Shown: one piece after another, positions 1 through 64,000 of the stretch
Layout of the letters: each line of letters opens with the position of its first letter
Position numbering within the stretch: position 1 is the first letter of the stretch
Source of the DNA: Azolla caroliniana
Lineage: Eukaryota > Plantae > Polypodiophyta
Assembly: GCA_043228905.1 (NCBI GenBank)
Contig: JBHGNT010000008.1
Coordinates: 15,252,001 to 15,316,000 of the forward strand
Direction: 5' to 3'
Length of the DNA: 64,000 nucleotides
Translations under genes and position numbers: made by a program
The notes under the pieces: generated by a model
Database searches by the model: none
What the model was told of the DNA's origin: nothing
Seen by the model: only the letters and a program-made list of their open reading frames with translations

Positions 1-1799
1 AGGCTCCTCGGCAATGGTACCGGAAGTTTGACTCCTTCATGACTAATCAAGGGTACCACAAGACGCAGGCCGATCACTTCGTATTTGTGAAGAATTTCGA
101 AGGTGGAGACTTCCTGATACTCCTATACGTGGATGACATGTTGATCGTTGGACGAGACCTAGTCAAGATACGGATGCTAAAGAAGGCTCTGAACCGGACC
201 TTCTCAATGAAAGACTTGGTTCCGGCAAGACAAATATTGGAGATGCATATCATCCGGGACCGGTCAAAGAAGCAATTGTGGTTATCACAGGAGAAGTACG
301 TGACAATGGTGCTTTAGCGGTTCAACATGTCAGATGCTAAACCGGTCGGATCGACACTCCCGAAAAACTGCAGGTTATCCGATAAGCAAAGCCCAAACAT
401 GAAGGCAGAGAAGGCGGATATGATTAAGATACCATATGTCTCTGCCGTCGGGAGCTTAATGTATGCAATGGTGTGTACCCGACCGGATATCAGATACGCA
501 GTCAGAGTGGTGAGCCGGTTCATGAGCAATCCCAGCAAGGACCACTAGAATGCAGTAAAATGGATACTACGGTACTTGAAAGGCACCTCAAGTATGTGTC
601 TCCGATTCGGCACCGGTAAACCCCAACTTGACGGTTTCGCCGATTCGAATATATTGGCTGATGCAGATACTAGCCGGTCAACATCCGGATACATCATGAC
701 ATATGCGGGGGGAGCTGTTTCGTGGTAGTTGATGCTGCATAAAACGGTTGCGTTGTCAACCACAAAAGCGGAGTACATGGTAGCTGTGGAAGCTAGCAAG
801 GAAATAATGTGGATGAAGGACTTCATCAGAGAGCTAGGGATCCGGTAAGAGGAATATCGGCTCTACTGCGACAGTCAAAGTGGCATCCACCTTGCGAAGA
901 ACGCATCGTATCATTCCAGGATGAAGCACATCCAACGGAGTTACCACTGGATTCGGGAGCGAGTGGAAGATCGAGAGTTCATGCTAACGAAGATCCACAC
1001 GGAGGAGAATGGGTCAGAGATATGCTGACCAAGATGCTGACACCCGACAAGTTGGACGCATGCCAGAAGCGGATCGGACTGACGAGGCATCCCATGTTGG
1101 AGTGAAGGGGGAGTTTTTTAGGATCTCGGTCCCTCCGGATGGGATGATGAAGGCCCGATGACAACCGGATGATGAAGGCTCGGTGAGAACCGAATGATGC
1201 AAACCCGGTGAGAACCGGATAATGAGTACCCGGCAAGGAAGAACTAGTGAGAACCGGATGTTGCAAGCCCGATTAGAACCTCTCACCGGATGAAGGGACA
1301 TATATGTAAATATGTTCTAGAGAGCCCATTGGGGGCTATATTTGTGAATAGCCCGAAAGTCATATTAGTATAAATATGACCTAGGGAAAACCCTTGGTAG
1401 TTGTTGTCATTATTTGTTGTATAGAGTTATTGGTGTAACTGTTGTACAGAGTGTAGCAGAGCGAAAGAGAGAGAGAAAGAGAGAGAGATAGAGTGTATCT
1501 CTGTTGTAACCGCCGCCATGCGAAGATTGTGAGCACGAGGTCGTTGCGTCTATGTTCCTCTGTTGTATTCCTCTGTTGTATTCCGCTGCCATAGTGATAG
1601 TTTGGAGCTTGTGGGCTCCCGGGTTTTTCCCATTTAGGGTTCTCCACGTAAACGTATTGTGTACTCTCTTTTCAGTGTTTCCTTTTATTTTTGTGTATAT
1701 GTGCATTTATCTCCACGTTCCCATTTTTGTGTTTGTAATTATCAACGAAGTAATCGAAGACTCGGTTGTGGCCGAGCATTATTCTACATATTCTCAACA
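1..1799 (+). mobile_element. Ty1/Copia element (Tnt1/Tork-like), degenerate 3' part: RT, RNase H, PPT, 3' LTR
   Basis: Fragments LLYVDDML, VGSLMYAMVCTRPDI and RNase H, with many stops. PPT gaagggggag at ~1104-1113. LTR ends ttctcaaca at 1799. Closely parallels 9500-11182. Confidence 0.93.
1116..1799 (+). repeat. Copia 3' LTR
   Basis: Follows the PPT, has a TATA (tataaat ~1370), is homologous to LTR 10600-11182 and ends in CA. Confidence 0.85.
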
Positions 1800-4700
1800 T
1801 TCATGAGGGGTTAGAGTTTCATCAGTCCCATGGTTGTACTTAAAGGGAGGTAGGTTATTAATTTCTACGTCATTTGCAAGAAACCAACTCAACACAGTGC
1901 TATACCAAGAGGTAGTGTCTCCAGACGCATGTAGGGATCGGGATGTCTCAAAGGCTCGACGGGATATCCTATCTTATGGTTGGCTATGTATCCAATGAGT
2001 AAAAACTACCATTTGAAAAAGTGATTCTACTAACATCGGGGACAGACTGAACTTTGCTCTAATAATGTCATGCGGTACTATTGATTGGCTTCGGAGTTGA
2101 TGTGATAACATCATCACCAAAGGTCTCTCTAATTGCATCCACATGAAAGATGGTAGACCCGGTGCCCATACTACTGATGCATACATGAGGGAAGGGGTCA
2201 CTAATATGAGTCGAAGAGCCATCCCTAGTCTGTGGCTCTTGAAAGTATGTATGGTCGCATTGTCTCTCTAAGAGTAAGAGGGATGCATACCCTCTCGTTA
2301 GCCTATCTTTGGCTGCCTGGGTCATTGAGAATTTACATGAGCGAGCACTAAAAGTGACTCCCAACTATACATATGATCCAACAACCTCAACTAGTTTATG
2401 GGAGAGGATTAGGTGACATTTACTCCTAACTCGGGACGATGTATGAAAGATAAGAACTTTAGTTTTCGCTAGATTCACTACCAGTCCTCGTTGTGTACAA
2501 AAGTCATCTAGGGCATTAAGATGCTTTTGAAGGTCGTGTTCCAACTCCGAGAGCAAGATAATGTCGTCTGCGTAGAGTAAGAGACTAACTTGCGTATCCC
2601 CAATAGCTACTCCCTTGCCTCCCTTACGAGCAATAAAATCAATAATCTCATCAATGTAGCTCCCAAAAAGAGTCGGTGATACGGGGAAACCCTTTTTTAC
2701 ACAAATGGTGCTAGTGAAACAATCAGATAGGCCACCTGGGCATCTTACACACCCAGAGACTTGCTCATATAGGGCATAAATGGCCAGATCATGTCATTTC
2801 GTATCTCCAAGCTCTTAAGTCTATCAAACAACCTCTCCCTAGGAACTGTGTCAAAGGCTTTGCAGAAGTCCACAAAGCAATAGTATAGTTTCTTCTTACG
2901 AGCCTTCGTCTAGTCAATTAAGCACCTATGTGTGAAGATATGGTCAATAGTGGAGAAGGCTCATCTAAAGCCAGCCTGCTCATCTGCTCGAAGACTTAAT
3001 GTTTCCATATAATCGCTAAGCTCCGCTTCCATTACCGCACCATATAGTTTAGCGAGCATATGGCCTATCATAATGGTCCTATATGTATTTGGGTCCATTG
3101 GGTCCCCTCCTTTATGTATAAGGGCCATTGTGTTCATGGTCCATTGTGGTGTAAAACCCTTGGGGAGGGCGCGGTTGAAGATTAGAGTGAAAAAGGGGGC
3201 TAGGCACTCGTGAGCATATATGATGTGCTTGGCTCGCAATCTTGTGTGGTCCATAGATTTCCTATGTTGTAATTTTTTTATGACCTTCATAACCCTAGAG
3301 GTTGTGAGAAGTGTCCCCATGGTAGGTTGAGGTGTGGAAGGCATTGGAATGGGTGGTTGGTTCGGGACATGGTAGAGTCTCTCAATATATGTGTGCCAAA
3401 TATTGGGATCCTCGATGGGTGTTTGTGGTCGCGGTTCCCATAGTCTCTTCCATGCAAAGGCGCAATCCCTACCCATGAGCATATGGTAGAGTTCCCAATA
3501 TTGAGATGTTTCCCAAGCTCACCTTTTACGACGTGTCATCTTGCGCATCTCTTTACGAGCATGTACTGAGGAAATAGTACCACTAAGTCGCGATAGTTTA
3601 AGTTGTCTATGAAATTTTCTACAATCCTCATCATACCACTTGTTCTGTGGCATAGACCCTATTCTACTATGATTAGAGTGTTTTTTGTATGGAAGCTACT
3701 AATTGTTGTTGAGTGAAGGATGTGTGTGAGTTTTGTAGTGAGATTCTCTAAAGGCAAGGAAGAATCAAAAGAGGAGAGATGGACTTGAACATGTCAGGAG
3801 TAGATGTCAGCGAGCTCATGCGTGATTAGTATTATGGTATGATGGTTTGGTTGACTAGAGTTGGTGGCGTGGGAGGTGTCACATTTTAGCTCAAAGTATA
3901 AGAAGCTATGAGCTGCACCAATGGGGCATGGGCCCACCCATTGGAGTTAGGTAATCAACTCTGCTTTCCCTATTAACTGTGTGGGTAGCTTCAGGGCGTC
4001 CTATTAGGTAATAAACTCTGCTTTCCCTTCCTCCATGTGGGAAACATTTGAGCTCTTCCGAGCTCAGCCACTTGGCTAAGCCATTATATATGATCATCTA
4101 GTTTCTGCTTCCAAGTTCAAGCAGATGATGGCCAAAGCTTGTGGTGTCCACACCTTGATCCTTTGATGTACGTGTTATGTCTAAGACTAAAGGGTCAACA
4201 CTCACCATTTCTAGGTTTCTATCGATTTGAAATATTGTGCATTGTCGGGATTGGGTCTCACATTGAAATCTCCTACAAGGAAGACTTCCCCTTGAGAAGA
4301 ATATCGAATTATGACATTCGATAAAGGTTCGTATGGAGAAGGTCCATGTGGCATTCCTTCATCAACTATACTCGCCTCTCCAGCCATATTATATTGGCAC
4401 CCTTTCGGGGGGAAGTAACAAACGATGATAAATATCGCCTGATCCTTGCTAGTGAGAACTTTCACCCACATAAAACGGGCTTCGGGGTCTGTCTTCAGTA
4501 TTTCTATCCTATTATGTATCTCTCTCTAAAATAGTATCGCAACCCCTCCAGACCCTCTAGTAGTGTGTTGACGTGAGGTTTGTCTAAAGACATATTCCCA
4601 ACGAAAACCGTCAACTCGTGGCAGTCCTCGATTTGGACTCTGATGTGTTTCTACTAAAAAAAGTATGTCAAATACCTTCAAAATCTTCTCTAGACGGCCA

Positions 4701-5600
4701 GGGTGTGTCCAAAGTGCACCGTTACAATTCCATAAAGTCATCCTAAGTTTATTGTATGTCACATGGGCCACACTCCGTCAATTGGTTGCGCGATCATTTA
4801 TTATCACACGTCCGTCTCGGTAAAAAGCATGATGCCCCTCTTTACAAGCTTGTATGACTCGCAGCATACAAGTTTTTTGATGCTCAATTTGCATATTAGT
4901 CAGGTATTCATCGAGGTGAATAGGGTCCCCGCCCAATCCTCGAAGAATTGGTCTCTTTTAAAAAAATGTGATTCTACATTCTGAGTTCTTAAACTGAAGG
5001 ACCAAAGCTCTTTTCCTAGTGGTGTCACAATCTAGCCTCCAAGTTTTAGTGATTGGTAGGGCTTCGTACCCCAACATTTTGCCTAATGTTTGTGCATCTT
5101 CATTAGGAGATGCCCCTTCCTTGAGCCCAGTAACTCGTACATTTAGGCGTCGAGCTTGATGCATTTTTTCCCCCTCGAGGGTAGTGTTTACCATATTTTC
5201 ATTCTTTAGTTCCATTTTAATATTACGTTTACTACATCAACCCACCCAGTTTTTGTTAATTCCATATCACTTTTAACCTCTTCCTTAACCTTTTTTATCT
5301 TCTCCTTAATATCCTGTAGCGAAGATATTTCACTATCATCCCTAGATGTCTCAAGGTCCTTAACTTTTTTCTGAAGGTTCGTGTTGTCTACTTTAAGTTT
5401 GGTTATTTCAGCAATAAGCAATTCTTTTACTTCCTCATCTTTTTGTTTTTCAACTTCAATCTCTTTCGCCCATTTTTCTATTTTAACTAAACAGTTAAGG
5501 ACATCTAAAAATTCTTCCTTACTTATAATTTCTTCCCGTGTTTCCTTAAGGTGTCTTGAAGTCATGTTGTATTTTAAAAGATAAAAGAAAGAAAAGACAA
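1800..5600 (-). mobile_element. Degenerate LINE (non-LTR retrotransposon): coiled-coil ORF1 plus APE endonuclease/RT ORF2
   Basis: 4526-4771 gives LWNCNG..FLVETH..GSGGVAIL and 4211-4471 gives LVGDFN (APE endonuclease). 2961-3482 gives IHKGGDPMDPNTYRTIM..EQAGFR, and YADD occurs at ~2565 (RT). 4958-5565 is a coiled-coil ORF1. The 3' part is cut by the Copia LTR at 1799. Confidence 0.9.
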
Positions 5601-5916
5601 AAATGACAAAAAACTTAGCCGAGCATCGGTGCCTTGCGTGCTAGGTACAAGTGTAGAAGCACATTTATACTCTCTCGTTTATCAACCGACGACGTCGTTA
5701 GAAGTGTAGGTGATAGCGGCGGTTGACAACGACAACAATGGCAACAAATACAAACCAAAAAATGGTGGTAGCAAACGACGACAACGACGTTAGATGGCGG
5801 TGGAATCAGCGGCGATGACAGATGGCGGCGATGGCAGCAACTACGGCTACGACGACGGTGATGCCGGCAGGCGACAAAAAGAGCCGTTGGCAGTAGCATT
5901 GTAGAGAACAGAGCAA

Positions 5917-5919
<3 letters not shown>

Positions 5920-5982
<63 letters not shown>

Positions 5983-6002
5983 TAGAGAGAGAGAGAGAGA
6001 GA
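5920..6002. repeat. (GA)n/(GACA)n microsatellite
   Basis: Directly visible in the sequence. Confidence 0.97.
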
Positions 6003-6199
6003 TATTATATTATCGTCTTCGGAGGTCAAATATGACCTATGAGAGCAAAAATATTACATTTCATGTGATACGTGTGAAAGTGAGTAGAAACTCTCAATGT
6101 TGAAGAACTTTACCAATGATTGTTGCAATTGAGAGTGCACATTGTGGTTGTGAGAGAAATTCATGCGAGTATTGGGCTTAGTCAAAGAGATGTGGAAAG

Positions 6200-7280
6200 C
6201 ATGGTCGGATATGATCAAAGGCAGAGCATTGTATCAAAGTGTGATACTTAGACTCTCAAACTTTTTTAGGGAAAAGTGTGCATAACCGGTCACTCTCATC
6301 ACTTGTGCCACAACACCCCATCTCACATCGCAATTCATGTCAGCTAAGTTACATGGAAGCAATGGTTCGAATGGTAGATAACAGGATGGGCTCTAACATC
6401 TATCAATGTGTACGATTTCTCTATTCCGCAAAGAATATGGTTTTGTAGTTACGTGCAACATGTGTAGTATAATGTGTGAAACATGAGCCTCCACATCTAT
6501 CCCATGTCATGATATATTAGGTTGCAAAAAGGCCTCATTTACAAAGGAATCTAGTGATGCATCATGAAGCATGTGTCTTCTATCTCATCTACCAAACCAT
6601 TTTTCCATATCTTGCATTCAACCGGAACACAAAATTTTGCTTTTATGTGTCTTCTGGATCTTTCTGCTTGCTTTCCATGCGATTCTATGAAGTCGATGTC
6701 AGGGACTTTTTTGAACCTTAAGCATGCATTCAACAACCCTTTCCATGGCCATGATCTCAATGGGAGGCAATCCTGTCTCAAGGAGGAGGTTGAGGGCGTT
6801 TGTTTCTTAACTTGTTGAAACTTTGTAAGAAAATGTTTTTAGACATTTCCAACCACATAGATTTAGGGATGCTATCACGCCATACTTCCACCCCATAGAG
6901 AAGAATGAGTGTCACCAAAGTGAGGACCCAACGCTTAATATCTCCAAGATTGCACGTGTTCTCAAATGCATAGTATGCTCGCTTACCCACCTCTAAGCAA
7001 CGTGTAGCAGATCCATATATGATTTAAAGGAACTTCAAGGCCAAAATATTTGAAGCTTTCCACAAATTCAAGTGACTCAATGTTGTACACAATACATGCT
7101 TTATCTCTTTTTTGGCTCTTCACAAGCATAATCTTTGTTTTAGAGCTATTGACACTTAATTTAGTATGCATGCAAAAAAATTCCAATGCCTTCATAAGCT
7201 TTTGTGAATCTCCTAAAATATTTGCAAAAAGCACTACATCATCCGCATATAGCAAAAGCATAATGACAACATTCCCAATG
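6200..7280 (-). mobile_element. Second LINE fragment (RT C-terminal half); boundaries approximate
   Basis: LLLYADDVVLF..VNSSKTKIML..VESFKYFG and LLYGVEVW in ORFs 6983-7345 and 6778-6990. Confidence 0.85.
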
Positions 7281-10200
7281 GAAAATGAATTGTCGGCATT
7301 TCCGGAAAGACAAGGGAACCGATAGTACCGATTCAAAGAAGTCACTGGACCGAAACGGTTCGGATCGGCGAGGCTCAGACCGGAAGGAAATGACGGCGAT
7401 CACGGCAAGTAAAGAGGAATTAATGCTCATCACCGAGGAGAGTGAGTTGAACCTTGACAGGGACGAGACAATGTGGGTTGTCGAGTCTGGAGCGTCGCTC
7501 CACCTTACCCCGAATTGGAATTGTTTCTCATCCTACACAATCAGTGAGCACGACTGTGTTTGGATGGGGAATGAAGGAACATGTCGAATTCTCGGCATAA
7601 GAGACGTGGGTTGATGACACCAACTAGATGCAAGTTGTTGTTGAAGGATGCCCAACACATTTCGGAGGTTCGACTGAACACGTTTCGGTCGGCTAGATGA
7701 TGAAGGCTACACAGGTAGCATCCGGAACGGAGTAATGAAGTTCAGCAAGGGACGCTTGATAGTGGCTTGAGACTGGAAGATCAACACATTGTACTTGATG
7801 AATGCCCGGATATGTCGGGAAGAAGTGGACGTAGCATTCGACACTGCCGGTGAGCTGTGGCACAAAAGATTGTGTCACATGAGTGAGACGGGGATGAAGA
7901 GGCTTGCCGAAGACAACCTCATTCCGGTGAAGGACGTGCAGCTTGAGAAGTGCACCGATTGCTTGGCCAGAAAACAAAACCGAACCTCCTTCCGGTCAAA
8001 ACCACCGATGAGACGGAATGCACCACTGTAGTTGGTGCATATCCATGTGTGTCAAGTGGAGACGAAGTCACATGCCGGATCGCAGTACTCTGTGACGTTC
8101 ATAGATGACCACAGCTGGAAGCTATGGGTCTCACTATTGAAGACGAAGGATCAGGTGCTACCCGTCTTCAAGGAGCTCCACGCGAGAGTGGAAAGAGAAA
8201 TCGACCGGAAGTTGAAGGCAGTTCGAGCAGATAACGGAGGAGAATACCGGGGGCAGTTCGAGGAGTACTGCCGGTCGAAGGGAATTCGGCTCGAGTTTAC
8301 TGTGCCGAAGATGCCGGAACTAAATAGGCTGACCAAAATGATGAACCAGACCATAATGGAGAGAGTCCGGAGCATGCTAGTACATGCAAAGTTACCGAAG
8401 ATGTTTTGGACTGAGGCGCTGGCAACGATGACCTATGTGATAAATAGATCACCCTCAGCACCCTTGGAAGGAGACTCACCTCAGAAAGTATGGACCGGTA
8501 AAGATGTATCTTACCGGCATCTGAAGGTGTTCGAGTGTCTCACATATGTGCATGTTGCAAAGGACAAGAGAACAAAGCTAGATCTGAAGTCTAGGCCATG
8601 CATATTCCTTGGATACTGCGATGATGAGTTCGGTTACCGGGTGTGGGATCTGGTCGACAAGAAGGTGTTCCGGAGTTGGGACATAGTCTTCATGGAAGAC
8701 CAGACCATTGTTGACTGGGAGTCAGAGAAGGTGATGAATTCCGGATCATTCATTGAAAACCGGCTTGAGGACACAAGGACGTACCCGGTTGAAAACCGGA
8801 TGCTAGCCGGTAACCGGATGACACTCGACGAACTGGCCGGATATGGATATGAAACCGAACCAAGCGAAGAAGAAGAAGAAGAAGACACCGGAACCGGACA
8901 AGATCTCGAATCGGATGAGGATGAGGAAAAAACGGAGGAACCGGCAATAAAAAACCAGGGACGGAGATATCCTCTTCGAGATAGAAGAGCCCCCCAGAGA
9001 TTTCCGGATGCAAAGCATGTGTTGCTAGCCGATGAGGGGGAGCCGGAAAGCTTCGAAGAAGCAAAGAGTGACACCCACAGCTATAAGTGGTTGAGTGCCA
9101 TGCAAGATGAGATGGATTGCTTGCATGAGAAATACACATATGAACTGACGTAATTGCTGAAAGGGAAGAGAGCACTCCGGAACAAGTGGGTGTACAAGTT
9201 GAAACCAGGAGATGCCGGAAATCCACCCAAGTACAAGGCCCGAATCATGGTGAAGGGCTTCCAACAGAAGAAAGGAGTGGATTTCGATGAGATCTTTGCC
9301 CCAGTAGTAAAGATGACATCCATCCGAACGGTATTGGGCATAGTGTCAAGCATGGACCTCGAGGTAGAGCAATTGGACATCAAGACGACATTCCTACACG
9401 AAGATCTCGAAGAAGAGATCTACATGCATCAACCGGAAGGATTTGAGAGGAAAGGGAAGGAGCACCTGGTGTGTCGGCTGAAGAAGAGCCTATACGGACT
9501 GAAGCAAGCCCCCCGGCAATGGTACCGGAAGTTCGACTCCTTCATGAACGACGAAGGGTACCACAAGACGCAAGCTGATCACTACGTGTTTGTGAAGAAG
9601 TTTGACGGAGGAGACTTCCTGATACTCCTATATGTGGATGATATGATAATTGTCGGACGAGACCAAGTCAAGATTCGGATGCTAAAGAAGGCTCTGAACC
9701 GGACCTTCTGAATGAAAGACTTGGGGCCACCAAAACAGATATTGGGAATGCACATCATCCGAGACTAGTCACAAGAGAAGTACGTGACAAAGGTGCTTCA
9801 ACGGTTCAACATGTCAAATGTGAAACCGGTCGGATCAACACTTCCGGCAAAACTGCAAGCTATCCCGAAAACAAAGCCCGAGGACAAAGGTGGAGAAGAC
9901 GGATATGATGCATATACCATATGCCTCTGCCGTCGGGACCTTGATGTACGCGATGGTATGTACCCAGTCGGATATCAGATATGCAGTCGGAGTGGTGAGC
10001 TAGTTCATGAGCAAGCCAGACAAAGAGCATTGGAACGTGGTCAAGTGGATACTCCGGTATCTGAAAGGCACTACAAGTATATGTCTCCGGTTCGGCTCCG
10101 GTAATCCCCAACTTGATATATTCACGGATTCGGATATGTCGGCTGATGCGGATACTAGCCGGTTTACATCCGGATATGTCATGACCTATGCAGGGGTAGC

Positions 10201-11182
10201 TGTTTCCTGGCAATCAAGGTTGTAGAAGACGGTTGTATTGTCAACCATGGAGGCACATTACATGACAGTTGTGGAAGCCGGCAAGGAGATAATCTGGATG
10301 AAGGACCTCATCGGAGAGCTAGGGATCCAACAAGAGGAATATCGACTCTACTGCGACAGTCAAAGTGCCATCCACCTTGCAAAGAACATGGCCTACCATT
10401 CCCCGGATGAAACATATCTAGCAGAGGTACCACTGGATCCGAGAGAGAGTAGAAGATCAAGAGTTCATGCTAACGAAGATCCACACGGAGGAGAACAAGT
10501 CGGACATGCTGACCAAGGTCCTGACAACCGACATGCTGCACTTGTGCCGAAAGCAGATCGGGTTGACAAGATATCCCATGCCGTAGTGAAGGGGGAGATT
10601 GTTGGGAAATCGGTGCCTCCGGATGGAATCCAGTGATGAATGAAGAAGACCCGGTGAGAACCGGAAGAGATCCGGAAACTGGAGGAGACCTGGTGAGAAT
10701 TGGAATAGAGCCGGTAAGACCGGAAGAGAGAAGACATATCTGTAAATATGTTTCGAGTAAGCCTGTTGAGGCTATATTTGTAAATAGCCCTAAGTTCATA
10801 TAATATAAATATGACTTAGGGCAATCACTTTAGATGTGTTTTTTTTGTAAGGTTGTTGATATTGTTGTAGGTGCATAACTACTGTATAGAGAGTGATAGA
10901 GAGCGACAGAGAGAGAGAGAGTGTGTGAGTGAGATGCAGAGAAATACTCTATTGTAACCACCGGTTGGCAAAGAAACAGAGCTCGACGTTGTTGCCTCTG
11001 AGTCTCTGATTTTACCCTCTTTTCTTCATAGTGATTGTTGGAGTTTGTGGGCTCCCGTGGTTTTTCCCATTCAAGGTTTTCCACGTAAACATCCTGCGTC
11101 ATTTCTGTGTACTCTCTCGTTCTTTCCATTTCTGTTATTCAATACTCGGTTGTGGCCGAGCAATATTACGCGATTCTCAACA
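7281..11182 (+). mobile_element. 5'-truncated Ty1/Copia (Tnt1/Tork-like): end of gag, PR, INT, RT, RH, 3' LTR
   Basis: WVVESGAS (protease), LWHKRLCH (pre-integrase), ADNGGEY (integrase), YKARIMVKGF/YVDD (RT). PPT at 10588-10598. LTR is TGTTGGG...TCAACA. Multiple stops. Confidence 0.95.
10600..11182 (+). repeat. Copia 3' LTR
   Basis: TG...CA ends, immediately after the PPT gaagggggaga. Confidence 0.9.
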
Positions 11183-11992
11183 CTCCATTAGTGCTTGGTC
11201 ATCCCAAGGGATATCGGAAGCGAGTAGGCGGAAATCTGCAACATATGCGGAGGCTGGACGATCACCTTGATGTAATCGTCGGATTTTGTTAATTGTTGTC
11301 CTTATGCTATCAGTATCTCCAAACAGGCTTTAAACTCACTTAAAAACTCTTCAAAATTGTTTAGTAAAGGAGAATCTAATTCCTTTTCTAACAACGGAGC
11401 GAACCATGCCAAAGCTGAGCCACTTAACAATGTGCCTACTAAACCCATTCATGATGCGTCAGTGGGATATCGGGAAGGATGCATTTAAATGACTAATGGT
11501 ACTTGATTAAGGAATCTTGTAAACTGTGATCGCGTTCCATCGAATTTCATGGGAAGGCCGATCTTAGATTCTTTATGAATCCCTTGCGTACTGGATCCTT
11601 GTTGTTGCATCGCCACTATGGTTGCTTCGAGTTGTTGCACGCATACCGCTAGTTCCCCATGTTGTTGTTGCGTCTACTGCTTTTCTAAGGAGATTTGTTG
11701 AAGATCCCCCAACACCCGTTGATTTTCTTGTTCCAAAGGAACTTCTCTTTCAAGCATTGCAGCTCCGAGAAACGGATTGATATTCTTGAGCGCTAACGAT
11801 GTCCATAGGATGAGAGGAAAGAGGAACAAGATATTAGTATGAAGGGAGGGAAATGTAAGAAGATAAAAGGAAGATGAGGAAAAAGGTGGAAATCGGTTCA
11901 AACTGTCAGGAACAATATTAAGATAGAAGGAATTAGTACTAAAAGATGAGGATTAGTACTAAGAGAGGTGTAGAACTCTCGAGAGAAGGAAA

Positions 11993-12030
<38 letters not shown>

Positions 12031-12380
12031 TGATAACAAAAGATATATATTATGTAAAGAGAATATATAGTAGTAGATAGGAGGCTTAAGACTGGCGTTG
12101 AACCGATTTGGTTTGAAATCATGCCTTGTGCCTCCTTTTATAGTGTTCTCAGGAGTACTCTTGAAGTTTCTAGAATGTTCTAGAGAAATCTGGAATACAC
12201 AGCAATTTTCTATAGTAAAACTTAAAACAAGCTTCCACGTACATCTTATGAAATAATATATAAACTAAAATAATAATATTATTATCATATAATTTGTAGT
12301 AGCTTATTGGTTAAGGTTTATAAATATATAGAGTGAGGTGTAGAGTTCAAGTCTCCTTTCATTTTTGTGTCAAAGGAAAT
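11183..12380 (-). mobile_element. Chromovirus (Tcn1/Tf1-like) Gypsy fragment: 5' LTR (~11904-12380), self-priming site and gag N-terminus
   Basis: Minus-strand translation gives KIGLPMKFDGTRSQF..HPSRYPTDAS..GLVGTLLSGSALAWFAPLLE (Tcn1/PEG10-like gag). A 12-nt inverted repeat lies at 11890-11901/12098-12109. Minus-strand TATA at ~12140. The outer LTR boundary is uncertain. Confidence 0.8.
12300..12356 (+). promoter_or_regulatory. tRNA-like A/B-box module in an LTR
   Basis: A-like tagcttattgg at 12300-12310; B-like agttcaagtct at 12344-12354. Confidence 0.55.
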
Positions 12381-12389
12381 ACCAAAAAG

Positions 12390-12939
12390 CATGTAATGTT
12401 AAAATAAGCTCCTCTTTCCTCTATAAGAGAGGAGGTATAGGGCTTATTTGGGGGTCAACTATTTCGTCTTCTAGGAGTGTACCACCAGGGTTTCATCTTC
12501 TCTTCGTCTTCTTGATTTTAGGGTTTGGTAGCCTCACTTTCTCCTTATCCCTTTTTCCTTCTTCTTTTCCTTCTAGGGTTAGGGTTTGAGAGCTTCTTCT
12601 TTCTACTTTTCTTCTCTTCTCCTCAACATACTAGAGAAGTTAGGATTTTAGGGTTTGAGATTTTTGCTTCTATTATACTTCTTACTCGAGATATTTTAGG
12701 GCTTCTATTCCTTATACATCAACTTCTTCGGCATCTAGGTGGTAGTCAACTCAGTAGCCGATGGCGTAAGGGAGGTTGTAGTGGCACGAGAGCTACTCCA
12801 AATCAAGGCAATATAGACATCGGTAGTAATCAGACTCAAAGCCCACTAGACTCGCCTTCGTTAGTTCATTTTAGCCCGTTTGGTTGATTTATAACCGATT
12901 ATTGTAATAACCACCGAAATCGTGGTGTCAAGCCTAACA
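12390..12939 (+). repeat. Probable LTR fragment of another family
   Basis: TATA-like ctataag at 12421 followed by CT-rich, TAGGGTT-containing sequence, ending ..aaca. No second copy in the window. Confidence 0.4.
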
Positions 12940-13087
12940 CTTGTAAAAAAATAAAAATAAAAACCCTAATTTATATCAAAACTTATGTATATTTCCCAAT
13001 GTCTTTGTCTTAATCTCCCACTTCCTCACTACTTTTGTCTCCCCGGTCCAAGGCCCCGACGATCCCGTTCCAGCGACACCCACATGT

Positions 13088-15720
13088 TGTTGTGAAGATC
13101 CGTCACTACGTGCGGATCGTGAGGCGGAACCGCCAGGGTTCTAAACCGGAAGGACTCGAAGTCTGCACTAGCTTTAGCGAGAAAGGAATTAAGATAGATT
13201 GAAAGAGAGAGAGATTGAGATAAGATAGAATGCTTGACTTTAGATTGAACTCTTGACTTTAGATTTGAAGAACAAGATTGATACATTATTTGGATAACGA
13301 ATTTCTTACTTTTAATTTCTTGATTAATACATTGCTCCCATTTTTCTTCTTCATCCACTCTTTTATAGACGCCCCCATGCATATGATGCATGTGAGAGTA
13401 CAAGACATGCATACAATGCATGGAATGCATGTGATGCATGTTTGCCATTTGGCGTTCATGCATTACATGTGATGTATGATAACCATGTCACTCAATCAAG
13501 CTCTAATATGAGAATTTGCATGTAAAAGTATAATGATAGAAAAAACATTTCTAAGGAAATCACTAAGTGTAGTGGTAAGTCTATTGCCTCCTTTCTTAGA
13601 GGAGCAAGGTTCAAGCCTTGCTTGCATCCCTTTGATTACAAATTTTTAATAGGTTTTTTGGTCTAGATGATTTTGTTCGTTTCACACCGAAATTGTCGCG
13701 ATCAACATATCCGATCGATCCGTCTATCTGGTCCGCTTCCGACCCAGTGATCCGGTCTATCCATTCTGGTTCTGGTTCCGATGTCGGTTTCGGTTCCATC
13801 GTCGTCCGGTGCTGGTGCTGGTGCCGGTGTCGGTGCCGGTGCCGGTTTCGGTTCCGCCAAAACCATTGGGAGTAGTTAAGCCAAAGTTTAGCCCAAGAAC
13901 ATTCTATGCTCCAGTCATAGACAAAAAGTAACAAGTTCTGGATCTGCTTATATACTGTGGGATCCTGATTTGTCCTATCTATGTGGGATATCTCATAGTT
14001 TTGTTTTCCTCTTCTTCTTATCGAACTTCACATTCGCATAACTTGACATTTATTTGTCCGTTTCAAATGTAGTAAAGTACATTTGGAAGCTCTTGAAGAC
14101 CTCCATCATCCCGTACCAAGATATTAAGCTAATCTAAAATAGTATCTTCACTATCATTGTTTTATGTCTTGTATGAAGAACCACACTTGATTTTGGACAT
14201 TCCTAGCAAATTTCATACCATTGCCGAAAATCTTCACGACATCCACCCCCACCAAACTGCACGTCCTCTAGTACGTGCCAAGAAGAGAGAATGTGAGATT
14301 TCGGCAATAGTGATCAACATGACTCCTCCACATCGAGTATGTCCATTTCTTTGCAATCGAATCATTTTTGCCACCCAATCCACCATATCATTCGCTCATT
14401 CTTTGCTTTACCATGATCAAATGTCATGGTTCCTTGTTCTTCTTTCGAGCATATCCGTTTAGGCTTTATGCATGTTCCACCTTTGTCCTGATCGTCTCCT
14501 TGCTCAAGGCACTTTGAGCCGTCACACATTTTATTTTTATATTTTTCTCCCCAAGACTTTATCTGAATAATGATATTGACTACCCCATGTAGTACCTTCA
14601 AGTGCATGCCCACTTCGTGATCCTTACGCGACTGTGCTCTATGTTTCTCACTTTGTCCACTTTCATGGTACAATCTCATGTTATTGTTGACAATCTTCAC
14701 AGTATTGTCTTTGATAGATGTTTTGATCACATCCTTTGGATCCTCATGGCTCGGTTGGCCATCGTCATCCCTTGTCATATTTTGCTCAAACTCTTTGTTG
14801 CACACATCAGCTTTAACCCTTGGTTCTTCCCCGTCACTATCCTTCTCTTGGGTCTTACATCAGTTAATGCCCAAGTCTCTAGAACGAGTGTGGAGGGACC
14901 CATACATTTCCATCGTCCATCTTTTTCGTGCAACACTTAGCCATTTCCATCTTAAAGTTGTCTGAATCAATATTGACCTTTGCTTCCTCGCTGCCAGCTT
15001 CCGTCTCTTGGGTCTTACATCGGTTAATGCCCAAGTCTCTAGAACTAGTGCGGGGAAAGGCTCTTCATGGCCATTCACCATCTTCGCTTTGACATCATTT
15101 TCCATAGCTATCTCTTCAAAGTCATGGGCCTCGTACCCATTGATCCTTTTTATTGAGCAGTCCTTTATTATGCTTCTCTCTTCGTCGAATGTATTAGTTT
15201 CGACCTTCAGTTCTTCGCCATCACCTCCCATGTCTTGGGTCTTACATCGGTTCTCAGACGCAATTGCCCAAGTCTCTAGATGAAGTGTTAGGAAAGTCTC
15301 CACATGACCATCCGCCATCAACTCATCCATAGCCATTTCCAACTCAATGTTGTTTTTCGTGGATATCTCTTCAATCTCATGGGCCTCGCACCCATTGACC
15401 CTCTTGATCGAACAAGCTTCAATTATGCTTCTCTCTTTAGCTTCGACCTTTGGTTCTTCATCGTCACCTTCCGTCTCACGTTGGTTAGCGGATGTAACTG
15501 CCCAAGTCTCTAGATGAAGTGCGGAGAAAATCTGGCCATGGTCATTGTCGATGCTTGTTGTCTTGTTCATAGTCACCTCCTCAATGTCGAATTTAGTGGC
15601 TAGATCCTCTATCATGTCAACCTCACACTCTTTTTCTCCCTTGATGCAAGCTTCGATTTGGCTTGCTCCATCATCCGTTGTTTTGAATTGTTGAGAGTCG
15701 AACACAACTTCCCTTAGATA
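13088..15720 (-). mobile_element. Old relic of the Gag-only non-autonomous family: 3' LTR (~13088-14241) plus 3' half of the ORF
   Basis: The LTR end and PPT region (gccgaaaatcttcacgacatccacccccaccaaac) match 39037-39070. ORF 14860-15705 has LETWA repeats homologous to the PETSA repeats of ORF 39146-41242. Confidence 0.8.
13564..13628 (+). promoter_or_regulatory. tRNA-like A/B-box module in an LTR
   Basis: taagtgtagtggtaa, then a T-arm-like hairpin gcaagg-ttcaag-ccttgc at 13604-13621. Confidence 0.6.
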
Positions 15721-15743
15721 GGTTTCACACTAGCTCATGGACA

Positions 15744-16144
15744 TGTTGGGCTAGTTTTGTAAATAATAAAAAGGGCACTTGCCTTAGCTTATGTCATGAT
15801 GACACTTACATGCAATTTGGGTTTACAAGGAATCGAACCCACAACCTTGTTATATTCGCATCGAGTTCTTGACCATTGTAATGATATATTTATTTGTAAA
15901 AGAATTGATAAACTATATGAAATACTATAGAGTAATCTAGAGTACTCTATGTTCTAGAATGTTCTAGAATATTCTAGAGTGCTCTTTTGTCTAGGAAATT
16001 CTAGAATATTCTAGCATGGTCTTTATTCTAGGAAGTTCTAGAATATTCTAGCATGGTCTTTATTTTAGGAATTTCTAGAATATCCTATTAAAACTTATAA
16101 ATATGCATATTACCATAAGGGATGAACCAATTTGGTTCAACGCC
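15744..16144 (+). repeat. Truncated LTR of the same Tcn1-like family as 11904-12380, in opposite orientation
   Basis: ttctagaa tandem motifs and a TATA at ~16095. The segment aaccaatttggttcaacgcc is the reverse complement of 12094-12113 with 2 mismatches. Confidence 0.7.
15820..15884 (-). promoter_or_regulatory. tRNA-like A/B-box module in an LTR
   Basis: Perfect B box GGTTCGATTCC (15839-15829), with a weak A-like box acaatggtcaag upstream. Confidence 0.65.
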
Positions 16145-17437
16145 GAGAGGCAAAAACACTGAAGCAGGCTTGGGAAAACCTCAAGAAGATCTTCATAGCT
16201 AATACGGCCGCACAAAAGCTCCAATTTCGACAGGAGCTGAACAATCTTCAACAAAGAGACATGTCAATCGACAACTACACCTTAAAGATCAAGGAGTTGT
16301 GCGATGCCCTTGAATCGATCAATGTTAGCATTGACGACGAAGAAATGATGCAGATATTCCTCGGTGGTTTGGCATCACGATTTGGCACAATAAGATCAAC
16401 CGTTCTCGCAGGAGAGAATCCTCCCTCCTTTTTTGATCTCCAATCATTATTGTTAGTCAAAGAGAATCACGTGTGTCAAAGGAACAACGCGCATGACGGA
16501 CAAATGCCATATTCGAACTTTGATGGAGGAAGAGGACAAAGTCGCGGAAGGAGAGGTCGATTCGGCCAAGGCTGACACAACCAAGAGTGTAACTCCCACC
16601 AATGGCAAGCAAACAGAAACGGACCTAGAGAGTTCGACGGAAGGGGGAATCATCACGCCGGACCAAGCAACTGTAGGAACCCAGTTTGAGTGTGGGTACT
16701 GCGGAAAACCCGGCCACTATGAAGAGAAGGAAGAAGAAGCGTGAGCAAGGCCGACAACTAACAAATTATGCCACGAACTCCAACTACGGCGACTGCGGCA
16801 GAACGTTCATAATGAAGCACAAAGCGCACTCAATGTCCGCACTTGCGTCAACTACCGATTCCACCACGAACAACGTATAATTTGTCGATTCGGGAGCATC
16901 CAATCACATGACATCCCATGAAGATTGGTTTCGGAAACTACGGAAGCTCGAACGTCCCGTATATGTCGAAACAGGAGATGACACAACTCACCCAATACAA
17001 CATATCGGGAATGTCCCATTCGGAAACAACGGCAAACAGACCTACCTCAAGAACGTGTTGCATGTCCCTACTATTACGAAAAACCTGGTCTCAGTCAGTT
17101 AGATTGTTGAACAAGGAATGCAAGTACGCCTCAATAATGATGGATGCTTCATCAATAAAGGGAATCAAGTCGTACCCCTCAACCAACGAGAAGGCTATAT
17201 GTTCATCCTCGAATCGAGCGAGGTAAACTCGGCCATGTTTGCAAAGGGCTAGAAAGTCAAAACCGCCTTGAAACAGTGGCACAAGAGAATCGGCCACATC
17301 AATCTCCAAAAGCTGCAGAACATGCAATCGAAAGGAGTCGTAATCAGACTCCCGAACTTTACGGCGAAGGAGATTACAGGCGTATGCGAAGCATGTCAGT
17401 TCGAAAAGCAACGCCGTTGCCCATTCCCTAAAGAGAC

Positions 17438-17852
17438 TGTAAACGATTACTTGCAGAAGCGTTAGAAAACTTAGAAGGTAGGTAATACACAAAGTACACG
17501 GGAGAGACAAAGAGAGAGCAGAATGTAAAGGCTATATTCAAAACGATATAATCACTCTGTACATACAACTATGCTCAGTAGCATTATTTATACAAGTCCT
17601 CGTGGGACTGATAGAAGTACCGTGTACTTCAATGCTCACACGAGCATCTAACACTTACTACGAGACTATAATTGCCTAGTAGTCTACACTAATACTAGGC
17701 TTCCGGTTACTGATTGGATCCCGCTAATCGGCTCCCCAGCTCACCGGCTCTGTTGCTTGCTGGCTCGGTTGCTCACAGCTTACCGATCCGTCTCGCTTGC
17801 CGGCTCAGGCTTATTCAGCCAATCCGGCTCCAATTGAGCTTGCCACTCAACA
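17438..17852 (-). repeat. Copia B 3' LTR
   Basis: Direct repeat of 22788-23186 with an adjacent PPT. Confidence 0.95.
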
Positions 17853-20800
17853 CTTCCCCTCAAGCTCAACTTGAGGTTGGATGTTAGTGTCAGTCTCTGT
17901 GGTAGCCGGTTCTTCCAATCGACTTCTCCTGGTGTCGCTTCGCCTTGCTCGCGCTCCTCGTCCGATTCGGTTCTATTTTGCGCGACCCCTCCTGTTCTGC
18001 GCGCCTTGACCTTCTCGGTCGGTATGTCTGCTCAATAGGCCCCTCTCAGCTCCTTCGCTGTTATGACTCCGGCGCTTATCGATACGTCGGTTTCTCCGTG
18101 ATGGCATCGACTTCCGCTGCATCTGTGTCTGCTTGGCCTTGAATTGATCCGGTTCTTCTGAATCTGTCTGTTGAACCGAATCGATTGTCTCCGATTCGTT
18201 CCAGCTCTTGTCTGAATCGGTTGTTCCCGATTCGTCTTCTAGTTCCAAGCCCATTACCACATCAGACCATGTCCGGGTCTTGGCCTTCTTCCTTCAGTCG
18301 GCTCTGTCCTTCTTGACTCTGCCGCCTTCTGTTATCCTCTCACCGACGCGATCGGCAATCTCTTTGCCTTTGCCCGTTCCGGTGTCTCTACCCGTTCTCC
18401 CCCTCAAGTGTGGCACGTCAAGATGCTGAACACCAAGCATGTCGGTAAAGTGTTGCAACTTGTCCGGTCTGAGCGGCTTGGTGAAGATGTCGGCAACTTG
18501 CCGATCTGTGTGAACATACCGTAGTTCAACTTCACCGCTCAGGACCCGCTCACACACAAAGTGATAATGCACTTCTATGTGTTTCGTGCGAGCATGGAAT
18601 ACAGGGTTCTTGGCGAGTTGCATGCTGCTTATGTTGTCGCAGTAGACCAGAATCGGGGTCGGTACCTCGATCCGTAAGTCTTGCAGCAGTCGCCGAAGCC
18701 AAATGGCTTCACAGGTGGCAATGGTAGTACCCCGATACTCAGCCTTAGTGCTCGACAAAGCAACTATTGGCTGTTTTTTGCTTATCCACGCAACAACCGT
18801 GCTACCTAGGGAAAACATATTACCGGAGGTTGATCGGCGATCTGATGCATCGTTGGCCCAGTCGGCATTCGTGTAACCAACGAGCTCTTCGGTTATACCT
18901 CGCCGGTATAACAGTCTCCGATCCTTCGTGCCGCTTACATATCGCAGTATCCACTACGCGCACTGAAGGTGCTCCACGGTCGTCTTCTGCATGAACTGAC
19001 TTATCATTCCGACCGGATAGCTTATGTCAGGGCGTGTGATAGTCAGGTAAATAAGGCTTCCGAAAATTTGTCGAAACCGTTTCTTGTTGCAGGCCGGTCC
19101 GGAGTTGGGACGGAGCTTCTGGTTCCGGTCCAAGGGTGTGGAGACAGGTCAACATTCTGTCATGCCGAACTTGTACAACATATTCAAGACATAATGTCGT
19201 TGTGAGAGTAATATGCCGTCGGGGGTTTGGATCACCTCAATCCCAAGAAAATAATGAAGGTCCCCCAGGTCCTTCATCTCAAATGCGTCCGAGAACAGGG
19301 ACTTGACGCGGTTGATTTCTGGAACACCCGGTCCGGTGATGACTAGATCATCAACATACAGCAGTATACATACCGGACCGGCTGAGCCTTGCCGGATGAA
19401 CAACGAAGAGTCCGATTTGGAGGCCACAAACCCCATCTTACACAACCGGTGTGTGATCTTCGCATTCCAAGCTCGAGGGGCTTGCTTCAAGCCATACAAC
19501 GACTTCTTCAGCCGACATACGGCCGACTTGTTCATCTCCAATTGAAAGTCGGGGAGCTGAGTCATAAAGACTTCTTCTTCAAGATCCCCCTGAAGAAACG
19601 CATTCTTCACATCCATATGGTGACGATGCCACCCCCTTGCTGCAGCAACCGCCAGCACCACACGAACCGTCGTCATCTTCACTACCGGAGTGAAGGTCTC
19701 GTCGTAGTTGATTCCGTGGGTCTGCGCATATCCCTTCGCCACTAACCGAGCTTTATACCAGTTAACAGAACCGTCGGTGTTGTACTTTACCTTGTATATC
19801 CACTTGCATCTAATCGGTTTATAGTGACGAGGAGGGTCAACCAAGTCCCATGTCTTGTTGACATCAAGTGCCCGCATTTCTTCCTCCATAGCGGCACGCC
19901 AATTTGTGTCCTTGGCCGCTTCTGCGTAGCTCTCTGGCTCACACTTCCGCCACCTTAGTCATGTACGCATAGTGATGCGCCATGTACTCATTGTACCCGT
20001 ACTGCTTGACGGGATCCTTCGGGCGGGTGGACCGACGTAACTCACTGGTACCCGGCTTAAGGCCTTTCTTGGCCAATTCAGTCTTCGTTACTGAAGGTCC
20101 ACCTTTGTCCTTGCTGGAGTCGGATGCACACCGATCCGACTCATCGTTGCCCGTTTTGAATTCCAGCATCTTCTTCTTCTCCATCTCTTTGCGCATGAAC
20201 CATCTCCTCGGTTCCTTGCACAAGGAGTGAACGGCAAAGTCTCCACTACTCGCCGGTTCCTCATCGAACTGGTCAGATTGACTCAGTCTCTCGTTTGGCC
20301 CGCTCAACCGGAACGATTCCGGACTCTCATCATGAGTTCACGCCTCATCATCCTCTACCTGGGCCGGTTCAGGCTCACTAGCCTCATCCTCGGGCATCAG
20401 TTCAGATTTGGAAGTCGGAGTTGGTAGGGAGTACGATGATGCCGATTCATCAAACTCGACATCTTGACTAACTCTAACCAGCTTTGTCTAGGGGTTATAA
20501 CACTTATAACCCTTTTGCTCTTGAGCATAGCCAACTAGGATGCATTTTTCTGATTTTGCGTCCAGCTTCCTCCGCTTCTCATCCGGTACATGCACATATG
20601 CAATGCTACCGAAGATCTTAAGGTGTCTCAAATTCCTCTTGCGCCCAAAATACAGCTCGTGAGCTGACACCTTGTCACCGATCTGGTTTTGGATGTAGAC
20701 AATCATTTGGACTGCCTCCGCCCAGTAGAATTTGGGCATACTCTTCTCCTCTAGCATTGCCCTTGCTGCATCAATGAGCAACCAATTCTTCCTCTCGACA

Positions 20801-22787
20801 ACACCGTTTTGTTGCAGTGTGTATCTGCAACTGAATTCTCGCCGAATTCCCGTTTGCTGCAGATAACTATTGAATTGGCCGGAAAAGTATTCTTTCCCGC
20901 CATCCAACCGCAGACATTTGATCTTTCTCTCCGATTCTCGTTCCACCATGCTTTGGAGTCTCCGGAAACACTCGAAGACTTCACTCTTCCGCTCAATGAG
21001 GTAGATCCATGTGTGCCGCGTATAGTCGTCGATGAAGGAGATGAAACATCGACTCCTGCCAACACTAACATTCTGTGTTGGTCCCCAGACATCCGAATGG
21101 ATTAGCTCGAGCTTGTTATGCCTCAGGTTACGTTCGGTAGGGGATGGAAGCCGGTGTTGCTTCCCGAGTTGGCAGGCTTCACATACTTGGGCCTTTCGGC
21201 CGCTGAACTTTGGCAAACCGAAAACAACTTGTTTCGTTTGCAGGTCTTGAAGCCTCCGGTAATTGACGTGGCCTATCCGCTTGTGCCACAAGTCGATGTC
21301 CGATTCGACCTTCTGTCCTTTTGCAAACAGAGTGGTGCCGACGTCATTGGTGTCGAGGATAAACATCCTCCCGTCTCTGCGCCCTTGCGCAATAATCTGG
21401 CCCTCTTCCTCGATGAAGCACCTGAGGTGCGTAAACCGCACCTGCATCCCCTGGTCGACTATCTGTCCGACCGACACCAGGTTCTTCGTGATTGTCGGAA
21501 CGTGTAATACGTTCATCAGCTTCCCTGTCTGTCCGACGTGTCTCAAAGGGATTTCTCCGACGTGCATGATTGGGTGAGGCGTGTCGTCTCCGGTTTCGAC
21601 TACTCCTGGTTGATCCGGTTTTTCCAAAAAGGAGAACCACTCTTTGTGGTTCGTCATGTGGTTCGACACACCAGAATCAACATACCACACTTCCTCCAAT
21701 TTGGAAGTGGTCTTCTTCATCGAGTTCGCCTTGTGCTTCATCACAAAGGCTAGCCCGTTAGCGTACTTGGATCCTCCCGATCCCTTCGCGTAGTGCGAGC
21801 TTTGCCGGCCATCCTTGTCGGCCTTGCCGGATCCAGATTTGTCCGAATCGGCTCGTTTTCTCCAGCACTCGCTTTCTCTGTGGCCCTTTTTGCCACAGTA
21901 CCAACATTCTGTTGCTGACTTCTCTTGGCGTCTTCCGGTGTCGCCATGACTCCCCCTGCCTGTGGGAGTCCCGGAACCGCTGTCAACACGTTCTCTGTGC
22001 CTTCATTCTTGCTCTTGCCGGCCGCCTCCATTGTGTGCCGACTCGCCTCGTCCACCACGCCCAGGGGACCGATCGGCCTCCGTGTACAACTTCCGGCTAT
22101 CAGTGGGTGCGCTAGTTGACGCACCGGCGTGGTTCTCCTCTACAAGGAGCATCGACTGTAAGTCGAAAAATGACGGTGTATTCTCCCTTGTACACACCGC
22201 CATTCGGAACACTCTGAACTTAGATGCTAGGCCCCCAAGACAGACCTGTACCATCTCATCTTCCTCTACGGTAACATTGATAGAGGCAAGTGAGTCATAG
22301 ATCTCTTTGATTCGGGCCGTGTAATCCGCCACCGACATGTCCTTCTGTCGGACATTGCTCAACTCTTGTCGGAGTTGTAGCTTCCGGGCTGTACTGCTTG
22401 CGGCGAAAACCTTCATCAGGTTCCCCCAAGCCTCCTTCGGCGTCTTGGCGTCTCGGTTGTGGCTCAGCAGCTGGTCTCTGACACTGGACGCGAAGCAGTA
22501 CATCACTCTGTTTGCCTATTGTTCCCACACTGGGAAGTCCTTATGTGCCGCATCAGGTGTTGTTTCGTTGGCTCCTTCGACCAAACTCCAGTAGCCATGC
22601 CGAAGCAGGTACTAGTGCATCTTATACGACCAAGATGCATAGTTGGATCTGTCGAGTTTCTCAATAGGGAGCGAGCTAGCCATCCCTCTATCCATCACTT
22701 CTCTTTCTGCTGTTTTACGACCTGTTAGGGTTTGCTTTCAAGCGTTTGTCGGCTGTAGAGGTGCTCAATCCTCGCGCTATGATACCA

Positions 22788-23186
22788 TGTAAATGATTAC
22801 TTGCAGAAGCGTTAGAAAACAGAGAAGGTAGGTAATACATAGAGTACACGAGAGAGACAAAGAGAGAGCAGAACGTAAAGGCTATATTCAAAATGATATA
22901 ATCACTCTCTACATACAACTATACTCAGTAGCATTATTTATACAAGTCCTCGTGGGACTGACAAAAGTACCGCGTACTTCAATGCTCACACGAGCATCTG
23001 ACACTTACTACGAGACTATAATTGCCTAGTAGTCTACACTAATACTAGGCTTCCGGTTACTGATTGAATCCGGCTAACCGGCTCCCCAGCTCACTGGCTC
23101 TGCAGCTCACACCTTACCGATCCGTCTCACTTGCCGGCTCAGGCTTATTCAGCCGATCCGGCTCCAGTTGAGCTTGCCGCTCAACA
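22788..23186 (-). repeat. Copia B 5' LTR
   Basis: Direct repeat of 17438-17852 with an adjacent Met PBS. Confidence 0.95.
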
Positions 23187-24219
23187 GAGCGGCATGTGAA
23201 CAAAGGAATCCTCGATGTTGTACATTCACATGTGTGGGGACCAGCCCAGACAACAACATTCAGCGGATACCGATACTATGTCATGTTCCTCGACGACTTC
23301 TTTAGGAACACCTGGATCTATCCGATGAAGCAGAAGAGTGAAGTGTTCAGGCACTTCTAGACATTCAAAGCTGAAGTTGAAAAAACTACGGGATGGCATG
23401 TACGTTGTCTTTGATCAGATGGGGGTAAAGAATATTTTCCGGATGAATTTTCGGCGTATCTTCAAAAAGAAGGAATCCGACAAGAGTTCTCCTATCGACA
23501 CATGCCTCAGCAAAACTTCATAGCAGAGCGTAAAAATCGCCATGTAGTAGAAGTCGCACGAGCCATGATGAACGAGAAGAACCTGTCGAAATCATATTGG
23601 ACAGAAGCGGCAAATATGGCCATATATCTCATGAACAGGTGCACAACCTCGGGAGTACATGATATAACTCCGCATGAGAAGTTCTTTGGAAAGAAGCCGG
23701 ACTTGTCACATGTCCACATTTTCGGTTCTATCGCCTACGTACATATTCCCGACGATACGCGGCAAAAGCTTCATCCAAAGTCGGAGAAATGTATCCTTGT
23801 AGGATACACACTCGAACACAAGGGGTACAAATGCTACAACCCATCTACCCGTAAGGTTCGAACAAGTCGAGACGTCGTCTTCGACGAATACGCATCCTGG
23901 TACGCACCAGAGAACACTTCGACTCCAACCCTGCCCAAAGCGGATGATATTGAAATAGAAAAAGAAGCTTAGGATCGGCTCACACAGATGTTAGAAGACA
24001 ACCCAATTATGACACGGCTGAGTGGACCATCAAAACCGCCGAGCGATGAAAGCACATCTCGGCTGAGTTCGAAGCTGGACAAAGGGAAGGCGAAAATGCG
24101 GGAATATGAAGAACAGGAAGAGACCGAGATGCTTCACTCTCTTGACAGTGAATTTGAAGATCTCGACATCCGCATAGATGGAGCGAAGAAAGCCATACTC
24201 CCCATGGATCGAGAGCTAC

Positions 24220-24248
24220 AACACCTTCGCGTTCACAAGTGGAAGGAT
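24220..24248 (+). repeat. Left terminal inverted repeat (29 bp)
   Basis: Reverse complement of 44030-44058 with 2 mismatches. Confidence 0.95.
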
Positions 24249-24569
24249 AAGGAAAATTTTGGTTGATTTTAGGGCTTTTTCAATGATTTTACAAAACACA
24301 TTGATACCAGTATCATACATGTTCAAACATACTATGAAAAAGGTTAAAATCCACTATTTCCGTGATTTAGAAGTAACTAAAAAAAAGAGGAATTTCAAAA
24401 AGTTACATTCTCAATTTATATCACAAATTTTACAACCAATGTTATTTTATAAGAAAAGATCTTTTAGAAATCATAAGAATTCAAAACACATGCTTTTATA
24501 TTACTCGATTTGTTACAAGCGGAATGTATTTACACTTAATAGCCAAAAATACATTCATGATCACTCCTT

Positions 24570-25324
24570 TACGGAGAATCACTACTATAACTAATATACA
24601 ATGACGATTCCTCCTCGTCATCCTCGGATGTACCAATCAGTGCATTATCTTCTCAATAAACCAAATGGTTTGACTCTAGATTATATGTAGCAGATCTCGT
24701 TTGCCTTTGACTAGAGCCACCTTGTGGACCTGGTAATTTTTCTTTTATTGTATCTATTCTTGACTTCCTTAATCGTCCGGCTTTTGTAAGTGTGAAGTCA
24801 TACACAAGGATATCGACATCAGAGATATCAAGGGTAGAGGTGTTACAAATGTTTCGCTTCCTCTTCCTACCTCCCCTTCTTGTTGGGCATTCAATCATCT
24901 CCAATGTATACTTACCTGTAAAAGCATTTGCACTTCTAGTGTTGTACCAATGAATGTTTATAGACTTGGTAGTGTTTTCCATTTCATGCATTAGCACTTC
25001 TAGAATTTTACCAACCCAAAATTGGTGGCCATGTGAATTCTCATCAGCCGGCGTTGCAATCAACATCCCCGTCGTGAGCTCTTGCAAATTGCCTTGCCAT
25101 CTAGCTTCGGCTGATTTGGTCATCCTTGGTCCCACATAAATGTCTCTTTGTTGTGGATGGACCAAACTGTCATTAATCGCATTTGCTGGTTGCTCCGAAG
25201 TTCTATTTACACGATCGTGTTGCGGCGACCATGTGAATGGCGTTTCCAAATTCCAATTATCACCAAATACACAATTGTCTATAATTCCTTTCTGATCACT
25301 ATAAAATACACCCTACCATGACGT
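24570..25324 (-). pseudogene. C-terminal part of the Sola-like transposase, split off by the Gypsy insertion
   Basis: Removing 25325-32613 joins ...AAKKYAAQQDT-SW*GVFYSDQ... in frame with ORF 24653-25249. Confidence 0.8.
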
Positions 25325-26121
25325 TGTCGTGCCTTTCGGCTCCGGATCGTTGCGTGAGTCGGGTGGGAACCACAGAGGTCTTGGACTAGGAGAAAGAAGT
25401 TCGTGAGATAGAGATTAATTATGAGTAAATAGCAAAGAGAAAGATAAGAAACTCGTGAATCACACGAGTATACTATATTAATTGGTACTTAGGGTGTTAA
25501 GAGAGAAGTAGATGTATAAATCGTGAATCCCACGAATAATTTTTGTATTGATTAATACTTAATCCAAATAATCAACAACCCTTTATATATTTCTCTCCTC
25601 CTTATATAAGGAAGGAAGAGCTAAGCATGGCTTCATGCTTTTTTTTTTTGTACAAAAAGTGTTCATGTCCACTAAATGTGCATGTGATGCTTTTTTATTT
25701 CCTAAGTATAGGGCTCATGCACGCTAGATGTGCATGAGTTATTTTTTAGTGTCTCGTGTTTTTTTTTTCTTTTTCATATATTAAAAAAATACACGATTTA
25801 CCTTTTAATAAAGGTATGCATAAATAAAGGTCTTATACGTATTAAATCTATATTTAAAACACTTAAGATAAGTTAATGTAATGGTAAGGTTGGGGTTTGT
25901 CAACGTGGAGGTGCATAGTTCGAATCATGCCCTGCGCAGTAGTGAGTATTTCCTTTTTTTTTTTTTACATTTATGTCTCTTTATCCGGCTCTTCCTTGCC
26001 GGTATGCCGTTTTCCTCCTTGCCGGTATGCCGTTTTCTTCCGGTTCTCACCGAGCACTCCATTCTCTATCCGGAGGGACAAAAATATAATTTCCACATAG
26101 TGTGCAACCTACACTACGACA
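25325..26121 (-). repeat. Gypsy 3' LTR
   Basis: Direct repeat with TGTCGT...ACGACA ends. Confidence 0.97.
25874..25938 (+). promoter_or_regulatory. tRNA-like A/B-box module in the Gypsy LTR (second copy at ~32338-32402)
   Basis: taatgtaatggtaag ... gaggtgca.agttcgaatca. Confidence 0.6.
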
Positions 26122-29100
26122 CTCGCCCCCTCCAAACCCGCACATCCTCCGGTATGTGCCGAAGTTCTTGATTCTTCGTATCCGTCTTCATCCGAAGCTT
26201 CCTCCGATTCTCCCCTTATGTCAACTATGAGTTGTAATCCACTTTCTTCGCTTCCCGCATCATTGTGGTCTTCGTTCGATTGCTCCTCGTTGTCGGCCTC
26301 GACTTGGATCACATAAGGTTTGTCGTCGGTCCGCTTCTTGAAAATCTTCACCCGCTTCCCGGCTATAGGCACTCGTAGTATTGTTCCATCCAACTCGGAC
26401 AGTCGGTACGTCCCGTTGTCGAAGACCTTCCGAACCTCGTACGGCCCGAACCACCTTTTCGCGAATTTCCGCATCGTTGTATGTTGATGGTCCAAGCTAC
26501 TATCATAGACGATCACCCAATCTCCTTCTTCAATCCTCCTCGGTCGTAGTCGGTGCTTTGTGTCGAACCGGCTTTTGTTCCGGAACCGTGCTTCTTGTTG
26601 TCGGCGTGACGCTTCCGCTACATCTTTCGGTCTTCCCTCCAGTTGTCGTATCCGGACCGCTAGTAGTTCTTCCCGGCTCATCTCTTCCTTCCACGGTAGT
26701 ATTGTCCATGTCGCGATTGCGGTTTCCGTTGGCATTACCGGTGCTTGTCCGGTCATGAGTTCTGCCGGCATGTAACCGGTCACGGAGCTATGCGTCGTCC
26801 GATCTGCCCATAATGCATACGGAAGCATTTGTGGCCAATCCTTCACCCTTCCGTCGCATGCCTTCACAAGTGCTTTCACGATCGGACTATGTCCTCGTTC
26901 GATCTTCCCGTTGGCCTCCGGATTGTAGGCCGTTGTCAACGTTAACCGAACTCCATGTTTGGCAAAGAATCCCCTAGCTTTGTCCGAGTCGAGTTCTCCC
27001 CGGTCCGCAATCACTTGTCCTACGCAGCCGTACCTACAAAACACTTCTTCCAAAAGAAATTGGCACACCGCGGCACACGTTTTCCTCCGAAGCGCTCGAC
27101 CTTCAACTTGGTTTGTGAGATCTTCTCGAGCTAACACCAAGTATTTCTTTTGTCCAATCCCGGTCGGCATAGCTACAATGTCGACCATCCACTTGAAGTT
27201 GATTGTCGGTGAGAATGTCGGATGCAGCTCATCTCGGTGTCGGACCCCGGAGTAGACTTGACATTTCTCGCAGCTTTCTGTGAACTCCGCGACATCTTTA
27301 TACATGTTCTTCCACCAATATCTTTGCTTGATTTTCACAAAAGTTGCCCATGTTCCTCGATGTCCAGCCCAATCGGATTCGTGGAACTCAGACATTATCC
27401 GGTTTCGTTGCTCTTTCGTCCCGACTACTCGAAGTGGTATCCCATCCGGTCTTTTCGGCGTCCTCCATATTAAACCGTTTTCCAAGAAGAACTTTTGGAC
27501 TTGCCTCTTCTTCCTTCGGATCTCGGCTCTCCTTTCTTTATCATTGGTTGAATCCTTGACCTCTTGTAGCATCTTCCCGATCATCAAGGTTTCCCCCTCG
27601 TATTCTTCTTCCCGGAATTCTCGGATCACGTTCACTCGGCATATGTGTTCTGACGTGAAGTAGTCTTCAGAAACTTCTTCATTATCTGATTCGGTTATGT
27701 CGTCTTCAAACCGCGCCCTCGATAACATGTCCGCTACCGCGTTGTCCTTCCCCGAGATGTGTCAAACCTCCGGATTAAGTGACTTGACATATGCAATCCA
27801 CCTTAGCATAGCCACATCCGGTATCGTACAACACCGCATCATCCCGAGTATCGGAAGACAATCCGTCTCGATAACCACTTCAGCTCCGATCAAATAATCC
27901 CGATCCGATTTTATCGCTGACACGACTCCCCACAATTCTCTTTTGACTTGTGCATATCCGCGTTGCCTTTCGTTGAGGACCTTTGCTCCAAATCGGATCG
28001 GATACCGCGAACCATCCGAGTCGGCTTGATTGATGACCCACCCGATACCGGTTGGACTTGTATCAACCGTTACTATGATTGGCCGCTCGTAGCTTGGCTT
28101 CTTAAGTGATTCCGCCCTCCATAGTGTCTTCTTGAGCTTCCTCATGGCTTTAGTGTGTTCCGGTTTCCACTCGAATTTCTTACCTTTCCGCAACAAGTGA
28201 TAGAGCGGGTCCGCTATATGTGCATAGTGCGGAATCCATATGTGATAGAATGCACACGCACCCAGAAACCTTCGGACTTCCGATGTTGACTCACATACTT
28301 CCTTCATAGCTTGAATCGCATCGATCTTTGTTGGTGACGGTCTTCGGCCGTAGGGTCCACATAGATGTCCGACCACCAATATTTCTTCTTGCCCGAATGC
28401 CGATTTCTCCCCGGAAAGTGTTAGGTGCACATCTTCTAGCTTTTGCAACACTTTCTCGCAATCATGAATATGGTCGACCACGAACTTTCGGCATCCCCGA
28501 TCATCCATAGTCTCATCTTTTTCTTCCACCGCGCATCCTTTCATCGGAATGTCATCTAGAAACGGCATCGTTATCTCCGGGATGCAATCTCGAAGCACCT
28601 TGTTCATCGCGTTCATCATATGTGCAACCGAGTTTGTCGCTCCTTGTGGTAGTGTGCACATTCGAACTAGTCCTATCGGTGTCCGCATGGTAGTGATGTC
28701 TCGGCTCTCCACGGCTAGTTGGAATTGGTCATACCCCGAGTATAGGTCCCCGATGGAGTATATCGCACGTCCGGCAAAAGCTTCCGCGAATTCGTCCACT
28801 ATCGGACCGACTCCCGAGTTCCGGATCGTGACCTTGTTCACCGGTTGCAAGTCTTGGATGAATCGGAGTGACCCATTCTTCTTCGGAACCGTAAACCATC
28901 GATTTGAGTACGGAGCACTTGATGGCTCTAGAATCCCCATTGCCACCTTCTCCTTGAGCAAGTCGATGACTTTCGGAATATGCGCCCGCGGCACCGGAAT
29001 CGGCTTCAGGTTCCACGGTACATGATCAATCGTGAAAATCACCATCGGCTCCACTATCTTTGGATCAATGCATCCGATCTCCCTCGATGTGAACGCGAAT

Positions 29101-29720
29101 GCTTTGCCATGTTGCTCCAACATCTCTCGAAACTGTTTTTCTTCTTCTTGTAAGAGGAACCCACCTCCACCGATCCGAAGTTTCTTCCGGGTCTCATCTG
29201 TGAAGGCATGTCCGATATCCACGGACTTCCGAAGTGTCGGATCTCCCGAGACTTCTTTCTTCTTTTGTTCGCTATCGGCGGGTAGTGGTCCCGCGGCCGG
29301 TTTCATCTTCTTCTCCACGGTCTTGTATTTCGTACTTACCACTGCTTCTTCTTTGCGGAGCGCATCCGGCCCCATTTTCGCAACGATCTCGTACATCTCG
29401 ACCGATTCCACCGGGACTACCCGGTTCCCTTGGCTTTTATCTTCCGCAAGCTCTTCAAGCCGTTGTAGTGTATTCCCATAGAACACTTCCTCGATCACTC
29501 CCACGATTTCTTCGTCTTCTTTTATTATTGATGCCGACCGTAACTTATCCTCCACTTGTCGGTATTGTTTCTTCATTCCTCCGGTTACGGCCGTGTACGT
29601 AGATGCCCCATCCGGGCCGATTCGTACTTGTTTTGCTCCGAGAGTTTTCTTCCTGTGTGGGGTATCAGGGCTTCTCGGACTATCACTTCCCCACTCCGCA
29701 ACAGTCCGCTTTAAAAATCC
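26109..29720 (-). pseudogene. pol: Gypsy pol (RT, RNase H, integrase); one in-frame TGA at 27762-27764
   Basis: DLYSGYDQF, PQGATNS, FLDD (RT); VDTS (RNase H); GHRG..CEKC, ADRGE, YNPEANGKIE, GPY (integrase). Confidence 0.95.
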
Positions 29721-31753
29721 ATTCTCACTTGGGACAAGAGTTCCCTCTTGTTCCTTTCGTGATTTGCTGGCACCGTTAGGAATTGGACGGATTTCCCTCC
29801 GTTTTGGCTCCGAATTCGCGCAAAAGCCGCACCACTATCGAGCACCTTCGTCTCCATCCGTGAAGCCGTGATAAAGGGTTGGCCGAGGATGACAGAATGT
29901 GAAACCTCATCCTGCACAAAGAAATTTTGGTCAATTTCGACATCCCCGATCTTTACCGTCACATCCGGACAAGCCGCAAATAGGTCTTCTGTCGTTTTCG
30001 TGGCTGCCCGAATCTTCCATCCATGGTTGGTGTTTATAGGCCACTTCCCCTTTCGGTAGAACTCCTTGGACATCAAGTTGATCTCCGATCCGTGATCAAT
30101 CAATGCTAGCACGGGTTCTTTGATGTCGCCGATTCGGACCGGAGTCTCCGTAGTCGCACGTGCCCAGTGTGGCCTTGTATAGTGGGAGTTCGGAATTTCG
30201 CCTTCCACTTCGGTGTCGTTCATTGAAACGGTATTTGCATTCACCCTTGGAGCATTTTCCTCCGTACTTTGTCTCTTCCTTTTTACGAGATCCACGAGAA
30301 GATCGTGAAACTCCTTCTTCGCTATTCCGAGTAGTTCCCGCAGCGAAAAATCTACCCGGCTATCCAAGATTCTTTCCTCGAACACTCTTTTCAAGTCGGT
30401 TTGTTGTTCTATGTCCGAGGTGAGCTTGAATGCCGGAGTCGCCTTTTCTTTTCCCTTACCTCCGGAGTTCCAGCTTTCCGGTATCTTCGATGGTCCGGCC
30501 GCATCCTCCGTGCACCGTCGTTTCTCGTCCACATACACCTCATGTAATTGACACAGGGCGTATATGCTATTCTTGTCGACAGGGCACTCCCATCCCGTAG
30601 CTTCCCGGACGCCTTCCGGGGTGTTTCGGATATCGTTGGAGTCGGTTTTCTCGGTGTTTCCTAGCACCTCCGGCCAGAAAGACTCCTTCGCTCCCGTTGA
30701 CTCCCCGACACATATTCCCGCGGTTGTCGCATAGTTGCTTCTTGCCGCTAACTCCTCCTCGAGCACCTTCTTCATGCCGCCTTTCCGGAAGTTCGGTCGG
30801 AGTGGCTTCCGGGAGTCCATCGAATGAATCCGGTTTCCCTCGTAGTAGATGAGATCCCGTCGTAGCGCCTCCTTATGGTCGTCGCAATCCCTTCGATCGT
30901 GTTCGGCGCTATCGCACCATATGCACCGTCGATCCGTATATTTGGAGCTTGTGGGGCGGTCATCCGACTTCTTCACCATCGCGATCTTTAGATTCTCCAT
31001 CTCCTTCAGCAGCTGCTCCACCGTAGACGCGTCGACTCCCTTCTCGGCCGTAATCTCCCGAGCCCTCGGTTGATGGTCTTCCAGTCCCGTTCTCGGTTTC
31101 GGAATCGGTTCCGAAACCCTCTTTTCTTCGTTGGAAAGCCATTGCCCCCTCTTCGTGTACCGCGCGACGATATCCCGCACGCTTTCCCATGTTTCGGTGA
31201 GGCCGCTTTCGGTGGTCGTGTCCTCAAGAAGCACTCCGAGATCTTTCCGGTCCCGGACGTCCACAGCTCGCAAAAACATGATGACTTTGTCCGGTGCAAG
31301 AATAGTTTGATCTCTCGCGGACAACCTCCCGAACCGACTTTCGAATGTCGAAAACACTTCGAGGACCTTCAGCCCCTTACCTGACGTTTCCACCCAATCC
31401 TCGAATCCCCTCCGCGTTGCCTTGGAGGAGTCCTCGATGGCAAACGTGGTCTTTAACGCCTTTTCGAATGCTTCCCACGTCGGATTTTGTTGTTGCAACC
31501 CGTGGATACTCCCTTGAAGCCCGTCAGTCGCCACCCGGTTAAAGGATGTCACTTGCAGTCCTTCCGAAGCCCGGCACCGGAGCATCTCCGCCTTGTAGTC
31601 CTGCAAATATCGCGACACATCCTTACCATTAAATTACCCGTTGCGTTGCACGAGCCGCTCTACTGATGCCGAAATCTCCGACATCGTGCGTTGTTCTTGA
31701 AGCATCCGTTCGAACATCGCCATCATATTGTTAGCTTGTTGAGCCTCCATCTC
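29711..31753 (-). pseudogene. gag: Gypsy gag-protease ORF; one in-frame TAA at 31634-31636
   Basis: Zinc knuckle CIWCDSAEHDRRDC; protease motifs LIDHGSEIN and ILGQPF. Confidence 0.93.
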
Positions 31754-31788
31754 CTTGCCACCTGTCTTCACGTCGGGTTCACCAACTG

Positions 31789-32609
31789 TGTCGTGCCTTT
31801 CGGCTCCGGATCGTTGCGTGAGTCGGGTGGGAACCACAGAGGTCTTGGACTAGGAGAAAGAAGTTCGTGAGATAGAGATTAATTATGAGTAAATAGCAAA
31901 GAGAAAGATAAGAAACTCGTGAATCACACGAGTATACTATATTAATTGGTACTTAGGGTGTTAAGAGAGAAGTAGATGTATAAATCGTGAATCCCACGAA
32001 TAATTTTTGTATTGATTAATACTTAATCCAAATAATCAACAACTCTTTATATATTTCTCTCCTCCTTATATAAGGAAGGAAGAGCTAAGCATGGCTTCAT
32101 GCTTTTTTTTTTTTTACAAAAAGTGTTCATGTCCACTAAATGTGCATGTGATGCTTTTTTATTTCCTAAGTATAGGGCTCATGCACGCTAGATGTGCATG
32201 AGTTATTTTTTAGTGTCTCGTGTTTTTTTTTTCTTTTTCATATATTAAAAAAATACACGATTTACCTTTTAATAAAGGTATGCATAAATAAAGGTCTTAT
32301 ACGTATTAAATCTATATTTAAAACACTTAAGATAAGTTAATGTAATGGTAAGGTTGGGGTTTGTCAACGTGGAGGTGCAGAGTTCGAATCACGCCTTGCG
32401 CAGTAGTGAGTATTTCCTTTTTTTTTTTTTTACATTTATGTCTCTTTATCCGGCTCTTCCTTGCCGGTATGTCGTTTTCTTCCTTGCCGGTATGCCGTTT
32501 TCCTCCTTGCCGGTATGCCGTTTTCTTCCGGTTCTCACCGAGCACTCCATTCTCTATCCGGAGGGACAAAAATATAATTTCCACATAGTGTGCAACCTAC
32601 ACTAGGACA
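31789..32609 (-). repeat. Gypsy 5' LTR
   Basis: Direct repeat of 25325-26121 with one extra ccggtatg unit. Confidence 0.97.
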
Positions 32610-34609
32610 ACGTGTCTTGTTGTGCGGCATATTTCTTGGCGGCCTCAATATGCTTTCTTTTTTCTTCTAAGGCTTGGAGCCATAACCATTTTTGTTCCGA
32701 TACCAAGTCACTCTACAACTGTCCTTTCTTCTCAATTGGCATTTGCTTAGCTCTATGGACAATTGTACTCGGCATACAAAGTAATAACTGGCAACCACCT
32801 TCAGGTTCCCATGTTGTAGAAGATGAATATTGTTTAGCATACAAAAGTGAAGAACCACTTATTTCATTTTTCTTTATCATAAAAATGTGATTGAAGCTTA
32901 TATTGTTTAACTGGGCAAGCACTTTAACATTCCCAACACCCCCATCTAATATATATCTCTTAAAGTTGTATACCTCCTTCAAGTGTAACACTTTTGGGTG
33001 TGGTGTATATGCATCACAAATGACATCAAATAGTTTAGGTAATGTGAAAGCATCATGCCGAGACAACTGTCTGGAAAATGTGCTAAATATCTGATCTATA
33101 TGATCATGTGGGTGGTCAACCAAAAGAAACTTTCCTAAACAATCCTTGGTTGCAGTTCAATTTTTGTTCTCTCTAGCAGTATTGTCCAATTGAACGTATA
33201 GAACAGGGGGGAAAGGTTGGCCCCAAGACATCAAAACTCAATGAATCATTGTAACTGTTAGGTTAGGGTCATTGTGAACATTAGGGTATGTAATGAAGAC
33301 GTGAGCTCCAACAGACCTATTATAAGCTAAGCATCCCACCAAGTGCATTTGAACAAGGCACTCATCATTGACGTCTTTGGGGAGCCTCCGCATATGCGGC
33401 AAGCAAGTCTTCTTCTGGTCCATGCCATCTATCATTAAGCACATGTATTGTTCGAGCCTCTTCAAACACTTCTCTCTATGATGCATCGCCTTCTTTCGTT
33501 CTAACGATTGTGCCTCACGATGCTCTTGTAGTAACTTCTTACTCATATCCTTTTCCATTGATGTCTTTGCACCTTTAGCCAAACTTTTAAGATTTGCACA
33601 AATGGAGCAATACCCCATGTGTAGTTTACGTGGAATGATAACATTTGAAAACCGAGCTCTCCATAATCTTCTGAATTGGCTATATGTGACAGACTTATTA
33701 CATGAGCCCACCATATCAGATTGATAGACATCATAATCTTCCCGACGTGTGTAATTATCAGAAAGGTGCATCCTACCTGTAGTGGGCATTAGTTCACAAT
33801 TTAACTGAAAGTAAGTTTTCATCCAACCAATAGCATGTCTTCCAATTGCACCTTTCATACTTGGAACCTCTTTACAATTGAGCATCTGATCCCCGCTAAG
33901 TAGACGTTGTTGTATTCTATATAGCCACATGTTACTAACACATAACGCAAATTTGAATGCAACTATACATATTTGTTGCACATGGAAGATATAATACTTG
34001 AATGATACTTTGATCCCCGTACATTTGTCAGACACTAGTTGCATATGTGACCTGAGGTAAGTGTCTTACTCATCACCAGTCATTGAAAAATAGTATCGCC
34101 TTAATTCTCGGAACTTTGATTTTCCAATCATAGACATACAACCACGAGCACAACATATTTTATTGACACCAAATCCAATTTGTTTATCTGATGTCACCAA
34201 GTTAAATCTAGCCAGACGAATTCTTCGTGGGATTCTTCTAATATGCATAGGGCTTCCAGATTTCTCTTCCTACATAGAAGTTGGTGTAACCTTGTTACTA
34301 TCCAATTCTTTGTTGTGACCATCGCCGATGATATTCAATGTTTCATTGGCACTACCTTCATTCTCTGTATCTTTATTAATATCGTATTCTTCAATAGAGA
34401 ACTCTTCACTTGTGTCATTATTCACATTTGTTGTAGGTGAAGATGAGCTCAGACAATACTCTTCGATAGAATATAGTGCGTCTGTCGACAGACAATATTC
34501 TTCAATAGAAAAATGGTGAGTCTGTTGACAAACAATATTCTTCGGTAGAAAACGAAGAGTCTGATGACAAACAATATTCTTCAATCAAGAACGGTGAATC
34601 TTCACTCAT
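32610..34609 (-). pseudogene. Sola-like (DUF7869-type) transposase, N-terminal and catalytic part, disrupted
   Basis: Motifs CSIC..H, CLMIDGMDQ, LYVQLDNTARENKN (33161-33202) and FLLVDHPHDHIDQIFS (compare FLxVGHTHxDIDQxFS). Probable ATG at 34609. Contains stops, frameshifts and a short deletion. The family assignment is from motif recall. Confidence 0.8.
34445..34600 (-). repeat. 39-bp coding tandem repeat (SIEEYCLSTDSPF-like, x4) in the transposase N-terminus
   Basis: Repeated acaatattcttc units with a ~39-bp period. Confidence 0.85.
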
Positions 34610-35417
34610 GGCTTAAGGTCTAGACAGAGCTCTTTAAGTTATGTGCTTAGGCTAAGGCAAAAAACTAATAAGCTCCTCTCTAAACATATACTCCTCTCAA
34701 AACATAAACTCTTCTCAAAACATAAACTCCTCTCTAAACAGAAGCTCCCTCAATATAATGTCTATAATATTTAATATTATATTAATACAATACATAAAAA
34801 AAAATAATTTTATTATAGTAATTGTATTTGACATATTACTAATTACTTAAACTAGTCTATATGAAGTTAAATCCAGTATAATATAATTACAATCATTACC
34901 AAGCCATATATATGTTAGATTAAAGTTAAAATCATTGGTTAATTAATGGCACCCATATTTAATATAGAACTTCTCAGTCATTGGTTCATTCATGCCCACA
35001 TCTTTAATACAAAGCAATTAAGAGTCATAAAAATGTTGATTTCAGTAATCAATCATTGGTTCATTCATGAACCTCTATCATTGTTTCCTTCATGACCTTC
35101 AAAGTCATTGTAAGTTATTTTGACTATAAAATATTCAACAATATGTTAGTTTGACTTTGTAATCATTAATGCAATCATAAGTTACTCAAGTTAATGTGAC
35201 TGTGGTTACTAACTAACTAACCTCACGGTTGCCAACCCTGGTTAAGCTGATTGTGGTTACTTTAACTAATGTGGTCAATCCCTATAAATAGGAAGACCCT
35301 ATCATATTTCACTCACACGAAACAGAAGAGCACACAAGAGCACACAGAGCAAACAGAGCACACAAAGCACGAAGTACGATTGCGAGATCTCCGCCTAATA
35401 ATCGACAAATATCAACC
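34610..35417. promoter_or_regulatory. AT-rich divergent promoter region between the two transposon genes; TATA box at ~35283
   Basis: cctataaata at 35281-35290, ~135 bp upstream of ATG 35418. Short aaacataaactc repeats at 34680-34745. Confidence 0.55.
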
Positions 35418-35501
35418 ATGTCTTCAAAGAAAATCGAGTGCCAGGACTCCAAGTAAGCCTCTGACATTGTGGACATTTTTGTAAATATGTTTTAGCATCA
35501 A

Positions 35502-35730
35502 GAACTTGATACGCCGTATCGAGTTCCTGTATAAAATACAAACAATATACATGAACGCGATACGGCATATCGAGTTCTTGTGTGATGTTTAGGTTTTATA
35601 CAGAAACTCGATACGGCGTATCGAGTTCCTCTTTAAAGTTTTTGATTTAAACATGAACTCGATATGCCATATTGAGTTCCTCTATTTCGTTTGTGTTTTA
35701 AACAGGACCTCGATACGGCGTATCGAGTCC
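35502..35730. repeat. Array of five 25-bp palindromes (GAACTCGATACGnCGTATCGAGTTC) with an exact 51-bp period, in intron 1
   Basis: Units start at 35502, 35553, 35604, 35655 and 35706, separated by 26-bp AT-rich spacers. Confidence 0.92.
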
Positions 35731-38700
35731 CTGTATAAAACAAGAACTTGAAAGAGGAATATTTTGTCTTTGGGGCAACAACTTAGTATTGTGTGAAAAT
35801 ATATCAAACTCTCTGTCAAAATCAGTCTTTTTTTAGGGTGATTTGCCTTATTTTGTAAAAAATAGGGGCCTTAATTATAGAGGTTTTATGACCTAGTATA
35901 GCTTAAAATAGTACAAATTACCCACAAATTACCTTTACGATACCAAATTCAAGTCTATCATATGCAAATTCTCTACAATATGGATATGGAATCAATGTAA
36001 GCCATGCCTGCCATTCAAGACAATATATATCCTTGTATACTTATTAAGATATATATTTTCTAAGTTGAATAGCCCTTACTAGAATAGATTTCTGAATATA
36101 GAACTACCATGTACACTCAATGCATGATTGATATTTATAGTTTGCCACAAATTGTCTGCTAGTTTATTTCTTCATCTAATTATTTGTATTTTAATATACA
36201 ATCTTAATCTACGTGACCACCTAACTTATGTTTTCTCATGTCCTTTCTTAAATAGGTCATTTGAGAACTTGTCGGACCGGCCTATGAAGAAGATAAAGCT
36301 CCGCATACAGGGTTCTCCAATTGAAACACAGACCCTAGTAGCTCTAGAGACCATGAAGAGAGGAAAAAAGCTTCTCTTCAACGAGGAGACAAAATCTCAA
36401 TCACACATTGAGGTTAGCCAAAAGAAAGTAGTAGTAGCTACTGGAGGTGAAGACCTTCCTAACCGTGATCTAACGGACAAGGAATGGTGTATGCAATACG
36501 TCGACACCATGAAAAAAGTCGTATTCTATACAACAAAGGAGAAGGGCGAGGGGCAGCTTAAAAATGAAACCCCATTTATGTATGACCGTATTCTACGATT
36601 TGACTACGAAGATGTAGATTCAGCAAATATACTTGTAATGATAGAGTGCTCTAAGGGGGTACATAAAGTGTTCCTTTCATAAGATCTTCTAGTAAAGGAA
36701 TCTTGTGGGCCAGAAGCTTTCAAAAAAGATCTTGAAAGCTCACAAAACCGTATTGTTACCTTGAGGCCTTATATACAAGGCCATGTAACTCTAAGGGAGC
36801 CATTGCCCTCCCTAGTGAAGGCCACAAAAAGGGCATCTAAAGTACAATCAAGACCACCAAAATGTCGAACTCCGACTCATCAAGTGAAAACGAAGATGAG
36901 GACACTAACGGGACGCTAGGAGCTGAGGTGGCATTGGGTGTCTTGTCATCCGAGCAGAATAAGATACGAAGAGAGTTAATGCAACGTAAATTGGTCGAGA
37001 AAGGGCAAATGTTTAATTTGCCTATAACACACATCCATCGGACCCCTATTGATGAAAAAACAAGACGAAGACCACTGGAGATTAGAGAACCACACCGCAT
37101 GGATGTTCAAAATCTCAAGAAAAAAATGAAAATTAATCCTCATGCCACTGTGGTGCCTTTTATTGTTATGGTGGATCCTGAAGAATGTGAAACCATTGAA
37201 GATTCTGATATAAGAAAGCATGATCAATATAATTACTTTGTCATTGGTAGATCGCATTCAGCGGACGCACGTTGGCAACTTGTGAGAGAACATCTAACGA
37301 CTTTCTTCTTCAAGTATGCAGAGTGCAAAATTTACATGGGTCTCACAACTGAAGAGGCAAAGTTATTGGCATGGGACCACAATAGGCAGAAAATGTCGTC
37401 GACTGAGTGTATACGGTTCTTCCACCACGAGTATTTGGATGTCAAACAAAAGTTTGGTGTGAAGCTACATCCAGGCCTACGACGTCAATGCTTGCATGAA
37501 GTCGGCATTGTGGTAGATGATAATGTTAAGTCCGATGGTCTTCGAAAGTATGAGTCTTGGTTTCAACTGGCCCTTAGAGATGGAGAAGTATGGGACCTAC
37601 AGGATCAAATCTTCTCAATGTGGGAGAATAAGAAGGTCAAGGGTCAACGACAAAAAAAATGTAAAGTTGACCCTCAACTAGAATTAAAGCCACAAGCGGC
37701 CAAGAAAATTGACTTGACAATTGAAGAAGCGGTTGACGACATGAAGTTGTCTTTGTGGAGAGCGATGCAAGGTATTAAGGACGAGCAACTTCTTGTGTTT
37801 GTTTTGTCAAGGGTTGTGGTCAAATATTTAAGCATTGAAGAAATGGTCACTGAGTTCAATAAGTAAGTCTTTCAAATACTGATATTGAAGACTATATGGT
37901 GCAATTCAAAGTTCTAATCTCGTTTTCTAATTTCACAATCATAAGGTGTACATGAAGATCCAAGAAGTTATGATGAAACAACTTGGATGTATAACTTGGG
38001 AACAAGTGACTGAGGATTATTCTCTAACGTCTTCATATAAGGCATTATCAGAGTATTTTATTGCATTCAAGGATTGGGTTAGTATTGGTGGTTTTTCATT
38101 ACGCTTTCATCATATGTAGAGCTTGTATAATAAAACTCGATGTCCTATTGCTTCTATTAGAAACCGTGTCGTGGGAAGAAACAAGGAGAAGTTAAGGATA
38201 TACACGATTTCCCGACATCCTTCATTGCACATCTCGAGAGAGCTAGAAAAGAAAAGGATCATCACTTAGTCAAGGTGTATGAAATGGAGGAAGATGGCTC
38301 CTTTAAAAAATTTAGCCACAAAAAAGATATTACGAGAGATCTTTACTACAATGTGGTTTGTGGCGATGTCGTTGACATGATCCAAACGGTGCCAAAGAAG
38401 GAATATACGCTGTCGCGAAGATTCGCGCGTGCGTGTGCTACTCGAGCGACCACCGGGGTCTTGGACTGGGGAGGACGTTCGCGGAATTATCGACGCTAGA
38501 TGACGATCAATGTAAGATTAAATGAAAATCGTTTACTTGAGAAGAAGAAAAATTGAACACTTGAGAAGTAGAAAAACATGAAGATTATAAAGACAAATAT
38601 AATTTATATTGATGATAATGGTGTTGGTGATATCACATATTGAGCCCCCCTTACACAAGCCCAACTAGAGGCTTTTATAGGTCTTTCCATGCTCGTGACA

Positions 38701-38865
38701 TGCACATAACCATGGGCTAAAACCATGGTTTTGTGCACACGGTTTTGCTTATGTCATGCACAAACCATGGGTTTAAAACCATGGTTTTGTGCACATGGTT
38801 TTCTATGGTTGTTTCGTCTATAATTTGTATATCAAAAGGAAATACATACAATCTACACTATATGA

Positions 38866-38934
38866 TAGTTGTCCTAGTGGTAAGGCAATTATCTTGTATG
38901 GTAGAGGTGCAAGGTTCAATCCTTGCTTGCACCC
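38866..38934 (+). promoter_or_regulatory. tRNA-like A/B-box module in the non-autonomous LTR (second copy at ~41742-41810)
   Basis: gtcctagtggtaagg ... gaggt gcaagg-ttcaat-ccttgc. Confidence 0.65.
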
Positions 38935-39145
38935 CTCTGTATGAACTCAAGTGCCACTAGGCTAGGTTTATTTGCTAAGTGCATGTGCAATGTTGCACAT
39001 CCTTGGTTTATTCGTCTCACTCGGTTTCACACCGTAGCCGAAAATCGTCACGACATCCACCCCCACCAAACCCGCACATCCTCCGGTATGTGCCGAGAAA
39101 GGTGAAGAGGTGAGATCTTTGGCAACGGTGATCAACCGAGTTCCT

Positions 39146-41242
39146 CTACACGCTCGTCGACTTCGTCTTCCACTTCGAGTATGCGCAATTTTTCCAACCG
39201 AACCACCGTAGCCACCCGATCCACCATATCCGGCGCTCACACCTTCTTCCCCGATCGGTTGTAGTAGATCTACCGAACGATGTCGTCGATACGACCGCTC
39301 TTCCTTCGTCCACCGCGCGTGTCCTTCGATTGGACTCCTGGCCACTCCTCACGCTCACCGTCTTCAACTGGGTATTGTAGATCGTTCGTGTCGATCTCCG
39401 ATTAGGCCGGGTTTGCCCTTGTCCGGATCGGTCTCCACCGATCGCTTCTTGGCTTGGTTGGCCTTCGTCTGCATTCACATTTCCCCGAGTCGGGCTCGAC
39501 CGATTGATTCTGGTTGGGTCGGCCCCCTTTTGGATCGGAATCGTTCGATCGATTTTCGCCGAATCAGGTTTCCGCCGGGTCGGCCCCGGTCGATCGGCTC
39601 CCATGTGGATCTTCCTTCGTTCGGGTCGGAATCCCGGCCGGATCATCTTCCGGTTCAACCGGTTCTCGACTCTTCCTTCCTTCCCGCATGCAACCTCTCC
39701 ATTGAACTCAACCGCAGCTTCATCCTTGGCCTCCACGTCGGCCATATCCTTCCCTCCGTGTATGCTCGCCTCGAGCCATATTGTCTCGTCTTCGCCACCT
39801 CCTTTATCTTCGGTCTTATGTCGACACACGGTCTCGACTACCGAAGTCTCCGGAACCAGTGTGAAGGAATCCCTTCGCTCATGCACATTTACCTTGTCTT
39901 CTTCATCGCCCTTCCGGTCGTCCTCTTTTTTGTCCACACATTCTGTCTCTCCGGTCTCACGTTGGCGCACGTGCACAACCGCCGAAGTCTCTAGAATAGG
40001 TGTGGGGATATCCTTTCTTCCTCGATCTTCTTCCTCTTTGTGTTGTGCCTTTGTCTTCCCTTCACCACCTTCCGTCTCTCCGGTCTCACGTTGGCACACG
40101 GGTGCAACCGCCGAAGTCTCTGGAACAATCGTGGAGAAAGTCTTGACATGGCTATCCGTTGTCGACTCGTCCATAGCCACCTCCGACTCGATGTCGTTTG
40201 TCATGGCTACCTCCTCAATCTCTTCAGACTCAAACACTTTTCCTCCCTCGATCATGCAAGCTTTTCTCATGCTTGCGCCGTCATCACCCGATGTTTCGTA
40301 CACAATGCGTGTTCCAAAACATTTATCCTCCCTCGAAGTGGCGTTCGCCGTCCTCGAGTCATCGGCCTCCTCCTTCGCCGTCGTTTCTTTGTAAGACAAG
40401 AAGGTGACTTGTTTCACACCTTCTCTCTCGGTACCGTCATACCGAACCAGAGCCTTTGTATCGGCCACTTCATTAACCTGCATTTGTTGGGAGGTCTCTT
40501 CTTCCTCGATCACCATTCGCCTCGGTTTTGTCTCCCTTCTAAGCTTCATTTCTTTTGTTGGTGGTGCGTTGTTGCATCTCGTCCCTCTTCGATCGTCCCT
40601 CATGGGCCGTCTTGTTGTCGTTGATATTCTCGCTTGCCCCTTATCGTGTAGTCGGCATACACTTTCCACTTTGCTCCAATCCTCGGTGAGGCCATTTGCA
40701 CCATCATCTTCTTCGAGTTTGAGGCCGATCGCCATCCTTTCCATTCGATCGATTGACTTCACGAACATAAGGACCTTATCGACCCCCACCAATCTTTGTT
40801 CCCGCTCCGACAATTGAGAAAAATGATGCTCGAAGTCTACGAATGCTTGTGTCGCACCTTGGTGGGTCTTCGCTGATGTCACCCATTCATCGAAGTTGCG
40901 TCGATCTTGTCCCTTCAGTCTCTCATAGCCATATTCCTCCAATAGAGCCTTCTCGAAAGTCGCCCACGAATCATGAGCTTCTAGAAGCTCTGTTACATCT
41001 TTGAAGATCGGTTGAGACACCACCCGACAAAAGTACTCTAGCCTCATAGCTTTGTCCACACCTCTTGAATCCATCTCCGCATTGTAGACTTTTAGGAAAC
41101 TTTGGACTTCGGCACCGTTGAAATAGCTCATTCGTTCGACTACTTTGTCGACGGCTTGTTGGGCTTCATTTCTTCTTTTCTCTTCTCTCAGAAACTCCAT
41201 CATCCTTCTTGACATTGCCTCCATGAGATATTCGACATCCAT
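39146..41242 (-). CDS. gag: Gag-derived protein with an acidic repetitive middle and a basic tail (698 aa, intact)
   Basis: FNGAEVQSFLKVYNAEM..FDEWV..DKVLMFVKSID..GLTEDW aligns with the gag of 29711-31753 (FNGKDVSRYLQDYKAEM..FEDWV..DKVIMFLRAVD..GLTETW). Confidence 0.88.
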   Translation of the reverse strand: MDVEYLMEAMSRRMMEFLREEKRRNEAQQAVDKVVERMSYFNGAEVQSFLKVYNAEMDSRGVDKAMRLEYFCRVVSQPIFKDVTELLEAHDSWATFEKALLEEYGYERLKGQDRRNFDEWVTSAKTHQGATQAFVDFEHHFSQLSEREQRLVGVDKVLMFVKSIDRMERMAIGLKLEEDDGANGLTEDWSKVESVCRLHDKGQARISTTTRRPMRDDRRGTRCNNAPPTKEMKLRRETKPRRMVIEEEETSQQMQVNEVADTKALVRYDGTEREGVKQVTFLSYKETTAKEEADDSRTANATSREDKCFGTRIVYETSGDDGASMRKACMIEGGKVFESEEIEEVAMTNDIESEVAMDESTTDSHVKTFSTIVPETSAVAPVCQRETGETEGGEGKTKAQHKEEEDRGRKDIPTPILETSAVVHVRQRETGETECVDKKEDDRKGDEEDKVNVHERRDSFTLVPETSVVETVCRHKTEDKGGGEDETIWLEASIHGGKDMADVEAKDEAAVEFNGEVACGKEGRVENRLNRKMIRPGFRPERRKIHMGADRPGPTRRKPDSAKIDRTIPIQKGADPTRINRSSPTRGNVNADEGQPSQEAIGGDRSGQGQTRPNRRSTRTIYNTQLKTVSVRSGQESNRRTRAVDEGRAVVSTTSFGRSTTTDRGRRCERRIWWIGWLRWFGWKNCAYSKWKTKSTSV

Positions 41243-43438
41243 CTTCGTCCTCCCCTACTGCTCTTCACGTCGGGTTCACCAAATGATGTCGCGAAGATTC
41301 GCGCGTGCGTGTGCTACTCGAGCGACCACCGGGGTCTTGGACTGGGGAGGACGTTCGCGGAATTATCGACGCTAGATGACGATCAATGTAAGATTAAATG
41401 AAAATCGTTTACTTGAGAAGAAGAAAAATTGAACACTTGAGAAGTAGAAAAACATGAAGATTATAAAGACAAATATAATTTATATTGATGATAATGGTGT
41501 TGGTGATATCACATATTGAGCCCCCCTTACACAAGCCCAACTAGAGGCTTTTATAGGTCTTTCCATGCTCGTGACATGCACATAACCATGGGCTAAAACC
41601 ATGGTTTTGTGCACACGGTTTTGCTTATGTCATGCACAAACCATGGGTTTAAAACCATGGTTTTGTGCACATGGTTTTCTATGGTTGTTTCGTCTATAAT
41701 TTGTATATCAAAAGGAAATACATACAATCTACACTATATGATAGTTGTCCTAGTGGTAAGGCAATTATCTTGTATGGTAGAGGTGCAAGGTTCAATCCTT
41801 GCTTGCACCCCTCTGTATGAACTCAAGTGCCACTAGGCTAGGTTTATTTGCTAAGTGCATGTGCAATGTTGCACATCCTTGGTTTATTCGTCTCACTCGG
41901 TTTCACACCGTAGCCGAAAATCGTCACGACATCGCTAATGATTGCGGATATTCCTTATGGATTTTGAATGGCTGGGTCATCATACGATGATGAACCGTTT
42001 AAGTTTAAATAGTTGGAGAAGATAGTCAAGGATTTTGCTGAGCTAACAATTGTATCCTTGTGGAGAATAGTTATCTTTCATAGTATGGACCAAGGGTACT
42101 CAGTAGCTCAAGCTTTGAGATCTCGTTGCCATGGCATCGAGAACCTTGCATGGTAAGGATTATTTATAGGTCTCATTCACTATATTGCATTTCTTAAGAT
42201 TGTTCAATTTATTCTTAACTCAATGTATTATTTTTTATAGGATTAAAACCAATGTAAATAGAGGGCCAACCTTTTGGTTCGTTAATGCCATTGAATACAT
42301 CACGATTGGCTACTTTAATGAAATTAAGAAACAAAGAATCAAGGAGCATTCTAATGAAGTGGGAGGTTCAAATCTGCTGGTATATCCAGCAGTGACACGG
42401 AAATTGCGACATGTCACCACGACAGAACGGGGACTTGTCAACCCATACCAAAAACCTCAACGACTTATGATGCGCTTGATCGAGATGTTTTCTATCAAAG
42501 GAGACTAGATATTAGATCTCTTTTCTAGCACAGGTATTTGTCGAACTAGGGTAACGATCTTAAGATAAACAATACCGAATCTTTTTTGTTTGAGAACTAA
42601 TTCTTCTTGTTACTTTCTTCATAGGAACGACGTCTGCATGTGCATTGAAGCTCTTTAGAAACACAGTTGCATTGGAGAAGGACGAGGAGGAGGTTATATT
42701 TATAAACATGAGGATTAAGCCTTTGTGGGAGTGCCCAGACCACGATGAGGAGGTTGGTGCAAAGAACCTCGATGATACAGAAAGGTTTCAACCTGCTTCG
42801 CGAGAGCCTATTCCTCCGTTAGCCGGGGAACTAGGGGAGCTAATAGGGCTTGATGATGAGCTTATAGAAGATATTTCGCTAGCTCGGCTAACAGGGGAAG
42901 CCAATGCACGTATAGTCGAAGAGACTTCTACACAGGATGATGAAGAAAATGACAATTTGATGAATTGATTGCTATGTAATAGACTCTATGAAGAAAATGA
43001 CATTGACGATATGTTTGGATTTCACATTATTAATACAAATTTTGGGTTTTACTTTGTGGATTCTATTCTTTATAATCTTCTATATGTTTCAATTTTATTT
43101 TTATATACTTGGTTAGTAGACTTATGACATTGGTTTCACCGCGTGCATAGCTGATTACCAAATTTATGGAGAAACATGAATTAGTTTAAATTGAGGCTGA
43201 TTTTGGTCCAAGTTTACCTTAACATAACATGGTCGTAGAATTGTTGCCATGATTGTCCATGTTGTTATTATGGATCTTTGTCTTCTGTTGTTAAAACTAT
43301 TATGTTTCTATTCCATTGCTGCTTAGATTGTGTAGTGTGTTGATAATGGTTCCACTAGCGTTATCCACATGTTTTTACACGCTTGTAGTTCCACTAATGT
43401 TATCGTTCGGAGTTTGATTCTGTGTGAATCACCTAACC

Positions 43439-43688
43439 AATAGAGTAGATCAATTTTTAATACAAGTATGAAAGCCTTAATAGGTTTGTTATTTCCACCA
43501 CATTATCCTAAAGTTCATTGTCTTACATTGTCCACAATTATATACATATGGTTTGATCCCATACGAACAAACTAAAGAATAGATTAGATCAACTTTAAAT
43601 ACAAGTATTGAATACTTTAATAAGTTAGTTATTCCAATCACATTATCCTAAAGTGCACTATCCTACATTGTCCACAATTATATACATG
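43439..43688. repeat. Two-copy ~110-bp direct repeat (~140-bp period) in the transposon's right subterminal region
   Basis: tagatcaa..aatacaagtat..cacattatcctaaagt..tacattgtccacaattatatacat occurs twice. Confidence 0.85.
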
Positions 43689-44029
43689 CACGTATGGGTC
43701 AAAGTAAAAATTATAACTCATTTTATTAGTATGGATACAAGTACACCTCATATTTTTGTAAAACATACCAAATTAATATAAGTCTTTAACTTAGTGTTTC
43801 CCATGTCGCACATTATTGAGCCATTGTTGAACTTTTTTATGCCTACATAAACTTATCAACACGTCCAAACTTGCATGATTTCTAATGATCTCCACTTGTA
43901 GACCTATCATGTATTTTTATATTTGCAAATTCTAATCCAGTTGTGGAACATATGATACTAGTGCATCCAATTTTTGTAGAGAGGGTGTATTTGGATAGTT
44001 TCAAGAAGATTCTACAAGTGGAATGCGCA

Positions 44030-44058
44030 ATCCTTCCACTTGTGAACGTGAACGTGTT
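44030..44058 (-). repeat. Right terminal inverted repeat (29 bp)
   Basis: Matches the left TIR and is followed by the CTAC TSD. Confidence 0.95.
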
Positions 44059-44174
44059 CTACGCCGATCCACACGTGAAAAGAACCTTGTAAACTGCTAC
44101 AGCTACGATGAGTACATGACGTATCACTACGGGAACCGGAAACGCTTTCCGAAGCTCCAAAAGATCCGTGATGG

Positions 44175-46794
44175 GTCGTAATCGGACTCCCGAACTTTAC
44201 GGTGATGGAGATCACAGGCATATGCGAAGCATGTCAGTTCGGAAAGCAATGCCATCACCCATACCCTAAAGAGCAGAATGTGAGCAAAGGAATCCTGGAT
44301 GTCGTACATTCAGATGTGTGGGGACCACCCCAGAAAGCAACATTTGGCGGATGCCGATACTATGTCACGTTCATTGACGATTTCTCCAGGAACACCTGGA
44401 TCTATCCAATGAAGCAGAAGAGTGAAGTGTTGAGGAACTTCCAGACATTCAAAGCCGAAGTCGAAAAAACTACGGGATGGCATGTACGCTGTCTTTGATC
44501 AGATGGAGGCAAAGAATATTTTTCGGATGAATTTTCGGCATATCTCGCGAAAAGAAGGAATCTGACAAGAATTCTCGTGTCGACACACGCCTCAGCAAAA
44601 CAACGTAGTAGAGTGTAAAAATCGCCATGTAGTAGAAGTCGCACGAGCCATGATGAACGAGAAGAACCTGCCGAAATCATATTGGGCAGAAGCGGCAAAT
44701 ATGGCCGTATATCTGATGAACAAGTGCACAACCTCAAGAGTACGCGATATAACTCCACATGAGAAGTTCTTCGGAAAAAAGCCAGACTTGTCACATGTCC
44801 TCATTTTCGGTTCTATTGCCTACGTACATATTCCCGACGATACGCGGCAAAAGCTTGACCCAAAGTCGGAGAAATGCATCCTCATAGGATACTCACTCAA
44901 ACACAAGGGGTACAAATGCTACAACCCATCTACCCGTAAGGTTCGAACAAGTCAAGACGTAGTCTTCGACGAATACGCATCGTGGTATGCACCAGAGAAC
45001 ACTTCGACTTTAACCCCGCTCGATGCGAATGACACTGAAATAGAAAAAGAAGCTGAGGATCGGCTAACACATATGTTAGAAGACAACCCGATTACGACAT
45101 GGCTGAGTGGGCCATCAGAGTCGCCGAGTGATGAAAGCACATCTCGGCTGAGTCCGAAGCTGGACAAAGGGAAGGCGAAAATGTGGGAATATGAAGATCA
45201 GGAAGAGACCGAGATGCTTCACTCTCTTGATAGTGAATTTGAAGATCTCGGCATCCGCATAGATGGAGCGAAGAAAGCCATACCCCCCATGGATCGAGAG
45301 CTACGCCGATCCACACGTGAAAAGAACCCCGTAAACCGCTACAGCTATCACTACGCTTTTATGATGAAAGTAGCGTAAGTACGAGAACCGGAAATGCTTT
45401 CCGAAGTCGCAAAAGATACGCGATGGGTCGATGGGATGAATGAGAAGATGGAAGCTTTATGCAAAAACGAGGCATGGGATCTCGTTCCTCTCCCCCCGAA
45501 CAAGAGAGCGATTGGCTGCAGATGGATAAACAAAGTAAAATACAATGCTGAAGGATCCGTAAATTGCTTCAAAGCACGGCTCGTTGCGAAAGGCTACGTG
45601 CGCAAACGCACGGCTCGTTGCGAAAGGCTACGCGCAAATGCACGACATAGACTACGAAGAAACCTTTGCCCCAGTGGCAAAGATGAAAATTGTACGGACA
45701 GTAATTGCACTCACTGCAGCGAAGGGATGGCACCTCCACTAGATGGACATGAAAAATGCTTTCCTCCAAGGTGAGTTAGAAGATGAGGTGTACAAGATAC
45801 AACCACCCGGATTCGAATCGCGTAAACATCCGCACGTTGTATGCCGACTCAAGATGCCACTCTACGGCCTCAAACAAGCACCGCGTACTTGGCATTCTAA
45901 TATCATGCAGTATCTTCATCAAGTCGAATTTCAGATGTCAAAATCTGATACTTCTCTGTACATCTGAAGTGAGTCCGATAGCCCGATCATCATCATCCTA
46001 TACGTGGATGACTTGGTCATCAGAGGAAAGGATCTCGCAGAGACCAACAAAGTGAAAACACCTCTCTCCGGCAAATTCGAAATGAAAGACCTGCACGAAC
46101 TCCATTACTTCCTTGGCATTGAAGTAATTCGGACACCAGTCGGGATAATGATCTCACAACGATACTACGTGCTTAACCAACTCTACAAGTTCGGAATGAC
46201 CGAGTGCAAGCCTGTGTCTACCCCTCTTGATTGTCATCTCAAGATCGATGCCAGTTGCGAAACCACTGAGAGCGAGCCGACTCAGTATTGCCAACTGATC
46301 GATAGTTTCATCTATCTAACCATTACGCGACCCGACCTCAGTTATTTAGTCGGCCTACTTAGCCAATTCATGCAGAATCCGCGAAGCCTTCATATTGATT
46401 GTGTTAAGAGGATACTACGATATGTCATTACGACAATGGCCTACGACATCATGTATAAGTCGAACACGACTATTCGACTCGAAGGGTACACCGATGTGGA
46501 CTGGGCAAGCCATAAAGCGGATAAACGATCCACCTCCGGATTTTTCTTCTCCCTCGGTAGTGGAGCAATCTCCTGGAGTAGTAAGAAACAACCGACAGTC
46601 CCATTGTCGAGCACAGAAGCCGAATATAGGGTCGCAACAGTCGCCGCATGCGAAGACGTATGGCTTAAACGCATACTAAAGGATCTGGGCGTTCCCATCA
46701 AGGATCCAATTTATCTCTACTGCGACAACATGACCAATATCTACCTAGCGTGGAACCCCGTATTTCACATGCGGACTAAAGATATCGAAGTGCA
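44175..46794 (+). mobile_element. Copia fragment (second copy of family A: INT, RT, truncated RH)
   Basis: CEACQFGK, VHSDVWGP, YVDD and WSSKKQ. Paralogous to 17340-17437 plus 23187-24219. Confidence 0.92.
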
Positions 46795-49700
46795 GCTAGT
46801 CTACTAGGGAGTTAATATGTCGTAGTTAGTGTCAGACGCTCGTGTGAGCATTGACGTACACCGTGCTTCTGTCAGTCCGGATGGACTTGTATAAAAGTGT
46901 TCACTGAACACATACGATGTACAGACTTAGTATTTTTTGAATTGAGTTTCTGTGTGCTCTCTCTCTTTGTCTCTGTCCCTCCCGCGTACTTGGTCTGTTT
47001 TCTGCATTCTGTTTTCTATTGCTTCCACACGCTATTTGTTTCTACATGGTATCAGAGCACGAGGGTTGAGAACCTCTGCAGCCGACATTCGCTTTCACAA
47101 GAAGAAAACCTAACCTTTGTAAAGAACAAAAGAAAACAAATGGATAGAGGAATGGCTAGCTCGCTCCCGGTGGAGAACCTCGACAAATCCAACTACGCAT
47201 CTTGGTCATACAAGATGCACCAGTACCTGCTTGGGCATGGTTACTGGAGCTATGTCGACGGAGCTAACGACACAACACCTGATACGGCACACAAGGACTT
47301 CCCGGTGTGGGAACAATCGGCAAGCAGAGTGATGTACTGCTTTGCGTCCAGTGTCAGAGACCAGCTGCTAGGCCACGTCCGAGATACCAAGAAACGAAAG
47401 AGGCTTGGGGAAACCTGAAGACGGTGTTCGCCGCAAGCACTATAGCCCGGAAGCTGCAACTCCGACAGGAGTTGAGCAATGTCCAGTAGAAGGACATGTT
47501 GGCGGCTAATTACACGGCCTGAATCAAAGAGATCTATGACTCTCTTGCCTCTATCAATGTCACAGTAGAGGAAGATGAGATGGTACAAGTCTGTCTTGGG
47601 GGCCTGGCGTCTAAGTTCTGAGATTTCCGGACAACAATATGTACGAGGGAGAATACACTGTCATTTTTCGACTTACAGTCAATGCTCCTTGTAGAGGAGA
47701 ACTACGTCGGTGCGTCAACAAGTGCACCCACCGACAACCAGACGTTGTAAACGGAGGCGGATCGGCCCTGTGGGTGTGGTGGACGAGGCGGGTTGGCACG
47801 CAATGGAGGTGGCCGGCAAGGGCAAGACCGACGACATAGAAACTGTGCCGACAGCAGTTCCGAGACCTCCACAACCAAGGGGAGTCAAGGTGGCGTCGGA
47901 GGCCGGCAAGACAAAACTGCCACGGAATGCTGGTACTGTGGCAAAAAGGGCCACAGAGAAAGCGAGTGCTGGAAGAAGCGCGCCGATTCGGACAGATCTG
48001 GATCCGGCAGAACCGGTTGGTAGAACCGACAAAGCTCGCACTACGCGCAAGGATTGAAAGGATCCGGAACCGGGAAGACCGGTAAGGGGCCAGCCTTGGT
48101 GATGAAACACGAGGCAAATTCGATGAAGAAGAACACTTCCAAATCGGAGGAAGTGTGGTACGTTGATTCCGGTGCGTCAAATCACATGACGAACCACAAA
48201 GAGTGGTTCTCCTTCTTGGAGAAACCGAAACAACCGGGAGTTGTCAAAACCGAAGACGACACTCCTCACCCAATCGTGCATATCAGTGAAGTCCCTTTGA
48301 GCCACGTCGGGCAGAGGGGGAAGTTGATGAACGTATTACACGTTCCGACTATCACGAAGAACTTGGTGTTGGTCAGACAGATCGTCAACCAAGGAATGCA
48401 GGTGCGGTTTACGCACCTCGGGTGCTTCATCAAAAGGGCAATGATGGAAGAGAAGAGCATGCCCCATTTCTACTCGGCGGAGGCATTCCAGACGACTGTC
48501 TACATCCAAAACTGGATCGGTGACAAGGTGTCCGCGCATGAGCTGTATTTCGGGTGCAAGCCGAATTTGAGACACCTTCGGATTTTCGGTAGCATAGCAT
48601 ATGTGCATGTGTCGGATGAGAAGCGGAGGAAGCTAGATGCAAAATCGGAGAAGTGCATCCTCGTCGGCTACTCACATGAGCAAAAGGGGTATAAGTGTTA
48701 TAACCCACGGACCAAGCAGGTCCGAGTTAGCCGTGATGTTGACTTTGATGAGACGGCATCATGGTATGCTTTACTAACTCTGACTTCCGACCCCGACCCG
48801 ATATCGGAGGATGAGGCTAGTGAGCTTGAACTGATCCAGATAGAAGATGATGAATCCGGGACTCAAGAAGAGAGTTCGGAATTGTTTCGGTTGAGTGGGC
48901 CGAATGAGAGACTGGGTCAATCCGACCAGTCAGAAGAGGAACCGACAAGTAGTGTAGACTCTGCCATTCTCTCCCCGCGCAAGGAACCGAGGAGACGGTT
49001 CACGCACAAAGAGAAGGGGAAGAAGAAGATGCCGGACTATGAAACTGGTAATGATGAGTCGGATAAGAGCGGATCCGAATCCAAAAAGGAAAATGATGGC
49101 TCTTCGGCACTGAAGACCGAACCGGCCAAGAAGGGCCTCAAACCGAGTAACGGTGGGTTATGCCGGTCAACCCGCCAGAAGGAATCTATTAAGTGGTACG
49201 GGTACAATGAGTACATGGCGCATCACTATGTGTACATGACCCACGTAGTGGAAGTGCGTGAGCCGGAGAGCTACGCTGAAGCGGCAAGGGATGCAAATTG
49301 GCGTGCCGCTATGGAGGAAGAGATGCAGGCACTTGATGCCAATGATACATGGGACCTGGTTGACCCTCCCCGTCATAGTAAACTGATCGGATGCGAGTGG
49401 GTGTAGAAGGTAAAGTCCAAGGCCGACGGTTTAGTTAACCGGTACAAGGCCCGGTTAGTGGCAAAGGGATACGCGTAGACCCACAGAATCGAGTACGATG
49501 AGACCTTCACTCCGGTAGCGAAGATGACAGCGGTTCGTGTGGTGCTGGCGGTTGTTGCGGCAAGGCAGTGGTATCTTCACCAGATGGACGTGAAGAATGC
49601 ATTTCTTCAAGGCGATCTAGAAGAAGAGGTCTTTATGACCCAACCTCCCGGTTTTCAGGCGGAGATGAACAAGTCTGTTGTATGTCGGTTAAAGAAGTCA

Positions 49701-51557
49701 CTTAATGGCCTGAAGCAAGCCCCCCGAGCATGGAATGCAAAGATTATGCACTGGTTGCGTAAGTTGGGGTTTGCAGCCTCCAAGTTCGACTCTTCGTTGT
49801 TCATCCGGCAAGGTCCGGACAGTCCGGTTTGCATCTTGCTGTATGTTGATGATCTAGTCATCACCGAACCCGGACTCGATGAAATCAGCCAACTCAAGTC
49901 CCAGTTGTCGGACGCATTTGAGATGAAGTACCTAGGGGACCTGCACTATCTCCTTGGGATCGAGGTGATCCGAACCCCTGACGGCATATTGCTCTCAGAA
50001 AGACACTATGTGTTGAATATGTTGTACAAGTTCAGGATGATAGAATGTCGCCCTATTTCTACACCCTTGGACCGGAAACAGAAACTTTGTCCCAACTCTG
50101 GATCGGCCTGCGATGAGAAACGGTTCCGACGAATTGTGAGAAGCCTTATATATTTGACCATCACCTGACCCCACATAAGATATCTGGTCAGTGTGATTAG
50201 TCAATTCATGCAGAAGCCGACCGTCGAGCATCTTCAGTGCACGCACTGAATACTACGGTTTGTGAGCGACACGAAGGACCGAGGACTGTTATACCGGCAC
50301 GGTATGACCGAAGAGCTAGTCGGCTACACAAATGCCGACTGGGCCGACGATGCATCAGATCGTCGTTCCACTTCCGGCTATATGTTTTCCCTTGGTAGCG
50401 CGGTTGTTGCGTGGAGTAGCAAAAAGCTGCCAACAATGGCTCTGTCGAGCACTGAGGCTAAATACCGGGGCACTACCGTTGCCACCTGTGAAGCCATTTG
50501 GCTTTGATGATTGTCGCAAGACCTGCGGATCGAGGTGCCGACCCCGATCCTGATCTGCCGCGACAACATAAGCAGCATGCCGCTCGCCAAGAACCCCGTA
50601 TTCCATGCTCGCACAAAGCACATCATAGTGCACTACCACTTCATGCGTGAGCGTGTCCTAGGCGGTGAAGTCTCACTTCAGTATGTTCATACGGATCGGC
50701 AAGTTGCCGACATCTTCACCAAACCGCTCGGATCGGACAAGTTGCAGCACTTCACCGGAATGCTTGGTGTGAAGCATCTCGACGTGCCACACTTGAGGGG
50801 GAGAATGTGCAAAGACACCACCGGAACAGGCAATGGCAAAGAGACTGACGATTGTGCCGGTGGGGGAAGAACCGACAAGGGGAGAGACAGGAAGAAGAAA
50901 GGATCTGAGTTGACAAAGGAAGTTGACACATCCGAACAAGTCGGAACAAGCGGTAGTAGAGGTAGAGTCAAGAAGGACAGAGCTGACCGGAAGATAAAGG
51001 CCAAGACCCGGACATGGTCCGATGTTGTGAATGGCCTGGAACCAAAAGAGGAATCGGAAGAAACCGATTCGAACAAGAGCTGGAACGAATCGGAGACAGA
51101 CGATTCGGTTCTACAGAAGGATTCGGAAGAACCGGATCAATTCAAGGCCAAGAGGATGAGAAGGCAGCAAAAGTTGATGCCAACACGAAGGGATCGGCGA
51201 ATCGGCAAAAGCCAAAGTCACAACAACGAGGGAGCTGAATTGGGCCTGTTGAGCGGACAAGCCGGCCAAGGAAATCGAGGTGCGCAGGAATAGATGGGTC
51301 GCGGCAACTGGGACCGGACCGGACAAGAAGCGTGAGCGAGACGGAGTGACGCCAAAAGGAGCCAGGTGGAAGAACTGACTGCCATAGAGACTGACACTAC
51401 GATCCAACCTCAAATTGAGCTTGAGGGGGAGTGTTGAGCAGCAAGCTCAACCGGATCTGGATCGGCTGAATAATCCTGAGTTGGATCGGCATCCAGAAGG
51501 TTGGGCCGATGAGCAACTGAGCCGGTGAGCTGGGGAGCCAGTTAGCTAGATCAAGCA
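46795..51557 (+). mobile_element. Copia copy C (same family as B); both LTRs truncated and the integrase core deleted at ~48432
   Basis: The LTR ends at 47046, followed by PBS tggtatcagagc (47047-47058). PPT at 51423-51431, then TGTTGAG. GCFI is joined directly to RAMMEEK. Confidence 0.93.
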
Positions 51558-54500
51558 TGAAAAGAATGGCGTGCGGAAGCAATATAGGAAACCGAACAAC
51601 AAAAAACACAAGTTTAATGGAAAGCTTAGGTTTGCACAGTACGCACGGGAGAGACAGAGAGAGAGAGAGTAAACACCAGAAAAAATCAATTCAAAAACTA
51701 ACACTTTGTGCATACATCTTGCTTAGTGAGCACCTTTTATACAAGCCTTGACAATGGGCTGACACAAGTACTAACAGTACTTGACTACTCATAAATGAGC
51801 CTCGACTCTTACTCCCAAGACTATTCCCTACGAGGAATATCTCTCTAACGGCCTTTCGGTTTACGCACCGATACGGCCTTCCTACGCACCGGTCTGTGTA
51901 CCGGTTTCCAACCAATCCGGCCTAACCGATCGGTCCTAACCGATCCGGTCATCGGCTTGCTCAGCCGATCCGGCCAATGTTGAGCTTGTCTCTCAACAGT
52001 CCCCCTCAAGCTCAACTTGAGGCTCTTTGGGATCTTCCTGATCACCACTCCGGTTCCTCCTGGCTCCACGCCTCGCTCGTGCTCCTTGGCCTGTTCGACT
52101 TTGCGCGCTTCGACCCTTTTGGTCGGCTTGTCTGCTCCCACGGCCCTTCACAACTCCCTTGTTGTTGTGGTGTTGGCGCTTCTCCTGCTGTCTTCCTTTC
52201 CGCTTGGCCCTCAGTTGATTCACTTTATCCGAATCAAACATCTGAACCGACTCGGCTACTTCCAATCGGTTTTCACTATGGTCCGAGTTGGCTATCTCCA
52301 ACTCGTCTTCAATCTTCTCGCCCTTGACGACGTCATCTCCCCCATGCTTGGTTGGCTTCGGCTCTTTCTTTGCGCTTCTCCCCTTATGTCCGCTTTTGGA
52401 TTCTTCCGCGGATCTGCCCTCGGCTTCTTCAGCCGATCCGATGTCGAATTCATCATCTGACTCGGTGTCGTGGCCTTTTCTGCTCCCTTCCTGCTCCCTT
52501 GCTCGGTCTCCCCCTCAAGTTTGGCACGTCGAGGTGACGCAACCCAAGTGCACCCGAGAATTGCCGCAACTTGTCCAGACCAAGGGGCTTGGTGAAGATG
52601 TCAGCAGTTTGCCGATCCGTCAGAACATAATGAAGTTCGACTTCACTAGAAAGGACACGCTCACGGACAAAATGGTAGTGCACCTCAATGTGCCGTGTCC
52701 GTGGAAAACGGGGTTCTTCGCGAGCTGGATGCTGCTGAGGTTGTCGCAGTACATCGTCGTCGAATCGGATACCTCCTCTTGTAGGTCCTTAAGTAGCTGT
52801 TTCAACCATATGGCTTCGCATGTTGCAACAACCGCTCCTCGGTACTCAGCTTTAGTGCTCGACAGTGCAACTGTCGCCTGCTTCTTACTGTTCCACGCTA
52901 TTGCGGCACTCCTAGGAGAGAACGCGTATCCTGACGTGGATCGGCGATCGGCAGCGTTGCCAACCCAATTAGCATCGGTGTAGCAGACCAACTACGAGGT
53001 TGTACCGGTCCGGTATAGCAGTCCCTGGTCCTTAGTACCGCTTACGTACCACAGTACGCGTTGCGCACATTGAAGGTGCTCCTCGGTAGGTCGCGCCATG
53101 AACTGACTGATCACCCCAACCAGATAACTGAGATCGGATCAGGTGATTGTCAAGTAGATAAGGCTTCTGACAATTTGTCAGAACCTCGTCGGGTCGCATA
53201 CCTTTCCGGAGTTGGGGTGAGGATTGACAGTTCTATCTAGAGGAGTCGAGACGGACTTATAGTCAGGCATCCCGAATTTGAAGACCATATTCAGCTCGTA
53301 ATGACGTTGGCGGATCAGTATGCCTTTGGGAGTGTGGATCACTTCGATCCTGAGGAAGTAATGAAGGTCCCCCAGATCCTTCATGTCGAATGATGCCGCA
53401 AGCTGGAGCTTCACATGGTCGATTTCAACTAGGTCGGCGCCGGTGATGACCAAGTCATCAACATATAGTAAAATACGGACCGGATCAAATCGACCTTTTC
53501 GGATGAACAAGGAAGAGTCTGATTTTGACGTTGCAAAGCCCATCTGACAGAGCTGCGTGATCTTCGCGTTCCAGGCACGCGGAGCTTGCTTCAGTCCGTA
53601 AATGGACTTCTTCAATCGGCACACTGTCGACGTGTTCGTTCCACAGTGAAATCCGGGGGGTTGTACCATCGCGGCGCGCCAATTCACGTCCTTAGCCGCT
53701 TCTGCGTAGCTCTCCGGCTCATGCACTTCCGCTACATGGGTCATGTACGCATAATGATGCGCCATGTACTTGTTGTATCCGAACCACACAATTGGGTTCT
53801 TCTCGCGGGTAAATCGGGTAATTGCTCATCAGCCGTTGTTGAGGCTTTCTCGGCCAACACAGTCTTGGGTCTCGAAGAACCCCTCGTCACTTCCCTCGGA
53901 GTCGAATTCGCGTTGATCCGACTCATTCCTATCCGTGCCGTATTCCGACACCTTCTTCCGTTTTTCTTTGCGTGTAAGCCGTCTCCTCGGCTTCTTGCGC
54001 GGGGAATGCACGGTCGAGTCTCCGCTACTCGCTGGCTCTTCATAAGACTAGTCGAACCGACTTAGTCGTCCATTCGGTCCACTTAACCGAAACGAAATCG
54101 GACTCTCTTTACGGGTCCAAATTTCAGGCTCATCCGGAGGCATCTCAGCCTCGCTGACCTCATTGTCAGAACTCGGATTGGAGGTGAGGTCCAGAGTCGG
54201 AGGCAAGTACCAGGACGCGGACTCGTCAAACACAACGTTGCGGCTCACGCGCGCTTGTTTGGTGCGCGGGATATAAAACTTATAACCCTTCTGCTCGTCC
54301 GAGTAACCGACCAAGATACATTTCTCGGCCTTTTCGTCCAACTTTCTCCGTTTCTCCTTCGGCACATGCACATACGCAATGCTACCGAAAACTTGTAAGT
54401 GTCGAAAGTTCGGCTTCATTCCAAAGTATAGCTCGTGCACCGACACTTTTTCTCCGATCCGATTCTGGATGTATACCGCGGTTCGTACCGCCTTGGACCA

Positions 54501-54777
54501 GTAGAACTTGGGCAAGCATTGCCCGTGCCTCTTCCACAATCGACCGATTTTTCCTATTGGCCACGCCGTTTTGCGCTAGCGTGTATCTACAACTGAATTC
54601 GCGCCGAATTCCTATCTGTTGTAGATAACCGTTGAATTGATCGGAAAAGTATTCTTTTCCGCCATCCGACCGTAGGCACCTGAGCTTTCTTCCTGTTTCC
54701 GTTTCCACGAACCCTTTGAGGTCCCGGAAACAGTCGAAGACTTCGCTCTTCCTCTCAATGAGGTAGATCCACATGTG
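51558..54777 (-). mobile_element. Copia copy D (related family): 3' half with 3' LTR ~51558-51998, interrupted by a Gypsy at 54778
   Basis: Integrase SDGGKEY, RT YVDD (with an internal deletion), RNase H, and a PPT next to tctcaaca at 51998. Confidence 0.9.
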
Positions 54778-55210
54778 TGTTAACTCTTCGGGCCGGACAA
54801 TGGCCTAACACAGGGTGTCTACGTGAGACACTTCACCAAAGGGTGTTACGGCAACCGGATTAGACTTCAACGCTTAATCCGACTTAGTTAAGTTACTTAT
54901 TAGGATCGTCTTCATAACACGCGTAAGATATAACAATTAAGACAGAACGGCAATTGACACAGAGATATAACAACGCTTAAGCTTTCATTAAGTAACCGCT
55001 AACTATTACAATGTATCTGGGCCTTTAAATAGGTTTCCGGTCTGTATTACAAAATGGTGCCATCCGCACCTGTTTGGGATCGGTCCGGATCCGGAATGGC
55101 ATACTGATTCCGGTCCGTCCGTCCACACTCATAGCTTAATTACAACCACATTCCTACTACTTAACTAGCTCTCCGTTTCCCACTCTGGACTCCTTTGCCG
55201 GCCGGTAACA
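54778..55210 (-). repeat. Gypsy LTR (3' LTR relative to the ORFs)
   Basis: Terminal TGTTA/TAACA. On the minus strand, TATA cctatttaaagg is followed by aatgaaag and a GT-rich tract. Confidence 0.85.
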
Positions 55211-55289
55211 CATGGCACGCCCGTGGGACAGTACCTTGTACGTCGAATCCACAACCGTCCCTTGCTATTCTTCATCTAAAATGTCCAAA

Positions 55290-58252
55290 ATGCTCAGTTC
55301 GAGAGGCTCTGATGGTTCATCTAGAAGTGGTTGTTGTTGTTGCTGTTGTTGCTGCTCTGTTGCTGTCTACTGCGGCGGGTCTGTTTGTGGTTGTTGCGGC
55401 TGCTCCTCCATTTGTGGCTCTGACACCGGCGTCTCCGTCGTTGCTCCCTGCGTCGTGGTGGTCTCCGGTTGACTGGTTCCCGGCTGGCCCTCAGCCGACG
55501 ACGGTTCCTCATCACTAAGGTTAACCGTTGTCGCTTCTTGTGCTTTTTCTTCCCGTACCCGGGACCGCTCGTAGCTTTCAAACTGGATTTGAGCGTCTAG
55601 CCTATCGTCGTCCAGCTGAGCTACGAGCTGCCTGACCTGCGCCAACTGTTTATCTACCAGGACTTGGAAGTCGTCGGCCAGCTCGTCCCGTATGGCGGTG
55701 AAGTCCTCGGAAGTCAGCATATAATAGTCATCTCCTTCCTTCTGCCGGTTTGGCACATCCGCCCGTAGCAACTGGAGTTCCGCCGCGTTTTGTGCCCACT
55801 TTGTCCACCATTTTACGGAGCTTTCATCAATCAAGTGCTTCGTCTGATTCAGCCATGCCCGGAGGATGGACTGAATCCGGCTCGTTCCCAATTGCGATTT
55901 GGTTTCCGCCGCTTGCCGTTCCTCCTTCAGTTGTTTGATGATTTTTACGTTGCCCTCCGCCTGCGCCTTGTAATGCGTCAGTTGCCTTTGGTATGTACTT
56001 TGTAATTTCTGCAATACTGTAGACGCTCTCTCTTTGTCTTCTTGCTGCTGCTTCTGGAGCTCCATCCGGACCTTCTCCGCCTCTTCCAAGAGTCTTGTAT
56101 TTTCCGCCCGTTCGTCGGCGATCGCCGTTGCGGCCCGATCAACTGCCTGCTGGAGCTCGGCCATCCGTTCTTGATGCTCTATTTCTAGCCGTTTGTAGTC
56201 CCGGTGCAGGTGCTCAAAATCATCCGTCTTTTGCTTGAGCCGTGCGTTGATCTAACGACGGGTCCGGTCCTCGCGGTCCTTCTGCTGGCGGAGCTCTTCC
56301 TTTAGCCGTTCTATCTTTGTTTCCGCAGTTTTCCGCAGCTTGTCCTTTTCCTGCAGCACTTTGCCTTTCTCCTCCTTTAGCCGGTCGTACGCTTCTCCGT
56401 AGCTCTCCTCTGCCCGGCGGAGGTTCTCAACAGTCTTCTTTAATTCGGCTTCGGCCGCCGTCTTCAATTCTCGTTCCCGGCTCCTTAGCGCTTCTTGTGC
56501 GGCAAGTTCCTCCTTCAATTCTGCAAGCTCCCGAGCTTGCGCTGCTTCTCTCGCCGGAACGGTTTCCGTTGCCGGGGTCTTATTCCTATGTACAGGTTGT
56601 TCCGTTTCATTATTCTATACACTTACCGGAGTCACCGGTGATTGGATCCGTATTTTAGCCATCTTTGTCGTGACCTGATCCAAATCTTTTTCAAGGCTCC
56701 GAATTCGGGACCGGGCCGTCTCTAGTTGTTTGGTTGTGACGAGCAACCGTTCGCTTTGCGCTCTTTCTTCCGCCTCTATATACCCCACTGCTCCGGCTAT
56801 CTGTTCGCCTATCCACCGGAGCCACAGGCTACCGGTGCCTTGTTGTGCTTGCACGGAGGTTTGATAGCTGGGCTCACTTGTAGAGGGGTGGTCCCACCTG
56901 GTTGCGCCGAGTTGCAGTTCCGTTTCTGCCCGTGGACCATCCTGCTGTCCTTGGTCCCCTTGCGCTTCTTCTTGGCTGCCCGAGGGAGGCTGTAGTGACC
57001 TTTCCGGCTCTGGCGGGATGGGACTTGCCGGTGTTGTCGGTGGTGCCGGGGCTTCTGTTTCCGGTGCCATCTGCACCGGTTCCGGTTCCTTCCTTGGCGT
57101 AGGAGTCTCAGTATGGGGAGCCGGTGTTCCCTCCGTCTGAGGGTCCGAACGTTTCCCGGCTGTCTCAACGGTCCTTGCCGACGACCGTCGCTGGAGGTGC
57201 TCCGTAGGCTCCTCCTCTATTTCCTCCTCCTGAGCTCCGGCATTGAGTTTTGCCGCCAAGGGTTCCACTTCTCGATTCACCGGTCGGCGAAGTGTGACCT
57301 TTACGGGCCGTGCCGGTGGTTCCTCCTGCGCCTCCGTTGGGCGCTTCCGGCTACCACTTCCTACTGCCGCCTGGTCTGCATCCGCCGCCTTTCCCTTACT
57401 GGCCTTAGAGGCCAACAGCTGTTGCCGTTTGGAGGCCGTCCTTGGGGTGCCGTTCGGCACTCTTCCTCGCTTCTTGGGCTGGACGGTCTGAACGGGTGGC
57501 ACGAGCAAGGGGAGCCACTGCGTTACGGCATGCCATATCCTTCGTCCGTCTCGTCCTTCTTTGCCGTCTTTGCCTCTAACGATCTCGATCGCCGCACACA
57601 ACCCGTCTGCGATCAATACCGGCCAATCCACCTTGATCCCTTCATAGGTGGCGATGATCATCCCTGCCCGGTTCTGCGGCATGACAGGGGGTCTAGGGTA
57701 TACGTGGCCGTATTCATGGAGCACCCGAGCGATTTCGCGGAACAGCATATCTCCGCCGCCCTGTGTCCGGTAGCCCTTGCTGGCTAGAGAGTACTCACCA
57801 AAATACCTGATGAGTTGCTCCGGGGTTGGATTGTCGATCGTGAGTATGCCTCCCTCCGGAAGGCCTGTTAACGCTCGAATCGCCTCTGCCGTTATGACCT
57901 CTGTATCGATTTCCTTGATCACTTTGTCGACTTCTTTGTGTGGCGGTACTTCCATCATCATCAGGGAGCCCTCGAGCCCGTGTTGCTTCAGCCATGTCTT
58001 GGCGGCTTCCGACAGCGTTTGCGGGTCCATTTCTGTGTCGGGGTCGGACTGCGGTGGCGAGGATGGATGGTGATGAGAGCGAGGTTGAGAAAGAGAGAGT
58101 TCAGGAGGCGGGGGTTCTCTGTGCGCAGGTTCTCTTCTGATAATCTTGCAGCGTTTCGGTGCTTCTGTGCTCCTGGGTTCGCGAAAATAGAGGGTCTCTA
58201 TGCGCAATGGTTTTTGTCTGTGCATTCTGGCGCCTTTTTCGAGTTTGTGCAT
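55290..58252 (-). pseudogene. Extra ORF downstream of pol: globular N-terminus, Pro-rich linker, long coiled coil; broken by frameshifts/stops
   Basis: Collinear ORFs 56615-58252, 56252-56518 and 55367-56164. Confidence 0.75.
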
Positions 58253-58400
58253 GTCGCGTACTTAAAATAGCATTATGTCCTGTGGTGGCGCTTTAAATGC
58301 CCACTACGCACCTTTTCGCTCCACGCTCTTTCATCCATTTATTCCTCGCTTTTGCATGATTGTTTTTTTTTTTCCTGTTATTATTATTATTACTGTGACA

Positions 58401-61400
58401 TCACATGTCCGTTGGTCCTCCCGGACCCTTACCGGCCACATTCTCTCCGGCTACCGGCTTGCCGTCACTGCCGTCTTCGTGGTTGCCGTCGGTCCTTTGC
58501 TCAAACGGGTTCTTAGGCATCGGTCCTCTATATGCCTTTAATCGGAATCCATTCACCCATTTGCCCAGCACTTCGCCGGTCAGTGTCCCCAACTGGTAGG
58601 ACCCATTATACTCCCGTGTTAGCCAATATGGTCCGGTCCATCTAAACCTTAGTTTACCCGGCATCTTGCCCATCCGGGTTTGGAATACTAGCACTGGTTT
58701 GCCAATTGCGAACATTTTTTCGTTACCTTTCCTGTGCCGGTCGACGAATGCTTTCCGTCGCCGTTGCTCTAATTCTAAATGTAGGATGCTGGCCAACCGT
58801 TGTTCCTCTAGCTCAAACAGCGTTGTCAACCTTATTGTCTCCGACTCCTTCTCATTCAGCCGTTCTCGTAGCTGAATCCGTAAGCTAGGTACTTGAAATT
58901 CTACCGGCATGACCGCCTCGAGTCCGAACGCCAACCGGAATGGTGTTGTTCGGATGCTCGTTTTGTATGCCGTCCGGTATGCCCAAAGCGCGCTATGTAG
59001 CTTTGTGTCCCAATCCGTCCGGTTCTCGTTGACGATCTTCCGAAGGATGTTCTGGAGCGTCTTGTTTGTTGATTCCGCTAATCCGTTCGCCTGTGGATAG
59101 TAAGGTGTGCTTCGTTTGTGGACCACGGCATAGAAGGTCGTTAGGCTTTCCACCACTTGTCCGAGAAAGTGCCCCCCTTGGTTACTTATCAATTCAATGG
59201 GGCATCTGTAACGGCACCAGATGTACTCATATAGAAACTTTGCCGTTGACACAACGGTGTTATCCCGTAAAGCTTTGGCCTCCACCCATTTCGTGCAGTA
59301 ATCCGTAGCAACGATAACGTACCGATTACCCGTTCTCATTGCCGGTGGCTTGAACGGTCCTACGAAGTCCAGCCCCCACTTTTGGAATGGCTCGAGTGGT
59401 TGTACCGGCTGGTGTGGCATACGAGCCTGCTCCGTTGGCTGGCCCATTCTCTAGGATAGGTCACATTCTTTTGCGTACCGTACCGCATCTCTTAATGTCG
59501 TTGGCCACCATAGGCCACTTTGCCATATTTTTCTGGCTGTCGCATCTCCGGCATAGTGACCTCCGGCAACTCTGCAGTGGGCTTCCCTCAGTATCAGTTC
59601 CTTTTCATCGTTGCGCACTGCCCGTCTCCATATGCCATCAGCTCCCTTGTGGTACAGTGTGTCTTGCAATAAGCAGAAATGTCGGCTTTGTACCGCCAGG
59701 CGTTTCCGTTCGTCCCAGTTCAACTCTTCCGGAGGCAGTCCTATGCCTAGAAACTAGTGCATATTTGTGAGCCACTTGTCTTCCTGGGCTATTGTCTCAT
59801 TTGTTGCCGTCTCCGTAGTGACTCGAAACAGCTCCGCATCCGGAAACTCATCCGGTACTCCGTCACCCGTCTCTCCGAACTCCAATCGGCTTAAGTAATC
59901 TGCTACGGCATGTTGTATACCGGGTCGGTGGAATATTTCAAACTCGAACTCCTGTAACAGTAAGGTCCACCGGGCCAATTTGCCGGTGAGTGACGCCTTG
60001 GACACCAGGTAAAGGAGTGTCGAATGATCTACATGGAAGGAAAACTTCCTTCCCAATAAATAGTGCCTAAACATTGTCACACTGTAGATCATTCCTAGAG
60101 CTTCCCGTTCCGTAGTAGAGTAGTTCCGTTCTGCTTGGGATAACTTCCGGCTGGCATAGTACACTGGCTGGTACCACTTTGGTTCCGTAAGCTGCATTAG
60201 TACGCTTCCGATTGCGATGTCGGAGGCATCCACGAACACGTGAAATTCTTTACTCCAATCCGGAGGTTGTACTACCGGTGCCTGCGATAATAGTACCTTG
60301 AGGGGCCTTATATGCCCTATCCTCAGTATCGGTCCACTGGAATGGTGTCCGATGTACGGCGGCATGCAACGGTGTAGCCAGGTCAGCCAAGTATCGGAGC
60401 ATCCGGCTGTGCCACCGGATCTGGCCTAAGAACCGGCTCAATGCCTTTGCCGTTGCCGGCGCCAGTGCTTCTAATATGGCTTTCACTTTGTCCGGGTCGA
60501 CTGCTATACCTTCCTGGCTTACGATATGTCCTAATAAAGTTCCACTGGACATGCCAAATACACACTTTGCCGGATTCAAGCTTAGCCGGTACGCTCTACA
60601 CTTTTCTAGACAAAGACGGAGGTGTTGAAAATGGTCCTCCTCCCGGCTATAGACGGCGAAATCGTCAAGGAAAACCTGCATAAAAGCCGGTATATATTCA
60701 CCAAAGATTTCCATGATGATTCTTTGAAACGTTGCCGGTGCCGTTTTGAGTCCGAACATCATTACCACGGCCACAAACACCCCCCATTCGGTGACGAATG
60801 TCGTTTTCTCTTGGTCGTCGGGGTGCATCCGGATCTGATTATATCCGCTGAATCCGTCTAGGAAGCTATAGACCTCATGGCCGGCGACGGGATCCAACAC
60901 TCCATCTGTGAACGGAAGTGGAAATGCATCTGTTACCGTAGCCGCATTGAGTTTCCGGTAGTCCACGCAAACCCGAATTTTTCCGTTCTTCTTCGGTACG
61001 ACTACGATCGGGCTCAGCCATGTCGCTTTCTTTACCGGACGGATAAAGCCAACTCTTAGCAGTTTGTCGATTTCTTCCTTGACCTTGGCAGCATAATTGG
61101 GATTCATTCGGTACCGTCTTTGTGCCACTGGTTTTGCGTCTTTGCTCAAGTGCACTTGATGCTGGTATAACTGAGGGTCGAGTCCTCGCATGTCTTCATA
61201 TGACCAGGCAAATACGTTGCGAAATTCCGTGAGAAGTGTTATCATCGCCGTTTTGTTTCCGGACTTCATCTCCTTGGCGATGTGCACCGGTTTTGCTTCG
61301 TCCGTGGTGCCTAAATTCACCTCTTCCAATTGCGATGCTTTTACGCGCTGTGAAACGGCCATTTCCCGTTCCAATGCTTCCTGTGCTTGCCGTAACTCCC

Positions 61401-62848
61401 GGATTGCGTCTTTATCCGGTTCTGCTTCCGCCTCTTCCGGTTGCGGTAAGTACGGTGCTACGGCTTCGGCAATGTCAATTTCGAAGAGGGGTATGATCTT
61501 CGGGTTTTCCTGCAGGTATTGAGCTTCTTCTTCGTCCGCTAACCCTTCGAGCATGTTGACGCATTCCGTGTACAACGGTGTACATTCCTTGCCAGTGCTT
61601 GTCCTTGGCTGTGTTGGTACCCGTACCTTGGCTTTTCCTCGCCGGAAGGTAATTATATTTTTTCGCCAATTCTGTTTGATATGTGTCGTTTTCAACCATG
61701 GCCGCCCCAGCAATAGTGGGTATGCGCCTTGTGCCTGTAATTGTAGCACTACGGCCGAGATGTGAAATGTGTTACGGGCATGACCATATAATATCCCGTG
61801 GTAAGAATTTACCGTAGTATTCTATACACGTGGATAAGTGTGAGGGTTAAATGAGAGTGTAAAGAAGGGGAGGATTACTTTTAATCCTTGGGATTGAGAC
61901 AACCCATTAGGTCAAGTGTGAACTTGCCTGGGGGCCTTGGGTTTCGCTATAAATAAGAGGCCTAGCTACCCTCATTTGATCATCTCTTGACTACATCGAG
62001 ACTCTGCTCGTGTGGTGGGTCAACTCTTGTAGCGAGCGCGCCAGCACCAGGTACGACTCGACGCCACGGCGGTGGTATGGGACGCCGATCGAGGCTCGAG
62101 TCCGTCTCGATCCCTTCGCTCGGGGGTGGTCGGGTGGATCGGCACCCTTCTTTCTCTTTCTCCTTTCTATCTTTCATTTCTTTATCCTTATCTTAAGCTT
62201 ACTTTAGTACCTAGATCTATAATAAAATGTATGCCCGCCGACGGTGACTTCTAATTTCTGTATTAATCCTGTCGGCCGCACTGAGCTTGTATCGGCCATC
62301 CGCAACCAGAACGGACACGGCTCCCACTCGTGGATTCCTAGGTCCTCACACGTCCGGAGGCTTATTACATTTACCCCAGAGCCTCCGTCTATAACTGTGC
62401 CGGGGAGTTCTTTCCCTTTTACAATGGCAGTGATTACCGGACTGCTGGTGTCTACCACTGTTGGTCCCTCCTCCGGATTCGAGAAGAGTACCGGTGCCGG
62501 TGATGGTTCTCCTGCCGTCATGGCCGTCTTCAGTCCTTCCGTGAATCTAGGCACGAGTTGTAGGAGTCTTCCTAGTGGTAACGTAATCTGGCATTCTTGC
62601 AACGCCTGCCATGTCTCGTTCTCGGAGTGACTACCGCCGGCAAGCCCTGCGGTGTTCTCCTTTTGCTGCTGTAAGTCTGTGACATTCTGCTCGTTCGCTT
62701 TCTTTACCCATTCCGTTGCTTGTTTGCGGATGGTCTCCTGTGTCTCCCATTCTTTGGCCATGCCCTTTGATCTTGTGGTCACCTGCTGCAGGTCTACCAC
62801 CTCAAGGACTACCATATTTACCACCGGTCGTTTTTCATAGCTCTTCAC
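58401..62848 (-). pseudogene. pol: Gypsy pol (PR, RT, RH, INT), split by a solo LTR
   Basis: ORFs 62204-62848, 60250-61749, 59754-60365, 59451-59723 and 58401-59447. Confidence 0.95.
61770..62224 (+). mobile_element. Solo LTR (455 bp) inserted in the protease
   Basis: Starts TGTTAC; TATA ctataaat at ~61947; 5-bp TSD AAATG at 61765-61769 and 62225-62229. Removal restores GGHTFHISAVVL. Confidence 0.92.
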
Positions 62849-63214
62849 TGGGCATTGGTTACTATAATGGCCTTCCTGTCTGCAGTAGTAGCAGTAGGCT
62901 TTCCGGGTATTGCTAGATTCGGCATTGTCTGTTGTACCCGGGGTAGGTCCTACGGTACGCGCGGGGTTTTGTACCGGTTGGCTACTTGGAGCGTCTTGTT
63001 CCGGATCCCGGGGGTAGTCGCCTTTTTTAAAATGCCGTTTTTTGTTAAAGTTGTTCTTATTACGGTACTCTTGATGGGGTTGCCCGTCATATCGGCCGTA
63101 TTCCTCCCGTTGCTGACGATACCCGAGGGAGTGCTCCCGGTCGTACTGTTCGTATCGTCTATTGTAATCCTGGTGCCGATCATGCCGGTCATAGTTATCT
63201 CGCCGATCACCGTA

Positions 63215-63312
63215 CCGGATATCATTTTACCGTCGCTCGCCGTATTGGACATCATTTTCCCGTCGCTCGCCATACTGGATATCATTTTCCCGTCGCTCGC
63301 CATACCGGACAT
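63215..63312 (-). repeat. 30-bp coding tandem repeat in gag (YGERRENDIQ-like, x3)
   Basis: atcattttcccgtcgctcgcc units. Confidence 0.9.
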
Positions 63313-64000
63313 CCTGTGCCGGTCGGTCACGGTCCATTCGCCGCCAGCGTTCGTCTTCTTCATCCCGGTTGTTGCGTGGCTCAATTTGTCGGACGGGCGG
63401 TGCTTGCCGAGTCAACAGGTTATACTCGCACCTATCCGTCGTATGGCTTTTGGACTGACAGATTACACATTGCGTCCTCATAGTGCATTCTAGAGCCGAG
63501 TGTCCGGAATTCAAGCAGGTTGTGCACTGTATTGCTTGCCGAAACCAGAGGTCTTCATCGGACGGTAACGCCCGGTTAAGTGCGCCCAGTGTGAGCTAGG
63601 AGCTTGTCTTTTCCATCTCTTTCACCCGGTCAATGACCTGGTCGATGGTACTTGTACGGAAATCGATTACCATGCAAACCGTGCGTAGGGGTTCCCGGAG
63701 CGCGTTTAGGAATATCGTTCGTAATTCCTCCTCCGGGGGTGCACGGGTAAGCTGACTATGCATCCGTTGAAACCGGATGACAAATTGGGGAATGCTCTCC
63801 CCTGCCTCTTGCCGGAAAGTATAAAATAAGCCTGCCATTACGGTCTGGTCCACCTCCTTTTGAAAGAAATGCATGAATTTAGCTTTTAAATCTGCAAAGG
63901 TGTTGATGGTAGACGGGTCCTGCGTCCGGCGCCATCTTGCTGCCGGTCCCTCCAATGTGACGCCAAACTCTGCTATCTTAGAGCGTTCTTCTTCCTCCGG

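Follow-up and report, generated by a model that had tools for sequence, protein, structure and literature searches.

Does a plant DNA transposon carry a bacterial-type DNA amino-methyltransferase (MTase) as regular cargo, and what could such an enzyme do for the element? The question is raised by a 64,000-nucleotide stretch of contig JBHGNT010000008.1 of Azolla caroliniana (positions 15,252,001 to 15,316,000 of the forward strand), here called the window. A sequence-only reading had delimited an element of about 9.0 kb, once two nested LTR elements are taken out, by 29-bp TIRs, a CTAC TSD and an empty site in a paralogous Copia. These boundaries hold on closer analysis. Within the window, 27 of the 29 TIR bases match and CTAC stands at both flanks; the paralogous Copia (45205-45406) runs across the insertion point with one CTAC copy, and the element comes to 9,025 bp. 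Its main parts are as follows.

24220..44058, no strand: whole TIR DNA transposon, 9,025 bp minus the two nested LTR elements; TSD CTAC at 24216-24219 and 44059-44062
24220..24248, plus strand: left TIR, with an AACAC terminus that recurs in related loci
24575..34609, minus strand: broken transposase gene (DUF7869), split by the Gypsy insertion and with eight stops in comparison with an intact relative; putative start codon
25325..32609, minus strand: nested Gypsy LTR retrotransposon; TSD ACGT; LTRs 25325-26121 and 31789-32609
38411..41931, plus strand: second nested LTR element, directly before catalytic motif IV; identical 645-bp LTRs; TSD ACGC/TCGC
44030..44058, minus strand: right TIR

Contigs from all four DNA runs contain a junction of 24215 with 44059, with four letters shared. 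The Gypsy element, whose LTRs differ by six substitutions over 797 aligned columns, is skipped in contigs from three of the four runs, and the second nested element, whose 702-aa ORF has no Pfam match, in contigs from two of the four. The 4-mers flanking 28 element ends are AT-rich and follow no fixed motif.

The minus-strand gene matches Pfam DUF7869 (E 2.3e-34) and retains a C..C cluster, DGMDQ at 33429, QLDN and a degenerate GHTH..D; three acidic motifs are conserved in 64 of 79 homologues. Its C-terminal domain gave no significant PDB or Pfam match. By eye, the motifs differ from those in part 1 of 2 of a Sola2 alignment. Sola elements make 4-bp TSDs (as described in PMC3627910 and PMC12477816), and 4-bp TSDs adjoin the TIRs both in the window (CTAC) and in the related locus L023 (TGTT). 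The element can be called Sola1-like, a placement made by description. The window element is a decayed copy of a multi-family, Sola1-like cut-and-paste transposon of fern-like plants.

Opposite the transposase lies a six-exon gene, interrupted by the second nested element.

35418..35452, plus strand: putative exon 1 of the ParB-MTase gene, 11 codons, beginning MSSKK
36256..37862, plus strand: exon 2, encoding an N-terminal domain followed by a predicted ParB fold and a helical domain, with a stop at 36680 and a frameshift near 36850-36862
37939..38077, plus strand: exon 3, preceded by the acceptor AA where the 8 related loci listed have AG
38161..38410, plus strand: exon 4, first part, ending CGD...KKEY
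41936..42152, plus strand: exon 4, second part, with catalytic motif IV (DIPY) at 41947; stops at 41965 and 42010
42241..42533, plus strand: exon 5, with motif X (NPYQKP), the start of SAM-binding motif I and the Pfam N6_N4_Mtase match; stop at 42506
42625..42968, plus strand: exon 6, with the end of motif I (GTT), acidic motif II (LEKD) and an acidic tail

The positions of the GT/AG sites around exons 2-6 agree in the 8 related contigs listed, apart from tblastn-trimmed ends that are offset at two sites in L026 and one in L046. Look-alikes of exon 1 follow the TATA box in related loci, and the exon should be taken as putative. Among the rows listed from three sequencing runs of assumed or unknown kind, no junction fell at the predicted introns, a result that speaks neither for nor against the splicing. 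The two divergent genes of the sequence-only reading are thus confirmed, as are its motifs (CGD..., DIPY, NPYQKP, motif I), all present and in the same order; so is its verdict that this copy is dead, given the stops, frameshift, lost acceptor and nested insertions seen against related loci. That reading described the MTase part correctly but missed the ParB-fold domain, the palindrome array discussed below, the frameshift at 36850-36862 and the lost acceptor at 37937-37938.

The identification of a beta-class amino-MTase, also proposed from the letters alone, is supported by Pfam, PDB profile and fold comparisons, the fold itself being predicted. The exon-5 piece alone scores 27.8 bits against PF01555 (N6_N4_Mtase; cut-off 26.7) and a Ginkgo relative 65.7 bits. 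The motif order is IV, X, I, II, with catalytic motif IV ahead of SAM-binding motif I. The PDB profile matches are led by m6A enzymes (3.5e-19), followed by N4CMT (8.6e-7) and PvuII (0.005). The absence of any MTase fold match, named in the sequence-only reading as a refutation, did not come about: besides the Pfam match, the structure model of P0027, a relative of full length, resembles CcrM at E 1e-12 and N4CMT at E 3e-9. The plant enzyme shares motif order and fold with bacterial beta-class N6-adenine MTases (M1.HpyAVI, RsrI, MboIIA, CcrM, M.BceJIV), and an association with ParB with the phage MTases of ParB-terminase loci (as outlined in PMC4738411). It differs from the bacterial and phage enzymes in its low identity to them (15-29%), its introns, its DIPY motif and its eukaryotic transposon carrier. 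Phage records match in the MTase part alone, at 23-29% identity among the best 25 of 574. In a FastTree phylogeny of 36 rows, which lacks DN4MT1, N4CMT and the Ectocarpus protein and from which 7 proteins not cut by the motif pattern were left out, the plant sequences separate from 10 prokaryotic domains, and the tree points to no donor.

Which base would be modified? Relative to the canonical (D/N/S)PP(Y/F/W), DIPY keeps the Asp, the second Pro and the Tyr and replaces the first Pro. The second position varies across the plant clade (I, A, V, F, L); DLPR, or nothing recognisable, stands at this place in some relatives, and distant relatives have DPPY; Asp is present in all plant-clade members with a readable motif and Ser in none. 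MTase activity is not certain, because motif IV is DIPY rather than DPPY, varies at its second position and is degenerate in some relatives. Diverged subfamilies share the catalytic Asp and Tyr, NPYQKP, DLFSGTG and LEKD. Bacterial N6A enzymes are described as carrying DPPY and most N4C enzymes SPPY (PMC8885841), and Marchantia DN4MT1 has TSPPY (bioRxiv 10.1101/2021.02.12.428880). Since the plant motif is of the Asp type and not the SPPY of the Marchantia and rotifer enzymes, the product would probably be 6mA rather than 4mC. The earlier suggestion of a 6mA/4mC mark on the element's own DNA or its targets is narrowed accordingly, with 6mA favoured and SPPY-type 4mC disfavoured by the motif.

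Upstream of the MTase, the protein is predicted to contain a ParB-fold domain, so that the gene product would be a ParB-MTase fusion. The ParB region models with a pLDDT of 87, and all four Foldseek matches under E 1e-3 are ParB or Noc (E 6.7e-6 to 1e-4). The best VIA matches are PadC (Z 8.9, rmsd 3.1, 99 aligned) and pNOB8-like ParB (Z 8.7, rmsd 4.8, 210 aligned), with the ParB-family repressor KorB also among the top matches (Z 8.0, rmsd 12.8); the helical domain matches the DNA-binding domains of ParB, KorB and SopB weakly (Z 4-5). By sequence, no ParB match was obtained in Pfam, PHROGs or NCBIfam and no prokaryotic protein matched the ParB region; the ESM Atlas suggestions DUF3723 (0.96) and ParB_N (0.92) count as leads only. 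For the domain at the N-terminus of the fusion, PDB and Pfam searches gave nothing significant. The GxxR arginine patch is the ParB consensus for CTP binding; in its place the fusion has GGSHS, or GG(S/C/N/G)H(S/T) across the aligned rows listed. With the GxxR arginine missing, CTP-dependent clamping may have been lost.

Are the two genes regularly found together? Related loci were collected through the ParB gene; high-coverage contigs represent collapsed repeats, and L001-L004 and L010-L012 are near-duplicates. Relatives occur in Ceratopteris, Adiantum, Ginkgo, Riccia and Chara, and none were found in viral contigs. One bacterial-genome match was set aside, as its 39 residues at the end of a MAG contig are most likely plant DNA in the bin. 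Exons 2-6 are stop-free in 31 of 37 loci, with DIPY in 36 and NPYQKP in 35. Median dN/dS is 0.038 for the MTase (22 of 210 pairs unsaturated), 0.047 for the ParB region (9 of 210) and 0.25 for the N-terminal region; the MTase and ParB regions of the relatives are under strong purifying selection. A divergent transposase is present in all 12 loci that extend more than 3.4 kb upstream from the ParB region, and TIRs lie at both ends of L008 (left TIR cut by the contig start), L023, L026, L046 and L058. Related copies carrying both genes, which the sequence-only reading had recommended looking for, exist, and the MTase gene is regular cargo of TIR-bounded copies. Because the loci were found through the ParB gene, this means that the gene travels with the transposase; it does not extend to all related transposons.

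The pairwise identities of the transposase go with those of the ParB region (Spearman 0.81 over 14 elements, the pairs not being independent). The transposase and ParB trees are only partly resolved, with 3 of 11 branches starred in each and L079 placed differently. In Riccia, R1sor_010795 (DUF7869) and R1sor_010796 (MTase fusion) have consecutive locus tags and lie on same-length contigs. A Pack-type, one-off capture of a host gene by the window copy had been named as a possible refutation of the cargo reading, and the introns of the gene are in its favour. It is refuted by the TIR-bounded copies and by a two-gene layout that recurs in 12 of 12 long loci of diverged subfamilies (loci found via the ParB gene), probably also in Riccia, with genes that diverge together; we regard its remaining chance as negligible.

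A further feature of the gene is an array of palindromes in its first intron.

35280..35291, plus strand: TATA-like box, lying 223 bp before the first palindrome; a similar box in 13 of 16 related loci
35503..35729, no strand: five 23-bp palindromes (AAVTCGATRC-NNN-GYATCGABTT), spaced 51 bp apart within intron 1; candidate sites for parS-like binding

Five matches were observed where 0.05 were expected. Palindrome sites occur in 16 of 17 related loci with enough upstream sequence, and 207 of 220 sites fall in the 2.6 kb that precede the ParB region. Spacings within the arrays fall on multiples of about 10.3 bp (mean cosine 0.68 over 72 de-duplicated spacings, reached by 0 of 10,000 random sets). 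The array is conserved, helically phased and placed just below the TATA box of the gene. Each palindrome holds two TCGA/CG sites; TCGA and GATC were not consistently enriched or depleted in four elements. Viral contigs contained four single palindrome sites and no arrays. As in ParB/parS, Noc and KorB, a predicted ParB/Srx fold followed by a helical domain is encoded beside repeated palindromic sites, but the plant system lacks ParA, has GGSHS instead of the GxxR patch and is fused to an MTase.

The sequence-only reading had left open whether the transposase-MTase pairing was undescribed. It is already in print: in Ectocarpus Sola1-1_Ec32, published in 2025, the accessory gene opposite the transposase encodes a ParB-like domain and an N4/N6 MTase, and self-modification was proposed (PMC12477816). 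The plant elements have the same kind of fusion on the strand opposite the transposase, the proteins being compared by description only. Shared as well are TIRs, a 4-bp TSD and AAC- termini (AACCG in Ectocarpus, AACAC in Azolla), whereas the algal element is 21.5 kb long with 282-bp imperfect TIRs in a brown alga with negligible 5mC, and the plant elements are 6-9 kb long with TIRs of about 30 bp in land plants. The main text on Sola1-1_Ec32 has no match for 'palindrom', whereas the array is present in the plant elements. In the red alga Bostrychia, Plavaka (EnSpm) elements PAG2 and PAG3 are described with inverted-repeat arrays beside a ParB-domain accessory gene (bioRxiv 10.1101/2025.02.11.637652). 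They, too, carry an N6-adenine methylase (PF01555) and a ParB-like domain, with tandem inverted repeats proposed as ParB sites, but they belong to another superfamily and divide the domains between two genes, one joining the MTase to SET and the other joining ParB to a 2OG oxygenase. Marchantia DN4MT1 and bdelloid N4CMT are likewise eukaryotic beta-class amino-MTases of bacterial origin (bioRxiv 10.1101/2021.02.12.428880; PMC8885841). They differ in being host genes with SPPY that make 4mC and lack a ParB domain, and the available text of these sources does not describe them as transposon cargo. No description of the element from land plants was found in the literature searched; Repbase Reports, papers behind subscription and bioRxiv supplements such as Bostrychia Table 6 were outside its reach and may contain one.

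How might the parts work together? We consider it fairly probable that the fusion protein of intact relatives binds the intron-1 array and methylates the DNA of its own element, with adenine as the most probable target. Protein dimers would occupy the 23-bp sites on one face of the helix, and the tethered MTase would place 6mA in cis around the promoter region common to both genes. Either this mark or the bound protein would keep both divergent genes and the element transposition-competent, and would probably also regulate the two genes. Because targeting would run via the array, action would be limited to array-bearing copies, as with the sequence-specific VANC anti-silencing proteins of Vandal elements. 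VANC and the TET/JBP proteins of fungal transposons are also transposon-encoded accessory proteins acting on the epigenetic state of the element, but are described as unrelated proteins that counter or oxidise 5mC and add no amino-methyl mark (PMC12973397, PMC12730594). The idea that the enzyme counters 5mC silencing, raised earlier from the sequence, is weakened as a sole function, since the same design occurs in Ectocarpus with its negligible 5mC (PMC12477816). The array could instead bind the transposase or a host factor.

Given its position 130-350 bp below the TATA box and within intron 1, the array may alternatively form part of a self-restraint switch, in which the protein's main task is to repress or time both divergent promoters, with methylation curbing transposase expression or end binding, as dam methylation reportedly does for IS10 and Tn5. 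KorB, a repressor, is among the top structural matches (rmsd 12.8), and the Ectocarpus design, without appreciable 5mC, fits as well; however, pure repression does not need an MTase kept at a dN/dS of 0.04. We judge this switch unlikely as the main function, and it is not mutually exclusive with array-directed self-methylation. More improbable is an MTase domain with no activity on DNA, or with RNA as its substrate, the protein then serving transposition as a cofactor that binds DNA and bridges or organises the element. Several eukaryotic amino-MTases have moved to RNA and those borne by DIRS1 are thought to be inactive (PMC4738411), and the non-canonical DIPY and degenerate motifs of some relatives point the same way. 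Against this stand the catalytic and SAM-binding motifs conserved across diverged subfamilies and the fusion of the MTase to a predicted DNA-binding fold adjoining a DNA array. Slightly less credible again is an enzyme that writes 4mC, for example at the CG of the array TCGA, and so directly blocks or masks 5mC. Two such sites lie in each palindrome, beta-class folds do not tell 4mC from 6mA enzymes and N4CMT itself matches the model, but the SPPY typical of N4C enzymes, including TSPPY in DN4MT1, has no counterpart in a plant clade without Ser at motif IV.

Array-directed self-methylation, the reading we prefer, has a bolder form that we find possible but rather doubtful: a transposon-borne, parS/ParB-style 'load and write' system in seed-free plants, Ginkgo and Chara, which would load at the phased array, spread along the element, write 6mA and shield it from silencing, having travelled with the transposase across streptophytes. 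If it were true, land-plant genomes would contain a DNA mark of bacterial type that is restricted to a single transposon lineage.

Adenine methyltransferases are considered scarce in land plants (PMC4738411), and in the literature searched the Marchantia 4mC enzyme is the one bacterial-type land-plant enzyme described. A multi-copy family in ferns, Ginkgo, a liverwort and Chara offers a concrete candidate for where 6mA (or 4mC) in these plants could come from. The algal papers propose self-modification only; the plant relatives provide intact reading frames and a defined 23-bp candidate site, which make the idea directly testable. If it is true, these transposons would mark themselves by a new route, and their enzyme would be a natural DNA writer, targeted by sequence and working in plant chromatin.

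The transposon delineated by the sequence-only reading is a discrete TIR-bounded element with the limits that reading proposed. The terminal inverted repeats (TIRs) agree at 27 of 29 bases, CTAC lies at both flanks as the target-site duplication (TSD), and a paralogous Copia element (45205-45406) runs uninterrupted across the insertion point with a single CTAC, representing the empty site. Position 24215 is joined to 44059 in contigs from four of four DNA runs. Without its two nested LTR elements, the transposon measures 9,025 bp.

24220-24248: left TIR
25325-32609: nested Gypsy element within the transposase gene; absent from contigs of three of the four DNA runs
35503, 35554, 35605, 35656 and 35707: starts of the palindrome AAVTCGATRC-NNN-GYATCGABTT in intron 1; five copies against 0.05 expected by chance
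38411-41931: nested 3.5-kb LTR element within exon 4 of the ParB-MTase gene; absent from contigs of two of the four runs
44030-44058: right TIR

The element in exon 4 carries identical 645-bp LTRs and one 702-aa ORF without a reverse transcriptase or integrase match, and is very recent and probably non-autonomous. The window copy of the transposon is dead, as had been supposed: its transposase gene (DUF7869 match, E 2.3e-34) contains eight stops, and the ParB-MTase gene is disrupted by four stops, a frameshift and the LTR-element insertion and has lost a splice acceptor. The remainder of the window (1-24219 and 44063-64000) consists of related Copia-like LTR elements that are nested in one another and lie in either orientation, with pairs 70-91% identical.

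The methyltransferase (MTase) fold anticipated for the second gene is supported by exon 5, which passes the N6_N4_Mtase cut-off, and by a model of P0027, a complete distant relative (pLDDT 82), which matches CcrM with E 1e-12. In a PDB search with a profile of 84 family members, beta-class m6A enzymes ranked top (M1.HpyAVI at 3.5e-19, RsrI, MboIIA and CcrM), followed at lower ranks by rotifer N4CMT (8.6e-7) and PvuII (0.005). The predicted ParB-fold domain was not named by any sequence library searched; a model of the exon-2 region from the related locus L008 (pLDDT 87) gave four Foldseek matches with E <1e-3, all to ParB or Noc, and its VIA ranking was headed by PadC (Z 8.9), pNOB8-like ParB (8.7) and KorB (8.0). 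The helical part gave weak VIA matches (Z 4-5) to the DNA-binding domains of ParB, KorB and SopB. Together, the structure and profile matches indicate a predicted order of N-terminal domain without assignment, ParB fold, helical domain, beta-class MTase and acidic tail. ParB proteins have a GxxR consensus with an arginine. Judged from sequence, two departures matter: motif IV reads DIPY, its second position being I, A, V, F or L across the plant clade, and the ParB motif, GGSHS, is without the GxxR arginine.

Named relatives come from Ceratopteris (the closest), Adiantum nelumboides, Ginkgo, Riccia sorocarpa and Chara braunii. Two consecutive Riccia locus tags belong to a DUF7869 transposase and to the MTase fusion. 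Among other related proteins, P0186 (from the sea cucumber Holothuria leucospilota), P0118 and P0133 have the ParB-like plus MTase layout with a degenerate motif IV, and in P0104 a SAM domain is fused with part of the helical region. Canonical DPPY occurs in the distant relatives P0047, P0142 and P0114; the first two code for the complete fusion and are placed in the tree between the plant clade and the prokaryotic domains.

A relative of exon 2, used to scan metagenome contigs, gave 143 confirmed stretches, and the best 80 loci were examined further; many of these loci represent collapsed consensus contigs, and there are near-duplicates among them. The sequence-only reading had allowed for a one-off capture of a host gene, with other TIR-bounded copies lacking it. 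Among these loci, picked via the ParB-MTase gene, an opposite-strand transposase is present in all 12 with >3.4 kb upstream of the ParB region, which makes such a capture exceedingly improbable; L074, with a shorter upstream stretch, shows the start of the transposase. In five loci both ends of the element carry TIRs, and the terminus is AACAC wherever an end is present. The TSD of L023 is TGTT; the TIR-bounded ends of L026, L046 and L058 have no matching TSD, which collapsed repeats may cause. Of the 37 loci having all of exons 2-6, 31 are stop-free, 36 retain DIPY and 35 NPYQKP. Across 21 selected loci (210 pairs), the MTase had a median dN/dS of 0.038 (22 unsaturated pairs) and the ParB region one of 0.047 (9 such pairs), compared with 0.25 in the N-terminal region (19). 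In 14 elements, pairwise identity of the transposases is correlated with that of the ParB regions (Spearman 0.81), although both trees are only partly resolved. Three of 27 TIR flanks of at least 50 bp (L003:3280, L024:4040 and L043:3960) match genes that belong to related elements, which places these copies inside other members of the same group; abundance, assembly chimaeras or targeting bias may account for this.

The C-terminal domain of the transposase (24656-25156, minus strand; FW[IV][GA]K...VHWY) is conserved and beta-rich and has no match in PDB or Pfam; by eye only, it resembles a chromatin-reader barrel. Transposase motifs also differ, by eye, from the Sola2 alignment given in the accessible part of PMC3627910. 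The element is likely a member of Sola1.

The first intron-1 palindrome lies 223 bp downstream of a TATA-like box. Such sites occur in 16 of 17 related loci with >1.7 kb upstream (maximum 15 per locus), and 207 of 220 are no farther than 2.6 kb from the ParB region on its upstream side. Their arms are conserved, the three central bases variable. Spacings cluster at 31-33, 39-43, 49-54, 63, 71-73 and 84-85 bp; for 72 de-duplicated spacings (26 loci and the window), 10.3-bp phasing gave a mean cosine of 0.68, reached by 0 of 10,000 random sets, although the loci are related and this is not a strict probability. At these candidate sites, phased spacing is the pattern expected of a dimeric protein on one helix face. 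Two further motifs were seen. CTGTACGGAC lies at the start of intron 1, ~20-30 bp past the exon-1 donor, in eight of ten loci printed (L001, L008, L023, L026, L028, L029, L033 and L036, not L045 or L046), and is degenerate in the window at ~35460-35478. A single subterminal palindrome, TTGATAC-NN-GTATCAA (24301-24316), looks like the core of the array with its spacer at 2 bp and recurs near the left TIR, ~100-110 bp inside it, in L008, L009, L023, L026, L029, L036, L058 and L079; it is possibly a transposase or ParB site.

Most likely, the fusion would bind its own intron-1 array, and the tethered MTase would methylate the element in cis, the mark or the bound protein serving to keep the divergent promoters usable. 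The base is probably 6mA, since motif IV starts with Asp and SPPY is the motif of most N4C enzymes (accessible part of PMC8885841), as the portion of a Marchantia preprint available to us supports for a 4mC enzyme. That residue speaks against 4mC writing, which we regard as the least probable of three mechanistic alternatives, marginally behind an inactive or RNA-directed MTase; a self-repression switch is rather unlikely, if clearly ahead of both. A purely anti-5mC role for the fusion is disfavoured because Ectocarpus, in the material consulted, combines this design with negligible 5mC.

The feature is real and belongs to a recently described kind of transposon. As far as the available text of PMC12477816 goes, Sola1-1_Ec32 of Ectocarpus has a 4-bp TSD and, opposite its transposase, a gene for a 1,104-aa protein that combines a ParB-like part with an N4/N6 MTase and is proposed to modify the element that carries it; the paper cites similar proteins from green as well as red algae. 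The Azolla element shares the 4-bp TSD and the fusion opposite the transposase, whereas termini are AACCG in Sola1-1_Ec32 and AACAC in the Azolla element's relatives. In the excerpted Bostrychia preprint, Plavaka elements carry an N6-MTase-SET gene and a separate ParB-2OG gene with adjoining inverted-repeat arrays; the consulted part of PMC3627910 describes MTases in viral Mariner elements. Within the sections of PMC4738411 consulted, group-1 enzymes include no such clade and N6A-MTases are few in land plants. A literature search, whose reach stopped short of Repbase Reports, subscription papers, Iyer 2011 and bioRxiv supplements, found no land-plant account. Over the published accounts consulted in comparison, our analysis adds a streptophyte range and evidence of selection on the enzyme, together with a candidate site, defined in sequence and helically phased, through which the idea of self-marking can be tested directly.
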